From positions 1 through 54,703 of the forward strand of contig JAFSIJ010000043.1 of NCBI GenBank assembly GCA_017439845.1: 54,703 bases of DNA, written 5' to 3'. The notes beneath the pieces were generated by a model. That model searched no databases. It was not told where the DNA came from and saw only the letters and a list, made by a program, of their open reading frames with translations. This DNA is from Clostridia bacterium. GTDB taxonomy: Bacteria > Bacillota > Clostridia > Oscillospirales > Acutalibacteraceae. Numbering within the stretch: the stretch's first letter is position 1; every line of letters begins with the position of its first letter. The position numbers and the translations under genes were made by a program. Shown in pieces: positions 1 through 54,703 of the stretch.

Positions 1-446
1 ATCCCGGTCTTGTCAAGCGCTTGTTCGAGATGGAGGTTCCCGAAATATTTGATGGAACTATCGAAATCAAGTCAATTTCCCGCCAGGCAGGTTCAAGAAC
101 CAAGATTGCGGTTTGGTCGGCAAATGAGGAAATCGATGCTGTTGGCGCTTGTATAGGTCCTAAGGGCGCTCGTGTTAACAAAATTGTTGAAGAACTCGCA
201 GGCGAGAAAATCGATATCGTTAAGTACAGCGATGATCCAACTCTCTATGTAAGTGAAGCGCTTTCACCTGCAAGGGTTGCTTCGGTTGAGATAATCAGCG
301 AGGAGCCTAAGGTTTGCAAAGCAAGTGTTCCCGAAGCTCAGTTGTCACTCGCTATCGGTAACAAGGGTCAGAACGTTCGTCTCGCTGCCAGACTCACAGG
401 TTGGAAGATAGATATCCATCCCGAGAGCGGCTTCTTTGGTGAATAA
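1..446 (+). CDS. nusA: Transcription termination/antitermination factor NusA, C-terminal part (5' end outside window)
   Basis: Reading frame is open from the window edge. It has two KH-type GXXG motifs (CIGPKGARV, AIGNKGQNVRLA). It sits directly upstream of ylxR-L7Ae-infB-rbfA, the conserved operon order. Confidence 0.9.
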   Translation, partial: PGLVKRLFEMEVPEIFDGTIEIKSISRQAGSRTKIAVWSANEEIDAVGACIGPKGARVNKIVEELAGEKIDIVKYSDDPTLYVSEALSPARVASVEIISEEPKVCKASVPEAQLSLAIGNKGQNVRLAARLTGWKIDIHPESGFFGE

Positions 447-448
447 TA

Positions 449-718
449 ATGGGTAGTAAAAAAACACCTATGAGAATGTGCACAGGTTGCAGAGAAATGC
501 AACCCAAAAAAGAGCTTATCAGAATAGTTAAGACTGCCGAGGGCGAAATCAAGGTTGATGCAACGGGAAAGCTTAACGGAAGAGGCGCATATATTTGTAA
601 AAATGTGGAGTGCTTGAAAAAAGCACAAAAAACAAATGCGTTAAGCCGAGCTTTCGAAACATCAGTGTCCCCCGAGGTTTATAGTCAGCTTGAAACGGAG
701 ATAGGTAGCATTGAATGA
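449..718 (+). CDS. ylxR: YlxR/RnpM-family RNA-binding protein (DUF448)
   Basis: 89 aa. The N-terminal RMCxGCR motif (PMRMCTGCREMQPKKELIRIV) and GRGAYIC motif are typical of DUF448. Located between nusA and infB. Confidence 0.85.
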   Translation: MGSKKTPMRMCTGCREMQPKKELIRIVKTAEGEIKVDATGKLNGRGAYICKNVECLKKAQKTNALSRAFETSVSPEVYSQLETEIGSIE

Positions 719-1034
719 AAAGATATTAACACTTTTAGGATTTGCTGCAAAGAGCGGAAACCTTTCCTATGGAATGCAAGCAACAAAATATTCCGTGTTA
801 GGGAAAAAAGCAAAGTTGGTTTTGGTTTCCTATGAAATATCCGAAAAGAGCCGCAAAGAGATGGCTTTTGTATGCGATAAAAGCGCAGTGAAATGTGTTG
901 TTCTCGAAGAGTTTGATATAAACACCGTATCGGCGGCAATCGGCCGCAAGTGCGGAATACTGTCGATAAACGATAATCAGTTTGCTTCGGCAGTTTTGAA
1001 AACTTTATATGGAGGAAATGCTAATGACAAATAA
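711..1034 (+). CDS. ylxQ: L7Ae/L30e-family ribosome-associated protein (YlxQ-like)
   Basis: 107 aa with a TTG start that overlaps the ylxR stop. Conserved position immediately upstream of inf[10 protein letters not shown]-type N-terminus. Confidence 0.75.
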
Positions 1035-3537
1035 ATATAAAATAAGTGACCTTGCCAAAGATTTTTCTATGGTATCAAAGGAGCTTGCAGCACTTGTTTC
1101 TAATGCTTTGGGAGTTGAAAAGAAATCGAGCGCATCCTTAAATGAGGAAGAAATCGGAATAGTGTTTGATGCGATTACTAAGGCAAACACTGTTAAGAGC
1201 TTTAAAGAATATTTTGCTATGGGTGATGCCAAGAGGCAGGAAGCCGCCAAAAAGCGCGAGGATGATAAGAATAAGATGCTCGCTGAACAAATGGCTATTC
1301 TTGAACAGTTAAAGGCGGCAGCGGCAGCTCAAAATGCAGCGGCGCAGCCGAAGGAAGAGCCTAAGAAGGAAGAACCCAAAAAGGCAGAGGTTAAGAAAGA
1401 AGAGCCTAAGAAGGAAGCTCCTAAAAAGCAGGAGCCCAAGAAGGAAACTAAAAAAGCCGAGCCAAAGAAAGAGGAAAAGAAACCTGAAACTAAGAAGGAG
1501 CCTGAAATTATCATTGCTCCTCCTAAGAAGGAAAAAGTTCGTGGAGAGGCTCCTAACAGAGGACCGGCGCAGATTCGCCATATTGATACAAGAACATCAA
1601 ATGTAAATATCGATAAGTATAACGAGAAGTATGAGAATATTGCTCCTGCTAATGCTATGAAGGATAACTATACAAGAAAGCAGAAGATTAAGCAAAAATC
1701 TCAGGACTATCGCCGCCCGCAAGGTGCTAAACGCGAAACCGAGGCGGATAAGATGAGGAGACTTCAGCTTGAGAAAATCAAGAAAACTCCTATCACTGTT
1801 ACTGTTGGCGATGAGATTACAGTTGGTGAGCTTGCCGCCGCATTAAAGAAGACTGCGGCTGAGGTAATTAAGGAGCTTCTCAAACTCGGAATGATGACAA
1901 CTGTTAATCAGGTAATAGATTATGATACCGCCGAAATCGTTGTAACTGAAATGGGCGCAAAAATCGAGAGAGCGGTTGTTGTTACCATTGAAGAGCAAAT
2001 TATGGATGATACCGAGGATACCGATGAGAACTTGAAGCCGAGAGACCCGGTTGTAGTTGTTATGGGTCACGTTGACCACGGTAAGACTTCGCTTCTTGAT
2101 GCTATCCGCAATACCGCTGTAACCGATACTGAGGCAGGAGGAATTACACAGCATATCGGTGCTTACAGAGTAAATTGTAAGGGTCAGGATATAACCTTCC
2201 TTGATACCCCGGGTCACGCCGCATTTACCTCTATGCGCCAGCGTGGTGCTATGGCAACCGATATTGCAATTCTCGTTGTTGCTGCCGATGATGGTATAAT
2301 GCCGCAAACTATTGAGGCTATTAACCATGCAAGAGCGGCAGAGGTTCAAATCATTGTTGCAATAAATAAGATGGATAAACCCGACGCCAACCCCGATAGA
2401 GTGCTTCAGCAGTTAACCGAGCATTCGGTTGTTCCTGAGCAGTGGGGCGGCGATGTTATATGTGTTCCCGTTTCGGCTAAAACACACGATGGTATTGATA
2501 ACCTTCTTGAGAATGTTCTTCTCGTTGCCGAAATGATGGAATTAAAGGCTAACCCCGATAGGCGCGCAAAGGGTGTTGTTATCGAGGCTCGTCTTGATAA
2601 GGGTAGAGGCCCTGTTGCAACACTTCTCGTTCAGAATGGTACTCTTAATTCGGGCGATATAGTTGTTGCAGGAACCTCGGTTGGTCGTGTTCGTGTTATG
2701 ACCAACGAAAACGGAAAGACATTAAAGGTTGCGGGACCGAGTGTTCCTGTTGAGATAACCGGTCTTGCTGAAACACCTGATGCAGGCGATACCTTCGATG
2801 CAGTTTCTGATGAAAGACTTGCTCGCCAGCTTGTTGAACAAAGAAAGCAAAAGGCTAAGGAAGAAATCTTTAATGCTTCTCAGAAGGTTACACTTGATAA
2901 CCTCTTCTCTCAGCTCAGCGAGGGTGAGCTTAAAGAGCTTAAAATTATAGTTAAAGCCGATGTTCAGGGTAGTGTTGAGGCAGTTAAGCAAAGCCTTGAA
3001 AAGCTCTCTAACGAAGAAGTTAGAGTTAAGGTTATTCACGGCGGCGTTGGCGCTATCAATGAATCGGATGAAATGCTTGCAAAAACTTCGGGCGCTATCA
3101 TCGTTGGCTTTAACGTTCGTCCCGATGCGGTTGCAAAGGCTGCTGCCGATAAGGATGGCGTTGATATGCGTATGTATAGAGTTATCTATGACTGTATTGA
3201 GGAAGTAGAGGCTGCTATGAAGGGTATGCTCGCTCCGAAATATAGAGAAAATGTTCTTGGAACAGTTGAGGTTAGAGATACCTATAAGATTTCTAATGTT
3301 GGCACCATCGCAGGTTGTTATATAACCGATGGTAAGGTAACAAGAGCTTGTCAGATAAGAATTGTTCGTGATGGCATTGTTATCGCCGAGGATAAGATTG
3401 ATTCCTTGCGCAGATTCAAGGATGATGTTAAGGAAGTAGCGCAAGGCTATGAATGTGGTATAGGACTTGAGAAATTCTCCGATATTAAGGTTGGAGATGT
3501 ATTTGAGGCCTTTATTATGGAGGAATACAGAGATTAA
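1024..3537 (+). CDS. infB: Translation initiation factor IF-2
   Basis: G-domain motifs [17 protein letters not shown] and SAK. Lys/Glu/Pro-rich N-terminal linker. The ORF opens at 1009, but GGAGGA at 1011-1016 favours the ATG at 1024. Confidence 0.95.
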
Positions 3538-3893
3538 TGGCAGGATTTAAAATTAACCGTATAACTTCGTATGTTAAAATAGCGCTATCATCGATACTTC
3601 GTGATGTTAAGGACCCGAGAATAAGCAAGCTTTTAAGCATTGTCAAGGTTGATGTTTCGGGTGACCTTTCCTATGCAACTGTTTATGTTAGCGCCATCGA
3701 AGGAAATGAAAAAACAATCGAATCGGTTAAAGCGTTAAAGGGTGCGGCGGGTTATATCCGCCGTGAACTCGGCGCCAGCTTAAAGCTCCGCAAGGTTCCC
3801 GAGCTTCGCTTTGTTGCCGATAATTCAATTGAACACAGTGCCAATATCTCAAGAATAATTGAATCGTTTGAGGAAAGAGAAGATGAAGAATAA
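3537..3893 (+). CDS. rbfA: Ribosome-binding factor A
   Basis: 118 aa. Start overlaps the infB stop (TAATG). Typical RbfA sequence (VKDPRI...VSGDLSYATVYV) and operon position. Confidence 0.9.
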   Translation: MAGFKINRITSYVKIALSSILRDVKDPRISKLLSIVKVDVSGDLSYATVYVSAIEGNEKTIESVKALKGAAGYIRRELGASLKLRKVPELRFVADNSIEHSANISRIIESFEEREDEE

Positions 3894-4887
3894 GATTAAG
3901 GCGGAGTGCAAGCTTCTTTCGCTTCGCAAAACTGCTCGTTTTCTTAAGAAAAGAGATAATTTTATTATACTGACCCACGCTTCTCCCGATGGTGATACAT
4001 TAGGCTCCGCCTATGCCCTTTATTACGGACTTAAAGAAATAGGCAAGGTGGCTGCAGTTATATGCCCTGATGTTATCCCGAAAAAGTACGGATATTTTGC
4101 CCGTACAACCGACCACGTTTTAAAGGAAAACTCAACCGTTATTGCGGTGGATGTTGCCGATGCTAATTTGCTTGGCGCATTAAAAGAGGAGTTTGGCAGT
4201 ATAGTAGACCTTAATATTGACCATCACGTTTCTAATATGAGATTTGCTAAAAATCTCTATCTTGATGCGGATGCATCATCAACCGCTGAAATTATATTTG
4301 AGCTTTTGCTTGCTATGAAGGTTAATATAAACGATATAACTGCAAGAGCAATATATACGGGTATCGCAACCGATACGGGTTGCTTTAAGTATTCCAATGT
4401 GAATGCAAAAACCCACCTTATTGCTTCTATGTTATATGAATATGAGCTTGATGCAGCCGAAATTAACCGCATTATGTTTGATACTAAATCTCACGCTTTG
4501 TTAGAGCTTGAAAGACAGGTGCTCGAAACAGCCGAATTCCATTTTGATAATAAATGTATGCTTTTGTGCGTAACCGCCGAAATGCAGGAGAAAACAGGCT
4601 GCAGCGGAACCGAGCTTGAGGGAATTGCGGTAATCTCGCGCAGTGTTGAGGGAGTTGAAGCAGGAATAACTATTAAACAAATCGGAGATGATGAGTTTAA
4701 GGTTTCGCTTCGAACCTTCCCGCCACTTGATGCATCGGCTATATGCAAAATGTTGGGCGGCGGCGGCCACAAGGGTGCCGCAGGTGCAACAGTTAAGGGC
4801 AGTATAGATGAGGTTAAAACTGCTGTTCTCGATGCCGTAAAGCAGGTTATGGAGGATACTTATGCAGGGGTTAATACTTCTCGATAA
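3883..4887 (+). CDS. nrnA: DHH/DHHA1 phosphoesterase (NrnA-type oligoribonuclease/pAp phosphatase)
   Basis: Motifs HASPDGDTLGS, DHH (NIDHH) and GGGGH (DHHA1). The ORF opens at 3859, but the ATG at 3883 has a GAGGAAAG Shine-Dalgarno. Confidence 0.85.
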   Translation: MKNKIKAECKLLSLRKTARFLKKRDNFIILTHASPDGDTLGSAYALYYGLKEIGKVAAVICPDVIPKKYGYFARTTDHVLKENSTVIAVDVADANLLGALKEEFGSIVDLNIDHHVSNMRFAKNLYLDADASSTAEIIFELLLAMKVNINDITARAIYTGIATDTGCFKYSNVNAKTHLIASMLYEYELDAAEINRIMFDTKSHALLELERQVLETAEFHFDNKCMLLCVTAEMQEKTGCSGTELEGIAVISRSVEGVEAGITIKQIGDDEFKVSLRTFPPLDASAICKMLGGGGHKGAAGATVKGSIDEVKTAVLDAVKQVMEDTYAGVNTSR

Positions 4888-6583
4888 AACTAAAGATATT
4901 ACCTCGTTTGGCGCCGTTGCGCGCATAAAACACCTTTGCGGTGAAAAGAGGGTAGGTCACACCGGTACGCTAGACCCATTGGCTACCGGTGTTTTGCCCG
5001 TGCTTATCGGTAAGGCAACTGCATTAAGCGGCTATATGCTTGATGCCGATAAAAGATACATCGCAACGGTGAAGCTTGGTGTCACTACCGATACCGAGGA
5101 TATAACGGGTGAGGTAATAGAAGAGCGAGAAGTTAGCGTAACTCAAGATAGGTTAGAAAAAACACTTCAAAAATTTGTTGGCAAGCTTATGCAACGCCCG
5201 CCAATGTATAGCGCACTTAAAAAGGATGGAATTCCTATGTATGAGCGCGCAAGAAGGGGCGAGAAAATAGATATCCCCGAAAGAGAAATAACCGTTCATT
5301 CGTTAAAGGTTTTAGAGTCGCTCAGCGCTGACAACACCTTTTCCTTTGAGGCGAGTGTCTCAAAAGGAACCTATATCCGTTCACTTATAAGGGATATAGG
5401 CGAGGAACTCGGTTGTGGCGCAGTGATGACCGAGCTTCGCAGAACCGAAACTGCGAATATAGATATTTCAAAATGCGTTAGCCTTGATAAGCTTAATTTC
5501 AAAAATATAAAGGACTATATAATAAACGAGGAAAATGCAGTTTCCTATATGAAAGAAGCTTTTGTAAGTGGGGCTCAGGCAGAACGATTCACAAATGGCG
5601 GAACCTTGAGCCTTGATAGACTTAAAATTGCGCCTAATCATAATGGAGAGCTTTTAAGGGTTAAATTTAAGGATAAGTTTTTAGGCGTTGGCAGGGTAGA
5701 TTTAGATAGCAGGGAGTTAAAGGTTGAGTGTGTTATAAACTATCCAAAGCTATCTAACGCTATAGCACTCGGCACCTTTGATGGCGTTCATTCGGCTCAT
5801 AAAAAGGTGTTAGACCTGCCCGAAAAATATAAAAAGATAGCGGTTTGCTTTTCTTTGCCACCCAAAACATATTTTGGAAATGAGGCAAGGCTTTTAACCG
5901 ATGAACAAACGAAAAAAGCAATGCTAAAGAATGCAGGAATGGATGAGGTATGCTCGCTCGAATTTAGCGACTTTCGGGATAAAACCCCAATGGAATTCCT
6001 TTTATTCTTGAAAGAAAGATTTTCACCAAAGGTTATTTCCTGCGGATATAATTATCGCTTTGGAAAGGATGCCGCAGGCGATATAAAGCTCCTTGAAGCT
6101 TTTTGCAAGGAAAACGAAATCAAGCTTATTTGCGAAAAAAAGGTTGAAAGGGGCGGCAAAACTGTTTCTTCAACCGCAATTCGTGAGCTTTTAGCGAATG
6201 GGAAAATCAAAGAGGCAAACTCAATGCTCGGGTATAAGTTTTCTTTCACTGCCGAGGTTATCGGTGGAGATAAAAGAGGGCGAACGCTCGGCTTTCCAAC
6301 GGTTAATCAGCGTTATCCCGAAGAGTTAGCAAGGCTTAAAAACGGAGTTTATAAAACAAGGGTTATCGTTAAGGGAGAAGAATATGAGGGAATTACCAAT
6401 ATAGGTAACAGACCAACATATCCTATAGATTTTATCGTTAGCGAAACCTACATTAAGAATTTTTCAGAAGAAATATATGGAGAAAAGGTAACGATAATTC
6501 CGCTTAGCTTTTTAAGAGAGGAAAAGAAATTCGTAAACATAGAAGAATTAAAACAACAAATTTTACTTGATTTAGGTGAATAG
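4862..6583 (+). CDS. truB/ribF: Fused tRNA pseudouridine-55 synthase TruB (aa ~1-295) and riboflavin kinase/FAD synthetase RibF (aa ~296-573)
   Basis: N-terminal half has the TruB catalytic motif HTGTLDPLATGVL and a PUA-like tail. C-terminal half has the RibF motifs GTFDGVHSAH and GDKRGRTLGFPTVN. One uninterrupted 573-codon ORF. Confidence 0.85.
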   Translation: MQGLILLDKTKDITSFGAVARIKHLCGEKRVGHTGTLDPLATGVLPVLIGKATALSGYMLDADKRYIATVKLGVTTDTEDITGEVIEEREVSVTQDRLEKTLQKFVGKLMQRPPMYSALKKDGIPMYERARRGEKIDIPEREITVHSLKVLESLSADNTFSFEASVSKGTYIRSLIRDIGEELGCGAVMTELRRTETANIDISKCVSLDKLNFKNIKDYIINEENAVSYMKEAFVSGAQAERFTNGGTLSLDRLKIAPNHNGELLRVKFKDKFLGVGRVDLDSRELKVECVINYPKLSNAIALGTFDGVHSAHKKVLDLPEKYKKIAVCFSLPPKTYFGNEARLLTDEQTKKAMLKNAGMDEVCSLEFSDFRDKTPMEFLLFLKERFSPKVISCGYNYRFGKDAAGDIKLLEAFCKENEIKLICEKKVERGGKTVSSTAIRELLANGKIKEANSMLGYKFSFTAEVIGGDKRGRTLGFPTVNQRYPEELARLKNGVYKTRVIVKGEEYEGITNIGNRPTYPIDFIVSETYIKNFSEEIYGEKVTIIPLSFLREEKKFVNIEELKQQILLDLGE

Positions 6584-6584
6584 A

Positions 6585-7175
6585 ATGTTTTTAAAAAAAG
6601 GACCAACTTATGATTGGCTCATAGCGGGGCTCGGAAATCCCGGTATCCAATATGAAAAAACCCGCCATAATGCAGGCTTTATGTGTATCGATGCCTTTGC
6701 CGAAAAGAATGGCGCAAGGATAGAAAAACATAAATTTGATGCTATTATCGGCGAAGCAAGAATAGGGGATAGCAGGGTTTTGCTCGCAAAACCGCAAACC
6801 TTTATGAATCTTTCGGGCAAGTCGGTAACCGCTATTGCAAAATTTTATAAAATTCCTTATGATAAGGTTTTGGTAATCTTTGATGATATCTCGCTCGATG
6901 TTGGTAAAATAAGAGTGAGAAGGTCGGGAAGTGATGGCGGCCATAACGGAATAAAGGATATTATCGAGCTTTCGGGCACAAATAATATCCCGAGAATCAA
7001 GGTGGGTGTTGGTAAAAAGCCGCACCCCGATTATGACCTTAAGGATTATGTTCTCGGCAAGTTCCCCGAGAGCGAAAAGGAAAACCTTGAAAATGCCATA
7101 AATAAGTGCATAAAAGCGGCAGAAGAAATAATCAAGCGCGGAATTGATTCCGCTATGAATAAATATAATGGTTAA
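6585..7175 (+). CDS. pth: Peptidyl-tRNA hydrolase
   Basis: GLGNPG...TRHNAGF and GGHNG motifs. The ATG at 6585 follows AGGTGA; the ORF opens at GTG 6576. Confidence 0.9.
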   Translation: MFLKKGPTYDWLIAGLGNPGIQYEKTRHNAGFMCIDAFAEKNGARIEKHKFDAIIGEARIGDSRVLLAKPQTFMNLSGKSVTAIAKFYKIPYDKVLVIFDDISLDVGKIRVRRSGSDGGHNGIKDIIELSGTNNIPRIKVGVGKKPHPDYDLKDYVLGKFPESEKENLENAINKCIKAAEEIIKRGIDSAMNKYNG

Positions 7176-10100
7176 TTCAATGAATTTTTTATTTAAAGAG
7201 TTATCTCTTGATGCCGATTATAAATCACTTCTAAATAGTGTTTTGAAGGATAGAATGCCGATAGTTGCAACAGGTCTTTCGGATATCCATAAGGCTCTTG
7301 TTGTGTCGGCGCTAACAAGCGAGCTTTCTCGAAAGGCGGTTATAATAACCGATACCGAGGCTGCGGCTAACACCCTTAAGGATGACTTTAATTCCTTCGG
7401 CGTTTCCTGTGTTAATTTCCCTTCAAGAGATTATTGCATAGGCGATATAGAAGGCTATTCAAGAGAGTATGAACATAAGAGAATACACACCCTATCCAAG
7501 CTTTTGGATGGGGATTTTTCCGTGCTCACAATGTCGGTTGAGGCAGCCTTGCAGTATACCGTTCCAAAAGAGATTTTAAGGGATAATCTAATCGAACTTA
7601 AAGTCGGCAAAGAGTATGATTTAAAGGCTCTTATCAGCGCGCTCATTAGCGGCGGATATTCAAGATGTGAGCAATGCTCGGGCGCAGGTCAGTTCTCGGT
7701 TCGCGGCGGAATTTTGGATGTATTCCCCGTTAATTCTCTCTATCCTTATAGGGTTGAATTTTGGGGCGATGAAATCGATAGCATTTGCGAATTTGATGTT
7801 TTAAGTCAAAGAAGAAATGAAAGTGTGGATAGTATAACTGTTTGCCCTGCAAGTGAGGTTATATTTGATGCGGGAGAGCTTGCGAAAACGCTTGAAGAAT
7901 ATGCCGAAAACGGAAAAGACTTAACAGATAAGCAGGAAATAATGCTAAACCGAGATGCCGAAAAGTTATATAGCGGAATAAATATATGCTCCGATAGATA
8001 TATCCCCCTTATCTACAAAGAGGGACAAACGATTTTTGATTATTTAGATGAAAATGCAATTTTCATTCTTGCCAACAGCGGAAATATATCCGCTCAAATA
8101 AAAACTCTTTCCGAGCGGCAGAATATGGATGCCGAAAACTTTTTAAGCGAGGGCTTTTTATCCAAAGAAACCTTTAAGCTTTATCTTAACGAGGATGAGC
8201 TTTATGATAGACTTTGTAATGTTTGCTTTATGGAGAATTTCCCGAGAAATTCTTATGAAATGGCAATAAAGGATGTTGTTAATTTTAACTTAAAGCGTTC
8301 ATCCGCCTGGAGTGGAGATATAAATATACTGCTTGATGATATTTCCTATTTGGTTGAGCAGGGCGGAAAGGTTGTTATATTGGCAGGTGAAAAGCGTGCC
8401 GCTATGCTTCTTAGCGAGCAGCTTTGCGAAAAGGGAATGCCCTGCCGCTATGATGAAAAACCCGAGGAAATAGGAAAGGGAATAACCGTTCTTGCAGGCG
8501 GACTTTCGGCAGGCTTTGAAATACCATCCGTAAGATTTATGCTCATAACCCACCGTTATATAGCGGCGGAAAACAAAAAAAGGAAAAAATATAAGGTTAA
8601 GGATGCCAAGGCGATAAATTCAATAGAGGAGCTCAAAAAGGGTGACTATGTTGTCCATGATGCCCATGGTATAGGCATTTTTGATGGAATTAACCGCATA
8701 ACCAACGATGGTGTTACAAAGGACTATATCCGCATTAAATATGCAAAAAGCGATGTTCTTTATGTCCCTGTTAATCAGCTTGATTTAGTTTCTAAATATA
8801 TCGGTGCCGCGGCGGAGAACGGAAGCATTAAGGTTAACCGCTTGGGCGGAGTCGAATGGCAAAAAACAAGAAGCCGTGTTCGTGCGGCGGTTAAAAATAT
8901 GGCAAAGCAGTTAACCGCATTATATGCTCGAAGAATGGCGGCAAAGGGCTATGCCTTTTCACCCGATACCGACCTTCAAAATGACTTTGAACGCAGATTC
9001 GAGTATGATGAAACCGATGATCAGCTTCGCGCAATAAATGAAATAAAACGCGATATGGAACGGGAAGTTCCGATGGATAGGCTCCTTTGCGGCGATGTCG
9101 GCTTTGGCAAAACCGAGGTTGCCTTGCGCGCGGCATTTAAGTGTATAAGCGAGGGCAAGCAGTGTGCGGTACTTGTGCCAACAACAATTCTTGCTATGCA
9201 GCATTATAATACCATCCTTCGCCGTTTTGGTGATATGCCCGTAACGGTTGGTATGCTCTCTCGTTTTGTAACAAAGCGTAAGCAGGAGCAAATTGTAAAA
9301 GACCTTAAAGACGGAAGACTCGACCTCGTTGTCGGAACGCATAGACTTATCTCAAAGGATGTTGAGTTTAAAAATATCGGTCTTGTTATTATCGATGAGG
9401 AACAGCGCTTCGGTGTTGCCCAAAAGGAAAGGCTTAAAGAATTATATCCCTTTGTAGATATATTAACCCTTAGCGCAACACCGATACCAAGAACACTTAA
9501 TATGGCTATGTCAGGACTTCGTGATATGTCGGCAATAGATGAAGCACCGGGGGATAGATACCCCGTTCAAACCTATGTGCTTGAACAAAATATGGGTGTT
9601 ATAATAGATGCCATAAATAAGGAAATAAGGCGAGGCGGTCAGGTTTATTATCTGCACAACAGGGTTGAAACCATAACACACTGCGCCGCAAGGCTGAAAC
9701 AACGATTGCCCGAGGATGTTAATATCGGTATTGCCCACGGAAAAATGAGTGAGGATGAGCTAAGCGATATTTGGAAAAAGCTTCTCGAACACGAGATAGA
9801 TGTTCTTGTTTGCACAACCATTATCGAAACAGGTGTCGATGTTCCGAATGCCAACACGCTTATAATAGAAAATGCCGATAGAATGGGACTCTCTCAGCTT
9901 CATCAATTAAGAGGTAGAGTCGGCAGATCTCCAAGGCGAGCCTATGCATATTTCTGTTTTGAAAGAAACAAACAGCTAACCGATATAGCTTCAAAAAGAC
10001 TTGAAGCCATAAGGGAATATACCGAGTTTGGCTCAGGCTTTAAAATAGCTATGCGCGACCTTGAAATAAGGGGAGCAGGCAGTATTTTAGGCGGCGAGCA

Positions 10101-10617
10101 GCACGGAAATATGGAGGCAGTCGGCTATGATATGTATCTAAAACTGTTGTCCGATGCGGTTAATGAGCAAAACGGTGTTGAGGTAAAGCAGGAAATTGTT
10201 TGCAATATAGACCTTAATGTTTCGGCATTTATTCCCGATAATTATATCGAGTCGCTCCCTGCAAGACTTAATATTTATAGGAGAATTGCCGATATAAAAA
10301 CGGATGAAGATGCATCGGATGTTATCGATGAGCTCTGCGACCGTTTTGGTGAGCCGCCAAAAACTGTTATGGGGCTTATAAATATCTCGCTTCTCAGAAA
10401 CAAAGCGCAAAGCCATTATATTTCGGAGATAACGCAAGAAAACAAACAAATTCTTCTTGAAACGAACGAATTAAGGGAAGAAACCGTTTCGGCACTCTCT
10501 TCATTTTTTGGTGACCGCTTTAGTCTTTCGGCAACCGCTAAAAACGGATATTTGATAAAAATACCCGACAATGAAAAGCTAACGAGTGTCATCGAAGAGA
10601 TCATAAAAGCACTTTAG
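7168..10617 (+). CDS. mfd: Transcription-repair coupling factor Mfd
   Basis: 1149 aa. Contains a UvrB-homology region, a CarD/TRCF RID domain, and superfamily-2 helicase motifs (GDVGFGKTEV, DEEQRFG, QLRGRVGR). Follows pth as in many Firmicutes. Start is ambiguous between 7168 and 7180. Confidence 0.95.
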   Translation: MVNSMNFLFKELSLDADYKSLLNSVLKDRMPIVATGLSDIHKALVVSALTSELSRKAVIITDTEAAANTLKDDFNSFGVSCVNFPSRDYCIGDIEGYSREYEHKRIHTLSKLLDGDFSVLTMSVEAALQYTVPKEILRDNLIELKVGKEYDLKALISALISGGYSRCEQCSGAGQFSVRGGILDVFPVNSLYPYRVEFWGDEIDSICEFDVLSQRRNESVDSITVCPASEVIFDAGELAKTLEEYAENGKDLTDKQEIMLNRDAEKLYSGINICSDRYIPLIYKEGQTIFDYLDENAIFILANSGNISAQIKTLSERQNMDAENFLSEGFLSKETFKLYLNEDELYDRLCNVCFMENFPRNSYEMAIKDVVNFNLKRSSAWSGDINILLDDISYLVEQGGKVVILAGEKRAAMLLSEQLCEKGMPCRYDEKPEEIGKGITVLAGGLSAGFEIPSVRFMLITHRYIAAENKKRKKYKVKDAKAINSIEELKKGDYVVHDAHGIGIFDGINRITNDGVTKDYIRIKYAKSDVLYVPVNQLDLVSKYIGAAAENGSIKVNRLGGVEWQKTRSRVRAAVKNMAKQLTALYARRMAAKGYAFSPDTDLQNDFERRFEYDETDDQLRAINEIKRDMEREVPMDRLLCGDVGFGKTEVALRAAFKCISEGKQCAVLVPTTILAMQHYNTILRRFGDMPVTVGMLSRFVTKRKQEQIVKDLKDGRLDLVVGTHRLISKDVEFKNIGLVIIDEEQRFGVAQKERLKELYPFVDILTLSATPIPRTLNMAMSGLRDMSAIDEAPGDRYPVQTYVLEQNMGVIIDAINKEIRRGGQVYYLHNRVETITHCAARLKQRLPEDVNIGIAHGKMSEDELSDIWKKLLEHEIDVLVCTTIIETGVDVPNANTLIIENADRMGLSQLHQLRGRVGRSPRRAYAYFCFERNKQLTDIASKRLEAIREYTEFGSGFKIAMRDLEIRGAGSILGGEQHGNMEAVGYDMYLKLLSDAVNEQNGVEVKQEIVCNIDLNVSAFIPDNYIESLPARLNIYRRIADIKTDEDASDVIDELCDRFGEPPKTVMGLINISLLRNKAQSHYISEITQENKQILLETNELREETVSALSSFFGDRFSLSATAKNGYLIKIPDNEKLTSVIEEIIKAL

Positions 10618-10891
10618 GGTGACAAGACTCGAACCTGTCACGCCTGACAAATAATAATTTTTAGTTTTTTCTTGCCTCATCATTTGTAATACGACAGTAT
10701 TACTGCATTCTTCGGCTTCACCTCTCCAAAAAATTATTTATTTGCAGGTCGAAGAATTTCTCTTAGCCACCTTTTTCTAAAAGGCGCAGCGTGAAATTTG
10801 CAGTAAGGCTGTCGCCTTACAAAAATAAGCGCAAGAAAGGGAGTAAAAGGTGGCAAGCGAAATCGTAATAGGTTCGAATCTTGTCACCCTA
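10615..10891 (+). repeat. 273-bp terminal-inverted-repeat element, copy A (10617-10889 plus flanking TA dinucleotides); MITE-like or structured RNA
   Basis: Ends are GGGTGACAAGACTCGAACC and GGTTCGAATCTTGTCACCC, which are inverted. Internal long-range helices and two covarying hairpins. A second copy lies at 34787-35059 in reverse orientation. No ORF inside. Confidence 0.8.
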
Positions 10892-10989
10892 AGGGAATTA
10901 AAAATTTTTTTGTAGACATTTTTGCCTTTATAGTATATAATTATTTCGTATGTAATTACTTTGTTTAGAAATTTTCGGAGGAAAATAAA

Positions 10990-12117
10990 ATGAAAGCATT
11001 AAAGAGATTATTTGTAATTCTTTTGGCTGTTGCTATGATAGTAACTGTTGTGGGTTGTCATCCAAAGGATGAGGTTGCTGTTACTATTGGCGACTTCGAG
11101 TTCACTTCGGCTTACTATATGTGCGCTCTTATGGCGGCAGACAGTGAGGCTAAATCTAAGGTTGATGAAGCAAAGGCTAACGAAACTGAGGAAACCGAAG
11201 AGGAGCATAACCACGAGGAAGGCGAAGAGGAAGTTGAAGAAACAACCGAAGAAACTGATTATTATGCCGAGAAAATCGATGATAAGGATTATGTGACATG
11301 GGTTGAAGATACAGCTATCGAAAACCTAAAGAAAATTGCCGCTTATAAAACTCTTTGCAAAGAGAATAAATTAGAGCTTGATGAAGAAACCGAAAGCTCG
11401 GTTGATTCTTATACCGATTATTATTGGTCAAGCTATGGCTATTCGATGTATTATGAGCCAAACGGTGTTGGTAAAACAACCTATGCTAACTATATGAGAG
11501 ATTCATATTATTCAAGCCTTTATTTTGACCACCTTTATGCCGAAGATGGCGAAAAGGAAATTGCCGCAAAGGATGTTAAGGCAAAAATCAACGATAATTT
11601 CATAATAGCAAATATGCTAACCGCATCTTTCTCTGAAATGGAAGAGGATGATGTTAAGGCAACTCAAAAGCAGTTCAAGGCTTATGAGAAGGAGCTTAAA
11701 GAGGGCAAGAGAAGCTTCCTTGAAATCTATAACGAATATAACAAGGTAGAGGAAACCGAAGAGGAAACAACTGCACAAGAAACTGAGGAGAGTAAACCCA
11801 AGGATGAAAACGCAACCATTCTCGGTGCCGAAGGAACAACCTATGAGTCCGAGTATTATGATACCGTTAAGAAGATGAAAAAGGGTGCTATCAAGCTCAT
11901 TGAGGAAGAGGATGGAATAGTATTAGTTGTTAAGCAGGATATAAAGGCTGATAAGTATTACTATGAAACACTCGATTCTGAGGCTCGCCACCTTATCGCT
12001 GATGATGAGTTTGAAGCTGATATTTTAGAGTATGCAAAAACCTTAAAGGCTGATATCAATAAGTATGCAACAGGTCAGTTCAAGGTTAAGAAAATCAAGG
12101 AACCCGAATATAACTAA
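10990..12117 (+). CDS. Putative lipoprotein, acidic, PrsA/SurA-N-like region without a recognisable PPIase domain
   Basis: Signal peptide with lipobox (AMIVTVVGC). Very Glu/Thr-rich segments. Sits after mfd, where prsA-like genes often occur. Function is not established. Confidence 0.55.
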   Translation: MKALKRLFVILLAVAMIVTVVGCHPKDEVAVTIGDFEFTSAYYMCALMAADSEAKSKVDEAKANETEETEEEHNHEEGEEEVEETTEETDYYAEKIDDKDYVTWVEDTAIENLKKIAAYKTLCKENKLELDEETESSVDSYTDYYWSSYGYSMYYEPNGVGKTTYANYMRDSYYSSLYFDHLYAEDGEKEIAAKDVKAKINDNFIIANMLTASFSEMEEDDVKATQKQFKAYEKELKEGKRSFLEIYNEYNKVEETEEETTAQETEESKPKDENATILGAEGTTYESEYYDTVKKMKKGAIKLIEEEDGIVLVVKQDIKADKYYYETLDSEARHLIADDEFEADILEYAKTLKADINKYATGQFKVKKIKEPEYN

Positions 12118-12123
12118 AATCAA

Positions 12124-12158
12124 AAGAAGTCTTGCCAAACAAGACTTCTTTTTTTTGG
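12124..12158 (+). terminator. Rho-independent terminator
   Basis: Stem AAGAAGTCTTG / CAAGACTTCTT with loop CCAAA, followed by a T-run. Confidence 0.8.
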
Positions 12159-12217
12159 AATTTTTTTGAATGTTTTTTTAGAATCATATGCAAATAATAA
12201 AATAAAGGTGATTTGCT

Positions 12218-13051
12218 ATGATAAAAATTTTAATTGATTCTTCATCAGATTCAAAAAAGGATGAAGGCATTTTCGATTATTTTATGCCGATTTCGGTTAA
12301 TATAGATGGAAATGAATATAAGGATGGCATTGATATAAATGCAGATAAGTTTTATTCTCTTTTAAAATGGGCGAAGGAATTTCCCAAAACTTCTCAGCCA
12401 TCACCAAATGAGTTTGTGGAAATTTTTGAAAAGGTGAAAGAGGATGGGGATGAGCTGATATATTTATGCCTTTCTTCCGCCCTTAGCGGAACATATCAGG
12501 GTGCCCTCATAGCCAAGGAAATGGTTGATTATGATGGGATATATATCGTTGATACCAAAACTGCAACCCGTATGATAGGTGTTATTGCAAAATATGCGAG
12601 AGATCTTATTGATAAGGGCTTAAGTGCCCGTGAAATCGCCGCAAGGTGCGATGAGTTCAAGTCAAGAGTTAAAGCGATAGCCGGTGTTGATACACTTGAA
12701 TATCTCTATAAAGGCGGAAGACTGAGTAAAACGAGTGCCACAGTGGGAAAAATCGCCGATATAAAGCCGATAATTTCGGTAAGCGAAGAAGGAAAGGTCG
12801 AAGTCAAGGGAAAATGCATCGGCAAGGGCAGAGCTATGCAGTTTATCGTGGATAAGATATCAGGCTATAATATAGATAAAAACTTCCCGATTTATTCGCT
12901 TTATACCTTTGGTGAGGAGAATTGCGCGCTACTTGAAGAAAGATTAAAGGAAAAGGGATTTGATGTTCATGGCCGACTTCAAATCGGCTCAACGATTGGA
13001 GCCCACACAGGCCCCGGTGTTTATGCGGTGATGTTTGTATCTGAAAAATAA
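12218..13051 (+). CDS. DegV-family fatty-acid-binding protein
   Basis: 277 aa. DegV hallmarks present: TSQPSP, SSALSGTYQ, LEYLYKGGRLS. Confidence 0.85.
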   Translation: MIKILIDSSSDSKKDEGIFDYFMPISVNIDGNEYKDGIDINADKFYSLLKWAKEFPKTSQPSPNEFVEIFEKVKEDGDELIYLCLSSALSGTYQGALIAKEMVDYDGIYIVDTKTATRMIGVIAKYARDLIDKGLSAREIAARCDEFKSRVKAIAGVDTLEYLYKGGRLSKTSATVGKIADIKPIISVSEEGKVEVKGKCIGKGRAMQFIVDKISGYNIDKNFPIYSLYTFGEENCALLEERLKEKGFDVHGRLQIGSTIGAHTGPGVYAVMFVSEK

Positions 13052-13069
13052 AATTGCTTTTAAAAAGTC

Positions 13070-13098
13070 TTGACAAAGGCGCAATAATTATATATAAT
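13070..13098 (+). promoter_or_regulatory. Sigma-A-type promoter for yceD-rpmF
   Basis: TTGACA (13070-13075), 17-nt spacer, TATAAT (13093-13098). Confidence 0.65.
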
Positions 13099-13125
13099 AT
13101 GCTTTGTGACGATAGAGGTGGGAGT

Positions 13126-13620
13126 ATGATTATCGATTTAAAAAAGATATTTGTTAATGATAATTCTATCCTGCCGATTGAGTATGAGTTGGATATGAGT
13201 CAAGAAGAGTTTGCAGGAGTTTTTCCGCTCAATAATCCTGTAAAACTTGAGGCTTCAGTTTCCAACAAAGCAAGCCTTGTTCAGTTATCCGCCCGCATTT
13301 CTTATGACTATGCGGCAGGTTGTGACAGGTGCGGTAAACCAACCACTAAAAGCTATACCGTGGAAATAGAAAAATCTCTTGCCCCTTCTATCGAGGGTGA
13401 GGAGAGTGACAGTATAATTTTAGTGCCCGATATGAAGCTCGATTTAGATGAGTTTGTTTATAGCGAGGTTATAACGAGTTTGCCAATGAAACACTTGTGC
13501 GAGGAGAACTGCAAGGGGCTGTGTTCAAAATGCGGAAAGAATCTTAACGAGGGCGAATGTGATTGTCCTAAGAAAGAGATAGATCCGCGTCTTGCAGCGC
13601 TTGCTGATTTATTGGAATAA
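13126..13620 (+). CDS. yceD: YceD/DUF177 family protein (ribosome-maturation associated)
   Basis: Cys clusters CDRCG...CKGLCSKCGKNLN...CDC and conserved position upstream of rpmF. The ATG at 13126 follows GAGGTGGGAG. The ORF extension back to 13054 covers the promoter. Confidence 0.8.
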   Translation: MIIDLKKIFVNDNSILPIEYELDMSQEEFAGVFPLNNPVKLEASVSNKASLVQLSARISYDYAAGCDRCGKPTTKSYTVEIEKSLAPSIEGEESDSIILVPDMKLDLDEFVYSEVITSLPMKHLCEENCKGLCSKCGKNLNEGECDCPKKEIDPRLAALADLLE

Positions 13621-13656
13621 TTAACATTCATTTAAAGGTTTAAGGAGGTGCCCAAA

Positions 13657-13839
13657 ATGGCAGTACCGAAGAGAAAAACATCTAAAGCAAGAAGAGATAA
13701 GAGAAGAAACAACCTCTGGAAGCTCGCAGCTCCCACAATGGTTAAGTGTCCTAACTGCGGCGCATACAAGCGCCCACACAGACTTTGCGCTGCTTGCGGT
13801 CAATATGCAGGCCGTCAGGTTGTAGAAGTTTCGGAGTAA
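13657..13839 (+). CDS. rpmF: 50S ribosomal protein L32
   Basis: [18 protein letters not shown]-terminus and CxxC...CxxC zinc ribbon. AAGGAGG lies 9 nt upstream of ATG 13657. Confidence 0.9.
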
Positions 13840-13861
13840 TCCACTTAAAAACTAAAAGTGA

Positions 13862-13909
13862 AGGGGGATAAAGCAGGTCGAAAGACCAGGCAATCCCCCT
13901 TTGTTTTTT
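13862..13909 (+). terminator. Rho-independent terminator after rpmF
   Basis: AGGGGGAT...ATCCCCCT stem with inner GGTC-GAAA-GACC, followed by TTGTTTTTT. Confidence 0.8.
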
Positions 13910-13922
13910 AAGGAGAGAAAAA

Positions 13923-15227
13923 ATGTCGGTTGTTATAAAGGCGGTAGAAAAGCGTTCACCTGCCGCAAGGAAGGGTATAAAGCCTCTTGATGTATTAGTA
14001 AGCATAAACGGTAACGAGATTATGGATGTTCTTGACTATCGTTTTTATCAGAACGAAAAGGTTTTGGAGCTTTGCATTATTAACTCAAAGGGCAAACAAA
14101 TTATCAAGAAAATAAAAAAAGCCGAGGAGGCTGAATTAGGTCTTCTTTTCGAAACCTATCTTATGGATGAAAAGCATTCCTGCAAGAATAAGTGCATCTT
14201 TTGTTTTATCGACCAGTTGCCAAAAGGCCTTCGTGATACCCTCTATTTTAAGGATGATGATTCCCGCCTTTCCTTCCTTTTCGGCAATTATATAACACTG
14301 ACTAACATAACCGAACACGAAATTGAACGCATTATAAAAATGCATATAAGTCCGATAAATATATCGGTGCATACAACCAACCCCGAGCTTCGCGTTAAGA
14401 TGATGACCAATAAAAACGCGGGACAAGTTTTATCGGTTATAAATCGTTTTAATGAAGCAGGAATAAAAATGAACTGCCAATTAGTGCTTTGTCCCGGCAT
14501 CAACGATGGCGAGGAGCTCGAGCGCTCACTTCATGATTTAACAGGTCTTTCAAATGTAGAATGCATAGCATTGGTGCCCGTTGGAATAACTGCATTTAGA
14601 GAGAATCTTCCAAAGCTTGATGCCTTTGATAAAAAGAGCGCCGAAGGGGTGCTGAAAATTTGCGATGATTTCGCTGAAAAGTGTGTTCATCAGTATGGCG
14701 ATAGAAGGGTTTATTGCGCCGATGAATTTTATCTTTTGGCAGAAAGGCAAATTCCAAGCGCCGAGTTTTATGGCGAGTTCTTGCAGCTTGAAAACGGAGT
14801 TGGCTTGTGGTCGCTTCTTTTAAGTGAAAGTGAAGAAGCAATAAACGATAGTGAGGAAAGCCTTTTAGAAAAGAGAAAAATCTCTATCGCAACAGGTGAA
14901 GCCGCATATCCTCTTATATGTGATATAGTTGACAAGGCAGGCAAAAAATGGCATAATTTAGAGTGTCGGGTTTATGCTGTGAAGAATAACTTTTTCGGCG
15001 GGAAAATCGATGTTGCAGGTCTCGTTACAGCAACCGATATTTATGAGCAGTTAAATGATAAAGATTTGGGAGAGGAATTGCTTATTCCATCAGTTATGCT
15101 GAGAAATGAGGGCGATTTGTTTCTTGATAGTATCAGTGTGGACGAGCTATCCCAAAAACTAAATGTTAAAATAATACCGGTTGATAATGATGGATATTGT
15201 TTTATTGACCGATTGATAGGAAGATAG
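13923..15227 (+). CDS. PDZ-domain / radical-SAM-like DUF512 protein
   Basis: N-terminal PDZ-like segment, CX3CX2C motif (CKNKCIFC), and the conserved clostridial position upstream of der. Confidence 0.7.
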   Translation: MSVVIKAVEKRSPAARKGIKPLDVLVSINGNEIMDVLDYRFYQNEKVLELCIINSKGKQIIKKIKKAEEAELGLLFETYLMDEKHSCKNKCIFCFIDQLPKGLRDTLYFKDDDSRLSFLFGNYITLTNITEHEIERIIKMHISPINISVHTTNPELRVKMMTNKNAGQVLSVINRFNEAGIKMNCQLVLCPGINDGEELERSLHDLTGLSNVECIALVPVGITAFRENLPKLDAFDKKSAEGVLKICDDFAEKCVHQYGDRRVYCADEFYLLAERQIPSAEFYGEFLQLENGVGLWSLLLSESEEAINDSEESLLEKRKISIATGEAAYPLICDIVDKAGKKWHNLECRVYAVKNNFFGGKIDVAGLVTATDIYEQLNDKDLGEELLIPSVMLRNEGDLFLDSISVDELSQKLNVKIIPVDNDGYCFIDRLIGR

Positions 15228-15229
15228 AT

Positions 15230-16555
15230 ATGTCAAAACCAATTGTTGCGGTTGTTGGCCGCCCGAATGTCGGCAAATCAACACTGTTCAATAGAATAAT
15301 AGGCAAGCGCCTTTCAATAGTTGATGACACGCCGGGTGTAACCCGTGACCGTATATATGGCGATGCCGAGTGGCTCGGTCATAAAATGATGCTTGTTGAT
15401 ACAGGTGGTATTGAGCCGAAAACCGATGATATCATTCTCGCAAATATGCGCGCTCAGGCTCAGCTTGCTATTGATATGGCTTCGGTTATCGTTTTTGTAA
15501 CCGATCTGAGAACAGGTGTAACCGCCGCCGATATGGATATTGCCGCAATGCTTCAAAAGAGTGGCAAGCCAATTGTTTTATGTGTTAATAAATGCGATAA
15601 GGTTGGCGAGCCGCCTGTTGAAATATATGAGTTTTATAATTTAGGCCTCGGCGAGCCTATCGGCGTTTCTTCAGTGCATGGTCACGGAACAGGAGATTTG
15701 CTTGATGCGGTTCTCGCAGGATTAAGCGAAGAAGAGCTTAACACCGAAGAGGATGAAGATGTGATAAATGTTGCTGTTATCGGCAAGCCTAATGCAGGTA
15801 AATCTTCACTTATAAACTCGGTTGCAGGGGAAACTCGCTCAATAGTTTCGGATATAGCGGGAACAACACGCGATGCTATTGATACACTTATTGAGAATAA
15901 ATACGGAAAATTTAATTTTATTGATACCGCGGGTCTTAGAAGGAAGAGCAAGGTTGATGATAAAATTGAAAAGTATAGCGTTATCCGTGCCGAAATGGCG
16001 GTGGATAGAGCTGATGTTTGCGTTATTATGATAGATGGTGTTGAGGGCTTCACCGAGCAGGATTCAAAGGTGGCAGGCTTGGCACTTGAAAACGGAAAGG
16101 CTTGTATTATTGCGGTTAATAAGTGGGATGCTGTTGAAAAGGATGGCACCACTATGGATTCATATCGCAAAAAGCTTATGGTTGATTTTTCCTTTATGCC
16201 CTATGCTCCGATAGTGTTTATATCGGCAAAAACAGGGCAGAGGGTTGAACGCCTTTTTGAGCTTATCAAGTATGTTAATGAGCAAAACACAATGCGAATT
16301 TCAACAGGTATGCTCAATGATATACTTGCTGATGCAACTGCCCGTGTTCAACCACCTTCGGATAAGGGAAAGCGCCTGAAAATATATTATATGACTCAGG
16401 CTTCAACCAAGCCGCCAACATTTGTTTGCTTCTGCAACAAGGCGGAGCTTTTCCATTTTTCATATCAAAGATATTTAGAAAATCAAATTCGTTCAACCTT
16501 CGGACTTGAGGGAACACCGGTTAGATTCGTTATTCGGGAGAGAGGAGATAAATAA
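15230..16555 (+). CDS. der: Ribosome-biogenesis GTPase Der (EngA)
   Basis: Two tandem G domains (GRPNVGKST...DTGG...NKCD and GKPNAGKSS...DTAG...NKWD) plus a KH-like C-terminus. Confidence 0.95.
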   Translation: MSKPIVAVVGRPNVGKSTLFNRIIGKRLSIVDDTPGVTRDRIYGDAEWLGHKMMLVDTGGIEPKTDDIILANMRAQAQLAIDMASVIVFVTDLRTGVTAADMDIAAMLQKSGKPIVLCVNKCDKVGEPPVEIYEFYNLGLGEPIGVSSVHGHGTGDLLDAVLAGLSEEELNTEEDEDVINVAVIGKPNAGKSSLINSVAGETRSIVSDIAGTTRDAIDTLIENKYGKFNFIDTAGLRRKSKVDDKIEKYSVIRAEMAVDRADVCVIMIDGVEGFTEQDSKVAGLALENGKACIIAVNKWDAVEKDGTTMDSYRKKLMVDFSFMPYAPIVFISAKTGQRVERLFELIKYVNEQNTMRISTGMLNDILADATARVQPPSDKGKRLKIYYMTQASTKPPTFVCFCNKAELFHFSYQRYLENQIRSTFGLEGTPVRFVIRERGDK

Positions 16556-17199
16556 TGATTATGACCGCCATCATCACAGTTATAGCCGCTTACCTTATAG
16601 GTAGTGTTAGCTTTGCGGTTATATTTTCTGCTGTGTTTATTAAAAAGGATGTTAGAAATCTTGGAAGTGGCAACGCGGGGACAACCAATATGATGCGCGT
16701 TGCAGGCTTCTTGCCTGGAGCACTTACCTTTATTTGTGATGCACTTAAAGGCTTTGTTGCCTGTTATATAGGTAGACTTATATTTGAATATGCCTATACC
16801 CAGACGCAGAGTGTATGGCTTCATTCTTCGGTTGGTGTGTATCTTTGTGGTCTTGCTTGTATGCTTGGCCATATGTATCCCATCTTTTTCGGCTTCAAGG
16901 GCGGAAAGGGAGTTGCAACAAGTGTTGGAATTTATGCAGTTTGTTGCCCTATTGCCATTATTTCGGGTCTTATCGTTTTTGCGGTTTCAACCATTATTTC
17001 AAAAATCGTGTCCTTAAGCAGTCTTCTTGCAACCGTAACTGTTGTTACGCTTTCACTTATATTTTATGATAAGGGTGGAATTTTTGCTGTGCAGGCTGTG
17101 TTGAGCATTGCTATGGGCGGCCTCGTTTTCTTTAAGCATAGAGAAAATATAGTTCGGCTTATAAACGGAAACGAAAATAAAATCGGCAGGAGGAAATAA
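16555..17199 (+). CDS. plsY: Glycerol-3-phosphate acyltransferase PlsY
   Basis: Polytopic membrane protein with GSGNAGTTN and FKGGKGVAT motifs. Start overlaps the der stop. Confidence 0.9.
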   Translation: MIMTAIITVIAAYLIGSVSFAVIFSAVFIKKDVRNLGSGNAGTTNMMRVAGFLPGALTFICDALKGFVACYIGRLIFEYAYTQTQSVWLHSSVGVYLCGLACMLGHMYPIFFGFKGGKGVATSVGIYAVCCPIAIISGLIVFAVSTIISKIVSLSSLLATVTVVTLSLIFYDKGGIFAVQAVLSIAMGGLVFFKHRENIVRLINGNENKIGRRK

Positions 17200-17202
17200 A
17201 GA

Positions 17203-18186
17203 GTGGCTAAAATAACCGTTTTAGGCGCAGGCGGATGGGGAATGGCTTTGGCTATTTCGGCTTGCGGCCGAGGAAATGATATTACTATATGGTCACCCTT
17301 TGAAGAAGAAGTAAAGCTTCTTTCTGAAAAGAGAACCAATGAAAAACTTTTGCCGGGTGTAATATTGCCCGATGAAATAAAGCTTTCAAACGATATTAAA
17401 TGCGTTGAAGATAGTGTTATAACTATAATCGCGGTTCCATCAATCGCAGTTCGCTCGGTTGCAAAAAGCCTTGCAAAGCAAAAGAAATTTGGTATTGTTG
17501 TTGATGTTTCAAAGGGAATAGAGCAGGATAGCCTTAAAAGGCTTTCTGAGATTTTAGAGGAAGAGCTTGAAAATGTTAATGTTGTTGCGCTTTCAGGCCC
17601 CTCGCATGCCGAAGAGGTGGCAAGAGGTATCCCAACCTCAATAGTTGCCGCATCGAATAGCTTGCCTTCGGCTCAAATCGTTCAGGATATTATGACAAGT
17701 GAAAATCTTCGTGTTTATACCTCGGGTGATATAGTTGGTGCCGAGCTTGGCGGAGCGCTTAAAAATATTATCGCTATCGCCGCAGGTATATGCGAAGGCC
17801 TAGGTCTTGGAGATAACACCAAGGCGGCTATGATAACCAGAGGCCTTGCTGAAATGGCAAGACTTGGTGTTTGTATGGGAGCAAAGGAGTATACCTTTTC
17901 AGGCCTTACGGGTATCGGTGACTTGATTGTTACCTGCACTTCAAGGCATAGTAGAAATAACCGTTTTGGTCAGCTTGTTGGAAGCGGCGAGGATGTTAAG
18001 GTGGCGCTCGAAAAGGTTGGAACGGTTGAGGGTTATTATGCTACATATTCGGCATATAAGCTTGCCAAAAAATATCGTATAACTATGCCGATAATCGAAG
18101 AATGCTATGCTATTCTTTATGAAAACAAGGATGTTAAGCAAAGCCTTTTAGACCTTATGAACAGACCTTGCAGAAGTGAACACTAA
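17203..18186 (+). CDS. gpsA: NAD(P)H-dependent glycerol-3-phosphate dehydrogenase
   Basis: GTG start. Rossmann motif VLGAGGWG, plus GALKN and GDLIVTC motifs. der-plsY-gpsA synteny. Confidence 0.9.
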   Translation: MAKITVLGAGGWGMALAISACGRGNDITIWSPFEEEVKLLSEKRTNEKLLPGVILPDEIKLSNDIKCVEDSVITIIAVPSIAVRSVAKSLAKQKKFGIVVDVSKGIEQDSLKRLSEILEEELENVNVVALSGPSHAEEVARGIPTSIVAASNSLPSAQIVQDIMTSENLRVYTSGDIVGAELGGALKNIIAIAAGICEGLGLGDNTKAAMITRGLAEMARLGVCMGAKEYTFSGLTGIGDLIVTCTSRHSRNNRFGQLVGSGEDVKVALEKVGTVEGYYATYSAYKLAKKYRITMPIIEECYAILYENKDVKQSLLDLMNRPCRSEH

Positions 18187-18214
18187 ATATTTTTTGAAAT
18201 ATATAAAAAAATAC

Positions 18215-18243
18215 TTGCTTTTTTTATTTTTTTGTGGTATTAT
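18215..18243 (+). promoter_or_regulatory. Sigma-A-type promoter for rpmB (extended -10)
   Basis: TTGCTT (18215-18220), 17-nt spacer, TGgTATTAT (-10 at 18238-18243). Confidence 0.55.
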
Positions 18244-18279
18244 ATAGCGTGCTATGTATTAAGTAAGGAGGTGCAGACC

Positions 18280-18468
18280 ATGGCTAAATGTGATATCTGC
18301 AATAAAGAAATTGCTTTCGGAATTAAGGTTTCTCACTCACACAGACGTTCCAATAGAACCTGGAAACCCAACGTTAAGAAGGTAAAGGCAATAGTAAACG
18401 GAACTCCTCGTCGTATCAATGCCTGCACCCGTTGTTTGCGTTCGGGCAAGGTAACAAGAGCTATATAA
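18280..18468 (+). CDS. rpmB: 50S ribosomal protein L28
   Basis: MAKCDICNK...SHSHRRSNRTWKPN...CTRCLR. AAGGAGGTG upstream of ATG 18280. The ORF extension to 18232 is unsupported. Confidence 0.9.
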   Translation: MAKCDICNKEIAFGIKVSHSHRRSNRTWKPNVKKVKAIVNGTPRRINACTRCLRSGKVTRAI

Positions 18469-18476
18469 GCTTTATT

Positions 18477-18503
18477 AAAAAGTCCCGAAGGGGACTTTTT
18501 TTA
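18477..18503 (+). terminator. Rho-independent terminator after rpmB
   Basis: AAAAAGTCCC-GAAG-GGGACTTTTT hairpin followed by a T-run. Confidence 0.85.
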
Positions 18504-18527
18504 TTGCATAAAAACGAGGTGTAACTT

Positions 18528-19193
18528 GTGATTAAAGCAGTTGTTTTCGATTTGGATGGAACACTTGTAAACTCAATAGATGATTTGGCTGATTCTTCAA
18601 ATGCCGCTCTTATGGAATTAGGCTTTCCAACTCACGAGGTGGAGAAATATCGCTATTTTATAGGCGATGGAATGCGAAAGCTGATAGAAAGAATCTTGCC
18701 GCAAGAAAAGAGATATGATGAAATGATAGAAACGTGTCATAAAATCTTCAGAAGAATTTATGATGAAAATTATCTCAATAAAACTGCTGCCTATGAGGGA
18801 ATCTATGAAATGCTCGATAGCCTTAAAGAAAAGGGATATAAGCTTGCGGTTATCTCAAACAAGGTTGATGTGATGGCTAAAAAAATTGTTTCAGAGCTTT
18901 TTGGCTCAGTGTTTGATTTCGTATCGGGAAAGGTCGATAATCTTCCCACTAAGCCTGATCCCACGCTAACCCTTTCTATAATGAAAGAAATGGGTGTGGA
19001 ACCAAATGAATGTGCTTTTGTCGGTGATTCAGGAATGGATATGCTAACTGCAGTTAATACCGGGGCTTTACCCATTGGTGTTTCTTGGGGCTTTCGAGGA
19101 AGGGAAGAGCTGCTTGAAAATGGTGCTCAATATATAATTGATGCACCGCTACATATAATGGATGTTTTGGAGAAGGAAAATGCCGAATTATAA
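18528..19193 (+). CDS. HAD-superfamily hydrolase (phosphoglycolate phosphatase/PpaX-like)
   Basis: GTG start. HAD motifs DLDGTL, ISNK and GDSGMD. Confidence 0.8.
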   Translation: MIKAVVFDLDGTLVNSIDDLADSSNAALMELGFPTHEVEKYRYFIGDGMRKLIERILPQEKRYDEMIETCHKIFRRIYDENYLNKTAAYEGIYEMLDSLKEKGYKLAVISNKVDVMAKKIVSELFGSVFDFVSGKVDNLPTKPDPTLTLSIMKEMGVEPNECAFVGDSGMDMLTAVNTGALPIGVSWGFRGREELLENGAQYIIDAPLHIMDVLEKENAEL

Positions 19194-20346
19194 ATCAACC
19201 AAGCTTGCCTGTTATGTCGGTTATGTCGTTCAGGCGGTGATAAATAACTTCCTGCCCATTCTCTTTATTGTGCTTAATGAAAACTATGGGCTCAACTATG
19301 AAATGCTCGGCAGAATCATCCTTGTTAATTTTGGTGTTCAGTTTTTAACCGATGCCCTAACCCCTAAAATCGTTCAGTTTTTTGGTTATAGAAGGTCAAT
19401 GGTGTTTAGCCAAATAGGTGCGGCAACAGGCCTTGTATTACTCGCTATATTGCCGCAAATTATACCGAACACTTTTGTTGCAATAAATATTTCGGTTTGC
19501 ATCTATGCAGTCGGAAGCGGACTTCTCGAGGTGTTGGTAAGCCCACTTATTGAAGCTTTGCCAACAACTAATAAGGGCGCTAATATGTCCTTCCTTCATT
19601 CCTTTTATTGTTGGGGTCAGGTGTTCACAGTTATTGTAACAACCCTTATGGTAAAGGTTTTTGGCTTCGCTAATTGGCAGTTTATTCCGCTCGTTTGGGC
19701 GATCATTCCTTTCTTTAACGGCTTTGCGTTTGTTAAGGTGCCGATTATCGAGCCGATAAGCGCCGAGGAAAGTGAACCGGTATCCAAGCTTATAAAGGGT
19801 AAAACCTTTATCGGTATGATGATAATGATGTTTTGTGCAGGGGCAAGCGAAATCGCTATGGCGGAATGGGCATCAATGTTCGCTCAACAGGGGCTCGGTG
19901 TTAGCAAGGTTATCGGTGACCTCGCAGGTCCTTGCGCTTTTGCGGCTTTAATGGGAATGGGAAGAATAACCCATGCCGCAGTTGCAGATAAAATCCCCTT
20001 TAAAAAGATTCTTGTTTGGATGAGTGCCGCGTGTATTGTGTGCTATCTCGTAACAGGTAGCGCGGCTTCCCCCGTTATAAGTCTTATATTTTGTGCTATT
20101 TGCGGATTTACTGTTGCATCCTTTTGGCCGGGGCTTTATTCGCAGGCGGCGGCAACCTTCCCGCGTGGCGGAACTGCAATGTTCAGCGTTTTTGCCCTCT
20201 GCGGCGACCTTGGTTGTTCGGTTGGCCCTTGGTTTTTAGGTGTTATTGCTGATGCAACAAGTCTTAGCATAGGCTTTCTTTCCTGCACAGTTTTCCCAGT
20301 AGCGATGCTTATAACCGCACTATTAGTCTTGCCTTCAAAAAAGTAA
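19180..20346 (+). CDS. MFS-type transporter
   Basis: About 12 predicted hydrophobic helices. ATG 19180 follows GGAGAAGGAAA and overlaps the HAD gene end. Substrate unknown. Confidence 0.65.
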   Translation: MPNYKSTKLACYVGYVVQAVINNFLPILFIVLNENYGLNYEMLGRIILVNFGVQFLTDALTPKIVQFFGYRRSMVFSQIGAATGLVLLAILPQIIPNTFVAINISVCIYAVGSGLLEVLVSPLIEALPTTNKGANMSFLHSFYCWGQVFTVIVTTLMVKVFGFANWQFIPLVWAIIPFFNGFAFVKVPIIEPISAEESEPVSKLIKGKTFIGMMIMMFCAGASEIAMAEWASMFAQQGLGVSKVIGDLAGPCAFAALMGMGRITHAAVADKIPFKKILVWMSAACIVCYLVTGSAASPVISLIFCAICGFTVASFWPGLYSQAAATFPRGGTAMFSVFALCGDLGCSVGPWFLGVIADATSLSIGFLSCTVFPVAMLITALLVLPSKK

Positions 20347-20375
20347 TTGCAAACTTATAGAATGTATGTTACTAT
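20347..20375 (+). promoter_or_regulatory. Sigma-A-type promoter
   Basis: TTGCAA (20347-20352), 17-nt spacer, TACTAT (20370-20375). Confidence 0.5.
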
Positions 20376-20390
20376 ATACTTTGTTAGGAT

Positions 20391-20879
20391 GTGAAAAATA
20401 TGAAAAGAGCAGAATATTTAAGCTGGGATGAATATTTTATGGGTATTGCCTTGCTTTCATCAATGAGAAGTAAGGACCCTTCAACTCAGGTTGGCGCTTG
20501 TATTGTTAATAGTGAAAAAAGAATTCTTTCGATGGGATATAACGGAATGCCGCATTGCTGTGATGATGATGTTTATCCTTGGGATAGGCAGGGAAACCCA
20601 TTAGATTCAAAATATTTGTATGTTTGCCATGCCGAGCTCAACGCAATTCTTAATTGCAGTACAGGTAAGGTTAGAGGCTGCACGGTTTACACAACGCTTT
20701 TCCCCTGTAACGAATGTGCAAAGGCAATTATTCAGTCGGGAATAACCGAGGTTGTTTATATGAGCGATAAATATGCCGATACCGATAGCACAATAGCTGC
20801 TAAAAGAATGTTCGATTCGGCAGGTGTTAAATACCGCGAGTATAACATGACTAATAAGAATATAGAACTGAAATTATAA
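20391..20879 (+). CDS. comEB: dCMP deaminase (ComEB-type cytidine/deoxycytidylate deaminase)
   Basis: Zinc-binding motifs HAELNAI and PCNECAK. Start could be GTG 20391 or ATG 20400. Confidence 0.85.
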   Translation: MKNMKRAEYLSWDEYFMGIALLSSMRSKDPSTQVGACIVNSEKRILSMGYNGMPHCCDDDVYPWDRQGNPLDSKYLYVCHAELNAILNCSTGKVRGCTVYTTLFPCNECAKAIIQSGITEVVYMSDKYADTDSTIAAKRMFDSAGVKYREYNMTNKNIELKL

Positions 20880-20886
20880 AATTAAA

Positions 20887-20925
20887 ACTCCGTGATGAAT
20901 TTTCATCACGGAGTTTATTATTTTA
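20887..20925 (+). terminator. Rho-independent terminator
   Basis: ACTCCGTGATGA / TCATCACGGAGT 12-bp stem followed by a T-rich tract. Confidence 0.8.
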
Positions 20926-20930
20926 AAAAA

Positions 20931-20999
20931 AGTACTTGACAACAGGAAAATGATGGTGTACTATATAACTGTACTAACCGAACTAATACAGTGAGTACA
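20931..20999 (+). promoter_or_regulatory. Promoter plus candidate YtrA-type operator
   Basis: Promoter is TTGACA (20936-20941), 17-nt spacer, TACTAT (20959-20964). GTAC-core repeats: AGTACT at 20931, TGTACTA at 20957 and 20970, and an inverted GAGTACA at 20993. Confidence 0.55.
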
Positions 21000-21013
21000 A
21001 AAGGAGGGATTTC

Positions 21014-21379
21014 GTGATTCAGTTAGATTATAAGAGCGGTATACCCATTTATGACCAACTGATAAACGGGATAATAAGACTTAAAATGCTTGGCGCCTTA
21101 AAGGGAGGGGACGCCCTTCCAAGTGTTCGCACCCTTGCATCCAGCTTGGGCATAAACCCCAACACTGTTCAAAAGGCTTACGCTATTCTTGAAGAAAGGG
21201 GCGTTATTTATTCGGTTTCGGGTAAAGGCTCCTTTGTTTCGGATGATAATGAGTCGGATAAGGCAGTAAGGGATATTGCGCTCACCGAGTTTAAGAAGGC
21301 TGTTTTGGATGCAAAGCATAAGGGGCTTAAGATAGAGGAGCTTATAAAATGCGTTGAAGAAATGGAGGAAGACCTATGA
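21014..21379 (+). CDS. GntR-family transcriptional regulator, short YtrA subfamily
   Basis: 121 aa. Winged-HTH region (LPSVRTLASSLGINPNTVQKAY) with a short C-terminal tail. Followed by ABC genes, as in ytrA operons. Confidence 0.85.
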   Translation: MIQLDYKSGIPIYDQLINGIIRLKMLGALKGGDALPSVRTLASSLGINPNTVQKAYAILEERGVIYSVSGKGSFVSDDNESDKAVRDIALTEFKKAVLDAKHKGLKIEELIKCVEEMEEDL

Positions 21380-22272
21380 TTGAAGGAATTAACCTTATAA
21401 AGAGCTTTGAAACAAAGAATGCTCTTGATGGTATCAATATTGAAATAAAGGATGGCTCGGTTTATGGGCTTGTCGGCTCAAACGGTTCGGGTAAATCAAC
21501 ACTTCTCCGTATGATTTCAGGTGTTTATAGCGCCGATGGCGGAGAGATACTGGTTGATGGAAAAAATCCTTTTAACAACACCGAAATTAAATCGCAAATT
21601 TGTTATTTGCCTGATATTCCGTTTTTTATCCATCAGTCAAACATTGATGAAATGGCAAAGTATTATGCTATGATGTATAGCACCTTTGATAAAGAGCGTT
21701 TTGAGTTTTTATCAAGTGTTTTTCCGCTTGATAGAAAAGCTCGAATTCAAACAATGTCAAAAGGTATGCAGCGTCAGGCGGCACTGATGCTATGCCTTTC
21801 GGTAAGACCGAAATATCTGCTTTTAGATGAAGCCTTTGATGGACTTGACCCCGTTATGAGAAAGGTTTTAAAATCACTTCTTGCTGAGGGTGTTTCGGAT
21901 GGAATGACCGTTATAATAGCATCGCATAATTTGGGCGACCTTGAAAGCCTTTGTGATAGCGTTGGTCTTTTGCATAATGGAAAGGTTGTATTCAGCGAAA
22001 GTATTGATAGCTTAAAAAACAGCGTTCATAAGGTTCAGGCGGCATTTAGTTCTGTTCCCGATTTATCGGTGTTTGAAAAAATAAATCCCATAAAATGTGA
22101 AAAGTCGGGCTCACTCGTTCAGCTTGTTGCCAAGGGAGAAAGAAAGGAAATATTAGATTTTATCAATTCTCTTTTGCCAATTTTTGCCGAGTGTGTAACC
22201 CCCGACCTTGAGGAAATATTTATCTATGAATTGGAGGAAAAAGGCTATGACTTTGAAGAATTGCTTAAATAA
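21376..22272 (+). CDS. ABC transporter ATP-binding protein
   Basis: Walker A GSNGSGKST, signature MSKGMQRQ, Walker B LLLDEAFDGLD. Four-nt overlap with the regulator gene. Confidence 0.9.
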   Translation: MIEGINLIKSFETKNALDGINIEIKDGSVYGLVGSNGSGKSTLLRMISGVYSADGGEILVDGKNPFNNTEIKSQICYLPDIPFFIHQSNIDEMAKYYAMMYSTFDKERFEFLSSVFPLDRKARIQTMSKGMQRQAALMLCLSVRPKYLLLDEAFDGLDPVMRKVLKSLLAEGVSDGMTVIIASHNLGDLESLCDSVGLLHNGKVVFSESIDSLKNSVHKVQAAFSSVPDLSVFEKINPIKCEKSGSLVQLVAKGERKEILDFINSLLPIFAECVTPDLEEIFIYELEEKGYDFEELLK

Positions 22273-23965
22273 ACATAACCCCTTTTTAAACCTTTTAGGC
22301 TTCACCTTCAAGAAAAATTTAGGGTTTACGATTATAGCAACCATCATAACCTTAATTTTTTCTCCCGGTTTTATATGGAGTTTCACAAAAGACTTTGCAG
22401 ATTTCAGTACGACCTACGAATTAACGCAGGATATGTCGGTTGTTTCGGGAGTTATGGCGGTTGCCTGCACTGCATTTTGCATATTGCTCTTGATAATTAA
22501 CTTTGGCTATCTTTACAGCAAAAAAGGAACCGATGCCTATCATGCGTTGCCGCTCACGAGAATAGAGCTTTTCTGCGCAAGGTTTATCCCTGCCTATGTT
22601 TCTTCGCTCGTTCCTCTGATTGCCGCTTATCTCGGAGTTATAGCCTTAGGCAAGCTGCCATACATTGATTTAGATGTGGCATATATTATCCCTGCACTTA
22701 TCTTCACCGCATTTATGATATTGATGCTCTCACTCTTTACTATGGTTTTCATCATTTCGGCAGGCGCAGTTTTTGATGCAGTTGTTTCGATTGCGGCGAT
22801 AAATATTGGAATTCCTGTTATAATAATTTTTATACTTGAGGTTTGCAACAATAGTCTTTTCGGCTATGCAAATTCGATAGGAAACGAGCCCTTTATCTAT
22901 GGAACACCCTTCGGCTTTGCGATGTATAAGCTAATAACATATTGCGAAAATTATGGATATAACGAGGTAAAGCTTTTCCCGATAGTTCAAACGATTATAT
23001 TAGTTATATTAACTGTGTTGCTTGCCGCTCTTTGCTTATGGCTTTATAACAAACGCAAGAGTGAAAAAGCGGAAGAGGCTTATGCCTTCTCCTATATGCC
23101 GATGCTGATTTCCGTGATTATCGGCTTTATCGGTTGCTATTGCTTGGGCTTTATATTCTCGCAGGGAACGGTTTCTTCAATAGCCTTTTGGATTATGGGA
23201 GCAGTTGGCACTGCACTTGCGATTATCATTTATAGTCTTATTTCAAACAGAGGCTTTAAAAAGCTAAAGCAGGCGCTTTGGCTATCCCTTATAACCTTTG
23301 TTTTGTTTGTCGCTGTTAATGTTGGAATTTCGCTTGATATTTTTGGTTATGGAAGCTATATTCCAAAGGTAAATGAAGTTAAAAATGTTAATGTAAATGT
23401 TGTGCAATATGCTTCAACCGAGGAAAAAGCGGGAATTGAAAAGGTTATGGCACTTCATTCCGAAATAATCAAAAATAAAGATAAAGCGAATGATTATGAT
23501 CATTATGAGAATTATGATTATATAAAAATTATCTATACTCTTAAAAATGGCGAGATAGTTGAGCGCGGATATAGTATGCCTTCGGTTGTCGGCAAGGATA
23601 AAAAGAAGGATATTATAGAATATGTAACTGTTCCGTTTATAAAGAAAACCTTCGAAGAATTTAAAGATACTTCCTTTGTTTTAGAAGGATATTACGGAGA
23701 AAATAAAGAGAACTATGGCTCGGTTAGATTATCAAAAGAGAAAACGAGCAAGCTAATTGCTGCATACTGTGATTATCTAAAGAAAACAGATGAGAAAATC
23801 TTTAGCGGTTGGGAATATAATGCATATCTTTATACAGGATATGGTGAAAATCAGTATTGGCAGGAAATTGCATATAATAGCGATGCTGTTGAGCTTATAA
23901 AGCTTTTAGAAAAGACAGTTAACGAAGCTGAAAAAATTGAAGAATCGGTAAAGGTAGTAGGATGA
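22247..23965 (+). CDS. Polytopic membrane protein, putative ABC-2-type permease partner with a large C-terminal extracytoplasmic domain
   Basis: Multiple hydrophobic helices then a ~200-aa soluble tail. ATG 22247 follows GGAGGAAAAAGG. Assigned by operon context only. Confidence 0.55.
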   Translation: MTLKNCLNKHNPFLNLLGFTFKKNLGFTIIATIITLIFSPGFIWSFTKDFADFSTTYELTQDMSVVSGVMAVACTAFCILLLIINFGYLYSKKGTDAYHALPLTRIELFCARFIPAYVSSLVPLIAAYLGVIALGKLPYIDLDVAYIIPALIFTAFMILMLSLFTMVFIISAGAVFDAVVSIAAINIGIPVIIIFILEVCNNSLFGYANSIGNEPFIYGTPFGFAMYKLITYCENYGYNEVKLFPIVQTIILVILTVLLAALCLWLYNKRKSEKAEEAYAFSYMPMLISVIIGFIGCYCLGFIFSQGTVSSIAFWIMGAVGTALAIIIYSLISNRGFKKLKQALWLSLITFVLFVAVNVGISLDIFGYGSYIPKVNEVKNVNVNVVQYASTEEKAGIEKVMALHSEIIKNKDKANDYDHYENYDYIKIIYTLKNGEIVERGYSMPSVVGKDKKKDIIEYVTVPFIKKTFEEFKDTSFVLEGYYGENKENYGSVRLSKEKTSKLIAAYCDYLKKTDEKIFSGWEYNAYLYTGYGENQYWQEIAYNSDAVELIKLLEKTVNEAEKIEESVKVVG

Positions 23966-24150
23966 AAAAGGTCTTAGTTTATATTGGTTCCTTGATAGGT
24001 TGTATCGCCTTCACCTTTTTGATGTTTTCACTTGCAGGTTGGTATGATATAGGTGTGCCGCCGATAGTCACAGCGTTAAGATTTATCGTTATAACGCTTT
24101 TGATTTATGCGATAGGCTTTGAAATAGTTTTACTACTTAAAAATAAATAA
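23962..24150 (+). CDS. Small two-helix membrane protein
   Basis: 62 aa with two hydrophobic helices. ATGA overlap with the upstream gene suggests translational coupling. Confidence 0.45.
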   Translation: MKKVLVYIGSLIGCIAFTFLMFSLAGWYDIGVPPIVTALRFIVITLLIYAIGFEIVLLLKNK

Positions 24151-24157
24151 AGAAACA

Positions 24158-24191
24158 ATCGGGTACAATAAGTGTATCCGATTTTTCTTTT
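24158..24191 (+). terminator. Rho-independent terminator
   Basis: ATCGGGTACA / TGTATCCGAT stem (one G-T pair) followed by TTTTCTTTT. Confidence 0.75.
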
Positions 24192-24202
24192 GAGGTGGTA
24201 TT

Positions 24203-25060
24203 TTGAAAAAAAGCAAAGCGCTGATTTTCTTTTTTGATTTTTTAGGATATTTTATCGGTTGTCTTATCTATTCGGCGGCGGTCACAATGCTTATTTCACC
24301 TAATGAGATTTCTCCGGGTGGTGTAACGGGTATTTCAACTGTTTTAAATTATGCAATAGGTGTGCCAACAGGTGTTGCGTTGCTCGTTATCAACATTCCG
24401 ATTATAATAATCGGCTTTATAAAATTTGGGGCTGTGTTTATTGCTAAAAGCGCAGTCGCAACGGTTATGGTATCTATAACACTTGAATTTTGTGAAGTGT
24501 TGCTCCCGGTTTTTCATATTGATAAAATTTTAGCCGCCCTTTTTGGTGGAATCCTTATGGGGTTGGGGCTTAGTATTGTTATGCTCAGGGGCGCCACAAC
24601 GGGCGGCGTTGAAATAATTGCAAAGCTAATCAATAAAAGATATCACCACATAACTATGGGTAGAGTAATTCTGATTTCTGATGCCCTTGTTATCGCGCTT
24701 GCCGCATTTGTTTATAAAAATATTGAAAGTGCGCTTTATTCAAGTCTTGCGGTTTTCGCAACCTCCTATATAATCGATATTTTGCTCTATGGCTCTGATA
24801 AAGGAAAAATAGTTTATATTATAACTGAAAACTATAAAGAGCTGTGTGGGGAAATAACAACAACGCTCAAAAGGGGAGTAACGGTTATTGAAACCAAGGG
24901 CGGATATACAGGGGAAAGCAGAAAAATGCTTATGTGTGTTGTCAGAAGAAGTGAGGTTTCTTTGCTTTATAGAATAACAAGACAGGTTGATGATAAAGCC
25001 TTTGTTGTTGCAGGAGAAGCGGGCGCAGTTTTTGGCGAGGGCTTTAAGAATATCTCGTGA
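24203..25060 (+). CDS. YitT-family membrane protein (DUF2179 C-terminal domain)
   Basis: TTG start. Five to six hydrophobic helices followed by a soluble ~80-aa DUF2179-like tail (GVTVIETKGGYTGE). Confidence 0.75.
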   Translation: MKKSKALIFFFDFLGYFIGCLIYSAAVTMLISPNEISPGGVTGISTVLNYAIGVPTGVALLVINIPIIIIGFIKFGAVFIAKSAVATVMVSITLEFCEVLLPVFHIDKILAALFGGILMGLGLSIVMLRGATTGGVEIIAKLINKRYHHITMGRVILISDALVIALAAFVYKNIESALYSSLAVFATSYIIDILLYGSDKGKIVYIITENYKELCGEITTTLKRGVTVIETKGGYTGESRKMLMCVVRRSEVSLLYRITRQVDDKAFVVAGEAGAVFGEGFKNIS

Positions 25061-25137
25061 AGTTCCTATTGATTTTCGGTTTGTGTTCATAGTATAATAA
25101 TATTAGATTTTAACATTATAAAAGGAGAATATGACTT

Positions 25138-25578
25138 ATGGTAAAAGTAAAGGTTAAAAAGTTAAGAGAAGATGCAATTATTCCAACCTACGGTTCCAAA
25201 AGTGCCGCAGGTGCGGATTTATATGCCTGCACTGATGGCGAAACTATTATGATTGATGCCGACCAAACCGTTATCGTTCACACAGGCCTTTCCCTCGAAA
25301 TTCCCGATGGATATGTGGGATATATTTATGCGAGAAGCGGCCTTGCAACAAAAAGTGGCTTGGCTCCTGCAAATAAGGTTGGAGTGATTGACAGTGATTA
25401 TAGAGGCGAAATTATGGTTGCACTTCACAACCATTCGGGCACACCACAGGAAATCAGAGATAATGAGAGAGTAGCACAGCTTGTAATAGCCCCCGTTCTT
25501 ACAGCCCTTTTTGAAGAGGCGGATGAGCTTTCCGATACCGCTCGCGGTGAGGGTGGCTTCGGCTCAACAGGTAAGTAA
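25138..25578 (+). CDS. dut: dUTP diphosphatase
   Basis: Motifs AAGADL, ARSGLA, GVIDSDYRGE and GGFGSTG. Confidence 0.9.
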   Translation: MVKVKVKKLREDAIIPTYGSKSAAGADLYACTDGETIMIDADQTVIVHTGLSLEIPDGYVGYIYARSGLATKSGLAPANKVGVIDSDYRGEIMVALHNHSGTPQEIRDNERVAQLVIAPVLTALFEEADELSDTARGEGGFGSTGK

Positions 25579-25591
25579 TAAGGAGAAAAAT

Positions 25592-26572
25592 ATGGCAAAA
25601 TTGATTTACCCTATAAATGAGGAAATAATTCCCATTTTAAACGATTTGCAAAGAAAATTTGTGAACGAAGATGAGCACGAGTATAATCACAATATGATTA
25701 ACTGGGCACATCTTGAAAAATATAAGGAACAGGATGATACATTCCCCATTCTTAACACTTTTAGGTTTGAGAGTGAAAAAGAAGAGAATGTTATTGAGAT
25801 AAGCGAAGATGCGGCATTTTCTAACCTGAGAAAAATTGAGGTTTCGGGCAACAGTGCCGAAATTCACAACTTCAAGGCAAACACTACATATTATTGGCGA
25901 GTAAACGGCGGCGAAGCAGGCTGCTTTAAAACCGAGGATGTCGCTCCCGTATTTTATGAGGTCGATGGTGTCACCAATGTCCGTGATGCAGGAAATTGGA
26001 AAACTAAATATGGCTGCCGCATAAAGCAAGGGCTCCTTTTCAGAGGCGGAGAGATGAATATTCATCACGATATAACCGAAAAGGGAATTGATGTGATGAG
26101 AAACATCTTGAAGATAAAAACCGACCTTGACCTTCGCGGTGAAGCAAAACAATTCCCCCATTCGCCAATAGGAGAAGATATTCAGTTCAATATTATCCCC
26201 GCAGGGCCTTATGCTATTTTTATGCAGAACAAGGAAACCTGCAAAGAGCTTTTTGATTTCTTTGCGGATGAAAGCAACTATCCTATTTATTATCATTGCT
26301 GGGGCGGAGCCGATAGAACAGGAACAATAGCCTGCCTGCTCGGTGTTGCGCTCGGTATGTGCGAAAAGGATACCCTTCTCGATTATGAAATAACTTCGCT
26401 TTCGGTTTGGGGAGAAAGAAATCGGGTTAGCGACCTTTATCAAGGCTTCCTTGCAGAACTTCAAAAATATGATGGCGAAACCTTCGAGGAGAGAGTTATG
26501 AGCTTTATTTATTCCTGCGGCATAACCGAAGAACAGCTTGATAAAATAAGAAATATTTTGCTTGATAGATAA
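25592..26572 (+). CDS. Protein-tyrosine-phosphatase-like protein (Y_phosphatase3-type)
   Basis: Active-site loop HCWGGADRTG (CX5R). ATG 25592 follows AAGGAGAAAAAT. The ORF extension back to 25511 overlaps dut. Confidence 0.7.
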   Translation: MAKLIYPINEEIIPILNDLQRKFVNEDEHEYNHNMINWAHLEKYKEQDDTFPILNTFRFESEKEENVIEISEDAAFSNLRKIEVSGNSAEIHNFKANTTYYWRVNGGEAGCFKTEDVAPVFYEVDGVTNVRDAGNWKTKYGCRIKQGLLFRGGEMNIHHDITEKGIDVMRNILKIKTDLDLRGEAKQFPHSPIGEDIQFNIIPAGPYAIFMQNKETCKELFDFFADESNYPIYYHCWGGADRTGTIACLLGVALGMCEKDTLLDYEITSLSVWGERNRVSDLYQGFLAELQKYDGETFEERVMSFIYSCGITEEQLDKIRNILLDR

Positions 26573-26573
26573 T

Positions 26574-26611
26574 AAAAAATTACGGATAGAACCTCTATCC
26601 GTAATTTTTTT
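26574..26611. terminator. Bidirectional terminator between convergent genes
   Basis: AAAAAATTACGGATAGA / TCTATCCGTAATTTTTT perfect stem, flanked by A-runs and T-runs. Confidence 0.85.
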
Positions 26612-26615
26612 ACTT

Positions 26616-28561
26616 TTACTTTATTGCTTTAGTTTCAATTTCGTTGACTGCTTTTGCGATGAATTCATCGATAGGCATAACTCCGAGGTCTCCGCCTTCG
26701 CCGCGCATTCTAACCGAAACAGTTCCGTTTTCAACCTCATTGTCACCCGCAACTAACATATAGGGCACCTTTTGAAGTCTTGCTTCGCGTATCTTATAAC
26801 CGATTTTTTCATTTCGGTCATCAAGCTCGACGCGCATACCCTTCGCCTCAAGCTTTGCTTTGATTTCATACATATAATCAAGATGTCTGTCAGCAATAGG
26901 CAAGAGCTTAACCTGTGTCGGAGCAAGCCACATCGGGAAAGCACCTGCATATTTCTCAATGAGAAGAGCAAGGGTTCTCTCATAGCAACCAATTGATGTT
27001 CTATGAATGATATAGGGGTTCTTCTTTGTTCCGTCGCGGTCAACATATTCCATACCAAACTTTTCAGCAAGCATCTGGTCAACCTGAATGGTGATAAGAG
27101 TATCCTCTTTTCCGTGAACATTGCGGATTTGGATATCAAGCTTCGGTCCGTAGAACGCCGCCTCACCGATACCAATTTTATAAGGTATCTCAAGGTGGTC
27201 AAGGATTCTTCCCATAATTCCCTGAGCCTCATCCCATTGCTCAGCAGTTCCTATATATTTATCCTTATCAGCAGGATCCCACTGTGAGAAGCGGTAGGAA
27301 ACATCCTCATAAAGACCTAGGGTTTTGAGCATATAAATTGCAAGCTCCAAGCAACCCTTAAATTCTTCCTCTAACTGTTCAGGGGTACACATTAAGTGGC
27401 CCTCGGAAATTGTGAACTGGCGAACACGAATAAGTCCGTGCATCTCGCCACTTTCCTCATTTCTAAATAGAGTAGAGGTCTCGTTATAGCGAAGTGGTAG
27501 GTCGCGGTATGAACGAGCGCGGTTGAGATACGCTTGATATTGGAAGGGGCAGGTCATTGGGCGAAGAGCAAAGCATTCCTTTGTTTCATCTGTCGGGTCA
27601 CCCAAAACAAACATACCATCAAGATAATGGTCCCAGTGGCCCGAAAGCTTGTAAAGGTCGCTCTTTGCCATATAGGGAGTCTTGGTTAAAAGCCATCCGC
27701 GTTTTGCCTCTTCATCCTCAACAAAGCGTTGGAGAAGCTGAATATCTTTGCTCCCTTTGGAAGCATAATCGGAAGACCTTGTCCAATAACATCAACGGTG
27801 GTGAAAAGCTCCATTTCACGACCGATTTTATTATGGTCGCGCTTCTTTGCTTCCTCAATTCTTGTCAGATGTTCTTCAAGCATTGAAGCCTTGGGGAATG
27901 CAGTTCCGTAAATGCGGCAAAGCATCTTATTATCGGAATTTCCTCTCCAATAAGCACCCGTTGCCGAGGTGAGCTTGAATGCCTTAACAGCGCCTGTGCT
28001 TAAAAGGTGTGCGCCTGCGCAAAGGTCGGTGAATTCGCCTTGCGAATAGAAAGAAATTTCTTCACCCTCGGGTAAGTCTTCAATAAGCTCAACCTTATAG
28101 GGTTCATCCTTCTCCTTGAAGAATTTTATTGCATCCTCGCGTGTCATAGTAAAGCGAGAAAGCTCAATATCCTCTTTAACGATTTTCTTCATTTCAGCCT
28201 CGATTTTAACAAGGTCATCGGGGGTGAACTTCTCATCGGTATCAAGGTCATAATAAAAACCATCATCAACTGCAGGGCCAATAGCGAGCTTAACATCAGG
28301 ATAAAGTCTTTTAACAGCCTGCGCTAATATATGCGATGCAGTGTGGCGGAATGTCCATTTACCATATTCATCATCAAATGTGAGAATTTCGAGAGCGCAG
28401 TCTTCGTTAAGTTTTGTGCGAAGGTCGGCATTCTCTCCGTTAATTCTTGCGGCACAAGCAACACGCGCAAGTCCCATACTGATTTGCTTTGCGGCATCAA
28501 TAACCGAAATACCCTTTTCGAGTTCCAGTATAGAGCCATCCTTTAAAGTTACCTTAATCAT
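26616..28561 (-). pseudogene. thrS: Threonine--tRNA ligase, reading frame broken by a 1-nt frameshift near 27741-27746
   Basis: ORF 27686-28573 gives the TGS, second-additional and start of the catalytic domains, ending ...LPIMLPKGAKI. The adjacent frame continues IQLLQRFVEDEEAKRGWLLTKTPYMAKSDLYKLSGHW into ORF 26616-27671 (class II core plus anticodon-binding domain). Adding one base restores about 648 aa. Confidence 0.85.
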
Positions 28562-28571
28562 ATTTACCTCC

Positions 28572-28800
28572 AAAAAAATAAACTCCGTCCCAAAAGGGAC
28601 GAAGCATTAAAAATCTCCGCGGTTCCACCCGAATTCCGTTTTATAAAAAACGACACTTTGGTTACTCTTAACGCGAGTAAAACGTCTGTGTTTGTTACCC
28701 ACAGCGCTCGAAGGTGGTCTTCATTCTTCCAAGGTCTGCGCGGCTTTCAGCCCATGACCGCGCTCTCTTAAAAACCTAAACGGAAAAACTACTGTTCTTC
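28572..28800 (-). promoter_or_regulatory. T-box riboswitch leader (threonine specifier, probable ACC) with terminator
   Basis: All read on the minus strand. AGAGAG box. Probable specifier ACC-A at about 28718-28715. T-box sequence AATTCGGGTGGAACCGCGG at about 28617-28635. Terminator CTTCGTCCC-TTTT-GGGACGGAG plus U-run at 28572-28604. Confidence 0.8.
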
Positions 28801-28819
28801 TCATAGCTTTTACCTATAC

Positions 28820-28848
28820 ATAATACAACCTGTGAGAATTTTTGTCAA
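28820..28848 (-). promoter_or_regulatory. Sigma-A-type promoter for the thrS leader
   Basis: Minus strand TTGACA (28848-28843), 17-nt spacer, TATTAT (28825-28820). Confidence 0.6.
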
Positions 28849-28882
28849 GTGCTATATTTATCTTTAAATCTTTCAAAAATTA

Positions 28883-28891
28883 TGATATAAT
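28883..28891 (+). promoter_or_regulatory. Extended -10 promoter element for mnmA
   Basis: TGaTATAAT at 28883-28891, divergent from the thrS promoter. Confidence 0.45.
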
Positions 28892-28922
28892 AGCCATAAC
28901 AATGTAAAAAAGGAGGGTTTTT

Positions 28923-29972
28923 ATGGAAAAGGTTATGCTCGGAATGAGCGGTGGTGTTGATTCATCAGTTGCGGCGCTTGTTCTCAAGGAACAGGGCTAT
29001 GAAGTTTTAGGGGCAACCCTTAAATTGCATCCTTTTTCGGCGGAACCCGAGCGCGATATAAATGATGCAAAGGCAGTTTGCGAAAGAATGGAAATCGAGC
29101 ATAAAGCCTTTGACTTGAGCGAGCAGTTTAAAAAATATGTAACCGATAATTTTATAAACGAATATATCTCGGGCGGCACACCCAACCCTTGTATCGAATG
29201 TAATAAATATATTAAATTCGGTGAAATGCTAAATATTGCCGCCGATAACGGATGTGAAAAAATCGCAACGGGGCATTATGCGAGAATTGTTGAAGAAAAC
29301 GGTCGGTTCTTGCTTTATAAAGCAAAGGATACCTCGAAGGACCAATCCTATGTTCTTTATATGCTAACGCAAAATGCACTTTCGAAAACGCTGTTTCCAC
29401 TTGGTGAATTAACCAAGGAACAGGCAAGGCAAATGGCGGAGGAAAACGGTTTTGTTAATGCAAACAAAAAGGATTCGCAGGATATTTGCTTTGTGCCCGA
29501 TGGGGACTATGCTTCGTTTATTGAAAACAACTCTTCCTTTAAATCTGAAAAGGGAAGATATATCGATATTGCGGGCAACTATCTCGGTGAGCATAGGGGA
29601 ATTATTAACTATACGATAGGTCAGAGAAAGGGACTTGGAATAGCGCTTGGCAAACACGCCTTTGTTATAAGCAAGGATGCAAAATCAAATGAGGTAACCT
29701 TGGGTGATGAAGAATTTCTTTTTTATGATAAGGTTATAGTGGATGATGTTAACTTTATACCTTTTGATAAGCTCGAAAAGGAGATGCGAGTTTTAGCTAA
29801 GCTTCGCTATCGCCAAAAGGAGCAACCCGCCACCATAAAACCGCTATCCGAAAAAAGAGTTCTTGTTGAGTTTGATGAGCCGCAAAGGGCTCCAAGCAAG
29901 GGGCAGTCGGCGGTGTTCTATGTCGGCGATATGGTTATAGGCGGCGGAAAAATTTCGTGGGGTGAAAAATAA
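28923..29972 (+). CDS. mnmA: tRNA 2-thiouridine(34) synthase MnmA
   Basis: PP-loop SGGVDSS, catalytic Cys context NPCIECN, ATGHYAR. Confidence 0.9.
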   Translation: MEKVMLGMSGGVDSSVAALVLKEQGYEVLGATLKLHPFSAEPERDINDAKAVCERMEIEHKAFDLSEQFKKYVTDNFINEYISGGTPNPCIECNKYIKFGEMLNIAADNGCEKIATGHYARIVEENGRFLLYKAKDTSKDQSYVLYMLTQNALSKTLFPLGELTKEQARQMAEENGFVNANKKDSQDICFVPDGDYASFIENNSSFKSEKGRYIDIAGNYLGEHRGIINYTIGQRKGLGIALGKHAFVISKDAKSNEVTLGDEEFLFYDKVIVDDVNFIPFDKLEKEMRVLAKLRYRQKEQPATIKPLSEKRVLVEFDEPQRAPSKGQSAVFYVGDMVIGGGKISWGEK

Positions 29973-30625
29973 TGGATGGAAGAATAGAAAAGGTAATCGG
30001 CGCATTAAAGGCGAATAATATTGATGCAGTATATGCGAAGGATAAGGAAGAAATAAAGCAAATCGTTAAAGGTATGCTTTTTAAGGATTGCGTTATAACC
30101 GCAGGCGGCTCAATGTCGGTTATTGAAAGCGGTGTTTGGGATATAATTTCAAGCGGCGAATATCAGTTTTTCAATAGGTCGGCGATTGGTATTACCGAGG
30201 AAGAAAAGCAAAATGCATTCAGGCAGGCGATAGGCTGTGACTTCTTCTTTTGCTCGGCTAATGCAGTCACCGAAAAGGGCGAGCTTGTTAATGTTGATGG
30301 CTTTTCAAACCGCGTTGCTTCAATCGTTTTCGGACCGAAAAAGGTTGTTATGATTGTTGGCAAAAATAAAATTGTTAAGGATGCGAATGAAGGGCTTTTG
30401 CGCGTTAAGAAAATCGCCGCTCCAAAAAATACCGTTAGATTAGGACTTGATACCCCTTGCGCAAAGCTCGGCCACTGCGTATCGCTCCTTAAAAATGATA
30501 ATCCCGATTTCACCGATGGCTGCAAATCGGAAAATCGAATTTGCATAAGCTATGTGATAAATGCATTCCAAAGAATAAAGAATAGAATAACTGTTATCAT
30601 TTGTGAGGATGAATTAGGTTATTAA
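29972..30625 (+). CDS. LUD-domain (YkgG/LutC-like) lactate-utilisation-family protein
   Basis: 217 aa. The pattern ...NAVTEKGELVNVDGFSNRVASIVFGPKKVVMIVGKNKIV is typical of the family. Start overlaps the mnmA stop. Confidence 0.65.
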   Translation: MDGRIEKVIGALKANNIDAVYAKDKEEIKQIVKGMLFKDCVITAGGSMSVIESGVWDIISSGEYQFFNRSAIGITEEEKQNAFRQAIGCDFFFCSANAVTEKGELVNVDGFSNRVASIVFGPKKVVMIVGKNKIVKDANEGLLRVKKIAAPKNTVRLGLDTPCAKLGHCVSLLKNDNPDFTDGCKSENRICISYVINAFQRIKNRITVIICEDELGY

Positions 30626-30655
30626 AAATATTAAAATGGCATATCCTTTTATAGA

Positions 30656-31894
30656 ATGAAACGAAGGGATGTGCCTTTTTTGAAAAAAGCGATATGTTTT
30701 TTGTTAAGTATTACTTTGCTTTGCAGCTTTATGTTAAATGCAAGTGCCGAAAAAAGAATAGCGAGTGAATGTGATATCTCGGATATTGATGAGCCGATTG
30801 TTGCGGTTTCGGGTGATGTAACCGCAGGCAAAAGGCTTGATATCAAAGCAAAATCGGCAATTTTGATGGAGGTCAACACAGGCAGAATTCTCTATGAGGA
30901 TAATGCCGATGAAAAGCTGCCGCCTGCATCAATAACTAAAATTATGTCACTATTACTCGTTATGGAAGCGATAGATGAGGGAAGATTTGACCTTGAAACA
31001 GTTATAAGCGCAAGTGAACACGCTTGCAGTATGGGTGGCTCTCAAATATGGCTTGAGCCGAATGAAAGTATGGAGGTTAACGACCTGCTGAAAGCCGCAG
31101 TGATAGCATCGGCTAATGATGCAACAGTGGCTCTCGGCGAAGCGGTTTCGGGCAGTGAAGAGGGCTTTGTTGAAAAAATGAATGAGAAAGCAAAGCTTCT
31201 CGGTATGAATAACACCACCTTTATTAACTGCACAGGGCTTGATGCTGAAAATCACCTTACAAGCGCCCACGATGTTGCAATTATGTCGTGCGAGCTCATA
31301 AAACACGACCTTATAAAAAATTATTCAACCGTCTGGATGGATACCTTGCGCGATGGTGAAAGCGAGCTTGTTAACACAAATAAGCTTGTCAGATTTTATG
31401 AGGGAACAACAGGTCTTAAAACGGGAACAACAGGCAATGCCGGTTATTGTCTTTCAGCAACCGCCGAGAAAAACGGAATGGAGCTTGCCGCAGTTATTAT
31501 GGGCGGAGAAACAAGCAATGATAGGTTTGCAGGGGCTAAAAAGCTGCTCGACTATGGTTTTGCAAATTTCGAGTTTAAAAAGGTTGGCACCGATATAGAA
31601 GCAGGAATGAATATGACGGTTAAAAAGGGTGCTGAAAGCGGAGTTGAAATTGATACAACTGCAACCCTTGATTTATTACTTGATAGAGGCAAGGTCGGAG
31701 AAATAACGCGAAAAACCGTTTTGAATGAGAATGTAACCGCACCTGTAAAGCGAGGCGATGTTCTCGGAAATGTCGAGGTGTATATCGGCAAAGAGCGAGC
31801 GGGGGTTATACCGCTGAGGGCTAAAACCGATGTCGATAAAAGAAACTTTTTAACAACTTTTGCCTGGATTTTAAAAAGTTTGTTCCTACTTTGA
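30656..31894 (+). CDS. D-alanyl-D-alanine carboxypeptidase (PBP5/DacB-type, peptidase S11)
   Basis: Signal peptide. SXXK (SITK), SXN (SAN) and KTG (KTGTT) motifs. C-terminal PBP5 domain and hydrophobic tail. Alternative TTG start at 30680. Confidence 0.85.
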   Translation: MKRRDVPFLKKAICFLLSITLLCSFMLNASAEKRIASECDISDIDEPIVAVSGDVTAGKRLDIKAKSAILMEVNTGRILYEDNADEKLPPASITKIMSLLLVMEAIDEGRFDLETVISASEHACSMGGSQIWLEPNESMEVNDLLKAAVIASANDATVALGEAVSGSEEGFVEKMNEKAKLLGMNNTTFINCTGLDAENHLTSAHDVAIMSCELIKHDLIKNYSTVWMDTLRDGESELVNTNKLVRFYEGTTGLKTGTTGNAGYCLSATAEKNGMELAAVIMGGETSNDRFAGAKKLLDYGFANFEFKKVGTDIEAGMNMTVKKGAESGVEIDTTATLDLLLDRGKVGEITRKTVLNENVTAPVKRGDVLGNVEVYIGKERAGVIPLRAKTDVDKRNFLTTFAWILKSLFLL

Positions 31895-31987
31895 AAACTT
31901 TTAATGAATATTTATAAAATTGCTTGCAAAAGTGAGCAATATAATGTAAAATAAAACTAAAGAAAGAAAAACCTCAGGGGTGTTCAA

Positions 31988-33328
31988 ATGGCAATCAATT
32001 TTAATTATTCCTTTGCTAAAGATTTTGTAAGGGAAAATGACCTTAAAGGACTTGAAACACAAGTTGCGGCAGCTCATAAGATTATAAACGATAAGAGCGG
32101 CCTTGGAAATGATTTTCTCGGTTGGGTAAATCTTCCAACAGACTATGATAAAGAGGAATTTGCTCGCATCAAAGCAGCAGCTAAAAGAATTAAAGAGGAT
32201 ACCGATATCCTCATCGTTATCGGTATCGGCGGTTCCTATCTCGGCGCTCGCGCAGCAATCGAGTTTTTAAAGGGGCCTTATTATAATCAGCTTCGCGGCG
32301 ATTTGCCCGAGGTTTATTTCGCGGGAAACAGTATAAGCGGCTCATACCTTGCTGATTTAATCAAAATGTGCGAGGGTAAGAGAGTATCCGTTAATATTAT
32401 TTCAAAATCAGGAACAACAACCGAGCCTGCAGTGGCTTTCCGTGTTTTCCGCAAAATGCTTGAAGAAAAATATGGTGAAGAGGGCGCCGCAAAGCGTATC
32501 TATTGCACCACAGATAAAGCAAGGGGAACACTTAAAAAGCTCGCTGATGAAAAGGGATACGAGTGCTTTGTTATTCCGGATGATGTTGGCGGAAGATTTT
32601 CAGTGCTCACAGCGGTTGGCCTTTTGCCAATTGCAGTAGCAGGTGCCGATATCGATGCTCTTATGCTTGGCGCAGCTAAGGCAAGTGAAGATTATAACGA
32701 GCCCGATATGTATAAGAACGATTGTTATACCTATGCGGCTCTTCGTAATGCATTCTATCGTAAGGGTAAATCAATTGAATTGCTCGTAAGCTACGAGCCG
32801 AGATTCACCATGATGGCTGAATGGTTTAAGCAACTCTTTGGCGAGAGTGAGGGTAAGGATAATAAGGGCCTTTTCCCTGCATCCGTAACCTTCTCAACCG
32901 ACCTTCATTCAATGGGTCAATATGTTCAGGATGGCGCTCGCTTAATGTTCGAAACTGTTGTTACCTTTGGTGAAAGCGATAGCGATGTTGTTATTGAAAA
33001 GGAAGAGGATGATGGCGATGGTCTTAACTTCCTCGCAGGCAAAACAATGTCCTTTGTTAACAGTAAGGCATTTGAGGGAACAGTTCTTGCCCATACCGAT
33101 GGCGGCGTTCCCAACTTTGTTATAAATGTTGATAAGGCGGATGAGGAAAACCTCGGCAGACTTATCTATTTCTTCGAAAAGGCTTGTGCGGTTTCAGGTT
33201 ATATGTTGGGCGTTAACCCCTTTGACCAACCCGGTGTTGAGAGCTATAAGAAGAATATGTTTGCTCTTCTCGGCAAACCCGGTTTTGAAGCGCAAAAAGC
33301 TGAGCTCGAAGCAAGACTCGGCAAATAA
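31988..33328 (+). CDS. pgi: Glucose-6-phosphate isomerase
   Basis: 446 aa Firmicutes-type PGI. Motifs [26 protein letters not shown]. Confidence 0.9.
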
Positions 33329-33376
33329 AAAAGGAAATAACCGCTTTGGCGGTAAATATAAAAGGAGTTGGTATAA

Positions 33377-33784
33377 ATGATTAAAATCATAATCGGAAGA
33401 AAAGGTTCGGGTAAAACCAAGAAATTAGTCGATTTGGTAAACGAGGCTACAAGCAAAAGCTTAGGTAACGTTGTTTGCATCGAGAAAGGTGATACTTTAA
33501 CCTATTCCGTTACTCATAAGGCAAGACTTATAGATGCTGATGCTTATGGCATCTCGGGCTATGGCGAATATTACGGTATGCTTTCTGGCATCAAGGCAGG
33601 CAATCACGATATAACTCATATCTTTGGCGATGCAACTCTCCGTATCGGTACCAGAGATTATGATGAATTGGTTGCATTCCTTGCAAGACTCTCTAAGATA
33701 GAAGATGTTGATTTCCTCTTTACAGTTTCGGCTGATAAGGAAGAATTACCTAAGAAGCTCTTCGATATCGCAGAGGTTTGCTAA
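33377..33784 (+). CDS. Small P-loop protein of unknown function
   Basis: 135 aa with an N-terminal Walker A (GRKGSGKT). I recognise no further domain. Confidence 0.45.
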   Translation: MIKIIIGRKGSGKTKKLVDLVNEATSKSLGNVVCIEKGDTLTYSVTHKARLIDADAYGISGYGEYYGMLSGIKAGNHDITHIFGDATLRIGTRDYDELVAFLARLSKIEDVDFLFTVSADKEELPKKLFDIAEVC

Positions 33785-33800
33785 TTAAAGATTTTAAAAA

Positions 33801-33836
33801 ACGCATTTCAGGCGAAAGCCTTGAAATGCGTTTTTA
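33801..33836 (+). terminator. Rho-independent terminator
   Basis: ACGCATTTCA(G)GC-GAAA-GC(CT)TGAAATGCGT hairpin followed by TTTTT. Confidence 0.8.
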
Positions 33837-33922
33837 TATTTTTGCCTTTAATAAAAATATTGTAAAATTTCAAGTTATATGATATAATACCCGATAGTAA
33901 TATTTATTACGGAGGAATTTTA

Positions 33923-34783
33923 ATGAACGGAAATATAGTTATCACGAGTGACAGTACAACGGATTTAAGCGCCGCTTTAAAGGAAAGATATGGCGTTATA
34001 ACACTTCCACTCGGTATAAATTTAGGTGATAAAACCTATCTTGATGGTATTGATATAACTCCCGATTTTATCTATGAGCACCACAGCAAAACAGGTGAGC
34101 TTCCAAAAACAAGCGCCGCAAATCTCGGCGAGTCACTTGATTTTTTCAAGCAGTTCACCGATGAGGGCAAAAAGGTTATTCATTTCACTATCAGCTCCGA
34201 AATGTCTTCTACATATAGAAACGCTTGCCTTGCGGCAGAAGAGCTTGAAGGTGTCCGCGTTATTGATACTAAAAATCTTTCAACAGGTGGCGGTCTTCTT
34301 GTTGTAGCCGCTGCTGAGCTTCGTGATGCAGGAAAATCTTTTGATGAAATTGTGAGCGAGGTTGAAGCGTTAGTTCCTTGTGTTGATGCTTCGTTTGTTA
34401 TTGATAGTCTTGAGTATCTCCATAAGGGCGGCAGATGTTCCGCTCTTGCTATGCTCGGTGCAAATCTTTTAAAATTAAAGCCCTGTATTGAGGTTAAAAA
34501 TGGCTCTATGGGCGTTGGTAAAAAATATCGCGGTAAGTATGATGAGGTTTTAAAGCAGTATGTTAAGGAGCGCATCGGCGATGCATCTGATATAGTGCTT
34601 GACCGAGTTTTCGTAACCCACGCAGGTTGTGATGAAAAGGTTGTTAACGATATCGTTGATATTGTTAAGAAATCAGCCCCGTTTGGTGAGGTGTTCTTAA
34701 CAAGAGCAGGCTGCACCATCTCTTCACACTGCGGTGCTAACACCTTAGGCGTTCTCTTTATAAGAAAGTCACCTATCGAATAA
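33923..34783 (+). CDS. DegV-family fatty-acid-binding protein (second, divergent paralog)
   Basis: 286 aa. Motifs PKTSAAN, SSEMSSTY, LEYLHKGGRCS. Confidence 0.85.
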   Translation: MNGNIVITSDSTTDLSAALKERYGVITLPLGINLGDKTYLDGIDITPDFIYEHHSKTGELPKTSAANLGESLDFFKQFTDEGKKVIHFTISSEMSSTYRNACLAAEELEGVRVIDTKNLSTGGGLLVVAAAELRDAGKSFDEIVSEVEALVPCVDASFVIDSLEYLHKGGRCSALAMLGANLLKLKPCIEVKNGSMGVGKKYRGKYDEVLKQYVKERIGDASDIVLDRVFVTHAGCDEKVVNDIVDIVKKSAPFGEVFLTRAGCTISSHCGANTLGVLFIRKSPIE

Positions 34784-34784
34784 G

Positions 34785-35061
34785 TAGGGTGACAAGAGTC
34801 GAATCGGTTGCGATTTCGCTTGCCACCTTTTACTGCCTTTCTTGCGTTTATTTTTGTAAGGCGACAGCCTTACTGCAAATTTCACGCTGCGCCTTTCAAA
34901 AAAGGTGGCAGGTAGAAATTCTTCGACCTGCCAAATAAATAATTTTTTGGTAGAGCGAAGACGAGGAATGCAGTAATACTGACGTATTACAAATGACGAG
35001 GCAAGAAAAAACTAAAAATTATTATTTGTCAGGCGTGACAGATTCAACTTTTGTCACCCTA
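34785..35061 (-). repeat. 273-bp terminal-inverted-repeat element, copy B (34787-35059 plus flanking TA), inverted relative to copy A
   Basis: The reverse complement aligns end to end with 10617-10889, with about 28 differences by hand alignment. Same length and same GGGTGAC...GTCACCC termini. Confidence 0.8.
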
Positions 35062-35116
35062 AGCATATTATGAGATAGGGGAGAAAGTGCTTTCGTATAA
35101 CCCCTTTAATATATAA

Positions 35117-35153
35117 AGCCCTTGCGGAAATATCCGCGAGGGCTGTTTCTTTT
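35117..35153 (+). terminator. Rho-independent terminator (probably the original degV terminator)
   Basis: AGCCCTTGCGG-AAATAT-CCGCGAGGGCT followed by GTTTCTTTT. Confidence 0.75.
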
Positions 35154-35195
35154 AAAATAGTTATGGACTTATCAAAAGAATCGTGATATAATAAG

Positions 35196-36101
35196 ATGAA
35201 TTATAATGTAAAGGTGGGCGAGAAAGTGCAAACTATATGTGTTGCCGATGTGGTTATAAATATTGACAGTGCGGATAAGGAGTACTTTACCCGCCGTTAT
35301 AAAGAGTATGAGGTAGAGTATACCGATAATCCTGATATGTGGATAAAAACGGAGTGTATCGAGAAAATTGATGAGCCAAAGGGCGAGCTTATTGAGAATA
35401 TAAGAACCTCATATATCGTAAAAACCGAAGATGGCTTCCTTTGCCGATATGCAAAATCTTCAAAAACAGGTAAGATTGCGTATGCTATTTATTACAATGA
35501 AGATTATAGCAATGTAAAGATAGTTATGGAAAAGGGCTTTATTTTCCAAAAGCTCAATAATAGAGAATGGGAATACCTGTATACAGGGTTTATGTTTGCG
35601 AATAGGCTCACAAACCTTGGAGGTACCGTTCTTCATAGCTCGGGTATGGCTTATAAGGATATAGGAATTGTCTTTTCGGCAGACCCCGGAACAGGAAAAT
35701 CAACCCATGTTTCGCTTTGGAAAGAGCGCTTCCAGAATGATGTTGAAATAGTTAACGATGATAAGCCTGCTCTTAGAATAATTGATGATAAGTTTTATAT
35801 GTTCGGCACACCTTGGAGCGGAAAAACCGAGCTTAATATAAACACAAAAAAAGAATTAAAAGCTATATTTTTTATTGAACGCGATACTGAAAATAAGGTT
35901 GAGCGAATGAGCGTTGCAGATAGCGTTTTAAACCTTTCCCGCCAGCTTCCAAATCCATTTTATGATAAAAATGTAGGCATAAAAACAGTAAAGCTTATTG
36001 AAAAATTATATGCTTTAAATGTGCCTATTTATAGGCTTCGCTGCAGTATCAGTCAGGATGCTGTAACAGCAGTATATAACGAAGTAATAGGAGAAAAGTG
36101 A
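35196..36101 (+). CDS. HPr-kinase-C-domain-like P-loop protein (HprK-related kinase of peptide-modification clusters)
   Basis: GGTVLHSSGMAYKDIGIVFSADPGTGKSTHVSLW resembles the HprK C-terminal Walker A region. Followed by a PqqD gene. An extended -10 (TGaTATAAT, 35184-35192) lies only 3 nt before ATG 35196, so GTG 35226 (after AAAGGTGGG) may be the true start. Confidence 0.6.
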   Translation: MNYNVKVGEKVQTICVADVVINIDSADKEYFTRRYKEYEVEYTDNPDMWIKTECIEKIDEPKGELIENIRTSYIVKTEDGFLCRYAKSSKTGKIAYAIYYNEDYSNVKIVMEKGFIFQKLNNREWEYLYTGFMFANRLTNLGGTVLHSSGMAYKDIGIVFSADPGTGKSTHVSLWKERFQNDVEIVNDDKPALRIIDDKFYMFGTPWSGKTELNINTKKELKAIFFIERDTENKVERMSVADSVLNLSRQLPNPFYDKNVGIKTVKLIEKLYALNVPIYRLRCSISQDAVTAVYNEVIGEK

Positions 36102-36364
36102 TGAAAATTAAAGAAGGTTTTATCAAAAGTAATTTAGGGGATGAATGTGTTGTTGTGCCTGTTGGTGCGCAAACTGTTGATTTTCGCGGACTTATCACCC
36201 TTAATGAAACAGGCGAGTTTATATGGGAAATTTTGCAAAACGAAAGTGAGATTTCTGATATAGTGAGTGCGATGACAAAGGAATATGATATTGATGAAGC
36301 AACCGCAAAGGCGGATGCCGAAGAATTTGTTAAAATACTTAGCGAAAAGGGATTTCTTGAATAA
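36098..36364 (+). CDS. PqqD-family protein (RiPP recognition element-like)
   Basis: 88 aa. The size and pattern (...VVVPVG...LNETGEFIWEIL...EEFVKILSEKGFLE) are typical of PqqD/RRE proteins. Four-nt overlap with the upstream gene. Confidence 0.7.
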   Translation: MMKIKEGFIKSNLGDECVVVPVGAQTVDFRGLITLNETGEFIWEILQNESEISDIVSAMTKEYDIDEATAKADAEEFVKILSEKGFLE

Positions 36365-36366
36365 AA

Positions 36367-36870
36367 ATGATTAAGACAGTTAATATGTCTATGCAGGATC
36401 TTTCTCCCCTTATTTCAAGCTGTGTTGAATCGGGCAAGGAGGTTGTTCTCACCGTTACAGGTAACAGTATGCGCCCCTTTATCAAGGATAAGCGAGATCA
36501 GGTTATTCTCATAAAGGCAGATAAAGAAAATCTTCAAGTGAACGATGTTCCGCTTTATAGGAGAAGAAACGGAAAGTATGTTTTGCATAGACTCGTTAAA
36601 ATAGAAAACGGGAAATATACAATGCTCGGTGATGCTCAGGTAAGGCTTGAACCGGGTATAGAGCCCGACCAAATTGTAGCAATAGCAAAGGGCTTTATCC
36701 GCAAGGGAAAAACATATCCTTGTGATTCGAAAGAATATAAAAGATATGTTAGCTTTTGGAATAAAATGATGCCGTTAAGAAAATTTTATTTTCTTTTAAA
36801 GCGTGCGCCAAAAGCGGTTTTAATAAGAATAAAAAGGTTAGCTAAAAAAATCCTGTCACTCTTTAAATAG
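36367..36870 (+). CDS. S24/S26-family serine peptidase-like protein with a basic C-terminal helix
   Basis: GNSMRP nucleophile motif and a downstream HRLVK lysine context, consistent with a Ser-Lys dyad. Confidence 0.65.
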   Translation: MIKTVNMSMQDLSPLISSCVESGKEVVLTVTGNSMRPFIKDKRDQVILIKADKENLQVNDVPLYRRRNGKYVLHRLVKIENGKYTMLGDAQVRLEPGIEPDQIVAIAKGFIRKGKTYPCDSKEYKRYVSFWNKMMPLRKFYFLLKRAPKAVLIRIKRLAKKILSLFK

Positions 36871-36886
36871 AGGGCAGGATTTTTTA
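36845..36886 (+). terminator. Rho-independent terminator (imperfect stem)
   Basis: AAAAATCCTGTCACTCT...AGAGGGCAGGATTTTTT overlaps the stop codon. Confidence 0.6.
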
Positions 36887-36957
36887 AATATTTATGTTGA
36901 AAAAAGGGATATATTTTGGTATTATAAAGTGGTAAAAGGAAAGGTAGGTTTTTTTCT

Positions 36958-37704
36958 ATGATTATAGATATACACGCCCATTGCGGAGTGGTTGAAAATG
37001 GCCATAAAATGCCTATAGAAAATCAGCTTTACGGTATGGAGAAATATGGTATAGATTATGCTATTATTTCTAATGTGGAATGTGGAGAATGCCATGATTG
37101 TATAGAGGGTAATAAAAGGGCGCTCGAAATAGTGAAACAGTATAGAGATAAATTCTCTTGTATGCTATGGGCAACCGAGGATTTAACCGAGGATGAAAAG
37201 AACCAATTTGAAGAATTATATCTTCAAAATAAAGAATTGATAAAGGGGTTGAAGGTTCACCCTGATATATCCAAAACAGCAGCGGACGACCCTTGCTTTG
37301 ATTATGTTTACAGAATGGCTGAAAAGTATGATTTACCCGTTTTACTTCATACTAATAACACCGAGTTCTCAAGTATAGAAAAAAGTGTGAACGCGGCTAA
37401 AAAATATCCAAAAGCGAGATTTATTTTAGGCCATATGGATATTTCCTCGGATGATTGCATCGAGGCGCTAAATGCAGTTCGAGATTATGATAATATTTAT
37501 GGCGATACCTGTTGGATATGGCTTGATGCCGTGAAAAAAGCAAATGAGATGGGTATTATTCATAAAATGATGTTTGGCACAGATAGTCCGATTTCGGGCA
37601 AAGATACATATATGGATGTTTACTACAAGGATTATTATACCTTTGATGCTGATTATATGCACGATGTTATGTGCGAAAATGCTCGGAAATTCTTCAAATT
37701 TTGA
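36958..37704 (+). CDS. Amidohydrolase-2/TIM-barrel metal-dependent hydrolase
   Basis: N-terminal IDIHAHCG, internal HPD and HT motifs, C-terminal FGTDSP. Preceded by TTGAAA-17-TATTAT (36897-36925). Confidence 0.7.
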   Translation: MIIDIHAHCGVVENGHKMPIENQLYGMEKYGIDYAIISNVECGECHDCIEGNKRALEIVKQYRDKFSCMLWATEDLTEDEKNQFEELYLQNKELIKGLKVHPDISKTAADDPCFDYVYRMAEKYDLPVLLHTNNTEFSSIEKSVNAAKKYPKARFILGHMDISSDDCIEALNAVRDYDNIYGDTCWIWLDAVKKANEMGIIHKMMFGTDSPISGKDTYMDVYYKDYYTFDADYMHDVMCENARKFFKF

Positions 37705-37756
37705 GAAAATTTTTGGAAAGATGAAAAATTAACAAAATAAGCATTGTTTTTAAAGT

Positions 37757-37779
37757 CAATATTATATATAATAATATTG
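37757..37779. promoter_or_regulatory. Perfect 9-5-9 palindrome overlapping a putative promoter of the GH95 gene
   Basis: CAATATTAT-ATATA-ATAATATTG. The candidate -35 TTGTTT (37745-37750) and -10 TATAAT (37767-37772) overlap it. Confidence 0.4.
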
Positions 37780-37808
37780 GATTACGTTTACCATCGGCGG
37801 TGTGGATT

Positions 37809-40043
37809 ATGAAAATTAAAAGATTATCAAGTGAAAACACATTATTTTTCAAGCAAAGTGCATCCTGCTTTAATGATGCTCTTCTTCTCGGAAACGGAAG
37901 AATGGGCGCTATCGTTTATGGCGGTTCAAGTGAAGAAAAAATATCTCTCAATGAGGATACTCTTTGGAGCGGCTCTCCCGTTATTCCAAGCGAGGAGAAT
38001 TATCCGCCCATTTTAGAAAAGGCAAGAGAACTCTTTTTTGAAGGGAAAAAGGAAGAGGCTCAAAAGCTTATCGAATCAAAGTTTGGATATAAGCTTAATC
38101 AGGTTTATTTGCCGCTTGCAGATATTAAGATAAATCAGTATTTCAACGGAGAAGCTAAAAGGTATCAAAGAAAGCTTTCTCTTGCCGATGCTATCCATAC
38201 AGTTAGCTATTCGGCTGATGATTGCTCTTTTAAAAGAGAATGCTTTATGAGCGCACCGTATCAGGTCTTGGCAATTAGCTTCACTTCATCTAAAATAAAA
38301 AAAATCAGCTTCGATTTAGCGCTTGAGGGAAGACTTAAGTGTGAATATGAAAATGATAAAAACTGCATAGTGTTAAAGGGAAAAGCCCCCACACTAATTG
38401 CGGATTACGGTGATGCGTATCGTAACGAAAGCTATATCCACTATGAAGAAAATGGCGTTAGCTACATAGGCCTTGTAACTGTTAAAGCTGTTGGTGGAAG
38501 TGTTGAATATAACGGAAACACAGTAAGCGTTAGAGATGCCGATAGCGCAGTTGCTTATTTTGCAACAAGAACAAACTTTATCCGTTTTGATAAGATGCCG
38601 AGCGGTGAGGAATACATAGAGAAATGCTTTGCCGATATTAAGAATGCATCGGCAGTTGAATATGCACTTCTTAAAAAGGAAAGCGTTGCCGCCCATAGAA
38701 AGCTTTATAATTGTTCGGCAGTTTCTCTTCTTGATAACAGCAAGGCTCGAATTCCAACCGATGAAAGATTAAAACTTGTGCAAAAGGGAGAACAGGATAA
38801 TGCCCTTTGCATATTGCTTCTTAATTTAGGAAAATATTTAACAATTGCAGGTTCAAGAAAGGGAAGTCAGGCAACGAATCTTCAAGGAATTTGGAACGAT
38901 ATAATAATTCCGCCTTGGAGCAGTAACTTCACCATCAATATCAATACCGAAATGAACTATTGGCCCACATTGAAATTAGGTCTTAAAGAATGCTATGAGC
39001 CTTTTATCAGATTTGTTAGCGAGCTTAGTGAGAGCGGAAGCCTAACCGCAAAGAACTTCTATGGCAAGAGCGGTTGGGTAACCCACCATAACTCGGACCT
39101 TTGGCGACTTTCGCACCCTGCAACAGGAAGGCTCAATAACAGCGCTCAATGGGGATTTTGGAATGCATCTTCGGGTTGGCTGGCTAAAATGCTTTGGGAT
39201 TATTATAGATATACGCTTGATAAAAAGTATCTTAAAAAGGTTTATCCCATTATTGAGGGTGCCGCAAGGTTCTATAAGGAAAGTCTTGCCCAGTGTGAAG
39301 GAAGGCTTATTTATCCGCTTAGTACTTCGCCCGAGAATAACTACATAGAAAATGGCGAAATGATGCCTATTGATAAATCAACTTCGATGACACAGGAAAT
39401 AATCTATGACTTGTTCGATGCAGTAGGCAAGGCGCAAGAAACATTGGGTCTTGAAAACACCTATTCCGAAATATTGCCAAAGCTTAAAAAGCCCGGTTTT
39501 TGCAAAAACGGAGAGCTTTGCGAGTGGCACGAGGAACATGAGGTTTGGGACCCACATCATCGCCACGTTTCGCATCTTTACGGGCTTTTCCCTGCAAATC
39601 TTTTCGATGATAAGGAGAGGCAAGCGGCTAAAAAGGTTTTAGAGTCAAGGGGCGACGGTGGAACAGGCTGGAGCCTTGCTTGGAAGATTAACTTCTGGGC
39701 AAGATTAGGCGATGGTGAACACGCCTTAAAGCTTCTTAAAAACCAGTTGAGAGTAGTTCCCGCGGTTTCTGATTCTATTAACATGGAGAGCGGCGGCGGA
39801 AGTTATCCAAACCTCTTGTGCGCCCATCCACCTTTCCAAATTGATGGTAACTTCGGTGCGGCAAGCGGCATAATTGAAATGCTTGTCCAAAGCGATAATG
39901 ATGGCAATGCAAAGCCATTGCCTGCGCTTCCAAAGGAATGGAAGAATGGTTTTGTTGAAAATATCTGTTTACCCGGAAATAAGAAAATAAGCTTTGCCTG
40001 GGAAAACGGAAAAATTATAAAAATGAGTATAAAGGAGAAATAA
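37809..40043 (+). CDS. Glycoside hydrolase family 95 (alpha-L-fucosidase type)
   Basis: N-terminal LGNGRMGAIVYGG...LWSG, plus NINTEMNYWP and FQIDGNFG motifs characteristic of GH95. No signal peptide. The ORF opens at GTG 37800. Confidence 0.8.
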   Translation: MKIKRLSSENTLFFKQSASCFNDALLLGNGRMGAIVYGGSSEEKISLNEDTLWSGSPVIPSEENYPPILEKARELFFEGKKEEAQKLIESKFGYKLNQVYLPLADIKINQYFNGEAKRYQRKLSLADAIHTVSYSADDCSFKRECFMSAPYQVLAISFTSSKIKKISFDLALEGRLKCEYENDKNCIVLKGKAPTLIADYGDAYRNESYIHYEENGVSYIGLVTVKAVGGSVEYNGNTVSVRDADSAVAYFATRTNFIRFDKMPSGEEYIEKCFADIKNASAVEYALLKKESVAAHRKLYNCSAVSLLDNSKARIPTDERLKLVQKGEQDNALCILLLNLGKYLTIAGSRKGSQATNLQGIWNDIIIPPWSSNFTININTEMNYWPTLKLGLKECYEPFIRFVSELSESGSLTAKNFYGKSGWVTHHNSDLWRLSHPATGRLNNSAQWGFWNASSGWLAKMLWDYYRYTLDKKYLKKVYPIIEGAARFYKESLAQCEGRLIYPLSTSPENNYIENGEMMPIDKSTSMTQEIIYDLFDAVGKAQETLGLENTYSEILPKLKKPGFCKNGELCEWHEEHEVWDPHHRHVSHLYGLFPANLFDDKERQAAKKVLESRGDGGTGWSLAWKINFWARLGDGEHALKLLKNQLRVVPAVSDSINMESGGGSYPNLLCAHPPFQIDGNFGAASGIIEMLVQSDNDGNAKPLPALPKEWKNGFVENICLPGNKKISFAWENGKIIKMSIKEK

Positions 40044-40045
40044 AA

Positions 40046-40480
40046 ATGTTAAAAAATATTCCTAAAATTTTATCCCCCGAGCTTTTAAAGGTATTATGTG
40101 AAATGGGTCATAGTGACCGCCTTGTTATTGCGGATGGAAACTTCCCCGCAGAGAGTATGGGCAAAAATGCTATTGTCATCCGTGCTGATGGTCACGGTGC
40201 TTGTGAAATTTTAGAGGCAATTCTTGAGGTTTTCCCGCTTGATACTTATGTTGAAAAGCCAGTTAACCTTATGAAAGTTATGCCTGGAGATACAGTTGAA
40301 ACTCCTATTTGGGATGAATATGCAAAAATCGTTGCCGCTGCTGATAGCAGAGGCGATGCAACCATCGGTCATATCGAGCGCTTTAAGTTCTATGAAGAGG
40401 CAAAAACAGCCTATGCAATTATTGCAACAAGCGAAGCTGCTCTTTATGCAAACGTAATGCTTCAAAAGGGAGTAATCTAA
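40046..40480 (+). CDS. fucU: L-fucose mutarotase (RbsD/FucU family)
   Basis: 144 aa. Contains ILSPELLKVLCEMGHSDRLVIADGNFP. Adjacent to the GH95 gene. Confidence 0.85.
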   Translation: MLKNIPKILSPELLKVLCEMGHSDRLVIADGNFPAESMGKNAIVIRADGHGACEILEAILEVFPLDTYVEKPVNLMKVMPGDTVETPIWDEYAKIVAAADSRGDATIGHIERFKFYEEAKTAYAIIATSEAALYANVMLQKGVI

Positions 40481-41181
40481 TGGCATATTTGCAAGATTTA
40501 AAGCCTTGTGAGTTAAAGGCGGCAGTAGAGAAGGGAACACCCTTGATGATTGCTGTTGGCTCAATTGAGTATCACGGAAGTCAGTTGCCACTCGGCACAG
40601 ACCTTTTGATTGTTGAAGGTCTTATTCGTGAGCTTGAAAAGAGAACGGATATCGTTGTTGCCCCATCATTCACCTTTAGTCCAACAGGCTTTATGGTTTC
40701 GGGTGAGGATAGAGGAACGGTTGATGTGAGAATAGGAACATTTATTGATTACTGTTCTCAAATCCTTTCCTGCTATAAAAATATGGGCTTTAAAAAGATT
40801 TATGTTCTCGTTCATCATCAGGGCGGAAGTATTAAGCGCTACCTTGAGATTGCGCTTGAGCAAATAAACGATTATGATGCCCATAAAGAGTTTGGCAAAT
40901 CCTGGTGGACCGACCGCAAAAAGAAGGAAAATACCTGCGATATTGAGGTTTGTCCTGCTCAATTCGGCGAAGAGGTTTTAAAGGAATTTTTCGGCCATGG
41001 CGGTGAGGGTGAAACCCAGCCGATTATGGCTTATTTCCCCGAGCTTGTAAGAATGGATTATCTAACTGATGATGAGGCGTTTTGGAATAAAACCGCTAAG
41101 GATTCCAATATGGATGATGCTATAAGAGCAAGAGATATCCTTATCGCTTCCTGGCTTGAAAAATTAAGCGCAAACAACTGA
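40480..41181 (+). CDS. Creatininase-family amidohydrolase
   Basis: GSIEYHGSQLPLGTD motif and HGGEGET motif. Start overlaps the fucU stop. Confidence 0.75.
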   Translation: MAYLQDLKPCELKAAVEKGTPLMIAVGSIEYHGSQLPLGTDLLIVEGLIRELEKRTDIVVAPSFTFSPTGFMVSGEDRGTVDVRIGTFIDYCSQILSCYKNMGFKKIYVLVHHQGGSIKRYLEIALEQINDYDAHKEFGKSWWTDRKKKENTCDIEVCPAQFGEEVLKEFFGHGGEGETQPIMAYFPELVRMDYLTDDEAFWNKTAKDSNMDDAIRARDILIASWLEKLSANN

Positions 41182-41211
41182 TTTTAACCAATGGAGAAAG
41201 AAGGTGCACGA

Positions 41212-42696
41212 ATGAAACGAGTAATTGGTATTATTTTGATAATAAGTATGCTCATTTCGGTTTTTAGCACGGGTTTCATCGCTTCGGCATACGAGGGAGA
41301 TTCACCTGTGACCGCTGATGCGCGGATAACCTTTTCAGATTACGAGGTAGATCCCGGCGAAGAGGTGGAAATGACTGTCAGCATAATGCCTTATACTGAT
41401 ATTAAGTTGCTTGGTATAGAGCTAAATGTTGAATATGTTTATCAAAGAGATTTTTCCTATCCGTTCACGCTGGTTGAGGAAAAAACTCAGCTTCCCGAAG
41501 AGTTTGAAACAGCATCGGTGGCGCAAAAATATGCCGATGTTCCTATCGTTTTTGTTTGGGATTCAATTGATAATCTCGAATTTAGCGCAAATAAGGAAAT
41601 AGTGCTCGGCACATTCACGCTAAAGGTTAACGAAGAGGCAAGGCTTGGCGAGTATATGTTCAACCTATATTTCAACGAAATCTATTATTCGCATGAATAT
41701 GAGGATGAGCATGGCGAAACACAAAGAGAACTCAGGGATATAGAGATATACTCTGGCGAAGAGGTTGAACTCTTTGTTGGTGAAAAATTAGTCGTTTATA
41801 ACACCCCAATTAAAGTTCCGCTTGGCGGCGCTGAAAACTATGCTTACGATGTTTTAGTAAACAAGCTTTTAGACCACGAGGAAACATATATTGACAACAC
41901 TGATATTGCCGAAATCGTTGAGATAGTTGATTTTGGCGATAACTCGGTTATTCGCATCAGAGGTAAAGAACTCGGAGAAAGCACCATTCTTTATGTCAAG
42001 AGTGCGGATGAAGAACTTGAAGAAAATGTCACCACACTTATAACAGTTGTAAAACCTACTGCGTGGGCAACACCGAAAACAGCGCCTGATAAAACGGTTT
42101 ATTATGTGGGCGAAAAGTGTGATAAAGAAACCCTTTTAAACGGTTTTTCAATGAGAATAGATTATGAAAATTATGAAAACAAGATTGTGGATAACATAGA
42201 GGAACTAAGCCTTGGTGAATATGATTTCTCAACCCCAGGCGAAAAATCGGTTAAGGTTTATTGCGAGGATACCTATATCACTTTGAAATATACAGTTAAA
42301 GAAACCCCCGAATATATCGGTTCGACCGTTTATTCCACAACCGCCACAGAGATTTTCAATGTTCCCGAAAACACAAGTGTTGAAGAATTTATTGCTAACA
42401 CAAATGTAAGTGATAGATTAGAGCTTTTCGATGCGCAAGACAACCCCATTACCGAAGGCATCATTAAAACCGGCATGAAAGCTAAATTTGTTTTAGATAG
42501 CGAAGTTAAAGCTTGTGCCACAATTTCTGTTAAATATGATGTTAATGGCGATGGCTCGGTTGGTTTGAAGGACTTAATGCTATGCAAAAAGGCAGCATTG
42601 GGCGAAGAACTCCTATCTAACGCACAATTAAAGGCAATAGGATCCGCTCCTAATGCTCAAGCCCTTGTGCTTATGAAAAACTATATTTTGCAGTAA
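41212..42696 (+). CDS. Secreted protein with cohesin-like N-terminal module, Ig-like (Big_2-type) repeat and a single dockerin-like Ca-binding segment
   Basis: Signal peptide (MKRVIGIILIISMLISVFSTGFIASA). Cohesin-like beta-sandwich region. C-terminal DVNGDGSVGLKD fits DxNxDGxxxxxD. Domain calls are by eye only. Confidence 0.5.
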   Translation: MKRVIGIILIISMLISVFSTGFIASAYEGDSPVTADARITFSDYEVDPGEEVEMTVSIMPYTDIKLLGIELNVEYVYQRDFSYPFTLVEEKTQLPEEFETASVAQKYADVPIVFVWDSIDNLEFSANKEIVLGTFTLKVNEEARLGEYMFNLYFNEIYYSHEYEDEHGETQRELRDIEIYSGEEVELFVGEKLVVYNTPIKVPLGGAENYAYDVLVNKLLDHEETYIDNTDIAEIVEIVDFGDNSVIRIRGKELGESTILYVKSADEELEENVTTLITVVKPTAWATPKTAPDKTVYYVGEKCDKETLLNGFSMRIDYENYENKIVDNIEELSLGEYDFSTPGEKSVKVYCEDTYITLKYTVKETPEYIGSTVYSTTATEIFNVPENTSVEEFIANTNVSDRLELFDAQDNPITEGIIKTGMKAKFVLDSEVKACATISVKYDVNGDGSVGLKDLMLCKKAALGEELLSNAQLKAIGSAPNAQALVLMKNYILQ

Positions 42697-42714
42697 AAAT
42701 ATCTGGAGAAAATA

Positions 42715-43695
42715 ATGGAAAATAATAATCAAGATTTTGAAGCGCTCAATGAAAACGAGATTTTTGAAAACGAGAATTTGGAAGTTGCCGAAAAGGGCGA
42801 AGAAATCGAGGAAACCACTAAAAAATCAAAGTGGCTTTCTAAAGAAAAAATTAAGCTTTATGCCTTTATCGGTGTAGCTTTGGTGCTTGTTTTAGCGGTG
42901 CTTTTCATATCGCTTTATATAAAGTCGGATAAGGTTTCAAAAGCGCTCGATTCCGAAAAGTATAACCGTGTTCAAATTAAAATATCTCAAACTGTCGAAT
43001 ATCTTGAAACCGAGGAAGAAGAAACCGAGGAGGATATAGATTCAGGCGAGGATGTTATTTATAACGATGGCGGTTATGGTAACTATTATTACGATGAAAA
43101 TGGTAATCTTGTAACCGAAGAGGAGCCTGCCGAGGAAGAGCAGCAAAGTAACACATCAACCTATGATATAAGCACAATAAGGTTTGATGGAGATACTATT
43201 CATGAGAAGAGTGATTTTGGAGAAACCTATCATTTCACCCGTGATGGCGAACGCTTCGTTGTCTACTACTACGAGGACCTTCTAACAAGCATTCAAAAGG
43301 AAGAAGGCGAAGATGTAGAGGGCGAGTGGATAGAGGCTCCTGCGGAGTCCTATGGAAACATAGTTTCCTTTGATTTAAAGGTTTTAGATTCGTATGTTGA
43401 GTCTGATTTTAAAAAGGTTGAGGACCACTATGTTCCAAAGGCAAACGCCGAAGAAATGTTCTTTGATTTTCTTAAAATTAAACAGGTTGAGAAATACGCC
43501 AATACCGATATAAAGTTCTATTTTGAAAATGGAAAAATGTTGAAAATTGTTGCATCATATATCTATGACAACACAATGAGCATAGTTCAAACCTATAAAT
43601 TCACCTATGAGGATGAGAAAATTGTTGTTCCCGAAGCAGATAAAAAATATGATGCTAACGGGCAACTCATAGAGGGCACTGAAAATGAAGAATAA
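42715..43695 (+). CDS. Single-pass membrane protein, highly acidic, unknown function
   Basis: One TM helix (LYAFIGVALVLVLAVLFISLYI) followed by a Glu/Asp/Tyr-rich ectodomain. Confidence 0.45.
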   Translation: MENNNQDFEALNENEIFENENLEVAEKGEEIEETTKKSKWLSKEKIKLYAFIGVALVLVLAVLFISLYIKSDKVSKALDSEKYNRVQIKISQTVEYLETEEEETEEDIDSGEDVIYNDGGYGNYYYDENGNLVTEEEPAEEEQQSNTSTYDISTIRFDGDTIHEKSDFGETYHFTRDGERFVVYYYEDLLTSIQKEEGEDVEGEWIEAPAESYGNIVSFDLKVLDSYVESDFKKVEDHYVPKANAEEMFFDFLKIKQVEKYANTDIKFYFENGKMLKIVASYIYDNTMSIVQTYKFTYEDEKIVVPEADKKYDANGQLIEGTENEE

Positions 43696-44308
43696 ACATT
43701 TAAAATTTTTGGTGTTAACCGCTATTTTACTCATCATAACAAGTATAATAGTAAGTGCCGCAGGTGTAACGCATTTTGTGATGAACTATGCGCAAAATGG
43801 AGAAAAAATCTCGGTTAATGTTCAAACCGACTGCGTTACAGGTGTCGGAGGAATGGACTTTGCTTTAAACTTTGATAACGAAGCATTCGAGCTTGATGAA
43901 GGCTCGGTGCGTTGTTCTCTTCCTTCGTGTGAGATGGTTATCAAAGAGAATATGATAAGGGTTTTATGGGATACAACCGAAAAAGAAACCCTGCCGAACA
44001 TCCTTATTTCAGCTGATTTTATAAGCAAAGATGAAACATCGGTTGAGAGTGGAATGTATTTCTCTATAAACGATTATTATGATAATTCGTTAGAGCTTAA
44101 CGACCTTCCCTATGAAGTATCATATTTATCGGCCGATAGCGTGGAAAGGGCAAAGCTTTCCGGCTTGCCGATTGTTGTCACTGTGCTGCTTGTTATAATT
44201 GCAGTAATAGTTGTTTCGGCGGCTGCATATTGGTTCTTAACTAACAGGAAAATAGAGGAAATAGCAAGAAATATTGTTAAAAGTTCTCTCACTTTGGAGG
44301 CGGTTTAA
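43685..44308 (+). CDS. Cohesin-like module protein with signal peptide and C-terminal transmembrane anchor
   Basis: Signal peptide, a cohesin-like segment (VTGVGGMDFALNFDNEAFEL) and a C-terminal TM helix. 11-nt overlap with the upstream gene. Confidence 0.45.
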   Translation: MKNKHLKFLVLTAILLIITSIIVSAAGVTHFVMNYAQNGEKISVNVQTDCVTGVGGMDFALNFDNEAFELDEGSVRCSLPSCEMVIKENMIRVLWDTTEKETLPNILISADFISKDETSVESGMYFSINDYYDNSLELNDLPYEVSYLSADSVERAKLSGLPIVVTVLLVIIAVIVVSAAAYWFLTNRKIEEIARNIVKSSLTLEAV

Positions 44309-44328
44309 CCGCCTCCGATTTTTTTTTG
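44296..44328 (+). terminator. Rho-independent terminator
   Basis: GGAGGCGGT-TTA-ACCGCCTCC followed by a 9-T run. Confidence 0.85.
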
Positions 44329-44347
44329 TAAATTTTTTAATTTTTAG

Positions 44348-44376
44348 GTGACATATACAAATAAAAGTGATATAAT
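44348..44376 (+). promoter_or_regulatory. Sigma-A-type promoter with extended -10, upstream of the polA leader
   Basis: GTGACA (44348-44353), 17-nt spacer, TGaTATAAT (-10 at 44371-44376). Confidence 0.6.
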
Positions 44377-44405
44377 AATATATTATATTATAATGGTTAT
44401 GTTTA

Positions 44406-44572
44406 GTCGAAACATCTCTGTTTCGACACAAAATCTTTGATTTTGTTGCAAATTTCTTTGGAAATTTGTCCAGACCCATTGCAATGAGTGTCGTGCAAAA
44501 TTAAAATATGCAATTTAATTTTGCTAAAGCCACTTAAAAGTGGCTTGTCGAAGCGCTTTTCAGCGTTTCGAC
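44406..44572 (+). promoter_or_regulatory. Hairpin-rich leader / candidate small RNA upstream of polA
   Basis: At least seven consecutive stem-loops. H1 (GTCGAAAC-N6-GTTTCGAC, 44406-44427) and H7 (GTCGAAGCGC-N6-GCGTTTCGAC, 44547-44572) share the same arms. None is followed by a U-tract. Confidence 0.45.
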
Positions 44573-44601
44573 AAACTACAATCATTATGGGGGGAGTATT
44601 T

Positions 44602-47130
44602 TTGAAGCTTTTAGTTATTGATGGTAACAGTATAATCAACCGCGCTTTTTACGGTATTAAGTTGCTAACCACAAAGGATGGCCAGTATACTAACGGTGTC
44701 TATGGCTTTATAAATATACTCAATAAGCTATGCGAGACTGAAAACCCCGATGGCGTTGCGGTTGCCTTTGATTTGAGAAGCCCCACCTTCCGCCATAAAA
44801 TGTATGATGCATATAAAGCGGGAAGAAAAGGTATGCCTGATGAACTTGCAAGCCAAATGCCACTGCTTAAAAAATATCTCACCCTTGCAGGTCATACCTG
44901 CTTAGAGCTTGAGGGCTATGAAGCTGATGATATCATCGGAACACTTGCAAGAAAATGTGAACAAAGCGGAAATGAATGTGTTATAGCAACGGGGGATAGG
45001 GATTCGCTTCAACTCGTTTCGGATGCAACTCGAGTTTTGCTGACTGCGACTAAAATGGGCAGACCGGAGGTTATAAATTATAACAAAGAAGCGCTCTTCG
45101 AAAAATACGGACTCACTCCTGATGAAATGATTGAGCTTAAAAGCCTTATGGGTGATAGCTCGGATAATATACCGGGTGTTGCAGGTGTTGGCGAGAAAAC
45201 AGCGCTTGATTTGATATCTCGTTTTCATAGCATTGATTATATCTATGAAAATGTTGAAGCTCTTGATATAAAAGAGGGTGTTCGCGCAAAGCTCATTGCC
45301 GATAAGGAAAAAGCTTTCTTAAGCCGTGAGCTTGGAACAATCTGCAAGGAAGTTCCACTCGCTATAAATCTTGAAGATTTGAAATATAGCGGTCGTGATG
45401 AAGAAGAACTTTCAAGGTTTATGACAAGTCTTGAATTCTTTGGTCTTATGGAAAAAATGGGCATAAAGCCAAGCACTTCTTCAAAAAACGAAGCAATACA
45501 AGAAAAGAAAATCTATAAAATCGGCGATGCTCCAAAGCTCGATAATATAAAAAAAGCCGATGTTTATTTTGAGGGCGGAATTTATGCCCTTGTTTGTGAG
45601 AATACGATTTATATGCTCAATATGAGTGAAACGGAAGAAATTCTCGCAAACGAAAAAATTGAAAAAAGAGTTTATGATAGTAAAACGCTTTATCGTCGTT
45701 TTGAGCGTGTGGAGAATATCTCCTTTGATGTTCTGTTAGCAGGATATCTTTGCAATCCATCCTCATCAGATTATTCGCTCGAGCGCCTTGCAAGTGAATA
45801 TGCAACTGCTCCCTTTGAGATAGAGGGAACTGCCGATTCTTTTATAAACAATGCAGCTCTTTTCTCGGCGGTTGCCGATACACTTTTTAGTGAGCTTCAA
45901 AAGAGTGGCGAGGATAAGCTGTTAGGGGAAATTGAAATTCCTCTCGCCCGAGTTCTTTCAAGCATGGAAAACGAAGGCTTTTTGGTCGATAAAAAGGGCC
46001 TTGATGATATGAGTAAGGAATTAGCGGAAAGAATTTCGGTTATAGAAAAAGAAATCTATTCGCTTGTTGGATATGAGTTTAATCTCAATTCTCCAAAGCA
46101 GTTAGGTGTTGCGCTTTTTGAAAAGTTAGGGCTTCCTGCTAAGAAGAAAACTAAGAGCGGTTATAGCACAAATGCTGAGGTTTTAGAGGGCCTTAGATAT
46201 GCCCACCCCGCAGTTGAATTGTTGCTCGAATATAGAACACTCGCAAAGTTAAAATCAACCTATTGTGATGGGCTCGCCGCTTGTATCGGTGATGATGGCA
46301 GAATTCATACAACCTTTAATCAGACCGAAGCAAGAACGGGAAGAATCAGCTCGCTTGAGCCTAATTTGCAAAATATCCCCGTTAGAACAAAGGAGGGCAA
46401 ACGCCTTCGTGAGTTCTTTGTGGCGCGCGAAGGATATGTCCTTTGCGATGCTGACTATTCGCAAATTGAGCTTCGGGTTCTTGCATCAATGTCAAATGAT
46501 GAGAATATGATAAATGCCTTCTCTTCGGGTGTGGATGTGCATACAGTTACCGCTTCACAGGTGTTTTCAATGCCGATAGATATGGTAACACCCGTTATGC
46601 GAAGCAGAGCAAAGGCGGTTAATTTTGGTATTGTATACGGAATAGGTGCTTTTTCTTTGGGTAAGGATATCGGTGTTACAAGAGCAGAGGCTGATAGCTA
46701 TATAAAGAGCTATCTTGCCGCCTATCCGAATGTTAATGCATATATGGAAAAAACCATCGAACAGGCAAAGGCTGATGGCTATGTAACAACACTTTTCGGC
46801 AGAAGAAGATATTTGCCAGAGCTTGCATCATCAAACGGAATGCTTCGAGCGTTCGGCGAAAGGGTGGCAAGAAATGCTCCTATTCAGGGAACTGCCGCCG
46901 ATATAATCAAAATCGCTATGATAAAGGTCTATGATAGATTAAGCCGAGAAGTACCCGATGCGAGACTCATTCTTCAGGTCCACGATGAGCTTATCGTGGA
47001 AGCACCAATGGAAAAAGCCGAGCTTGTTTGCCACATTCTTTCAGAGGAAATGGAAAACTCGGCAAACCTTGAAGTTAAGCTAACAGCCGATGCATCCTTC
47101 GGTAAAACTTGGTTAGAAGCAAAGGGATAA
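44602..47130 (+). CDS. polA: DNA polymerase I
   Basis: 5' nuclease domain (LLVIDGNSIINRAFYG), a 3'-5' exo-like region and pol motifs (DYSQIELR, QVHDEL). TTG 44602 follows GGGGGGAG. ATG 44587 is an alternative start. The ORF opens at 44488. Confidence 0.93.
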   Translation: MKLLVIDGNSIINRAFYGIKLLTTKDGQYTNGVYGFINILNKLCETENPDGVAVAFDLRSPTFRHKMYDAYKAGRKGMPDELASQMPLLKKYLTLAGHTCLELEGYEADDIIGTLARKCEQSGNECVIATGDRDSLQLVSDATRVLLTATKMGRPEVINYNKEALFEKYGLTPDEMIELKSLMGDSSDNIPGVAGVGEKTALDLISRFHSIDYIYENVEALDIKEGVRAKLIADKEKAFLSRELGTICKEVPLAINLEDLKYSGRDEEELSRFMTSLEFFGLMEKMGIKPSTSSKNEAIQEKKIYKIGDAPKLDNIKKADVYFEGGIYALVCENTIYMLNMSETEEILANEKIEKRVYDSKTLYRRFERVENISFDVLLAGYLCNPSSSDYSLERLASEYATAPFEIEGTADSFINNAALFSAVADTLFSELQKSGEDKLLGEIEIPLARVLSSMENEGFLVDKKGLDDMSKELAERISVIEKEIYSLVGYEFNLNSPKQLGVALFEKLGLPAKKKTKSGYSTNAEVLEGLRYAHPAVELLLEYRTLAKLKSTYCDGLAACIGDDGRIHTTFNQTEARTGRISSLEPNLQNIPVRTKEGKRLREFFVAREGYVLCDADYSQIELRVLASMSNDENMINAFSSGVDVHTVTASQVFSMPIDMVTPVMRSRAKAVNFGIVYGIGAFSLGKDIGVTRAEADSYIKSYLAAYPNVNAYMEKTIEQAKADGYVTTLFGRRRYLPELASSNGMLRAFGERVARNAPIQGTAADIIKIAMIKVYDRLSREVPDARLILQVHDELIVEAPMEKAELVCHILSEEMENSANLEVKLTADASFGKTWLEAKG

Positions 47131-47131
47131 A

Positions 47132-47986
47132 ATGAAGATAATTTTTGTTTGCACAGGAAACACCTGTAGAAGTCCTATGGCGGCAGGCTATCTCGAAAAT
47201 AAAAAAATAGAATGGCTTGAGGTTTCGAGCAAAGGATTGTTCGCAGATAAGTCCCCCGTAAGTGTGAATTCAGCTCTTGCTATGAAGGAAATCGGTATAG
47301 ATATTTCAAAGCATATATCATCGCAGTTAGAAAATGATGATATAAAGTCAGCCGATAGAATAGTTTGCCTTTCTAAAAATCATTTTGATTATTTGCTCAG
47401 TATCGGTGTTTCCCCTAAAAAGCTTTCGGTTTTAGGAAGTGGAATAGCCGACCCTTACGGAATGGGAATAGAAGAATATAGAAAATGCCGAGATGAAATA
47501 ATATCGGAGATTGACAAGCTTTTTGAAAACTCATTTTTTTCAGGGTTTAAAATTTCACCTATTGAGCAAAGGCATATATCAGCAATAGCAAAGCTTGAAA
47601 AGGTTTGCTTTAGCGAGCCTTGGAGTAGTGAAGCGATACTCGAGTCGTATAGTCACGGTGTTAAGTTTTTTGTTGCTGAAAATGAAGAGGATGTTTTAGG
47701 ATATATCGGTTTTTCCGCAGTTTGTGGCGAGGGCTATGTAACAAATGTTGCAGTTTTCCCGAAATATAGAAATATTGGTGTTGGGACCGCGCTTGTTAAC
47801 GAAGCAATTTCCTATTGCAAGGAAAATAGCCTTGATTTTCTATCCCTTGAGGTTAGAAAATCTAACGAGAATGCTATAAAACTATATGAAAAAAGCGGAT
47901 TTAAAGTGGTTGGCGAAAGAAAGGATTTCTATCGCAACCCAAAAGAAAATGCGCTTATTATGACTAAATATTTTAAAGAGAATTAA
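47132..47986 (+). CDS. rimI: Fusion of a low-molecular-weight phosphatase (YwlE/LMW-PTP-like, aa ~1-135) with ribosomal-protein-alanine N-acetyltransferase RimI (aa ~140-284)
   Basis: N-terminus has the P-loop CTGNTCRS and a DP loop (IADPYG). C-terminus is a GNAT fold (VAVFPKYRNIGVGTAL...YEKSGF). Lies immediately upstream of tsaD, as rimI usually does. Confidence 0.8.
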   Translation: MKIIFVCTGNTCRSPMAAGYLENKKIEWLEVSSKGLFADKSPVSVNSALAMKEIGIDISKHISSQLENDDIKSADRIVCLSKNHFDYLLSIGVSPKKLSVLGSGIADPYGMGIEEYRKCRDEIISEIDKLFENSFFSGFKISPIEQRHISAIAKLEKVCFSEPWSSEAILESYSHGVKFFVAENEEDVLGYIGFSAVCGEGYVTNVAVFPKYRNIGVGTALVNEAISYCKENSLDFLSLEVRKSNENAIKLYEKSGFKVVGERKDFYRNPKENALIMTKYFKEN

Positions 47987-48004
47987 GAAAAGAGGTGAAC
48001 AAAG

Positions 48005-49009
48005 GTGAAGATTTTAAGCATCGAAAGCTCCTGTGATGAAACCGCTGTTGCTGTTTGCGAGGGAAGGCGAGTGCTTTCAAGTGCTGTCGCAACACAGGTT
48101 GAGGAGCATAAGATTTATGGCGGAGTTGTTCCCGAAATAGCCTCCCGCCGCCACACCGAAGCAATAAGCGCGGTTTGCGATAAAGCGGTCAAGGATGCGG
48201 GAATAACATATAGCGACATTGATGCAGTTGCTGTCACCTTTGCACCGGGACTTATAGGAGCCTTGCTCGTTGGAGTTAATTTTGCAAAAGGGCTTGCGCT
48301 TTCGCTTTCGGTCCCACTAATTCCCGTTCATCATCTGCGTTCACATATTGCGGCGAACTATATCGATAATGATGCCCTAAAGCCGCCTTTTCTTTGCCTT
48401 ATGGTTTCGGGCGGAAATACAATTCTTTGTGAAGTCAGCGATTATACGAGCTTTAAAATCATCGGCGGCACAACCGATGATGCCGCAGGCGAGTGCTTCG
48501 ATAAAACCGCAAGGGCTATGGGGCTTTCCTATCCCGGTGGTATAACAATGGATAAAATCGCAACCAAAAGTGATTTTACAAAATATCCGTTGCCCGTTCC
48601 GAAATCGGCAGGAGAATATGATTTCAGTTTTTCAGGGCTTAAAACCGCGGTTATAAATTTAATCCATAATAAAAATCAAAAGGGCGAGGACATAGATGTT
48701 CCCGTGCTTGCGGCAACTGTCAGGGAGCGTGTTTGTGATATGCTAATTTCCAAAACCTTTAGTGCAGTGGAAAATTTGGGCTATAAAACCTTGGCGGTTG
48801 CGGGCGGAGTTTCGGCTAATAGTGAGCTTCGCGCAAGAATTGAAGAAGAGTGTAAAAAAAGGGGAATGGAGCTTTTTGTTCCGCAGCTTAAATATTGCGG
48901 AGATAATGCGGCAATGGTAGGAGTTCAGGCGTTCTATGAACATGCCTCTGGTAATGTTGCAGGAAGCGGGTTAAATGCAACCGCAACCTTGCCCATTGAT
49001 TACCGATAA
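48005..49009 (+). CDS. tsaD: tRNA N6-adenosine threonylcarbamoyltransferase TsaD
   Basis: GTG start. Contains ILSIESSCDETAVAV, HHLRSHI and GGVSAN motifs. Confidence 0.92.
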   Translation: MKILSIESSCDETAVAVCEGRRVLSSAVATQVEEHKIYGGVVPEIASRRHTEAISAVCDKAVKDAGITYSDIDAVAVTFAPGLIGALLVGVNFAKGLALSLSVPLIPVHHLRSHIAANYIDNDALKPPFLCLMVSGGNTILCEVSDYTSFKIIGGTTDDAAGECFDKTARAMGLSYPGGITMDKIATKSDFTKYPLPVPKSAGEYDFSFSGLKTAVINLIHNKNQKGEDIDVPVLAATVRERVCDMLISKTFSAVENLGYKTLAVAGGVSANSELRARIEEECKKRGMELFVPQLKYCGDNAAMVGVQAFYEHASGNVAGSGLNATATLPIDYR

Positions 49010-49030
49010 ACCTCAAAGGGAGGAATTGTT

Positions 49031-49936
49031 GTGAAAAACGAAAAAATGCTTTTAATTGTTAACCCTTATTCAGGAAGAGCCAAAATGCGCGGCGAGCTTT
49101 TGAGGGTTGTGGAAATATTTTCTGCCGGCGGATATGATGTAACGGTATATCCAACAAAGGCTAAAGGTGATGCAACTGAATATATTAAAACCGTTGAAAA
49201 GGGCGAGTATTCACTTATAGTAGTTTGCGGCGGCGATGGAACACTTAATGAGGTTATAACAGGTATGATGTCGGTTGACCTCGATGTTAAGTTAGGTTAC
49301 ATTCCATCAGGAACACTTAACGAATGGTCTTCAGGCCTTAAAATTTCAAGGGTTATACCAACAGCCGCAAAGGATATCCTTTCAGGCAAGGAAACAAGAC
49401 TTGATATAGGTAAGTTCGGCGATAAATATTTTTCTTATACCGCATCGTTCGGTGCCTTCACAGAGGCTTCTTATTCAGCACCGCAGGATGTTAAAAATGT
49501 GCTCGGCCAAGCGGCATACTTTTTTGAAGGTGTTAAGAGCATTGCCAACATAAAACCTATTCACCTAAAGCTTGTAACCGATGAGAAGGAAATTGAGGGC
49601 GAATTCTTCTTTGGGGCAATTTCCAATTCAATGTCGGTTGGCGGAATAGTTAAGTTTGATGATAGTGTTGTGAAGCTCAACGATGGATATTTTGAGATAG
49701 TTTTGATAAGAGCGGTTTCAAACCTGATAAAATTGCAAAATATCATTGATGGTATAGTCCGCCAGGATTTAAACCGAGATGGAATAGAGTTTTTCCATGC
49801 AAAGAAGATTACTGTTTTAGAGGGCGAAAATATTGCTTGGACACTTGATGGTGAGTATGCCAAGGGTGAAGAGAAAATCGTTATTGAAAATATAAATGCA
49901 GGCGTTTGTTTCATAGTGCCTGATAGAGATAAGTAG
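49031..49936 (+). CDS. Diacylglycerol/lipid kinase family protein (YegS/DagK-like)
   Basis: GTG start after GGAGGA. Contains the NP(Y)SG and GGDGTLNE motifs. Confidence 0.8.
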   Translation: MKNEKMLLIVNPYSGRAKMRGELLRVVEIFSAGGYDVTVYPTKAKGDATEYIKTVEKGEYSLIVVCGGDGTLNEVITGMMSVDLDVKLGYIPSGTLNEWSSGLKISRVIPTAAKDILSGKETRLDIGKFGDKYFSYTASFGAFTEASYSAPQDVKNVLGQAAYFFEGVKSIANIKPIHLKLVTDEKEIEGEFFFGAISNSMSVGGIVKFDDSVVKLNDGYFEIVLIRAVSNLIKLQNIIDGIVRQDLNRDGIEFFHAKKITVLEGENIAWTLDGEYAKGEEKIVIENINAGVCFIVPDRDK

Positions 49937-49947
49937 GAGAGAAGTTT

Positions 49948-50967
49948 ATGTTTACGAGAGATATAGGAGTTGACCTTGGAACAGCCAACACACTCGTTTG
50001 TGTTAAGGGTAAAGGCGTTATAACGAGAGAGCCTTCGGTTGTTGCCTATGATGTTAGGAATGAGGCGGTTAGAGCGGTTGGTAGAGAAGCTAAAGAAATG
50101 ATTGGCAGAACACCGGGCTCTATCGTTGCAGTAAGACCGCTTAAGGATGGCGTTATTGCCGACTTCGATGTAACAGCGGCTATGCTTAAAAGATTCATCC
50201 GCGATGCCCTTAAGGGCTTCCCGTTTTCAAGAGTTAGAATGGTTATTTGCATACCTGCAGGTGTAACCGAGGTTGAAAGCCGTGCGGTTTATGACGCCGC
50301 AAAGCAGGCAGGCGCTACTGATATCGACCTTGTTGAAGAGCCTATGGCGGCGGCAGTTGGAGCTGGACTTCCTATATGGGATGCATCGGGCTGTATGATT
50401 GTTGATATCGGCGGTGGAACAAGCGAGGTTGCAGTTATATCGCTTGGAGATATTGTAACTGCAAACTCTCTTAGAATAGCAGGCGATGACCTTGATGAAG
50501 CAATAATCGCCTATGTTCGTAAAAAACATAACCTTCTAATCGGAGAGAGAACTGCAGAACATATTAAAATTCAAATCGGCTCGGCAAAGCCCTATGAGGG
50601 CGAAACAAGCATCGAAATCAAGGGAAGAAACCTTGTTGATGGTTTGCCAAAGAATGTTGTTATAACCTCAGAAGAGGTTAGAAATGCTATGACCGATACG
50701 ATTTATCAGATTATTGATACTATAAGGACAACCCTTGAAAAAACTCCCCCCGAGCTTGCGGCGGATATTATTGATAAGGGTATCACCTTAACAGGTGGCG
50801 GCGCGCTTCTTCGCGGCTTTGCGGAGCTTATTGCTGAAGAAGCAGGTATGCCTGTAACGGTTGCCGCAAATCCGCTTGATTGTGTTGTTTTGGGAACAGC
50901 TAAAAGACTTGAGCCAAATAATGGCTTTGATAACTACGTGTTTAGAAAAGGTAGAAGATTTAGGTAG
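49948..50967 (+). CDS. mreB: Rod-shape-determining protein MreB
   Basis: Actin-fold motifs DLGTANT and DIGGGTSEV. Followed by mreC and mreD. Confidence 0.93.
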   Translation: MFTRDIGVDLGTANTLVCVKGKGVITREPSVVAYDVRNEAVRAVGREAKEMIGRTPGSIVAVRPLKDGVIADFDVTAAMLKRFIRDALKGFPFSRVRMVICIPAGVTEVESRAVYDAAKQAGATDIDLVEEPMAAAVGAGLPIWDASGCMIVDIGGGTSEVAVISLGDIVTANSLRIAGDDLDEAIIAYVRKKHNLLIGERTAEHIKIQIGSAKPYEGETSIEIKGRNLVDGLPKNVVITSEEVRNAMTDTIYQIIDTIRTTLEKTPPELAADIIDKGITLTGGGALLRGFAELIAEEAGMPVTVAANPLDCVVLGTAKRLEPNNGFDNYVFRKGRRFR

Positions 50968-50976
50968 GAGATATAT

Positions 50977-51837
50977 ATGCGTTTCTTTTTTCGCAGCAGA
51001 CAGTTTAAGATAATATTAAGCGTTGCCGCAGGAATATTGGCGCTTTGTATAATAACGGGTGTTATCGGTGGAGCAATTGCACCGCATTCAAGTGTTGTTG
51101 GAACTGTCACCGCCCCCTTCGTATCGCTTGCTCAGGAAATCTCCGATGGGGTCAGGGAGCTTGTAGCAACCTATAAGAGCGGTAACGAGTTTATGCTTAA
51201 AAATGGTGAGCTTGAGGCTGAAATTAACGAGCTTCGAGAAAAACTAAGTGAATATGATAAGGCTATTCGGGAAAATGAGTTCTATAAAGATTATTTAGGA
51301 ATTAAAGATGAAAATCCCGATTTTGAATTCGCTCCGGCAACCTTAATTTCAAGGGATAACGAGGACCCGTTCAAAGGCTTTGTTATAAATAAGGGCTCGC
51401 TCAACGGTATATCCGAGCACGATCCCGTTATAACCGATGCAGGTATAGTGGGATATATCAGCGAGGTAGGGCTCACGACGAGCAAGGTCGCAACCATTTT
51501 AAGCAGCGAAATAACAATGGGTGCGCTTGATAATAGAACAAACGATTCGGGAATTGTTTCGGGAACTATGGATTTGGCAAAGAAGGGCGAATGTAAGCTT
51601 TATAATCTTGCTCGTTCCTGCACCGTTGCAGTCGGTGATTATATTGTAACCTCGGGTGAGGGAATATTCCCTGATGGTCTGCTTATCGGCACCATTAACT
51701 ATATTGGCAGTGATGAATATAGTTCATCAATTTATGCAAATATAACACCATTTGTCGATATGTCGGCAATTAAAAATGTTATGGTTATAACCGATTTTAA
51801 GGGACAGGGCGGTATTATACCGAGTGGTGAAGAATAA
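50977..51837 (+). CDS. mreC: Rod-shape-determining protein MreC
   Basis: N-terminal TM helix, a coiled-coil, and a beta-barrel region with D(P)V(I)T..G(I)VG. Assigned also by operon position. Confidence 0.85.
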   Translation: MRFFFRSRQFKIILSVAAGILALCIITGVIGGAIAPHSSVVGTVTAPFVSLAQEISDGVRELVATYKSGNEFMLKNGELEAEINELREKLSEYDKAIRENEFYKDYLGIKDENPDFEFAPATLISRDNEDPFKGFVINKGSLNGISEHDPVITDAGIVGYISEVGLTTSKVATILSSEITMGALDNRTNDSGIVSGTMDLAKKGECKLYNLARSCTVAVGDYIVTSGEGIFPDGLLIGTINYIGSDEYSSSIYANITPFVDMSAIKNVMVITDFKGQGGIIPSGEE

Positions 51838-52340
51838 TGCTTCACATAAGACACCCTTTAAGAAAATTTTTGCATTTTTTATTGTTTGCATTTTTGTTTA
51901 TTTTGCATTTCACAGGGAATGAACTTATAACGCTTCGTTCGGCTTCTCCCTTTTTGATGCTTCCGTTGCTAACCTCTTATTCAATGTTCAAGTCTGAGCT
52001 TAGAGCGAGCATTGTCGGAGCAATATCGGGAGCATTTATCGATAGCGTTTCTAATACACCCGGTTGTTTTCATACAGTGGTGTTTTTCCTGCTTTGCTTT
52101 GCAACAAGCTTTGTTTCAAAGTATTTGTTTAACATAAATTATCGTTCGGCAATAGTGCTTTCAATTCTTGGAAACACCTTTTATTACTTAGCGCGTTGGC
52201 TCGTTTGCTATGCGTTTTCAACGCCGATAACCGATAGCCTAATTTATATTTTCGAATATGCATTGCCATCTATTGTGTTTAATGCAGTGTTCGTTTTAGC
52301 ATTCTTTTCTATTGAGAAAAAAATCCACACAGCAAAATAA
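51837..52340 (+). CDS. mreD: Rod-shape-determining protein MreD
   Basis: 167-aa polytopic membrane protein directly after mreC, with the start overlapping the mreC stop. Confidence 0.7.
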   Translation: MLHIRHPLRKFLHFLLFAFLFILHFTGNELITLRSASPFLMLPLLTSYSMFKSELRASIVGAISGAFIDSVSNTPGCFHTVVFFLLCFATSFVSKYLFNINYRSAIVLSILGNTFYYLARWLVCYAFSTPITDSLIYIFEYALPSIVFNAVFVLAFFSIEKKIHTAK

Positions 52341-52373
52341 AGGTTTCAAATTTATTGGGAAGGGGGCGAAGTT

Positions 52374-54368
52374 ATGCCTTTTAAGAAAAAAAGCCATTAT
52401 CAGTTAACTGTCTTGTCGGTGCTGTTGGTGCTCATTCTCTTGCTTTATACGGGTAAGGTTTATTCTATGCAGATTATAAATCCCGAAAAATATACAGGTA
52501 AGGCAGACGGAGCCGCTGCAACCAGAACCTCTGTGCTAAAAGCACCCAGAGGAGAAATTCTTGACTGCTACGGAAGACAGATAGCGGTCAACCGCGATGG
52601 ATATAATATCGTTTTCAATAAGGCCTATGTCAAGGAAGATTTAAACGATGTAATTCTTTCGCTTGTCAAATTACTCGATAAAAATAAAACCGAGTGGTTT
52701 GATGAGCTGCCAATAACTAAAAAGAAACCATATAAATTCATTAAGGGTGAATCAACCGATAAGCTGATAGCGAAGTTAAAGCTTGCCCACTATGCAACTG
52801 CAAAGGATTGCTTTATAAGAATGGTTGAGAAGTATGAGCTTGAGGGGTATAGCGAAAAAGAGCAAAGGCTTATAATGGGTGTCCGTTATGGAATGGATAT
52901 CTCCGATTTCTCGGTATCATATCCATATACCTTTGCCGAGGATATCCCAACCGAGCTTATGCGAAAAATCTCGGAATCGGGCTTTATGCTTTCGGGTGTA
53001 ACGGTTGATGTTGTTCCGTTCAGAGAATATGCTGATACATCTCTTGCAGTAAACCTTATCGGAACGGTAGGTCCCATCTTTGCAGAAGATTGGGATGATG
53101 CCGATAAGGGTGAAAACTATAAGGCGAGAGGTTATTCATACAACGATAAGGTTGGAAAAAGCGGTATCGAATATTGGGCGGAGGAGTATCTCCGCGGAAC
53201 TGATGGCGAGATAACCTATCATATCGATGCAAACGGAAACACCATTTATAGCGAGGTAACAAAAGAACCTGTTGCAGGTAAAACCGTTATGCTCACTCTT
53301 GATAAAAAAATTCAAAGAACTGCCCAAGATTCCTTGGCGGCGCATATTAAAGAGCTTAAATCAAAGGGAGGCTCGGTAACTGCAGGCTCGGCGGTTGTTA
53401 TAGATATAAATTCGGGCGGAGTAATCACATCAGCAAATTACCCGACATACGATTCCGCAACCCTCGGTAAAAACTATGATAAATTAAAGGATGATCCCGC
53501 AAAGCCGCTTACCGATAGAGCCTTCCAGGGTGTTTATCCAATAGGCTCAACAATTAAACCAATAGTTTCGGTTGCGGCTATTGAAAACAACCTTTATGAA
53601 AAAGGCGAAACAATTCGATGTGTTCATCAGTATAATTATTTTGCTGATTATAAACCGAGATGTATGGGAACCCACGGTTCAATTATTCTTAAAACTGCAC
53701 TTTCAAAAAGCTGTAACTATTTCTTCTTTGAATTAGGTAGAAGACTCGGCGCAGTTAAACTCACCGATTACTTTAAACAGTTTGGCCTCGGTGTGAAAAC
53801 AGGTGTTGAGGTTAATGATAGCTCGGGTATACTTGTTTCTCCCGCAACCGATGGTGTCGGCGGTGATACATTGCAGTTTGCAATAGGTCAGCTAAATGCT
53901 TTCACACCCTTGCAGGTTGCGAACTATACTGCAACACTCGCAAACGGAGGAACCCACTATAAAGCAACGCTAATAGATAGTATTGTTTCGTATGATTTGG
54001 CAACAGTTTATGATGATAACAAGCCGCAGATTGTTAATAAAATAGAAATTAAGGATTCAACGCTTGATTTGGTTAAAGAGGGTATGCTTTCGGTTACAGA
54101 GGATGGAACAGGCCGAGCCGCGCTCGGAGATTATCCGATTAAGGTCGGAGGTAAAACGGGTACATCGCAGGTAATAAATGCCGCTGACCATAGCGTGTTT
54201 ATAGCCTATGCACCTTTTGATAACCCTGAAATTGCAATAAGTGTTGTTCTTGAACACGGTAGCTCGGGTTACACTGCGGGTACAGTTGTAAGAGATATCC
54301 TTGATGCATATTTCTTCTCGGATTATAACGCATCTAAAGAGGATAAACCGTTTGTTGTTCTTGATTGA
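52374..54368 (+). CDS. mrdA: Penicillin-binding protein 2 (class B transpeptidase, elongasome-type)
   Basis: N-terminal TM anchor, a dimerisation domain, and SXXK (STIK), SXN (SKSCN) and KTG (KTGTS) motifs. Follows mreBCD. Confidence 0.85.
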   Translation: MPFKKKSHYQLTVLSVLLVLILLLYTGKVYSMQIINPEKYTGKADGAAATRTSVLKAPRGEILDCYGRQIAVNRDGYNIVFNKAYVKEDLNDVILSLVKLLDKNKTEWFDELPITKKKPYKFIKGESTDKLIAKLKLAHYATAKDCFIRMVEKYELEGYSEKEQRLIMGVRYGMDISDFSVSYPYTFAEDIPTELMRKISESGFMLSGVTVDVVPFREYADTSLAVNLIGTVGPIFAEDWDDADKGENYKARGYSYNDKVGKSGIEYWAEEYLRGTDGEITYHIDANGNTIYSEVTKEPVAGKTVMLTLDKKIQRTAQDSLAAHIKELKSKGGSVTAGSAVVIDINSGGVITSANYPTYDSATLGKNYDKLKDDPAKPLTDRAFQGVYPIGSTIKPIVSVAAIENNLYEKGETIRCVHQYNYFADYKPRCMGTHGSIILKTALSKSCNYFFFELGRRLGAVKLTDYFKQFGLGVKTGVEVNDSSGILVSPATDGVGGDTLQFAIGQLNAFTPLQVANYTATLANGGTHYKATLIDSIVSYDLATVYDDNKPQIVNKIEIKDSTLDLVKEGMLSVTEDGTGRAALGDYPIKVGGKTGTSQVINAADHSVFIAYAPFDNPEIAISVVLEHGSSGYTAGTVVRDILDAYFFSDYNASKEDKPFVVLD

Positions 54369-54426
54369 CATAAATTGCAAAATATGGTAAAATTTTCAGT
54401 ATGAATTTTTAAAAACGGAGTGAAAA

Positions 54427-54703
54427 ATGGGAAAGATTTTTGCGGTTACTTCGGGAAAAGGCGGAGTAGGAAAATCAACATTCAGCACCTGTCTTGCTTA
54501 TAGCTTTGCAAAAGGCCAACAAAGAACAGTTCTTATTGATTTGGATGAGGGCCTTCGTTGTCTTGATATAATGCTTGGCGCTGATAGCAAAATAGTTTTC
54601 GATTTAGGCGATGCAGTGGGAGATATGGATATCTCGAAAGCACTCTATAAAATCGATAACGAACAAAATCTATTCTTTATCCCGGCACCTGATAGAAAGG
54701 GTA
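54427..54703 (+). CDS. minD: Septum site-determining ATPase MinD, N-terminal part (3' end outside window)
   Basis: MGKIFAVTSGKGGVGKST deviant Walker A. The ORF runs to the window edge. AACGGAG lies upstream. Confidence 0.8.
   Translation, partial: MGKIFAVTSGKGGVGKSTFSTCLAYSFAKGQQRTVLIDLDEGLRCLDIMLGADSKIVFDLGDAVGDMDISKALYKIDNEQNLFFIPAPDRKG

Follow-up and report, generated by a model that had tools for sequence, protein, structure and literature searches.

The 273-bp unit that directly follows mfd in the genome of an uncultured Clostridia bacterium of the family Acutalibacteraceae is a real, previously undescribed, noncoding miniature inverted-repeat transposable element (MITE) whose insertion site is TA and whose hosts are uncultured gut Acutalibacteraceae. 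As a transposon it is of an ordinary type, and what sets it apart is a strongly conserved two-armed fold. The window analyzed here, which comprises 54,703 nt of contig JAFSIJ010000043.1 (GCA_017439845.1), was found by profile search to contain exactly two copies of this element, which we designate family 1. Copy A lies on the plus strand at positions 10617 to 10889 (profile match over positions 1 to 274, 299.8 bits), with junctions spanning 10615 to 10891 that read TA-GGGTGACAAGACTCGAACC...GGTTCGAATCTTGTCACCC-TA, and copy B lies inverted, on the minus strand, at 34787 to 35059 (292.3 bits). The original prediction of a 273-bp unit with an equal-length, opposite-strand copy was therefore confirmed to the base, as was the presence of TA on both sides of each copy: at 10615 to 10616 and 10890 to 10891 for copy A, and at 34785 to 34786 (toward degV, a single base beyond its stop codon at 34781 to 34783) and 35060 to 35061 (the far side) for copy B. 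Identity between the copies, previously estimated by hand at about 90%, was 252 of 276 aligned columns, or 89.8% on a 26-sequence alignment. The inverted termini proved slightly longer than the ∼20 bp first proposed, at 22 to 26 nt, and a repeat search yielded 29-nt arms at 90% complementarity when the flanking TTA/TAA was included. The left terminal inverted repeat, GGGTGACAAGACTCGAACCTGTCAC, occupies positions 10617 to 10641 and the right one, ...GTAATAGGTTCGAATCTTGTCACCC, positions 10865 to 10889; both were delimited by the repeat search and by covariation in the helix that they form (helix 1). The claim that the unit contains no open reading frame was essentially right: the sole candidate is a 40-amino-acid frame with a TTG start on the minus strand (10734 to 10856), and indels of 1 to 2 nt between copies argue against coding.

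Profile and BLAST searches recovered 35 distinct full-length copies, 267 to 275 nt long, from ∼20 Acutalibacteraceae/Oscillospiraceae gut genomes. The DNA surrounding these copies is unrelated from copy to copy, while copies within one genome are 90 to 98% identical; genome JAZRPH01 carries at least six, and many are present also in GCA_045546955.1 and in the CAYJEV01, JAZNXU01, and JAZOOH01 MAGs. An IS1182/IS5-like transposase gene that is itself multicopy harbors one nested copy. When genomes were scanned for the hairpin motif described below, 76 loci (L001 to L076) were returned, nearly all in Acutalibacteraceae/Oscillospiraceae metagenome-assembled genomes (MAGs), with many at contig ends and several genomes giving multiple matches. 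A metagenome scan returned 21 loci. It had been suggested that a sequence restricted to the same syntenic positions in relatives would not be mobile; the dispersed copies in unrelated contexts contradict such a restriction, and orthologous sites empty of the element were found for both window positions. Searches of plasmids and phages with blastn gave no match to the element, and a viral scan gave 0 matches. The earlier statement that the sequence belongs to no named RNA family also held: a gathering-score Rfam search of the window matched only an unrelated T-box, the best Rfam matches within the element had E values of >4, and the sister families were likewise without a match. A full-text literature search with the hairpin and terminus sequences retrieved no relevant paper.

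Exact TA/TA flanks were present in 30 of the 35 distinct copies. Given that TA makes up 7% of dinucleotides in the window, this frequency is not attributable to chance. The target context is roughly T-TA-A, and the right TA is followed by A in 22 of 35 copies. A piggyBac-like TTAA duplication was considered and rejected, since duplication does not extend to a third and fourth base. At locus L047, two elements abut one another and have a single TA in common. The target can be viewed at mfd, which encodes the transcription-repair coupling factor (7168 to 10617, plus strand; Pfam domains DEAD, UvrB_inter, CarD_TRCF_RID, Helicase_C, and TRCF). Three relatives (L102, L103, and L104) have an empty mfd site, at which the gene ends in TAG, TAA, and TAA, respectively. 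The next gene follows mfd after 78 to 93 nt in these relatives versus 372 nt in the window. Absence of the element shortens the intergenic region by 275 nt. Subtraction of the element and one TA from the window leaves GCACTT-TAA, identical to L104. The original prediction had cautioned that the TA might merely extend the palindromic termini; this caveat is largely answered by the empty mfd sites, where a single TA lies inside the TAA stop. All of the empty sites are from other species (Mfd C-terminal identity, 71 to 74%), and none is from a strain of the same species. The degV orthologue in L076 is also without the element, in a sequence that has diverged and has no TA. Among four contigs encoding an identical DegV, there was no same-species empty site: all four extend to the insertion site, where the element is present, in full in two and cut off by the contig end in the other two. 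Exact look-ups of Mfd and of the downstream protein returned no record.

These comparisons indicate how the element came to be joined to mfd. It entered the TA of a TAA stop codon, so that the left TA of the duplication constitutes the first two bases of the present stop, and its first G turned that stop into TAG. As originally noted, mfd ends at 10617, on base 1 of the element. Because the stop is re-created by this G, Mfd is unchanged, and the element now stands at the start of the mfd 3′ untranslated region (UTR). Copy B follows the degV stop and precedes a predicted terminator-like hairpin outside the element (35117 to 35144, plus strand) and is thus probably part of the degV 3′ UTR. Insertions in the TA of stop codons, or a few bases from gene ends, are recurrent across the family, and many copies lie 0 to 130 nt from gene ends. 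The first bases of the element (bases 1 to 6; G, then GGGTGA) supply TAG and TGA stops in two of the three incoming frames, and from either side the termini, (TA)G and GGNTGA, close two of three frames within seven bases. A stop supplied by the terminus (TA-G or GGG-TGA) was found in 8 of the 29 cases in which the 3′ end of a gene faces the element. Frame-closing termini probably make insertions at gene ends harmless and explain why such insertions survive. Relative to the gene reading into it, the element was in the opposite orientation in 22 cases and the same orientation in 7 (14 versus 5 within 130 nt), counts that are small and drawn from loci that are not all independent.

The fold of the element is very stable on either strand. 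The minimum-free-energy (MFE) fold of the plus strand was predicted at −100.1 kcal/mol (z = −9.3), with 0 of 200 shuffled sequences folding as well, and that of the minus strand at −106 kcal/mol (z = −10.1). On both strands the prediction consists of a terminal stem and two arms of ∼100 nt, each capped by a conserved hairpin. The left arm (10643 to 10748, plus strand; helices 2 to 6) is built on an AT-rich stem (10643 to 10662 with 10728 to 10748) that encloses apical hairpin 1 (10686 to 10707, plus strand), GTAATA-CGACAG-TATTAC followed by TGCA, a motif common to all sister families. At the dyad center is a junction motif, GGTCGAAGA (10747 to 10755), that is present also in families 2 and 3. 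The right arm (10756 to 10863, plus strand; helices 7 to 11) comprises ATTTC/GAAAT and then GCCACCTTTT (10766 to 10775) paired with AAAAGGTGGC (10845 to 10854), and encloses apical hairpin 2 (10799 to 10820), which reads GTAAGG-CGACAG-CCTTAC followed by TGCA on the minus strand and mirrors hairpin 1. Both long-range helices that had been proposed by eye are thus in the MFE fold at the coordinates first assigned to them. Among the 26 aligned sequences, compensatory changes support the helix 10766 to 10775/10845 to 10854, while the AT-rich helix varies so little that the alignment is scarcely informative for it.

Compensatory changes were detected in 27 of 74 plus-strand pairs and 34 of 80 minus-strand pairs, including 6 of 12 pairs in helix 8 of the right arm, and 12 of 21 pairs in helix 1 (the termini) had changes on both sides. 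The observed covariation was greater than in any of 500 shuffles or any slid control. Across the 26 copies, 95% of left-right cells in the termini were paired, at positions that vary freely between copies. Mean pairwise identity was higher in the interior (83.5%) than in the termini (75.8%). The fold is under selection, and compensatory substitutions maintain it. Among helices common to the two strand predictions, G·U and A·C mismatches were equally rare (27 and 25, respectively); no transcribed strand is singled out by this comparison, and we assign none. Neither a promoter, internal or outward, nor an intrinsic terminator was predicted inside the element.

The same architecture recurs well beyond family 1. 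At least four sequence-divergent sister families have in common a length of ∼270 to 284 nt, a Y-shaped fold, and the apical hairpin TTGTAAnnCGACAGnnTTACTGCA; the fold is predicted to be the same in families 1, 2a, 2b, 3, and 4. Across families, the hairpin retains an invariant loop at a fixed distance, ∼70 nt, from the end of the element, while the termini of the other families differ from those of family 1. A hammerhead-like sequence in family 3, CUGAUGAG, was set aside: it has no Rfam support and is missing from families 1 and 2.

We consider it probable that the element is a noncoding, nonautonomous DNA transposon that is mobilized by a DDE transposase acting in trans and duplicating TA, most likely one of the IS630/Tc1-mariner type. 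Such a transposase would bind both inverted termini, cut out the element, and paste it into a TA target, which repair would then duplicate. Targeting and duplication of TA is a hallmark of IS630/Tc1-mariner among bacterial insertion sequence (IS) families, but transposases of the IS30 family and some of the IS5 group also give 2-bp duplications, which makes IS630 the likeliest family rather than a demonstrated one. The original prediction, a MITE mobilized by an IS630/Tc1-mariner-type transposase, is accordingly supported as to the MITE, with the transposase family suggested by the TA duplication. The full-length IS with GGGTGAC... termini for which it called was not found: among the 76 loci and the window, no TA-flanked pair of inverted repeats with these termini was located at a spacing of 600 to 3,500 bp, and only unrelated pairs were seen. 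A phmmer search of the open reading frames of all loci with an approximate IS630-like probe, a weak test, gave no match, and no longer version of the element was present in the 21 metagenome loci or in viral contigs. The IS1182/IS5-like IS was examined as a possible parent through an all-against-all open reading frame comparison and rejected; its termini are TCAGTCTGTCGAA, and it is instead a target of the element. DDE cut-and-paste acting on double-stranded ends leaves unexplained the conservation of the interior over the termini, the compensated stems, and the constant length of the sister families. The fold is probably not a host function. We propose that the element itself needs it to propagate or to be tolerated: the transposase or a host factor might recognize subterminal sites in it, for instance, or it might form a self-contained RNA structure that leaves host transcripts undisturbed.

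The original prediction had offered a structured RNA in 3′ UTRs as the alternative. The element could be primarily a structured RNA module that owes its spread to transposition and is kept for a role in transcripts, in 3′ UTRs or operon spacers, where it might act as a stabilizer of mRNA 3′ ends, an RNase III processing site, a partial terminator, or a protein-binding RNA; the apical hairpin (loop CGACAG, closing TTGTAA/TTACTGCA) would then be a putative recognition site for an RNA-binding protein. The stability of the fold (z = −9.3 and −10.1), internal helices that covary well beyond controls, the better-conserved interior, and a hairpin, length, and Y shape common to divergent families are all consistent with this proposal, as are the position of copies within transcription units, such as copy B, and a possible orientation bias (22:7 overall, 14:5 within 130 nt). 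However, the equal rarity of G·U and A·C gives neither strand the look of a functional RNA, no promoter or terminator was predicted inside the element, Rfam offers no match, and the orientation counts are small and come from partly nonindependent loci. On balance, we regard such a role as unlikely. The symmetry between strands would instead be expected of DNA hairpins, and could point to site-specific recombination, or to a folded single DNA strand as the moving form, in place of DDE cut-and-paste. Candidate movers would be an HUH/Y1 transposase, as for REPIN and IS200/IS605 PATE, or a serine recombinase with a TA crossover dinucleotide, in which case the TA at the two junctions would not represent a true duplication. 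The invariant-loop hairpin ∼70 nt from the end across families is in keeping with this mode of movement, as is the complementarity that the termini of each copy maintain (95% of cells) while varying freely between copies. Nevertheless, IS200/IS605, PATE, and REPIN elements lack both inverted termini and identical flanking dinucleotides, whereas 30 of 35 copies of the element possess both, and no such recombinase gene was noticed beside any copy. To our knowledge, the bacterial serine transposons (IS607) use GG and are without long perfect inverted termini, which counts against a serine recombinase. We therefore judge movement of this kind to be improbable.

The termini also invited comparison with tRNA, as GGTTCGAATCTTGTCACCC resembles a T-arm plus the 3′ strand of an acceptor stem, and a 5-bp stem closing a TTCGAAT or TTCGACT loop can be read into the right terminus. 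Yet ARAGORN found no tRNA in the window, and termini differ in the other families. Variants such as L074 (ACTGATTTGACTGTTGT) no longer form the T-arm pairing but keep left-right complementarity. These variant termini effectively refute a tRNA origin, and we give a tRNA-derived or tRNA-mimicking element next to no credence. A broader proposal arises from the Y-shaped fold and the hairpin TTGTAAnnCGACAGnnTTACTGCA, which persist in at least four families with only faint sequence similarity otherwise. The elements might constitute a distinct class of structure-dependent mobile elements in which a single strand of DNA or RNA would itself, once folded, be the substrate or effector, either as the substrate of a hairpin-recognizing recombinase with a TA crossover or as a protein-bound mobile RNA module. 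We hold this proposal to be speculative, with a small chance of being correct, and a TA-inserting MITE moved by a DDE transposase remains the preferred reading.

Among described elements, Stowaway MITEs are eukaryotic and are mobilized by Tc1/mariner transposases. The element resembles them in its TA duplication, lack of coding capacity, strong foldback, and location near genes; unlike it, they have eukaryotic hosts and unrelated sequences, and we know of no description of a specific internal hairpin conserved across Stowaway families. REPIN and IS200/IS605 PATE are likewise small, nonautonomous, and defined by conserved hairpins, but they are moved by HUH transposases and have neither terminal inverted repeats nor target duplications, and membership in either group is contradicted by the long inverted termini and the TA on both sides. 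The pneumococcal MITE RUP, attributed to IS630-Spn1, is also noncoding, inserts at TA, is multicopy with terminal inverted repeats, and has been found inside IS transposase genes (PMC2229807), as is one copy described here. In contrast, RUP is 107 bp with a single stem-loop and termini that match a known IS, whereas the element is 273 bp with two arms, belongs to a different phylum-level lineage (uncultured Clostridia), and has no parent IS among those found. The Correia/NEMIS elements of Neisseria are TA-flanked MITEs with inverted termini and, like the element, no known parent transposase; they are cotranscribed with neighboring genes, and their RNA hairpin is processed by RNase III (PMC2229807). 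Correia elements differ in being 104 to 157 bp, in folding as a single end-to-end hairpin, and in carrying IHF and promoter motifs, and no sequence relationship to the element would be expected. Two arms are seen also in the Caulobacter CIR RNA model, in which the 5′ and 3′ sections form separate long stem-loops (PMC2229807). However, CIR is only partly MITE-like and is centered on the GANTC methylation motif, unlike the element with its canonical inverted termini and TA duplication.

Together, these data document a MITE superfamily, active and rich in families, among uncultured gut Acutalibacteraceae/Oscillospiraceae, in which mobile elements are almost unexplored. Repeats of the element break metagenome assemblies, as seen from the many copies at contig ends and the two short degV contigs that end inside it, and knowledge of the family aids the assembly and annotation of MAGs. 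The re-creation of stops in two of three frames from either side is a neat example of transposon tolerance at gene ends, and it also accounts for apparent TAG stops fused to a repeat. If the elements do form a structure-dependent class, they would not be passive internal-deletion derivatives of an IS630-type IS. The conserved interior, the two-armed fold, and the common hairpin fall outside the textbook model of a MITE, and the hairpin provides a handle for the search for a partner protein.

The element fused to the 3' end of mfd (copy A, + strand; 10615-10891 with its flanks) reads ...AAAGCACTT-TA-GGGTGACAAGACTCGAACCTGTCAC...GTAATAGGTTCGAATCTTGTCACCC-TA-AGGGAATT, and domain content identifies the ORF upstream (7168-10617) as Mfd. 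The original prediction placed the G of the mfd TAG stop codon at the first base of the element, an inverted copy of equal length elsewhere in the window, and two long-range helices between the termini, and each of these observations was borne out. Base 1 of copy A completes the TAG of the ORF; copy B (34787-35059, reverse orientation) is likewise 273 nt long with TA on both flanks, and the two copies share 252 of 276 columns in pairwise alignment. Both helices (10766-10775 with 10845-10854, and 10643-10662 with 10728-10748) are present in the minimum-free-energy fold of copy A, which reached -100.1 kcal/mol on the plus strand (z = -9.3) and -106.4 kcal/mol on the minus strand (z = -10.1). The left half of the element resembles the reverse complement of the right half, giving a degenerate foldback overall. 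A profile built from 26 copies matched the window at copies A and B only. The window has two DegV-family paralogues: copy B directly follows one (33923-34783), and a single gene separates copy A from the second, which is downstream (12218-13051), a proximity that is probably coincidental.

A hairpin matching GTAAnnCGACAGnnTTAC, with TGCA after it, occurs in each half of the element. Scanning one genome per prokaryotic species for this motif yielded 76 loci, nearly all from uncultured Acutalibacteraceae, Oscillospiraceae, or "Eubacteriales" gut MAGs; certain genomes held many matches, and many matches lay at contig ends, as expected of a repeat that breaks assemblies. Approximately 10 matches in unrelated taxa, with non-complementary nn positions, were rejected as chance. 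In BLAST and nhmmer searches, the window's family (family 1) amounted to 35 distinct full-length copies (267 to 275 nt, 79 to 89% identity to copy A) with mutually unrelated flanks. Exact TA dinucleotides bordered both sides of 30 of these copies (TA makes up 7% of dinucleotides in the window), and three of the other five had TA on one side and, on the opposite side, a TA shifted by one base. Because the third flanking base is not repeated, the target-site duplication spans 2 bp rather than TTAA or TNA. Copies inside one genome were 90 to 98% identical; the 95 to 98% sequence identity in JAZRPH01 points to fairly recent amplification there. Two short metagenome contigs with degV (L079 and L080) ended inside copy B, illustrating that the element fragments assemblies. 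The interior of the L079 copy differed from that in the window, suggesting that assembly merged copies or jumped from one to another.

Element-free orthologous sites were found in other species for both window copies. Three relatives with 71 to 74% identity to the window in the Mfd C-terminal region have mfd ending in TAG, TAA, and TAA, respectively, with no element following. The gap from mfd to the orthologue of window gene 10990-12117 is 78 to 93 nt in these relatives versus 372 nt in the window, 275 nt longer. Deleting the element and one TA from the window leaves GCACTT-TAA-GGGAATTAAAAATTTTTTTGTAGACAT, and one relative (L104) has GCACTT-TAA-TGCAAAAGTTTACAATTTTTTGTAGACAT at this site. The insertion was therefore into the TA of a TAA stop codon, which the first G of the incoming terminus restored as TAG. 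Similarly, the site of copy B is empty in L076, whose degV orthologue runs from stop codon to terminator without an element. No filled/empty polymorphism within a species was seen among contigs encoding identical DegV protein, all of which reach the insertion site and hold the element, in full or to the contig end.

Restoration of stop codons extends beyond mfd. A gene 3' end faces the element in 29 cases, and the terminus supplies the stop in 8 of them, as TA plus the terminal G in five and as GGG-TGA in three. The TGA at terminus bases 4 to 6 is invariant or nearly so, and the same position reads AGGTGA and GGGTAG in two divergent sister families, 2a and 2b, respectively. Owing to the inverted-repeat arrangement, a gene running into either terminus meets a stop within seven bases in two of its three reading frames, so insertion at the end of a gene is plausibly close to neutral. 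Elements were unevenly oriented with respect to the gene that reads into them (22 opposite to 7 same; 14 to 5 within 130 nt), a possible bias given that these counts are small and the loci partly non-independent.

RNAalifold predicted the same structure on both strands of 26 aligned family 1 copies: a terminal stem formed by the inverted termini and two arms of ∼100 nt, each capped by a conserved hairpin. Compensatory changes affected 27 of 74 plus-strand pairs and 34 of 80 minus-strand pairs, including pairs outside the termini. For example, GCCGCC...GGCGGC is replaced by GTCACC...GGTGAC or GCCACC...GGTGGC, ATTTC/GAAAT by GTTTC/GAAAC, and in the left arm GYC varies with GRC. In the terminal stem and two arms, 97.3% of cells were paired and the covariation score was 0.211, compared to 0.119 ± 0.004 in shuffled alignments (observed value reached in 0 of 500) and at most 0.073 with partners slid by 1 to 3 columns. 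Within helices predicted on both strands, G.U and A.C mismatches were equally rare (27 and 25), indicating selection on Watson-Crick complementarity of both strands and picking out no single transcribed strand. Mean pairwise identity was 83.5% in the interior versus 75.8% in the termini, an unusual pattern for MITEs; left and right termini are complementary within each copy, and the same positions vary freely between genomes.

The motif scan also matched elements with little other sequence in common with family 1. Families 2a, 2b, and 3 are TA flanked and start with AGGTGACAAGAATAATCCGAAC, GGGTAGAGCGAATAATCCGAAC, and GGGTGCCCGATATAATCCGAATC, respectively, directly after the TA. For family 3, a single MAG, CAYJEV01, accounts for ten copies at or near full length, along with a 178-nt variant and a truncated half-element. 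Family 4 (L008 and L027) has provisional boundaries, and its ends as drawn (start CTAG) are without TA flanks. All of these sister families are 270 to 284 nt long, with the same hairpin ∼70 nt from one end and the same Y-shaped fold, and the family 1 profile detects the sisters weakly (E ∼1e-7 to 1e-10). The second-arm hairpin varies by family with compensatory changes (GTTAATCC/GGATTAAC versus GCAAATCC/GGATTTGC); family 1 resembles a symmetrised form in which both ends have one kind of arm.

Some copies occur in clusters. At L047 (4815-5405), a solo terminus of ∼25 nt, a full family 1 element, and a full family 2-like element lie head to tail with a single shared TA at every junction, which suggests that the TA beside a resident element was reused as a target. 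At L006, judging from a right flank that starts alike, a family 1 element apparently also abuts another family's element across a single TA. In several metagenomes (L083-L087, L092-L094, and L097; e.g., L092 at about 6120-7930), a family 1 copy lies within the transposase gene of a multicopy insertion sequence of ∼1.5 kb with IS1182/IS5-like transposase ORFs and termini TCAGTCTGTCGAA.../...TTCGACAGACTGA; the gene was split in all retrieved copies. RUP, a pneumococcal MITE, is likewise found inside IS transposase genes (PMC2229807). This host IS directly adjoins GC-rich terminator-like hairpins in at least four different contexts. The hexamer CGACAG/CTGTCG occurs both in the termini of this IS and in the MITE hairpin loop, possibly by coincidence. 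Half-elements at L091 (670-762) and L100 (195-287) end just past the apical hairpin (...CCTTACTGCA) and run on into amino-acid-binding-protein-like coding sequence with the same junction and different outer flanks; they result from recombination or deletion, or else from chimeric assembly.

Taken together, the 35 dispersed copies, TA flanks, and empty sites support the MITE-like interpretation of the original prediction, with a DDE transposase that duplicates TA probably acting in trans. A constant TA duplication marks IS630/Tc1-mariner among the bacterial IS families. IS630 is thus the likeliest family, as an attribution rather than a demonstration, and RUP/IS630-Spn1 provides a precedent for an IS630-mobilised, TA-inserting MITE (PMC2229807). 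No TA-flanked pair of these termini in inverted orientation 0.6 to 3.5 kb apart was detected in the 76 genome loci and the window, a weak search of the retrieved loci found no IS630-like ORF, and the metagenome scan found no longer versions of the element.

The conserved fold, hairpin, and length go beyond a simple double-strand cut-and-paste model, leaving room for two alternatives. An RNA-level role in 3' UTRs is unlikely, and a structure-dependent mobilisation mechanism appears more doubtful still. Neither the element nor its sisters matched Rfam, and a tRNA identity was rejected by tRNA search. Plasmid and phage records showed no similarity to the element, viral contigs gave 0 matches, and a full-text literature search did not find its sequences.

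Elsewhere in the window, the sole Rfam family at gathering score was a T-box leader (RF00230, 105.5 bits; 28592-28813, minus strand) that precedes gene 27686-28573 on the same strand. One 573-aa ORF (4862-6583) carries TruB (pseudouridine synthase) and FAD synthetase/riboflavin kinase (RibF) domains in a plus-strand gene series that is otherwise of the classical infB-rbfA-truB-ribF-pth-mfd-like type; it looks like a truB-ribF fusion, which could instead be an artefact of start-codon choice or a frameshift. An 842-aa ORF (1009-3537) contains a lysine- and glutamate-rich repeat encoded by five tandem 15-nt units (GAAGGAAGAGCCTAA-like; 1350-1454, plus strand). Downstream of copy B, a small cluster (35196-36870) that may be a peptide-maturation cassette encodes a 301-aa protein that matched nothing in Pfam (the record of the relative shows a faint ScmC match), an 88-aa PqqD-like protein, and an S24-like peptidase.

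TA-targeting MITEs are already known as a kind, and the families described here are new among them: a previously undescribed family, indeed a superfamily, hosted by gut Acutalibacteraceae and Oscillospiraceae. Its features of most note are the termini that restore stop codons and the deeply conserved two-armed architecture.

Follow-up and report, generated by a model that had tools for sequence, protein, structure and literature searches.

Three co-oriented and translationally coupled genes, here called K, B and S, lie at 35226-36870 on the + strand of the window (the whole stretch of DNA analysed, 54.7 kb in length). The listed open reading frames, all on the + strand, are 35196-36101, 36098-36364 and 36367-36870, and three tightly packed genes, as described in the original prediction, are found at exactly these positions. 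Two of the start codons were revised. K had been started at ATG 35196, but its predicted start is GTG 35226, giving 291 residues, because homologues begin there and a 1-nt indel in the related genome L006 (91%) disrupts the upstream extension. B, earlier given as an 88-residue protein overlapping K by 4 nt, most likely starts at ATG 36101, with a 1-nt overlap with the K stop codon and 87 residues; a 2-nt gap separates the end of B from S. The features are collected in Table 1.

Table 1 Features of the K-B-S cassette (positions in the window)
Feature	Position	Strand	Basis or remark
Promoter-like site, TGGACT-17 nt-TATAAT with TG (extended -10)	35164-35192	+	Consensus scan, 10/12 matches
Shine-Dalgarno-like sequence AAAGGTGGG	35210-35218	+	Read from sequence; 7 nt 5' of GTG 35226
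K, ScmC-family (PF27840) P-loop kinase-like protein, 291 aa	35226-36101	+	Listed ORF from ATG 35196
B, discrete PqqD-type RiPP recognition element (RRE), 87 aa	36101-36364	+	Listed ORF from GTG 36098
S, archaeal/SipW-type S24/S26 peptidase-like protein, 167 aa	36367-36870	+	Pfam, NCBIfam, AF2/Foldseek, hhalign
Intrinsic terminator, hairpin 36845-36885 overlapping the S stop codon, then U-run	36845-36891	+	RNA fold

The cassette had been credited with an extended -10 promoter and a terminator of its own, and candidates for both are present. The promoter-like site is assigned by its consensus match only, with the last base of the -10 hexamer at 35192. In L006 the site is the same except for two spacer bases, and the Shine-Dalgarno-like sequence is kept there. 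The terminator hairpin has a folding energy of -21.6 kcal/mol (z -6.98), and none of 200 shuffled sequences was equally stable. An Rfam search of the whole window at the gathering threshold gave a T-box at 28592-28813 as its sole match, and a search of 34750-35260 at an E-value threshold found nothing significant 5' of the cassette. The sequencing runs found to hold the locus are DNA metagenomes only.

The assignment of B as a PqqD-type protein was upheld by a full-length match to Pfam PqqD (PF05402; E 3e-18, 66.2 bits against a cut-off of 23.4). In the PDB its closest solved relative is the lasso B1 protein TbiB1 (E 2e-7), and LppB (9x8z) was also matched (E 0.0035). LppB comes from the pathway to linear polyphosphorylated peptides (LPPs), RiPPs of Bacilli encoded by lppA-K-B-S-D-N (Popov et al., Nat Commun May 2026, PMC13381572), in which a set of kinase, RRE and SpI peptidase has been shown experimentally to act on a linear peptide, polyphosphorylating a Ser and taking off the leader. 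B shares 32% identity with an LPP RRE across 66 residues (E 2e-10) and 38% with one of the paper's 'other RREs', from SSN cluster 4. In the crystal structure the Tyr and Pro of the leader are contacted by N33, Y60, D70 and F74 of LppB (PMC13381572). The corresponding residues of B, N36, Y63, D73 and F77, are conserved, and B is predicted to keep the Tyr/Pro-binding pocket for a YxxP-type leader.

S had been described as an S24/S26-type Ser-Lys peptidase-like protein. The family and fold stood: S matches Pfam Peptidase_S24 just above the Pfam cut-off (E 2e-5), its best NCBIfam match is the archaeal-type signal peptidase I (E 1.5e-7; 31 bits, below the cut-off of 52), and Foldseek matched its AF2 model (pLDDT 88.5) to SipA, LexA, UmuD' and SpsB, which have the S24/S26 fold. 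The catalytic type did not stand. There is no conserved Lys in the family, the invariant residues being S34, H74, D89 and E95, all intact here, and S is predicted to be a Ser-His rather than a Ser-Lys peptidase. It has no N-terminal membrane anchor and carries a long basic C-terminal helix. Alignment with the LPP SpI peptidases (hhalign 98.2%, E 3e-14) places D89 and E95 of S opposite their D89 and D95; the third catalytic residue is probably Glu95 and not Asp. Pairwise, S is 40% identical to an SpI of SSN cluster 4 (E 5e-28), 28% to one of cluster 9 (E 1e-19) and 28%, across 98 residues, to one of the cluster 1 type (E 9e-6). Judged by pairwise identity, then, S and B are closer to clusters 4/9 than to cluster 1 and the LPP RRE clade, and the window trio appears to match best the SpI and 'other RRE' groups that are listed but unstudied in that paper (PMC13381572).

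The description of K as similar to the C-domain of HPr kinase failed as a Pfam match and held at the level of fold and remote homology. No match to Hpr_kinase_C (PF07475) was obtained at E<=0.1 in the local library, the NCBIfam matches were weak (HprK_rel_A, E 0.002; ScmC, E 0.03), and a PDB sequence search with the kinase family profile returned only P-loop noise from ABC transporters. The AF2 model (pLDDT 91.8), in turn, was matched by Foldseek to PEP carboxykinases and HprK/P C-domains, the PEPCK/HprK fold, with E 1e-7 to 1e-5, probability 1.0 and TM-scores of 0.2-0.55. The Walker A motif GTGKST (residues 165-170 in the 301-aa numbering) is intact. Homologues of K carry the newer Pfam family PF27840, 'ScmC'. 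HMM and structure searches thus uphold the PqqD and S24/S26 families, and the kinase only as a member of the ScmC family with the PEPCK/HprK fold.

K aligns with the LPP kinases across the C-terminal P-loop domain (hhalign 97.8%, E 9e-13); no alignment was found by hhalign between its N-terminal domain and that of LppK. Identity between the window trio and lppK-lppB-lppS is 21-32%, with hhalign probabilities of ~98% for K and S, and from these alignments the trio is read as a distant homologue of the Bacilli genes. A word-indexed search returned 3,976 kinase-family proteins at 90% clustering, the LPP kinases of Bacilli among them because PF27840 spans both branches. Two loci found through homologues of a listed LPP peptidase encode a PF27840:ScmC kinase, a PqqD protein, an SpI-like peptidase and an ABC exporter; their gene order is the K-B-S order of the window, and one of them, L086, also encodes a precursor whose leader shows the published LPP motif.

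Co-occurrence of the trio in other genomes, proposed with the original prediction as a check, was found to be extensive. The K-B-S order is repeated in 65 of 81 other loci, no two of the same species and most of them from Clostridia; in 69 of 82 loci, the window counted, both B and S are found no more than 8 kb from K. Such linkage is far beyond chance. The loci with the trio belong to Acutalibacteraceae, Oscillospiraceae, Lachnospiraceae, Clostridium, Paenibacillus, Syntrophomonadaceae and others. The trio-only arrangement seen in the window recurs: it accounts for 15 of the 48 well-flanked loci (~30%), from 14 species besides the window's own, and in the eight closest relatives the trio lies in differing genomic contexts.

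This recurrence bears on the earlier suggestion of a remnant, which would here be what is left, in decay and without present function, of a larger LPP-like cluster after loss of its precursor, exporter and nucleotidyltransferase. The A, D and N genes of fuller clusters of the same branch are indeed absent here. The retention of the trio alone in so many loci and contexts contradicts decay, however, and so do the substitution rates: between the window and L006, dN/dS is 0.066 for K, 0.040 for B and 0.086 for S (0.04-0.09 for the trio, at dS 0.8-1.0), which indicates strong purifying selection on par with the housekeeping neighbours (DegV 0.036, amidohydrolase 0.058). The candidate catalytic and binding residues are all intact, as are the promoter-like site, ribosome-binding site and terminator, the first two being conserved in L006. 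A functionless remnant is therefore very improbable. Nor was the placing of the cassette at the edge of an accessory-looking region borne out, as its neighbours are core or metabolic genes and those compared are syntenic in L006.

Fuller loci of the window's own branch, in which K is 43-47% identical to that of the window, have a small ORF directly 5' of K that is a candidate precursor. Its leader has the pattern MKKxYExPx[IL]E[IV]xx[FY]E and is followed by a short, acidic and variable core. The candidate is present in ~20 genome loci and 11 metagenome loci; an example, from a sister locus with its own K-B-S, is MKKEYEKPQIEIEEYELPCICSESGGLGDGEDF. A precursor family with this leader is absent from the LPP paper (PMC13381572). 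An ABC exporter is encoded in 27 and an NTP_transf_5 gene in 17 of the 48 well-flanked loci. The leader model may be incomplete, because no more than about one in four loci of the family has a recognisable precursor. At one further locus, L094, a precursor-like ORF stands by itself, with no K, B, S, D or N gene within 9-10 kb; together with the trio-only loci this indicates that unlinked architectures occur. Two other candidates for a precursor 5' of K were rejected. A cluster of surface proteins ('c5'), encoded there in several loci and considered as giant precursors, consists of SLH/LRR proteins with signal peptides and no shared leader, and a 43-aa ORF in L003 to L005 is part of a phage head module.

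The original prediction had found no convincing small precursor ORF, and neither leader model changed this. The LPP leader motif YxxPxVLxHQxIxFETxxS had no match in the six frames of the window or in any of the 85 loci; L013 and L017, from Paenibacillus, are among the loci without it and are therefore taken as second clusters of a non-LPP kind. HMMs of the new-branch precursors, full-length and leader-only, and the permissive pattern [YFW]xxPx[LIVMF] gave no hits that rose above noise in the window, in L002 or in L006-L012; in the window the top HMM score was 4.9 bits. Small ORFs adjoining the trio in the eight closest trio-only relatives include none conserved in common. With no precursor in the 54.7 kb or beside the trio in its closest relatives, the substrate of the window trio is therefore hypothetical.

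The other genes reported as missing were largely confirmed as such. By tblastn, neither the ABC exporter nor the NTP_transf_5 protein of the fuller clusters has a homologue in the window; an exporter match to an ABC ATPase at 21376-22272 was rejected as a weak, generic match to the nucleotide-binding domain of an unrelated protein, and the statement that no transporter is linked stands as regards such an exporter. Pfam scans of the large ORFs of the window found no lasso cyclase and no transglutaminase-type B2 protease, as had been claimed. The only Asn_synthase match (E 7e-4) was discarded, since it sits in MnmA. The claim that no radical SAM enzyme is present held for SPASM enzymes and not in full, as the same scan found one DUF512/PDZ radical SAM protein, which is taken to be housekeeping. 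The three trio proteins matched no family of the PADLOC 2023 defence models at E<=0.01, and a PHROGs scan of them gave no matches.

The absence of precursor, exporter and nucleotidyltransferase from 54.7 kb raises the possibility that the trio works outside RiPP biosynthesis, phosphorylating and cleaving a cellular protein (e.g. one at the surface or secreted, at its N-terminus) or having a regulatory role inside the cell. Trio-only loci lie amid housekeeping or carbohydrate genes in varied contexts, and several fuller loci adjoin genes for large surface proteins (SLH, LRR, Flg_new) or capsule genes (CpsB-, Wzz-like); LPP precursors, moreover, reach 200 residues and a capsule context has been noted for them (PMC13381572). 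Such repurposing is nevertheless unlikely. The pocket for a YxxP leader is conserved in the trio-only RREs, with N, Y and D at the equivalent positions in all 15 and F or Y in 14 of 15, the sister loci have small precursors directly 5' of K, and no candidate protein substrate is consistently linked to the trio.

The trio could also be a trans-acting accessory for another RiPP cluster elsewhere, e.g. of the paeninodin lasso type, supplying phosphorylation and alternative leader removal. The match of B to TbiB1 is in keeping with this, and the leader of the window's branch, KKxYxxPxIEI, may resemble the paeninodin leader. Paeninodin-like clusters use HprK-like kinases and NTP transferases for tailoring, and lasso genes adjoin roughly one in three of the LPP SpI genes (PMC13381572). 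Against these points, the Asn-synthase-like cyclase and B2 protease are absent not only among the large window ORFs scanned but also from three related contexts (five loci) with precomputed Pfam labels; LPP and lasso RREs have been shown to discriminate between precursors (PMC13381572); and the family is conserved as K-B-S(-D) with a precursor of its own. An accessory role is accordingly judged quite improbable.

It seems rather likely, on balance, that the cassette is a functional LPP-like K-B-S core, a clostridial sister branch of lppKBS of Bacilli that acts in trans on an unlinked precursor. B would bind a small precursor by a YxxPx[I/L] motif in its leader and hand the precursor to K, which would phosphorylate, perhaps repeatedly, a Ser close to the beginning of the core. 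B would also hand it to S, a soluble SipW-like Ser/His peptidase predicted to remove the leader, and the product would be a linear phosphopeptide, short and acidic. Neither the precursor nor an exporter or nucleotidyltransferase is linked to the trio here, so the trio would have to act in trans on a precursor encoded elsewhere. One of the options left by the original prediction, a minimal pathway to a cleaved and phosphorylated linear peptide encoded elsewhere, is thus favoured by homology to the LPP set, with the precursor still hypothetical.

The basis for this reading is homology, fold, gene order, conservation, purifying selection and the leader-binding pocket. LppK polyphosphorylates Ser3 of the core, and LppS (S29/H68/D93) cleaves the leader only with LppB present; these activities of kinase and peptidase are shown for the Bacilli homologues only (PMC13381572). 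By analogy we infer that the window's branch would perform the same chemistry, and the positions of the phosphorylation and cleavage sites and the action in trans are likewise drawn by analogy. A more far-reaching and rather doubtful suggestion is that clostridial K-B-S forms a distinct RiPP subfamily that has a separate leader code, YExPx[IL]E[IV]xx[FY]E, and makes short acidic phosphopeptides. Its trio-only members, the window trio among them, might then represent a truly split architecture, with a constitutively conserved core that lacks an exporter and serves one or more unlinked precursors, or might have been repurposed so that, in abundant gut Oscillospirales, they phosphorylate and clip a protein inside the cell or at its surface.

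The description of LPPs dates only from 2026 and is confined to Bacilli, and a divergent branch of the kinase/RRE/SipW-like-peptidase machinery is now seen to be widespread among Clostridia of the gut and rumen. For this branch the analysis yields a leader motif and a family of candidate precursors, and the pathway is therefore directly testable. The recurrent trio-only loci under purifying selection offer a clean case for RiPP maturation in trans on unlinked substrates, cases that cluster-based genome mining (antiSMASH, RODEO) would overlook.

Several known systems share parts of the cassette. K has the P-loop nucleotide-binding domain of PEPCK/HprK fold in common with HprK/P and ATP-dependent PEP carboxykinase, but unlike HprK/P it has no Pfam Hpr_kinase_C or PDB sequence match, its beta-rich N-terminal domain is unrelated to the HprK N-domain, and its expected substrate is a peptide rather than HPr. 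S shares the GxSMxP Ser motif, the HR His motif and the GD motif with SipW/Sec11-type signal peptidase I. It scores under the cut-off of that family (31 vs 52 bits), however, and has a basic amphipathic C-terminal helix in place of an N-terminal anchor; always encoded beside an RRE, it is predicted to be a leader peptidase and not a secretory one. In the SynChlorMet system ScmC, for which the Pfam family of the K homologues (PF27840) is named, is paired with ScmD, much as K is with a PqqD-like protein. The window proteins score far below the cut-offs for ScmC (TIGR04249; 13.5 vs 125 bits) and ScmD (TIGR04248; 21.1 vs 100), and an S24/S26 peptidase is present instead of the two radical SAM/SPASM enzymes.

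Paeninodin-type lasso clusters (PadeK-type kinase, B1 RRE) also combine a discrete B1-like RRE, the type to which the closest solved structure to B belongs, with an HprK-like Ser kinase, and their ABC exporter and nucleotidyltransferase have counterparts in loci related to the window. They have a cyclase (C) and a transglutaminase-type B2 protease, whereas the window has neither and instead encodes the serine SpI-like peptidase, predicted to remove the leader, so that a linear product is expected. From the LPP system the window trio differs in its low identity and in a K N-terminal domain that does not align, in a leader of the form YExPx[IL]E[IV]xx[FY]E in its branch rather than YxxPxVLxHQxIxFETxxS, in a probable Glu for Asp as third catalytic residue of the peptidase, in standing without the A, D (LppD exporter) and N (LppN NTP transferase) genes, and in its host, a gut clostridial lineage (Acutalibacteraceae) rather than Bacilli. 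The two nevertheless share the same three kinds of core protein in the same order, i.e. an ScmC-family kinase, a discrete PqqD RRE and an archaeal/SipW-type Ser-His peptidase, with homology at profile level for K and S and pairwise for B. The RRE pocket residues for the Tyr of a YxxP leader are conserved in B, and an MsbA-like exporter and NTP_transf_5 protein accompany the fuller relatives of the window trio as they do the LPP genes.

The three open reading frames of the cassette, all on the + strand, were found where the original prediction had placed them, but its start codon for the first does not stand and that for the second probably does not. They encode K, a ScmC-family P-loop kinase-like protein, B, a PqqD-type RRE, and S, an S24/S26 peptidase-like protein. 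In an alignment of 18 homologues the starts of K coincide with GTG 35226; the closest relative of the window, an Acutalibacteraceae MAG (L006, 91% identical), has ATG at the equivalent codon, and a 1-nt indel just 5' of it throws the extension 'MNYNVKVGEK' out of frame. The kinase-like gene therefore begins at this GTG, which is preceded by AAAGGTGGG. As homologous RREs have the N-terminus MKIKEGF, B probably starts at ATG 36101, with one base common to the kinase stop codon. A promoter-like site and a terminator hairpin, both of which the cassette had been thought to possess, were recovered.

Coordinates of the cassette and of other features of the window
Feature	Position	Strand	Remarks
K, as predicted	35196-36101	+	301 aa
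K, revised start	35226-36101	+	291 aa
B, as predicted	36098-36364	+	88 aa
S	36367-36870	+	167 aa
Promoter-like site, extended -10	35164-35192		TGGACT, 17 nt, TG-n-TATAAT; conserved in L006
Terminator closing the trio unit	36845-36891		strong hairpin and U-run; -21.6 kcal/mol, z -7.0
Second hairpin, end of upstream unit	35117-35144
Non-coding stretch 5' of kinase gene	35041-35225
9-codon ORF	GTG 35088 to TAA 35117		MLSYNPFNI; 7 codons in L006
P-loop-like ORF	33377-33784		135 aa; no Pfam match
MITE-like element, copies	34785-35061 and 10615-10891		277 nt
thrS, TGS and SAD ORF	27686-28573	-
thrS, catalytic core and anticodon domain ORF	26616-27671	-
T-box leader before split thrS	28592-28813
TruB pseudouridine synthase and RibF (FAD synthetase/riboflavin kinase) fusion	4862-6583
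Low-molecular-weight phosphotyrosine phosphatase and GNAT acetyltransferase fusion	47132-47986

Identity to L006 is 92-95% over the non-coding stretch 5' of the kinase gene, as against about 80-88% for the coding flanks and 63-70% for other intergenic stretches. This stretch contains the second hairpin, the promoter-like site and the 9-codon ORF, which, with a strong RBS of its own, nearly repeats the RBS and start of the kinase gene. It also has a CCCCUUU tract, which pairs with the kinase RBS in the MFE structure (z -4.9). An Rfam search of the stretch gave no match; it may be a regulatory leader.

A Pfam search of K gave no Hpr_kinase_C match and the NCBIfam matches were weak (HprK_rel_A, E 0.002; ScmC, E 0.03); its homologues belong to a newer Pfam family, PF27840, named ScmC. 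The AF2 model (pLDDT 91.8) resembles ATP-dependent PEP carboxykinases and HprK/P C-domains (probability 1.0, E 1e-7 to 1e-5, TM 0.2-0.55), and Walker A GTGKST, NDDKPA and GTPWSGK are invariant in the 18 homologues. The proposed HPr-kinase-C-like P-loop protein is thus borne out by the modelled fold but not by a Pfam sequence match. S barely passes Pfam Peptidase_S24 (E 2e-5), its top NCBIfam match being archaeal-type signal peptidase I (E 1.5e-7), and its AF2 model (pLDDT 88.5) resembles SipA, LexA, lambda cI, UmuD' and SpsB (S24/S26 fold). The peptidase had been called Ser-Lys; the fold was right but the type was not, since G32, S34, M35, P37 (GNSMxP), H74-R75, G88-D89 and E95 are invariant in 20 homologues and no Lys is conserved among them, which makes S a Ser-His (ER/archaeal, SipW-like) enzyme. 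The model shows a long basic helix at the C-terminus and lacks an N-terminal membrane anchor.

B is a clear PqqD-type RRE, as proposed (Pfam E 3e-18; score 66 bits, cut-off 23). Among solved structures the nearest to it are those of the lasso B1 protein TbiB1 (E 2e-7) and of LppB (PDB 9x8z, E 0.0035), which belongs to a linear polyphosphorylated peptide (LPP) system. The trio might serve as an accessory module to some other cluster that depends on an RRE, for instance a lasso cluster, although we consider this quite unlikely; Pfam scans of the large window ORFs found no cyclase, B2 protease or RiPP radical SAM enzyme, in agreement with the original reading. In LppB the leader is contacted by D70, through a hydrogen bond to its Tyr, and by F74, which stacks on its Pro; N33, Y60, D70 and F74 correspond to N36, Y63, D73 and F77 of the window. 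Among 15 RREs from trio-only loci, that is K-B-S loci without precursor (A), exporter (D) or NTP transferase (N), the N, Y and D are kept in all and the F77 position is F or Y in 14, the same pattern as in RREs with an adjacent precursor. From the retention of these pocket residues, the adaptor of the window still looks designed to hold a YxxP leader.

The surroundings had looked accessory, but by the same scans the region belongs to the core chromosome (infB to mfd, der, plsY, gpsA, thrS with T-box, mnmA, pgi; also GH95, FucU, polA, tsaD, mreBCD and PBP2), and the neighbours compared with L006 are syntenic. The trio is flanked by DegV before and an amidohydrolase after. No exporter of the family and no NTP_transf_5 gene was found in the 54.7 kb, and no LPP-type or branch-type precursor in any of its frames, so that the reported lack of a transporter and a precursor stands. 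Terminal inverted repeats of 21-24 nt (TAGGGTGACAAGAGTCGAATC...) bound the MITE-like element. At the L006 site that corresponds to the copy between DegV and the cassette there is no such element, only a short hairpin. Among the stretches compared with L006, the 5' part of the P-loop-like ORF between pgi and DegV is the best conserved, at 97-100% identity. Two ORFs in different frames make up the threonyl-tRNA synthetase gene (26616-28573, - strand), which reflects a frameshift, an assembly error or a genuinely split gene.

A pattern scan with one genome per species gave 80 loci with K relatives. In 69 of 82 loci (window counted) both B and S were no more than 8 kb from K, and the direct K-B-S order recurred in 65 besides the window, which provides the co-occurrence set as a check in the original prediction. 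The taxa include Acutalibacteraceae, Oscillospiraceae, Lachnospiraceae, Clostridium, Paenibacillus, Syntrophomonadaceae and Desulfitobacteriaceae; sequence runs containing the window sequence are gut, faeces and sheep metagenomes. Neighbour-gene clustering in the 48 trio loci with adequate flanks, whose ORFs were called crudely (longest ORFs, then BLAST clustering), placed an exporter (ABC_membrane and ABC_tran, roughly 553 aa) directly downstream in 27, an NTP_transf_5 protein (roughly 400 aa) in 17 and adjoining CpsB- or Wzz-like capsule genes in 8. Fifteen were trio-only, including all eight closest relatives of the window (K at least 49% identical), whose genomic contexts differ and in which no shared small ORF was found. 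A repurposed, non-RiPP protein-processing role is rather unlikely. Anti-phage defence models gave no match to the trio. In about 10 related species a K-B-S-ABC cluster is immediately downstream of, and co-oriented with, a phage head module (large terminase, portal, major head protein), with no tail genes between (L003 2679-7674; also L015, L020-L026, L029 and L037); this may reflect lineage synteny or a functional link.

A trio on its own could be a decaying remnant, as had been suggested, but this is contradicted by the selection data and is very improbable. Between the window and L006 (dS 0.8-1.0), dN/dS was 0.066 for K, 0.040 for B and 0.086 for S, on a par with the neighbouring DegV (0.036) and amidohydrolase (0.058) genes, and the invariant candidate catalytic residues of K and S are intact.

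All-against-all comparison of small intergenic ORFs from the 80 loci gave one dominant family, in 17 loci, of candidate precursors (31-64 aa, same strand as K, usually 125-280 nt upstream of it), for example MKKEYEKPQIEIEEYELPCICSESGGLGDGEDF, MKKPYEKPELEITRFETEDIAYSVPDPSGMEGIDLD and MVNYTKPELEITEFEIVDVLTISIQADGPDAEFGAWY. HMM and regex searches raised the count to about 20 loci and a metagenome scan added 11 more, five adjoining K and a sixth B-S-D; no more than about one in four loci of the family has a recognisable precursor. Their YxxPx[I/L] motif, with Y and P invariant, is of the RRE-binding class of lasso and LPP leaders, but the [F/Y]-E-x element after it comes three residues earlier than F-E-T, the cleavage motif, does in LPPs. 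The cores vary in sequence and are short and acidic, frequently with a Ser a few positions from the start; the cleavage site and phosphosite of these peptides are putative, placed by analogy. On one metagenome contig a stand-alone precursor-like ORF (L094 8985-9101, MKKQYEAPVMEIVEFETEDIITTSGEINNGLIIDPTGEN) lies among housekeeping genes, flanked by a glycerol-kinase-like gene and one for an 808-aa protein without Pfam match. Neither K, B or S nor D or N was found within 9-10 kb of it, so that precursor genes need not be linked to maturation genes.

The trio is thus probably a functional core of an LPP-like pathway. B would bind the leader of a precursor, K would phosphorylate a core Ser and S would cut the leader away, all in trans, with the precursor gene elsewhere in the genome. 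A minimal pathway with its peptide encoded elsewhere, one of the options originally offered, is the reading best supported by LPP homology, selection and the kept RRE pocket.

The LPP clusters of Bacilli, lppA-K-B-S-D-N (Popov et al., Nat Commun, May 2026; PMC13381572), encode a precursor with a YxxPxVLxHQxIxFETxxS leader, an HprK-like kinase, a discrete RRE, an archaeal-type SpI peptidase homologous to SipW, an MsbA-like exporter and an NTP transferase, respectively. Experiments showed that LppK adds one to four phosphates to core Ser3 and that LppS (S29/H68/D93) takes off the leader, for which LppB is needed (PMC13381572). Two LPP-type loci, retrieved via homologues of a peptidase listed there, both have PF27840:ScmC kinases and the order K-B-S-D, and one (L086) has a precursor with the published leader motif. 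Compared with their LPP-type counterparts, K is 25% identical (profile comparison 97.8%, E 9e-13, C-terminal P-loop domain only), B 32% over 66 aa and S 28% (profile comparison 98.2%, E 3e-14). In the S alignment the Ser, His and GD Asp coincide and E95 of the window is opposite an invariant Asp, probably the counterpart of LppS D93.

The trio has the LPP core enzymes, but it lacks the precursor motif, exporter and nucleotidyltransferase and falls outside SSN cluster 1, and is therefore not filed as an LPP cluster. The window proteins are much nearer to the SpIs that fall in SSN clusters 4 and 9 and to the 'other RREs' that go with them (PMC13381572, supplementary table), with S 40% identical to an Anaerocolumna SpI and B 38% to a Dehalobacter RRE; these groups were left aside, their precursor given as 'not determined' (PMC13381572). 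In Paenibacillus contaminans a published LPP cluster is accompanied by a second cluster, K-B-S-N, which is of the window's type (L017), lacks the LPP leader motif and has a different precursor, MKKEYEKPQIEIEEYELPCICSESGGLGDGEDF. One genome therefore has two paralogous systems side by side.
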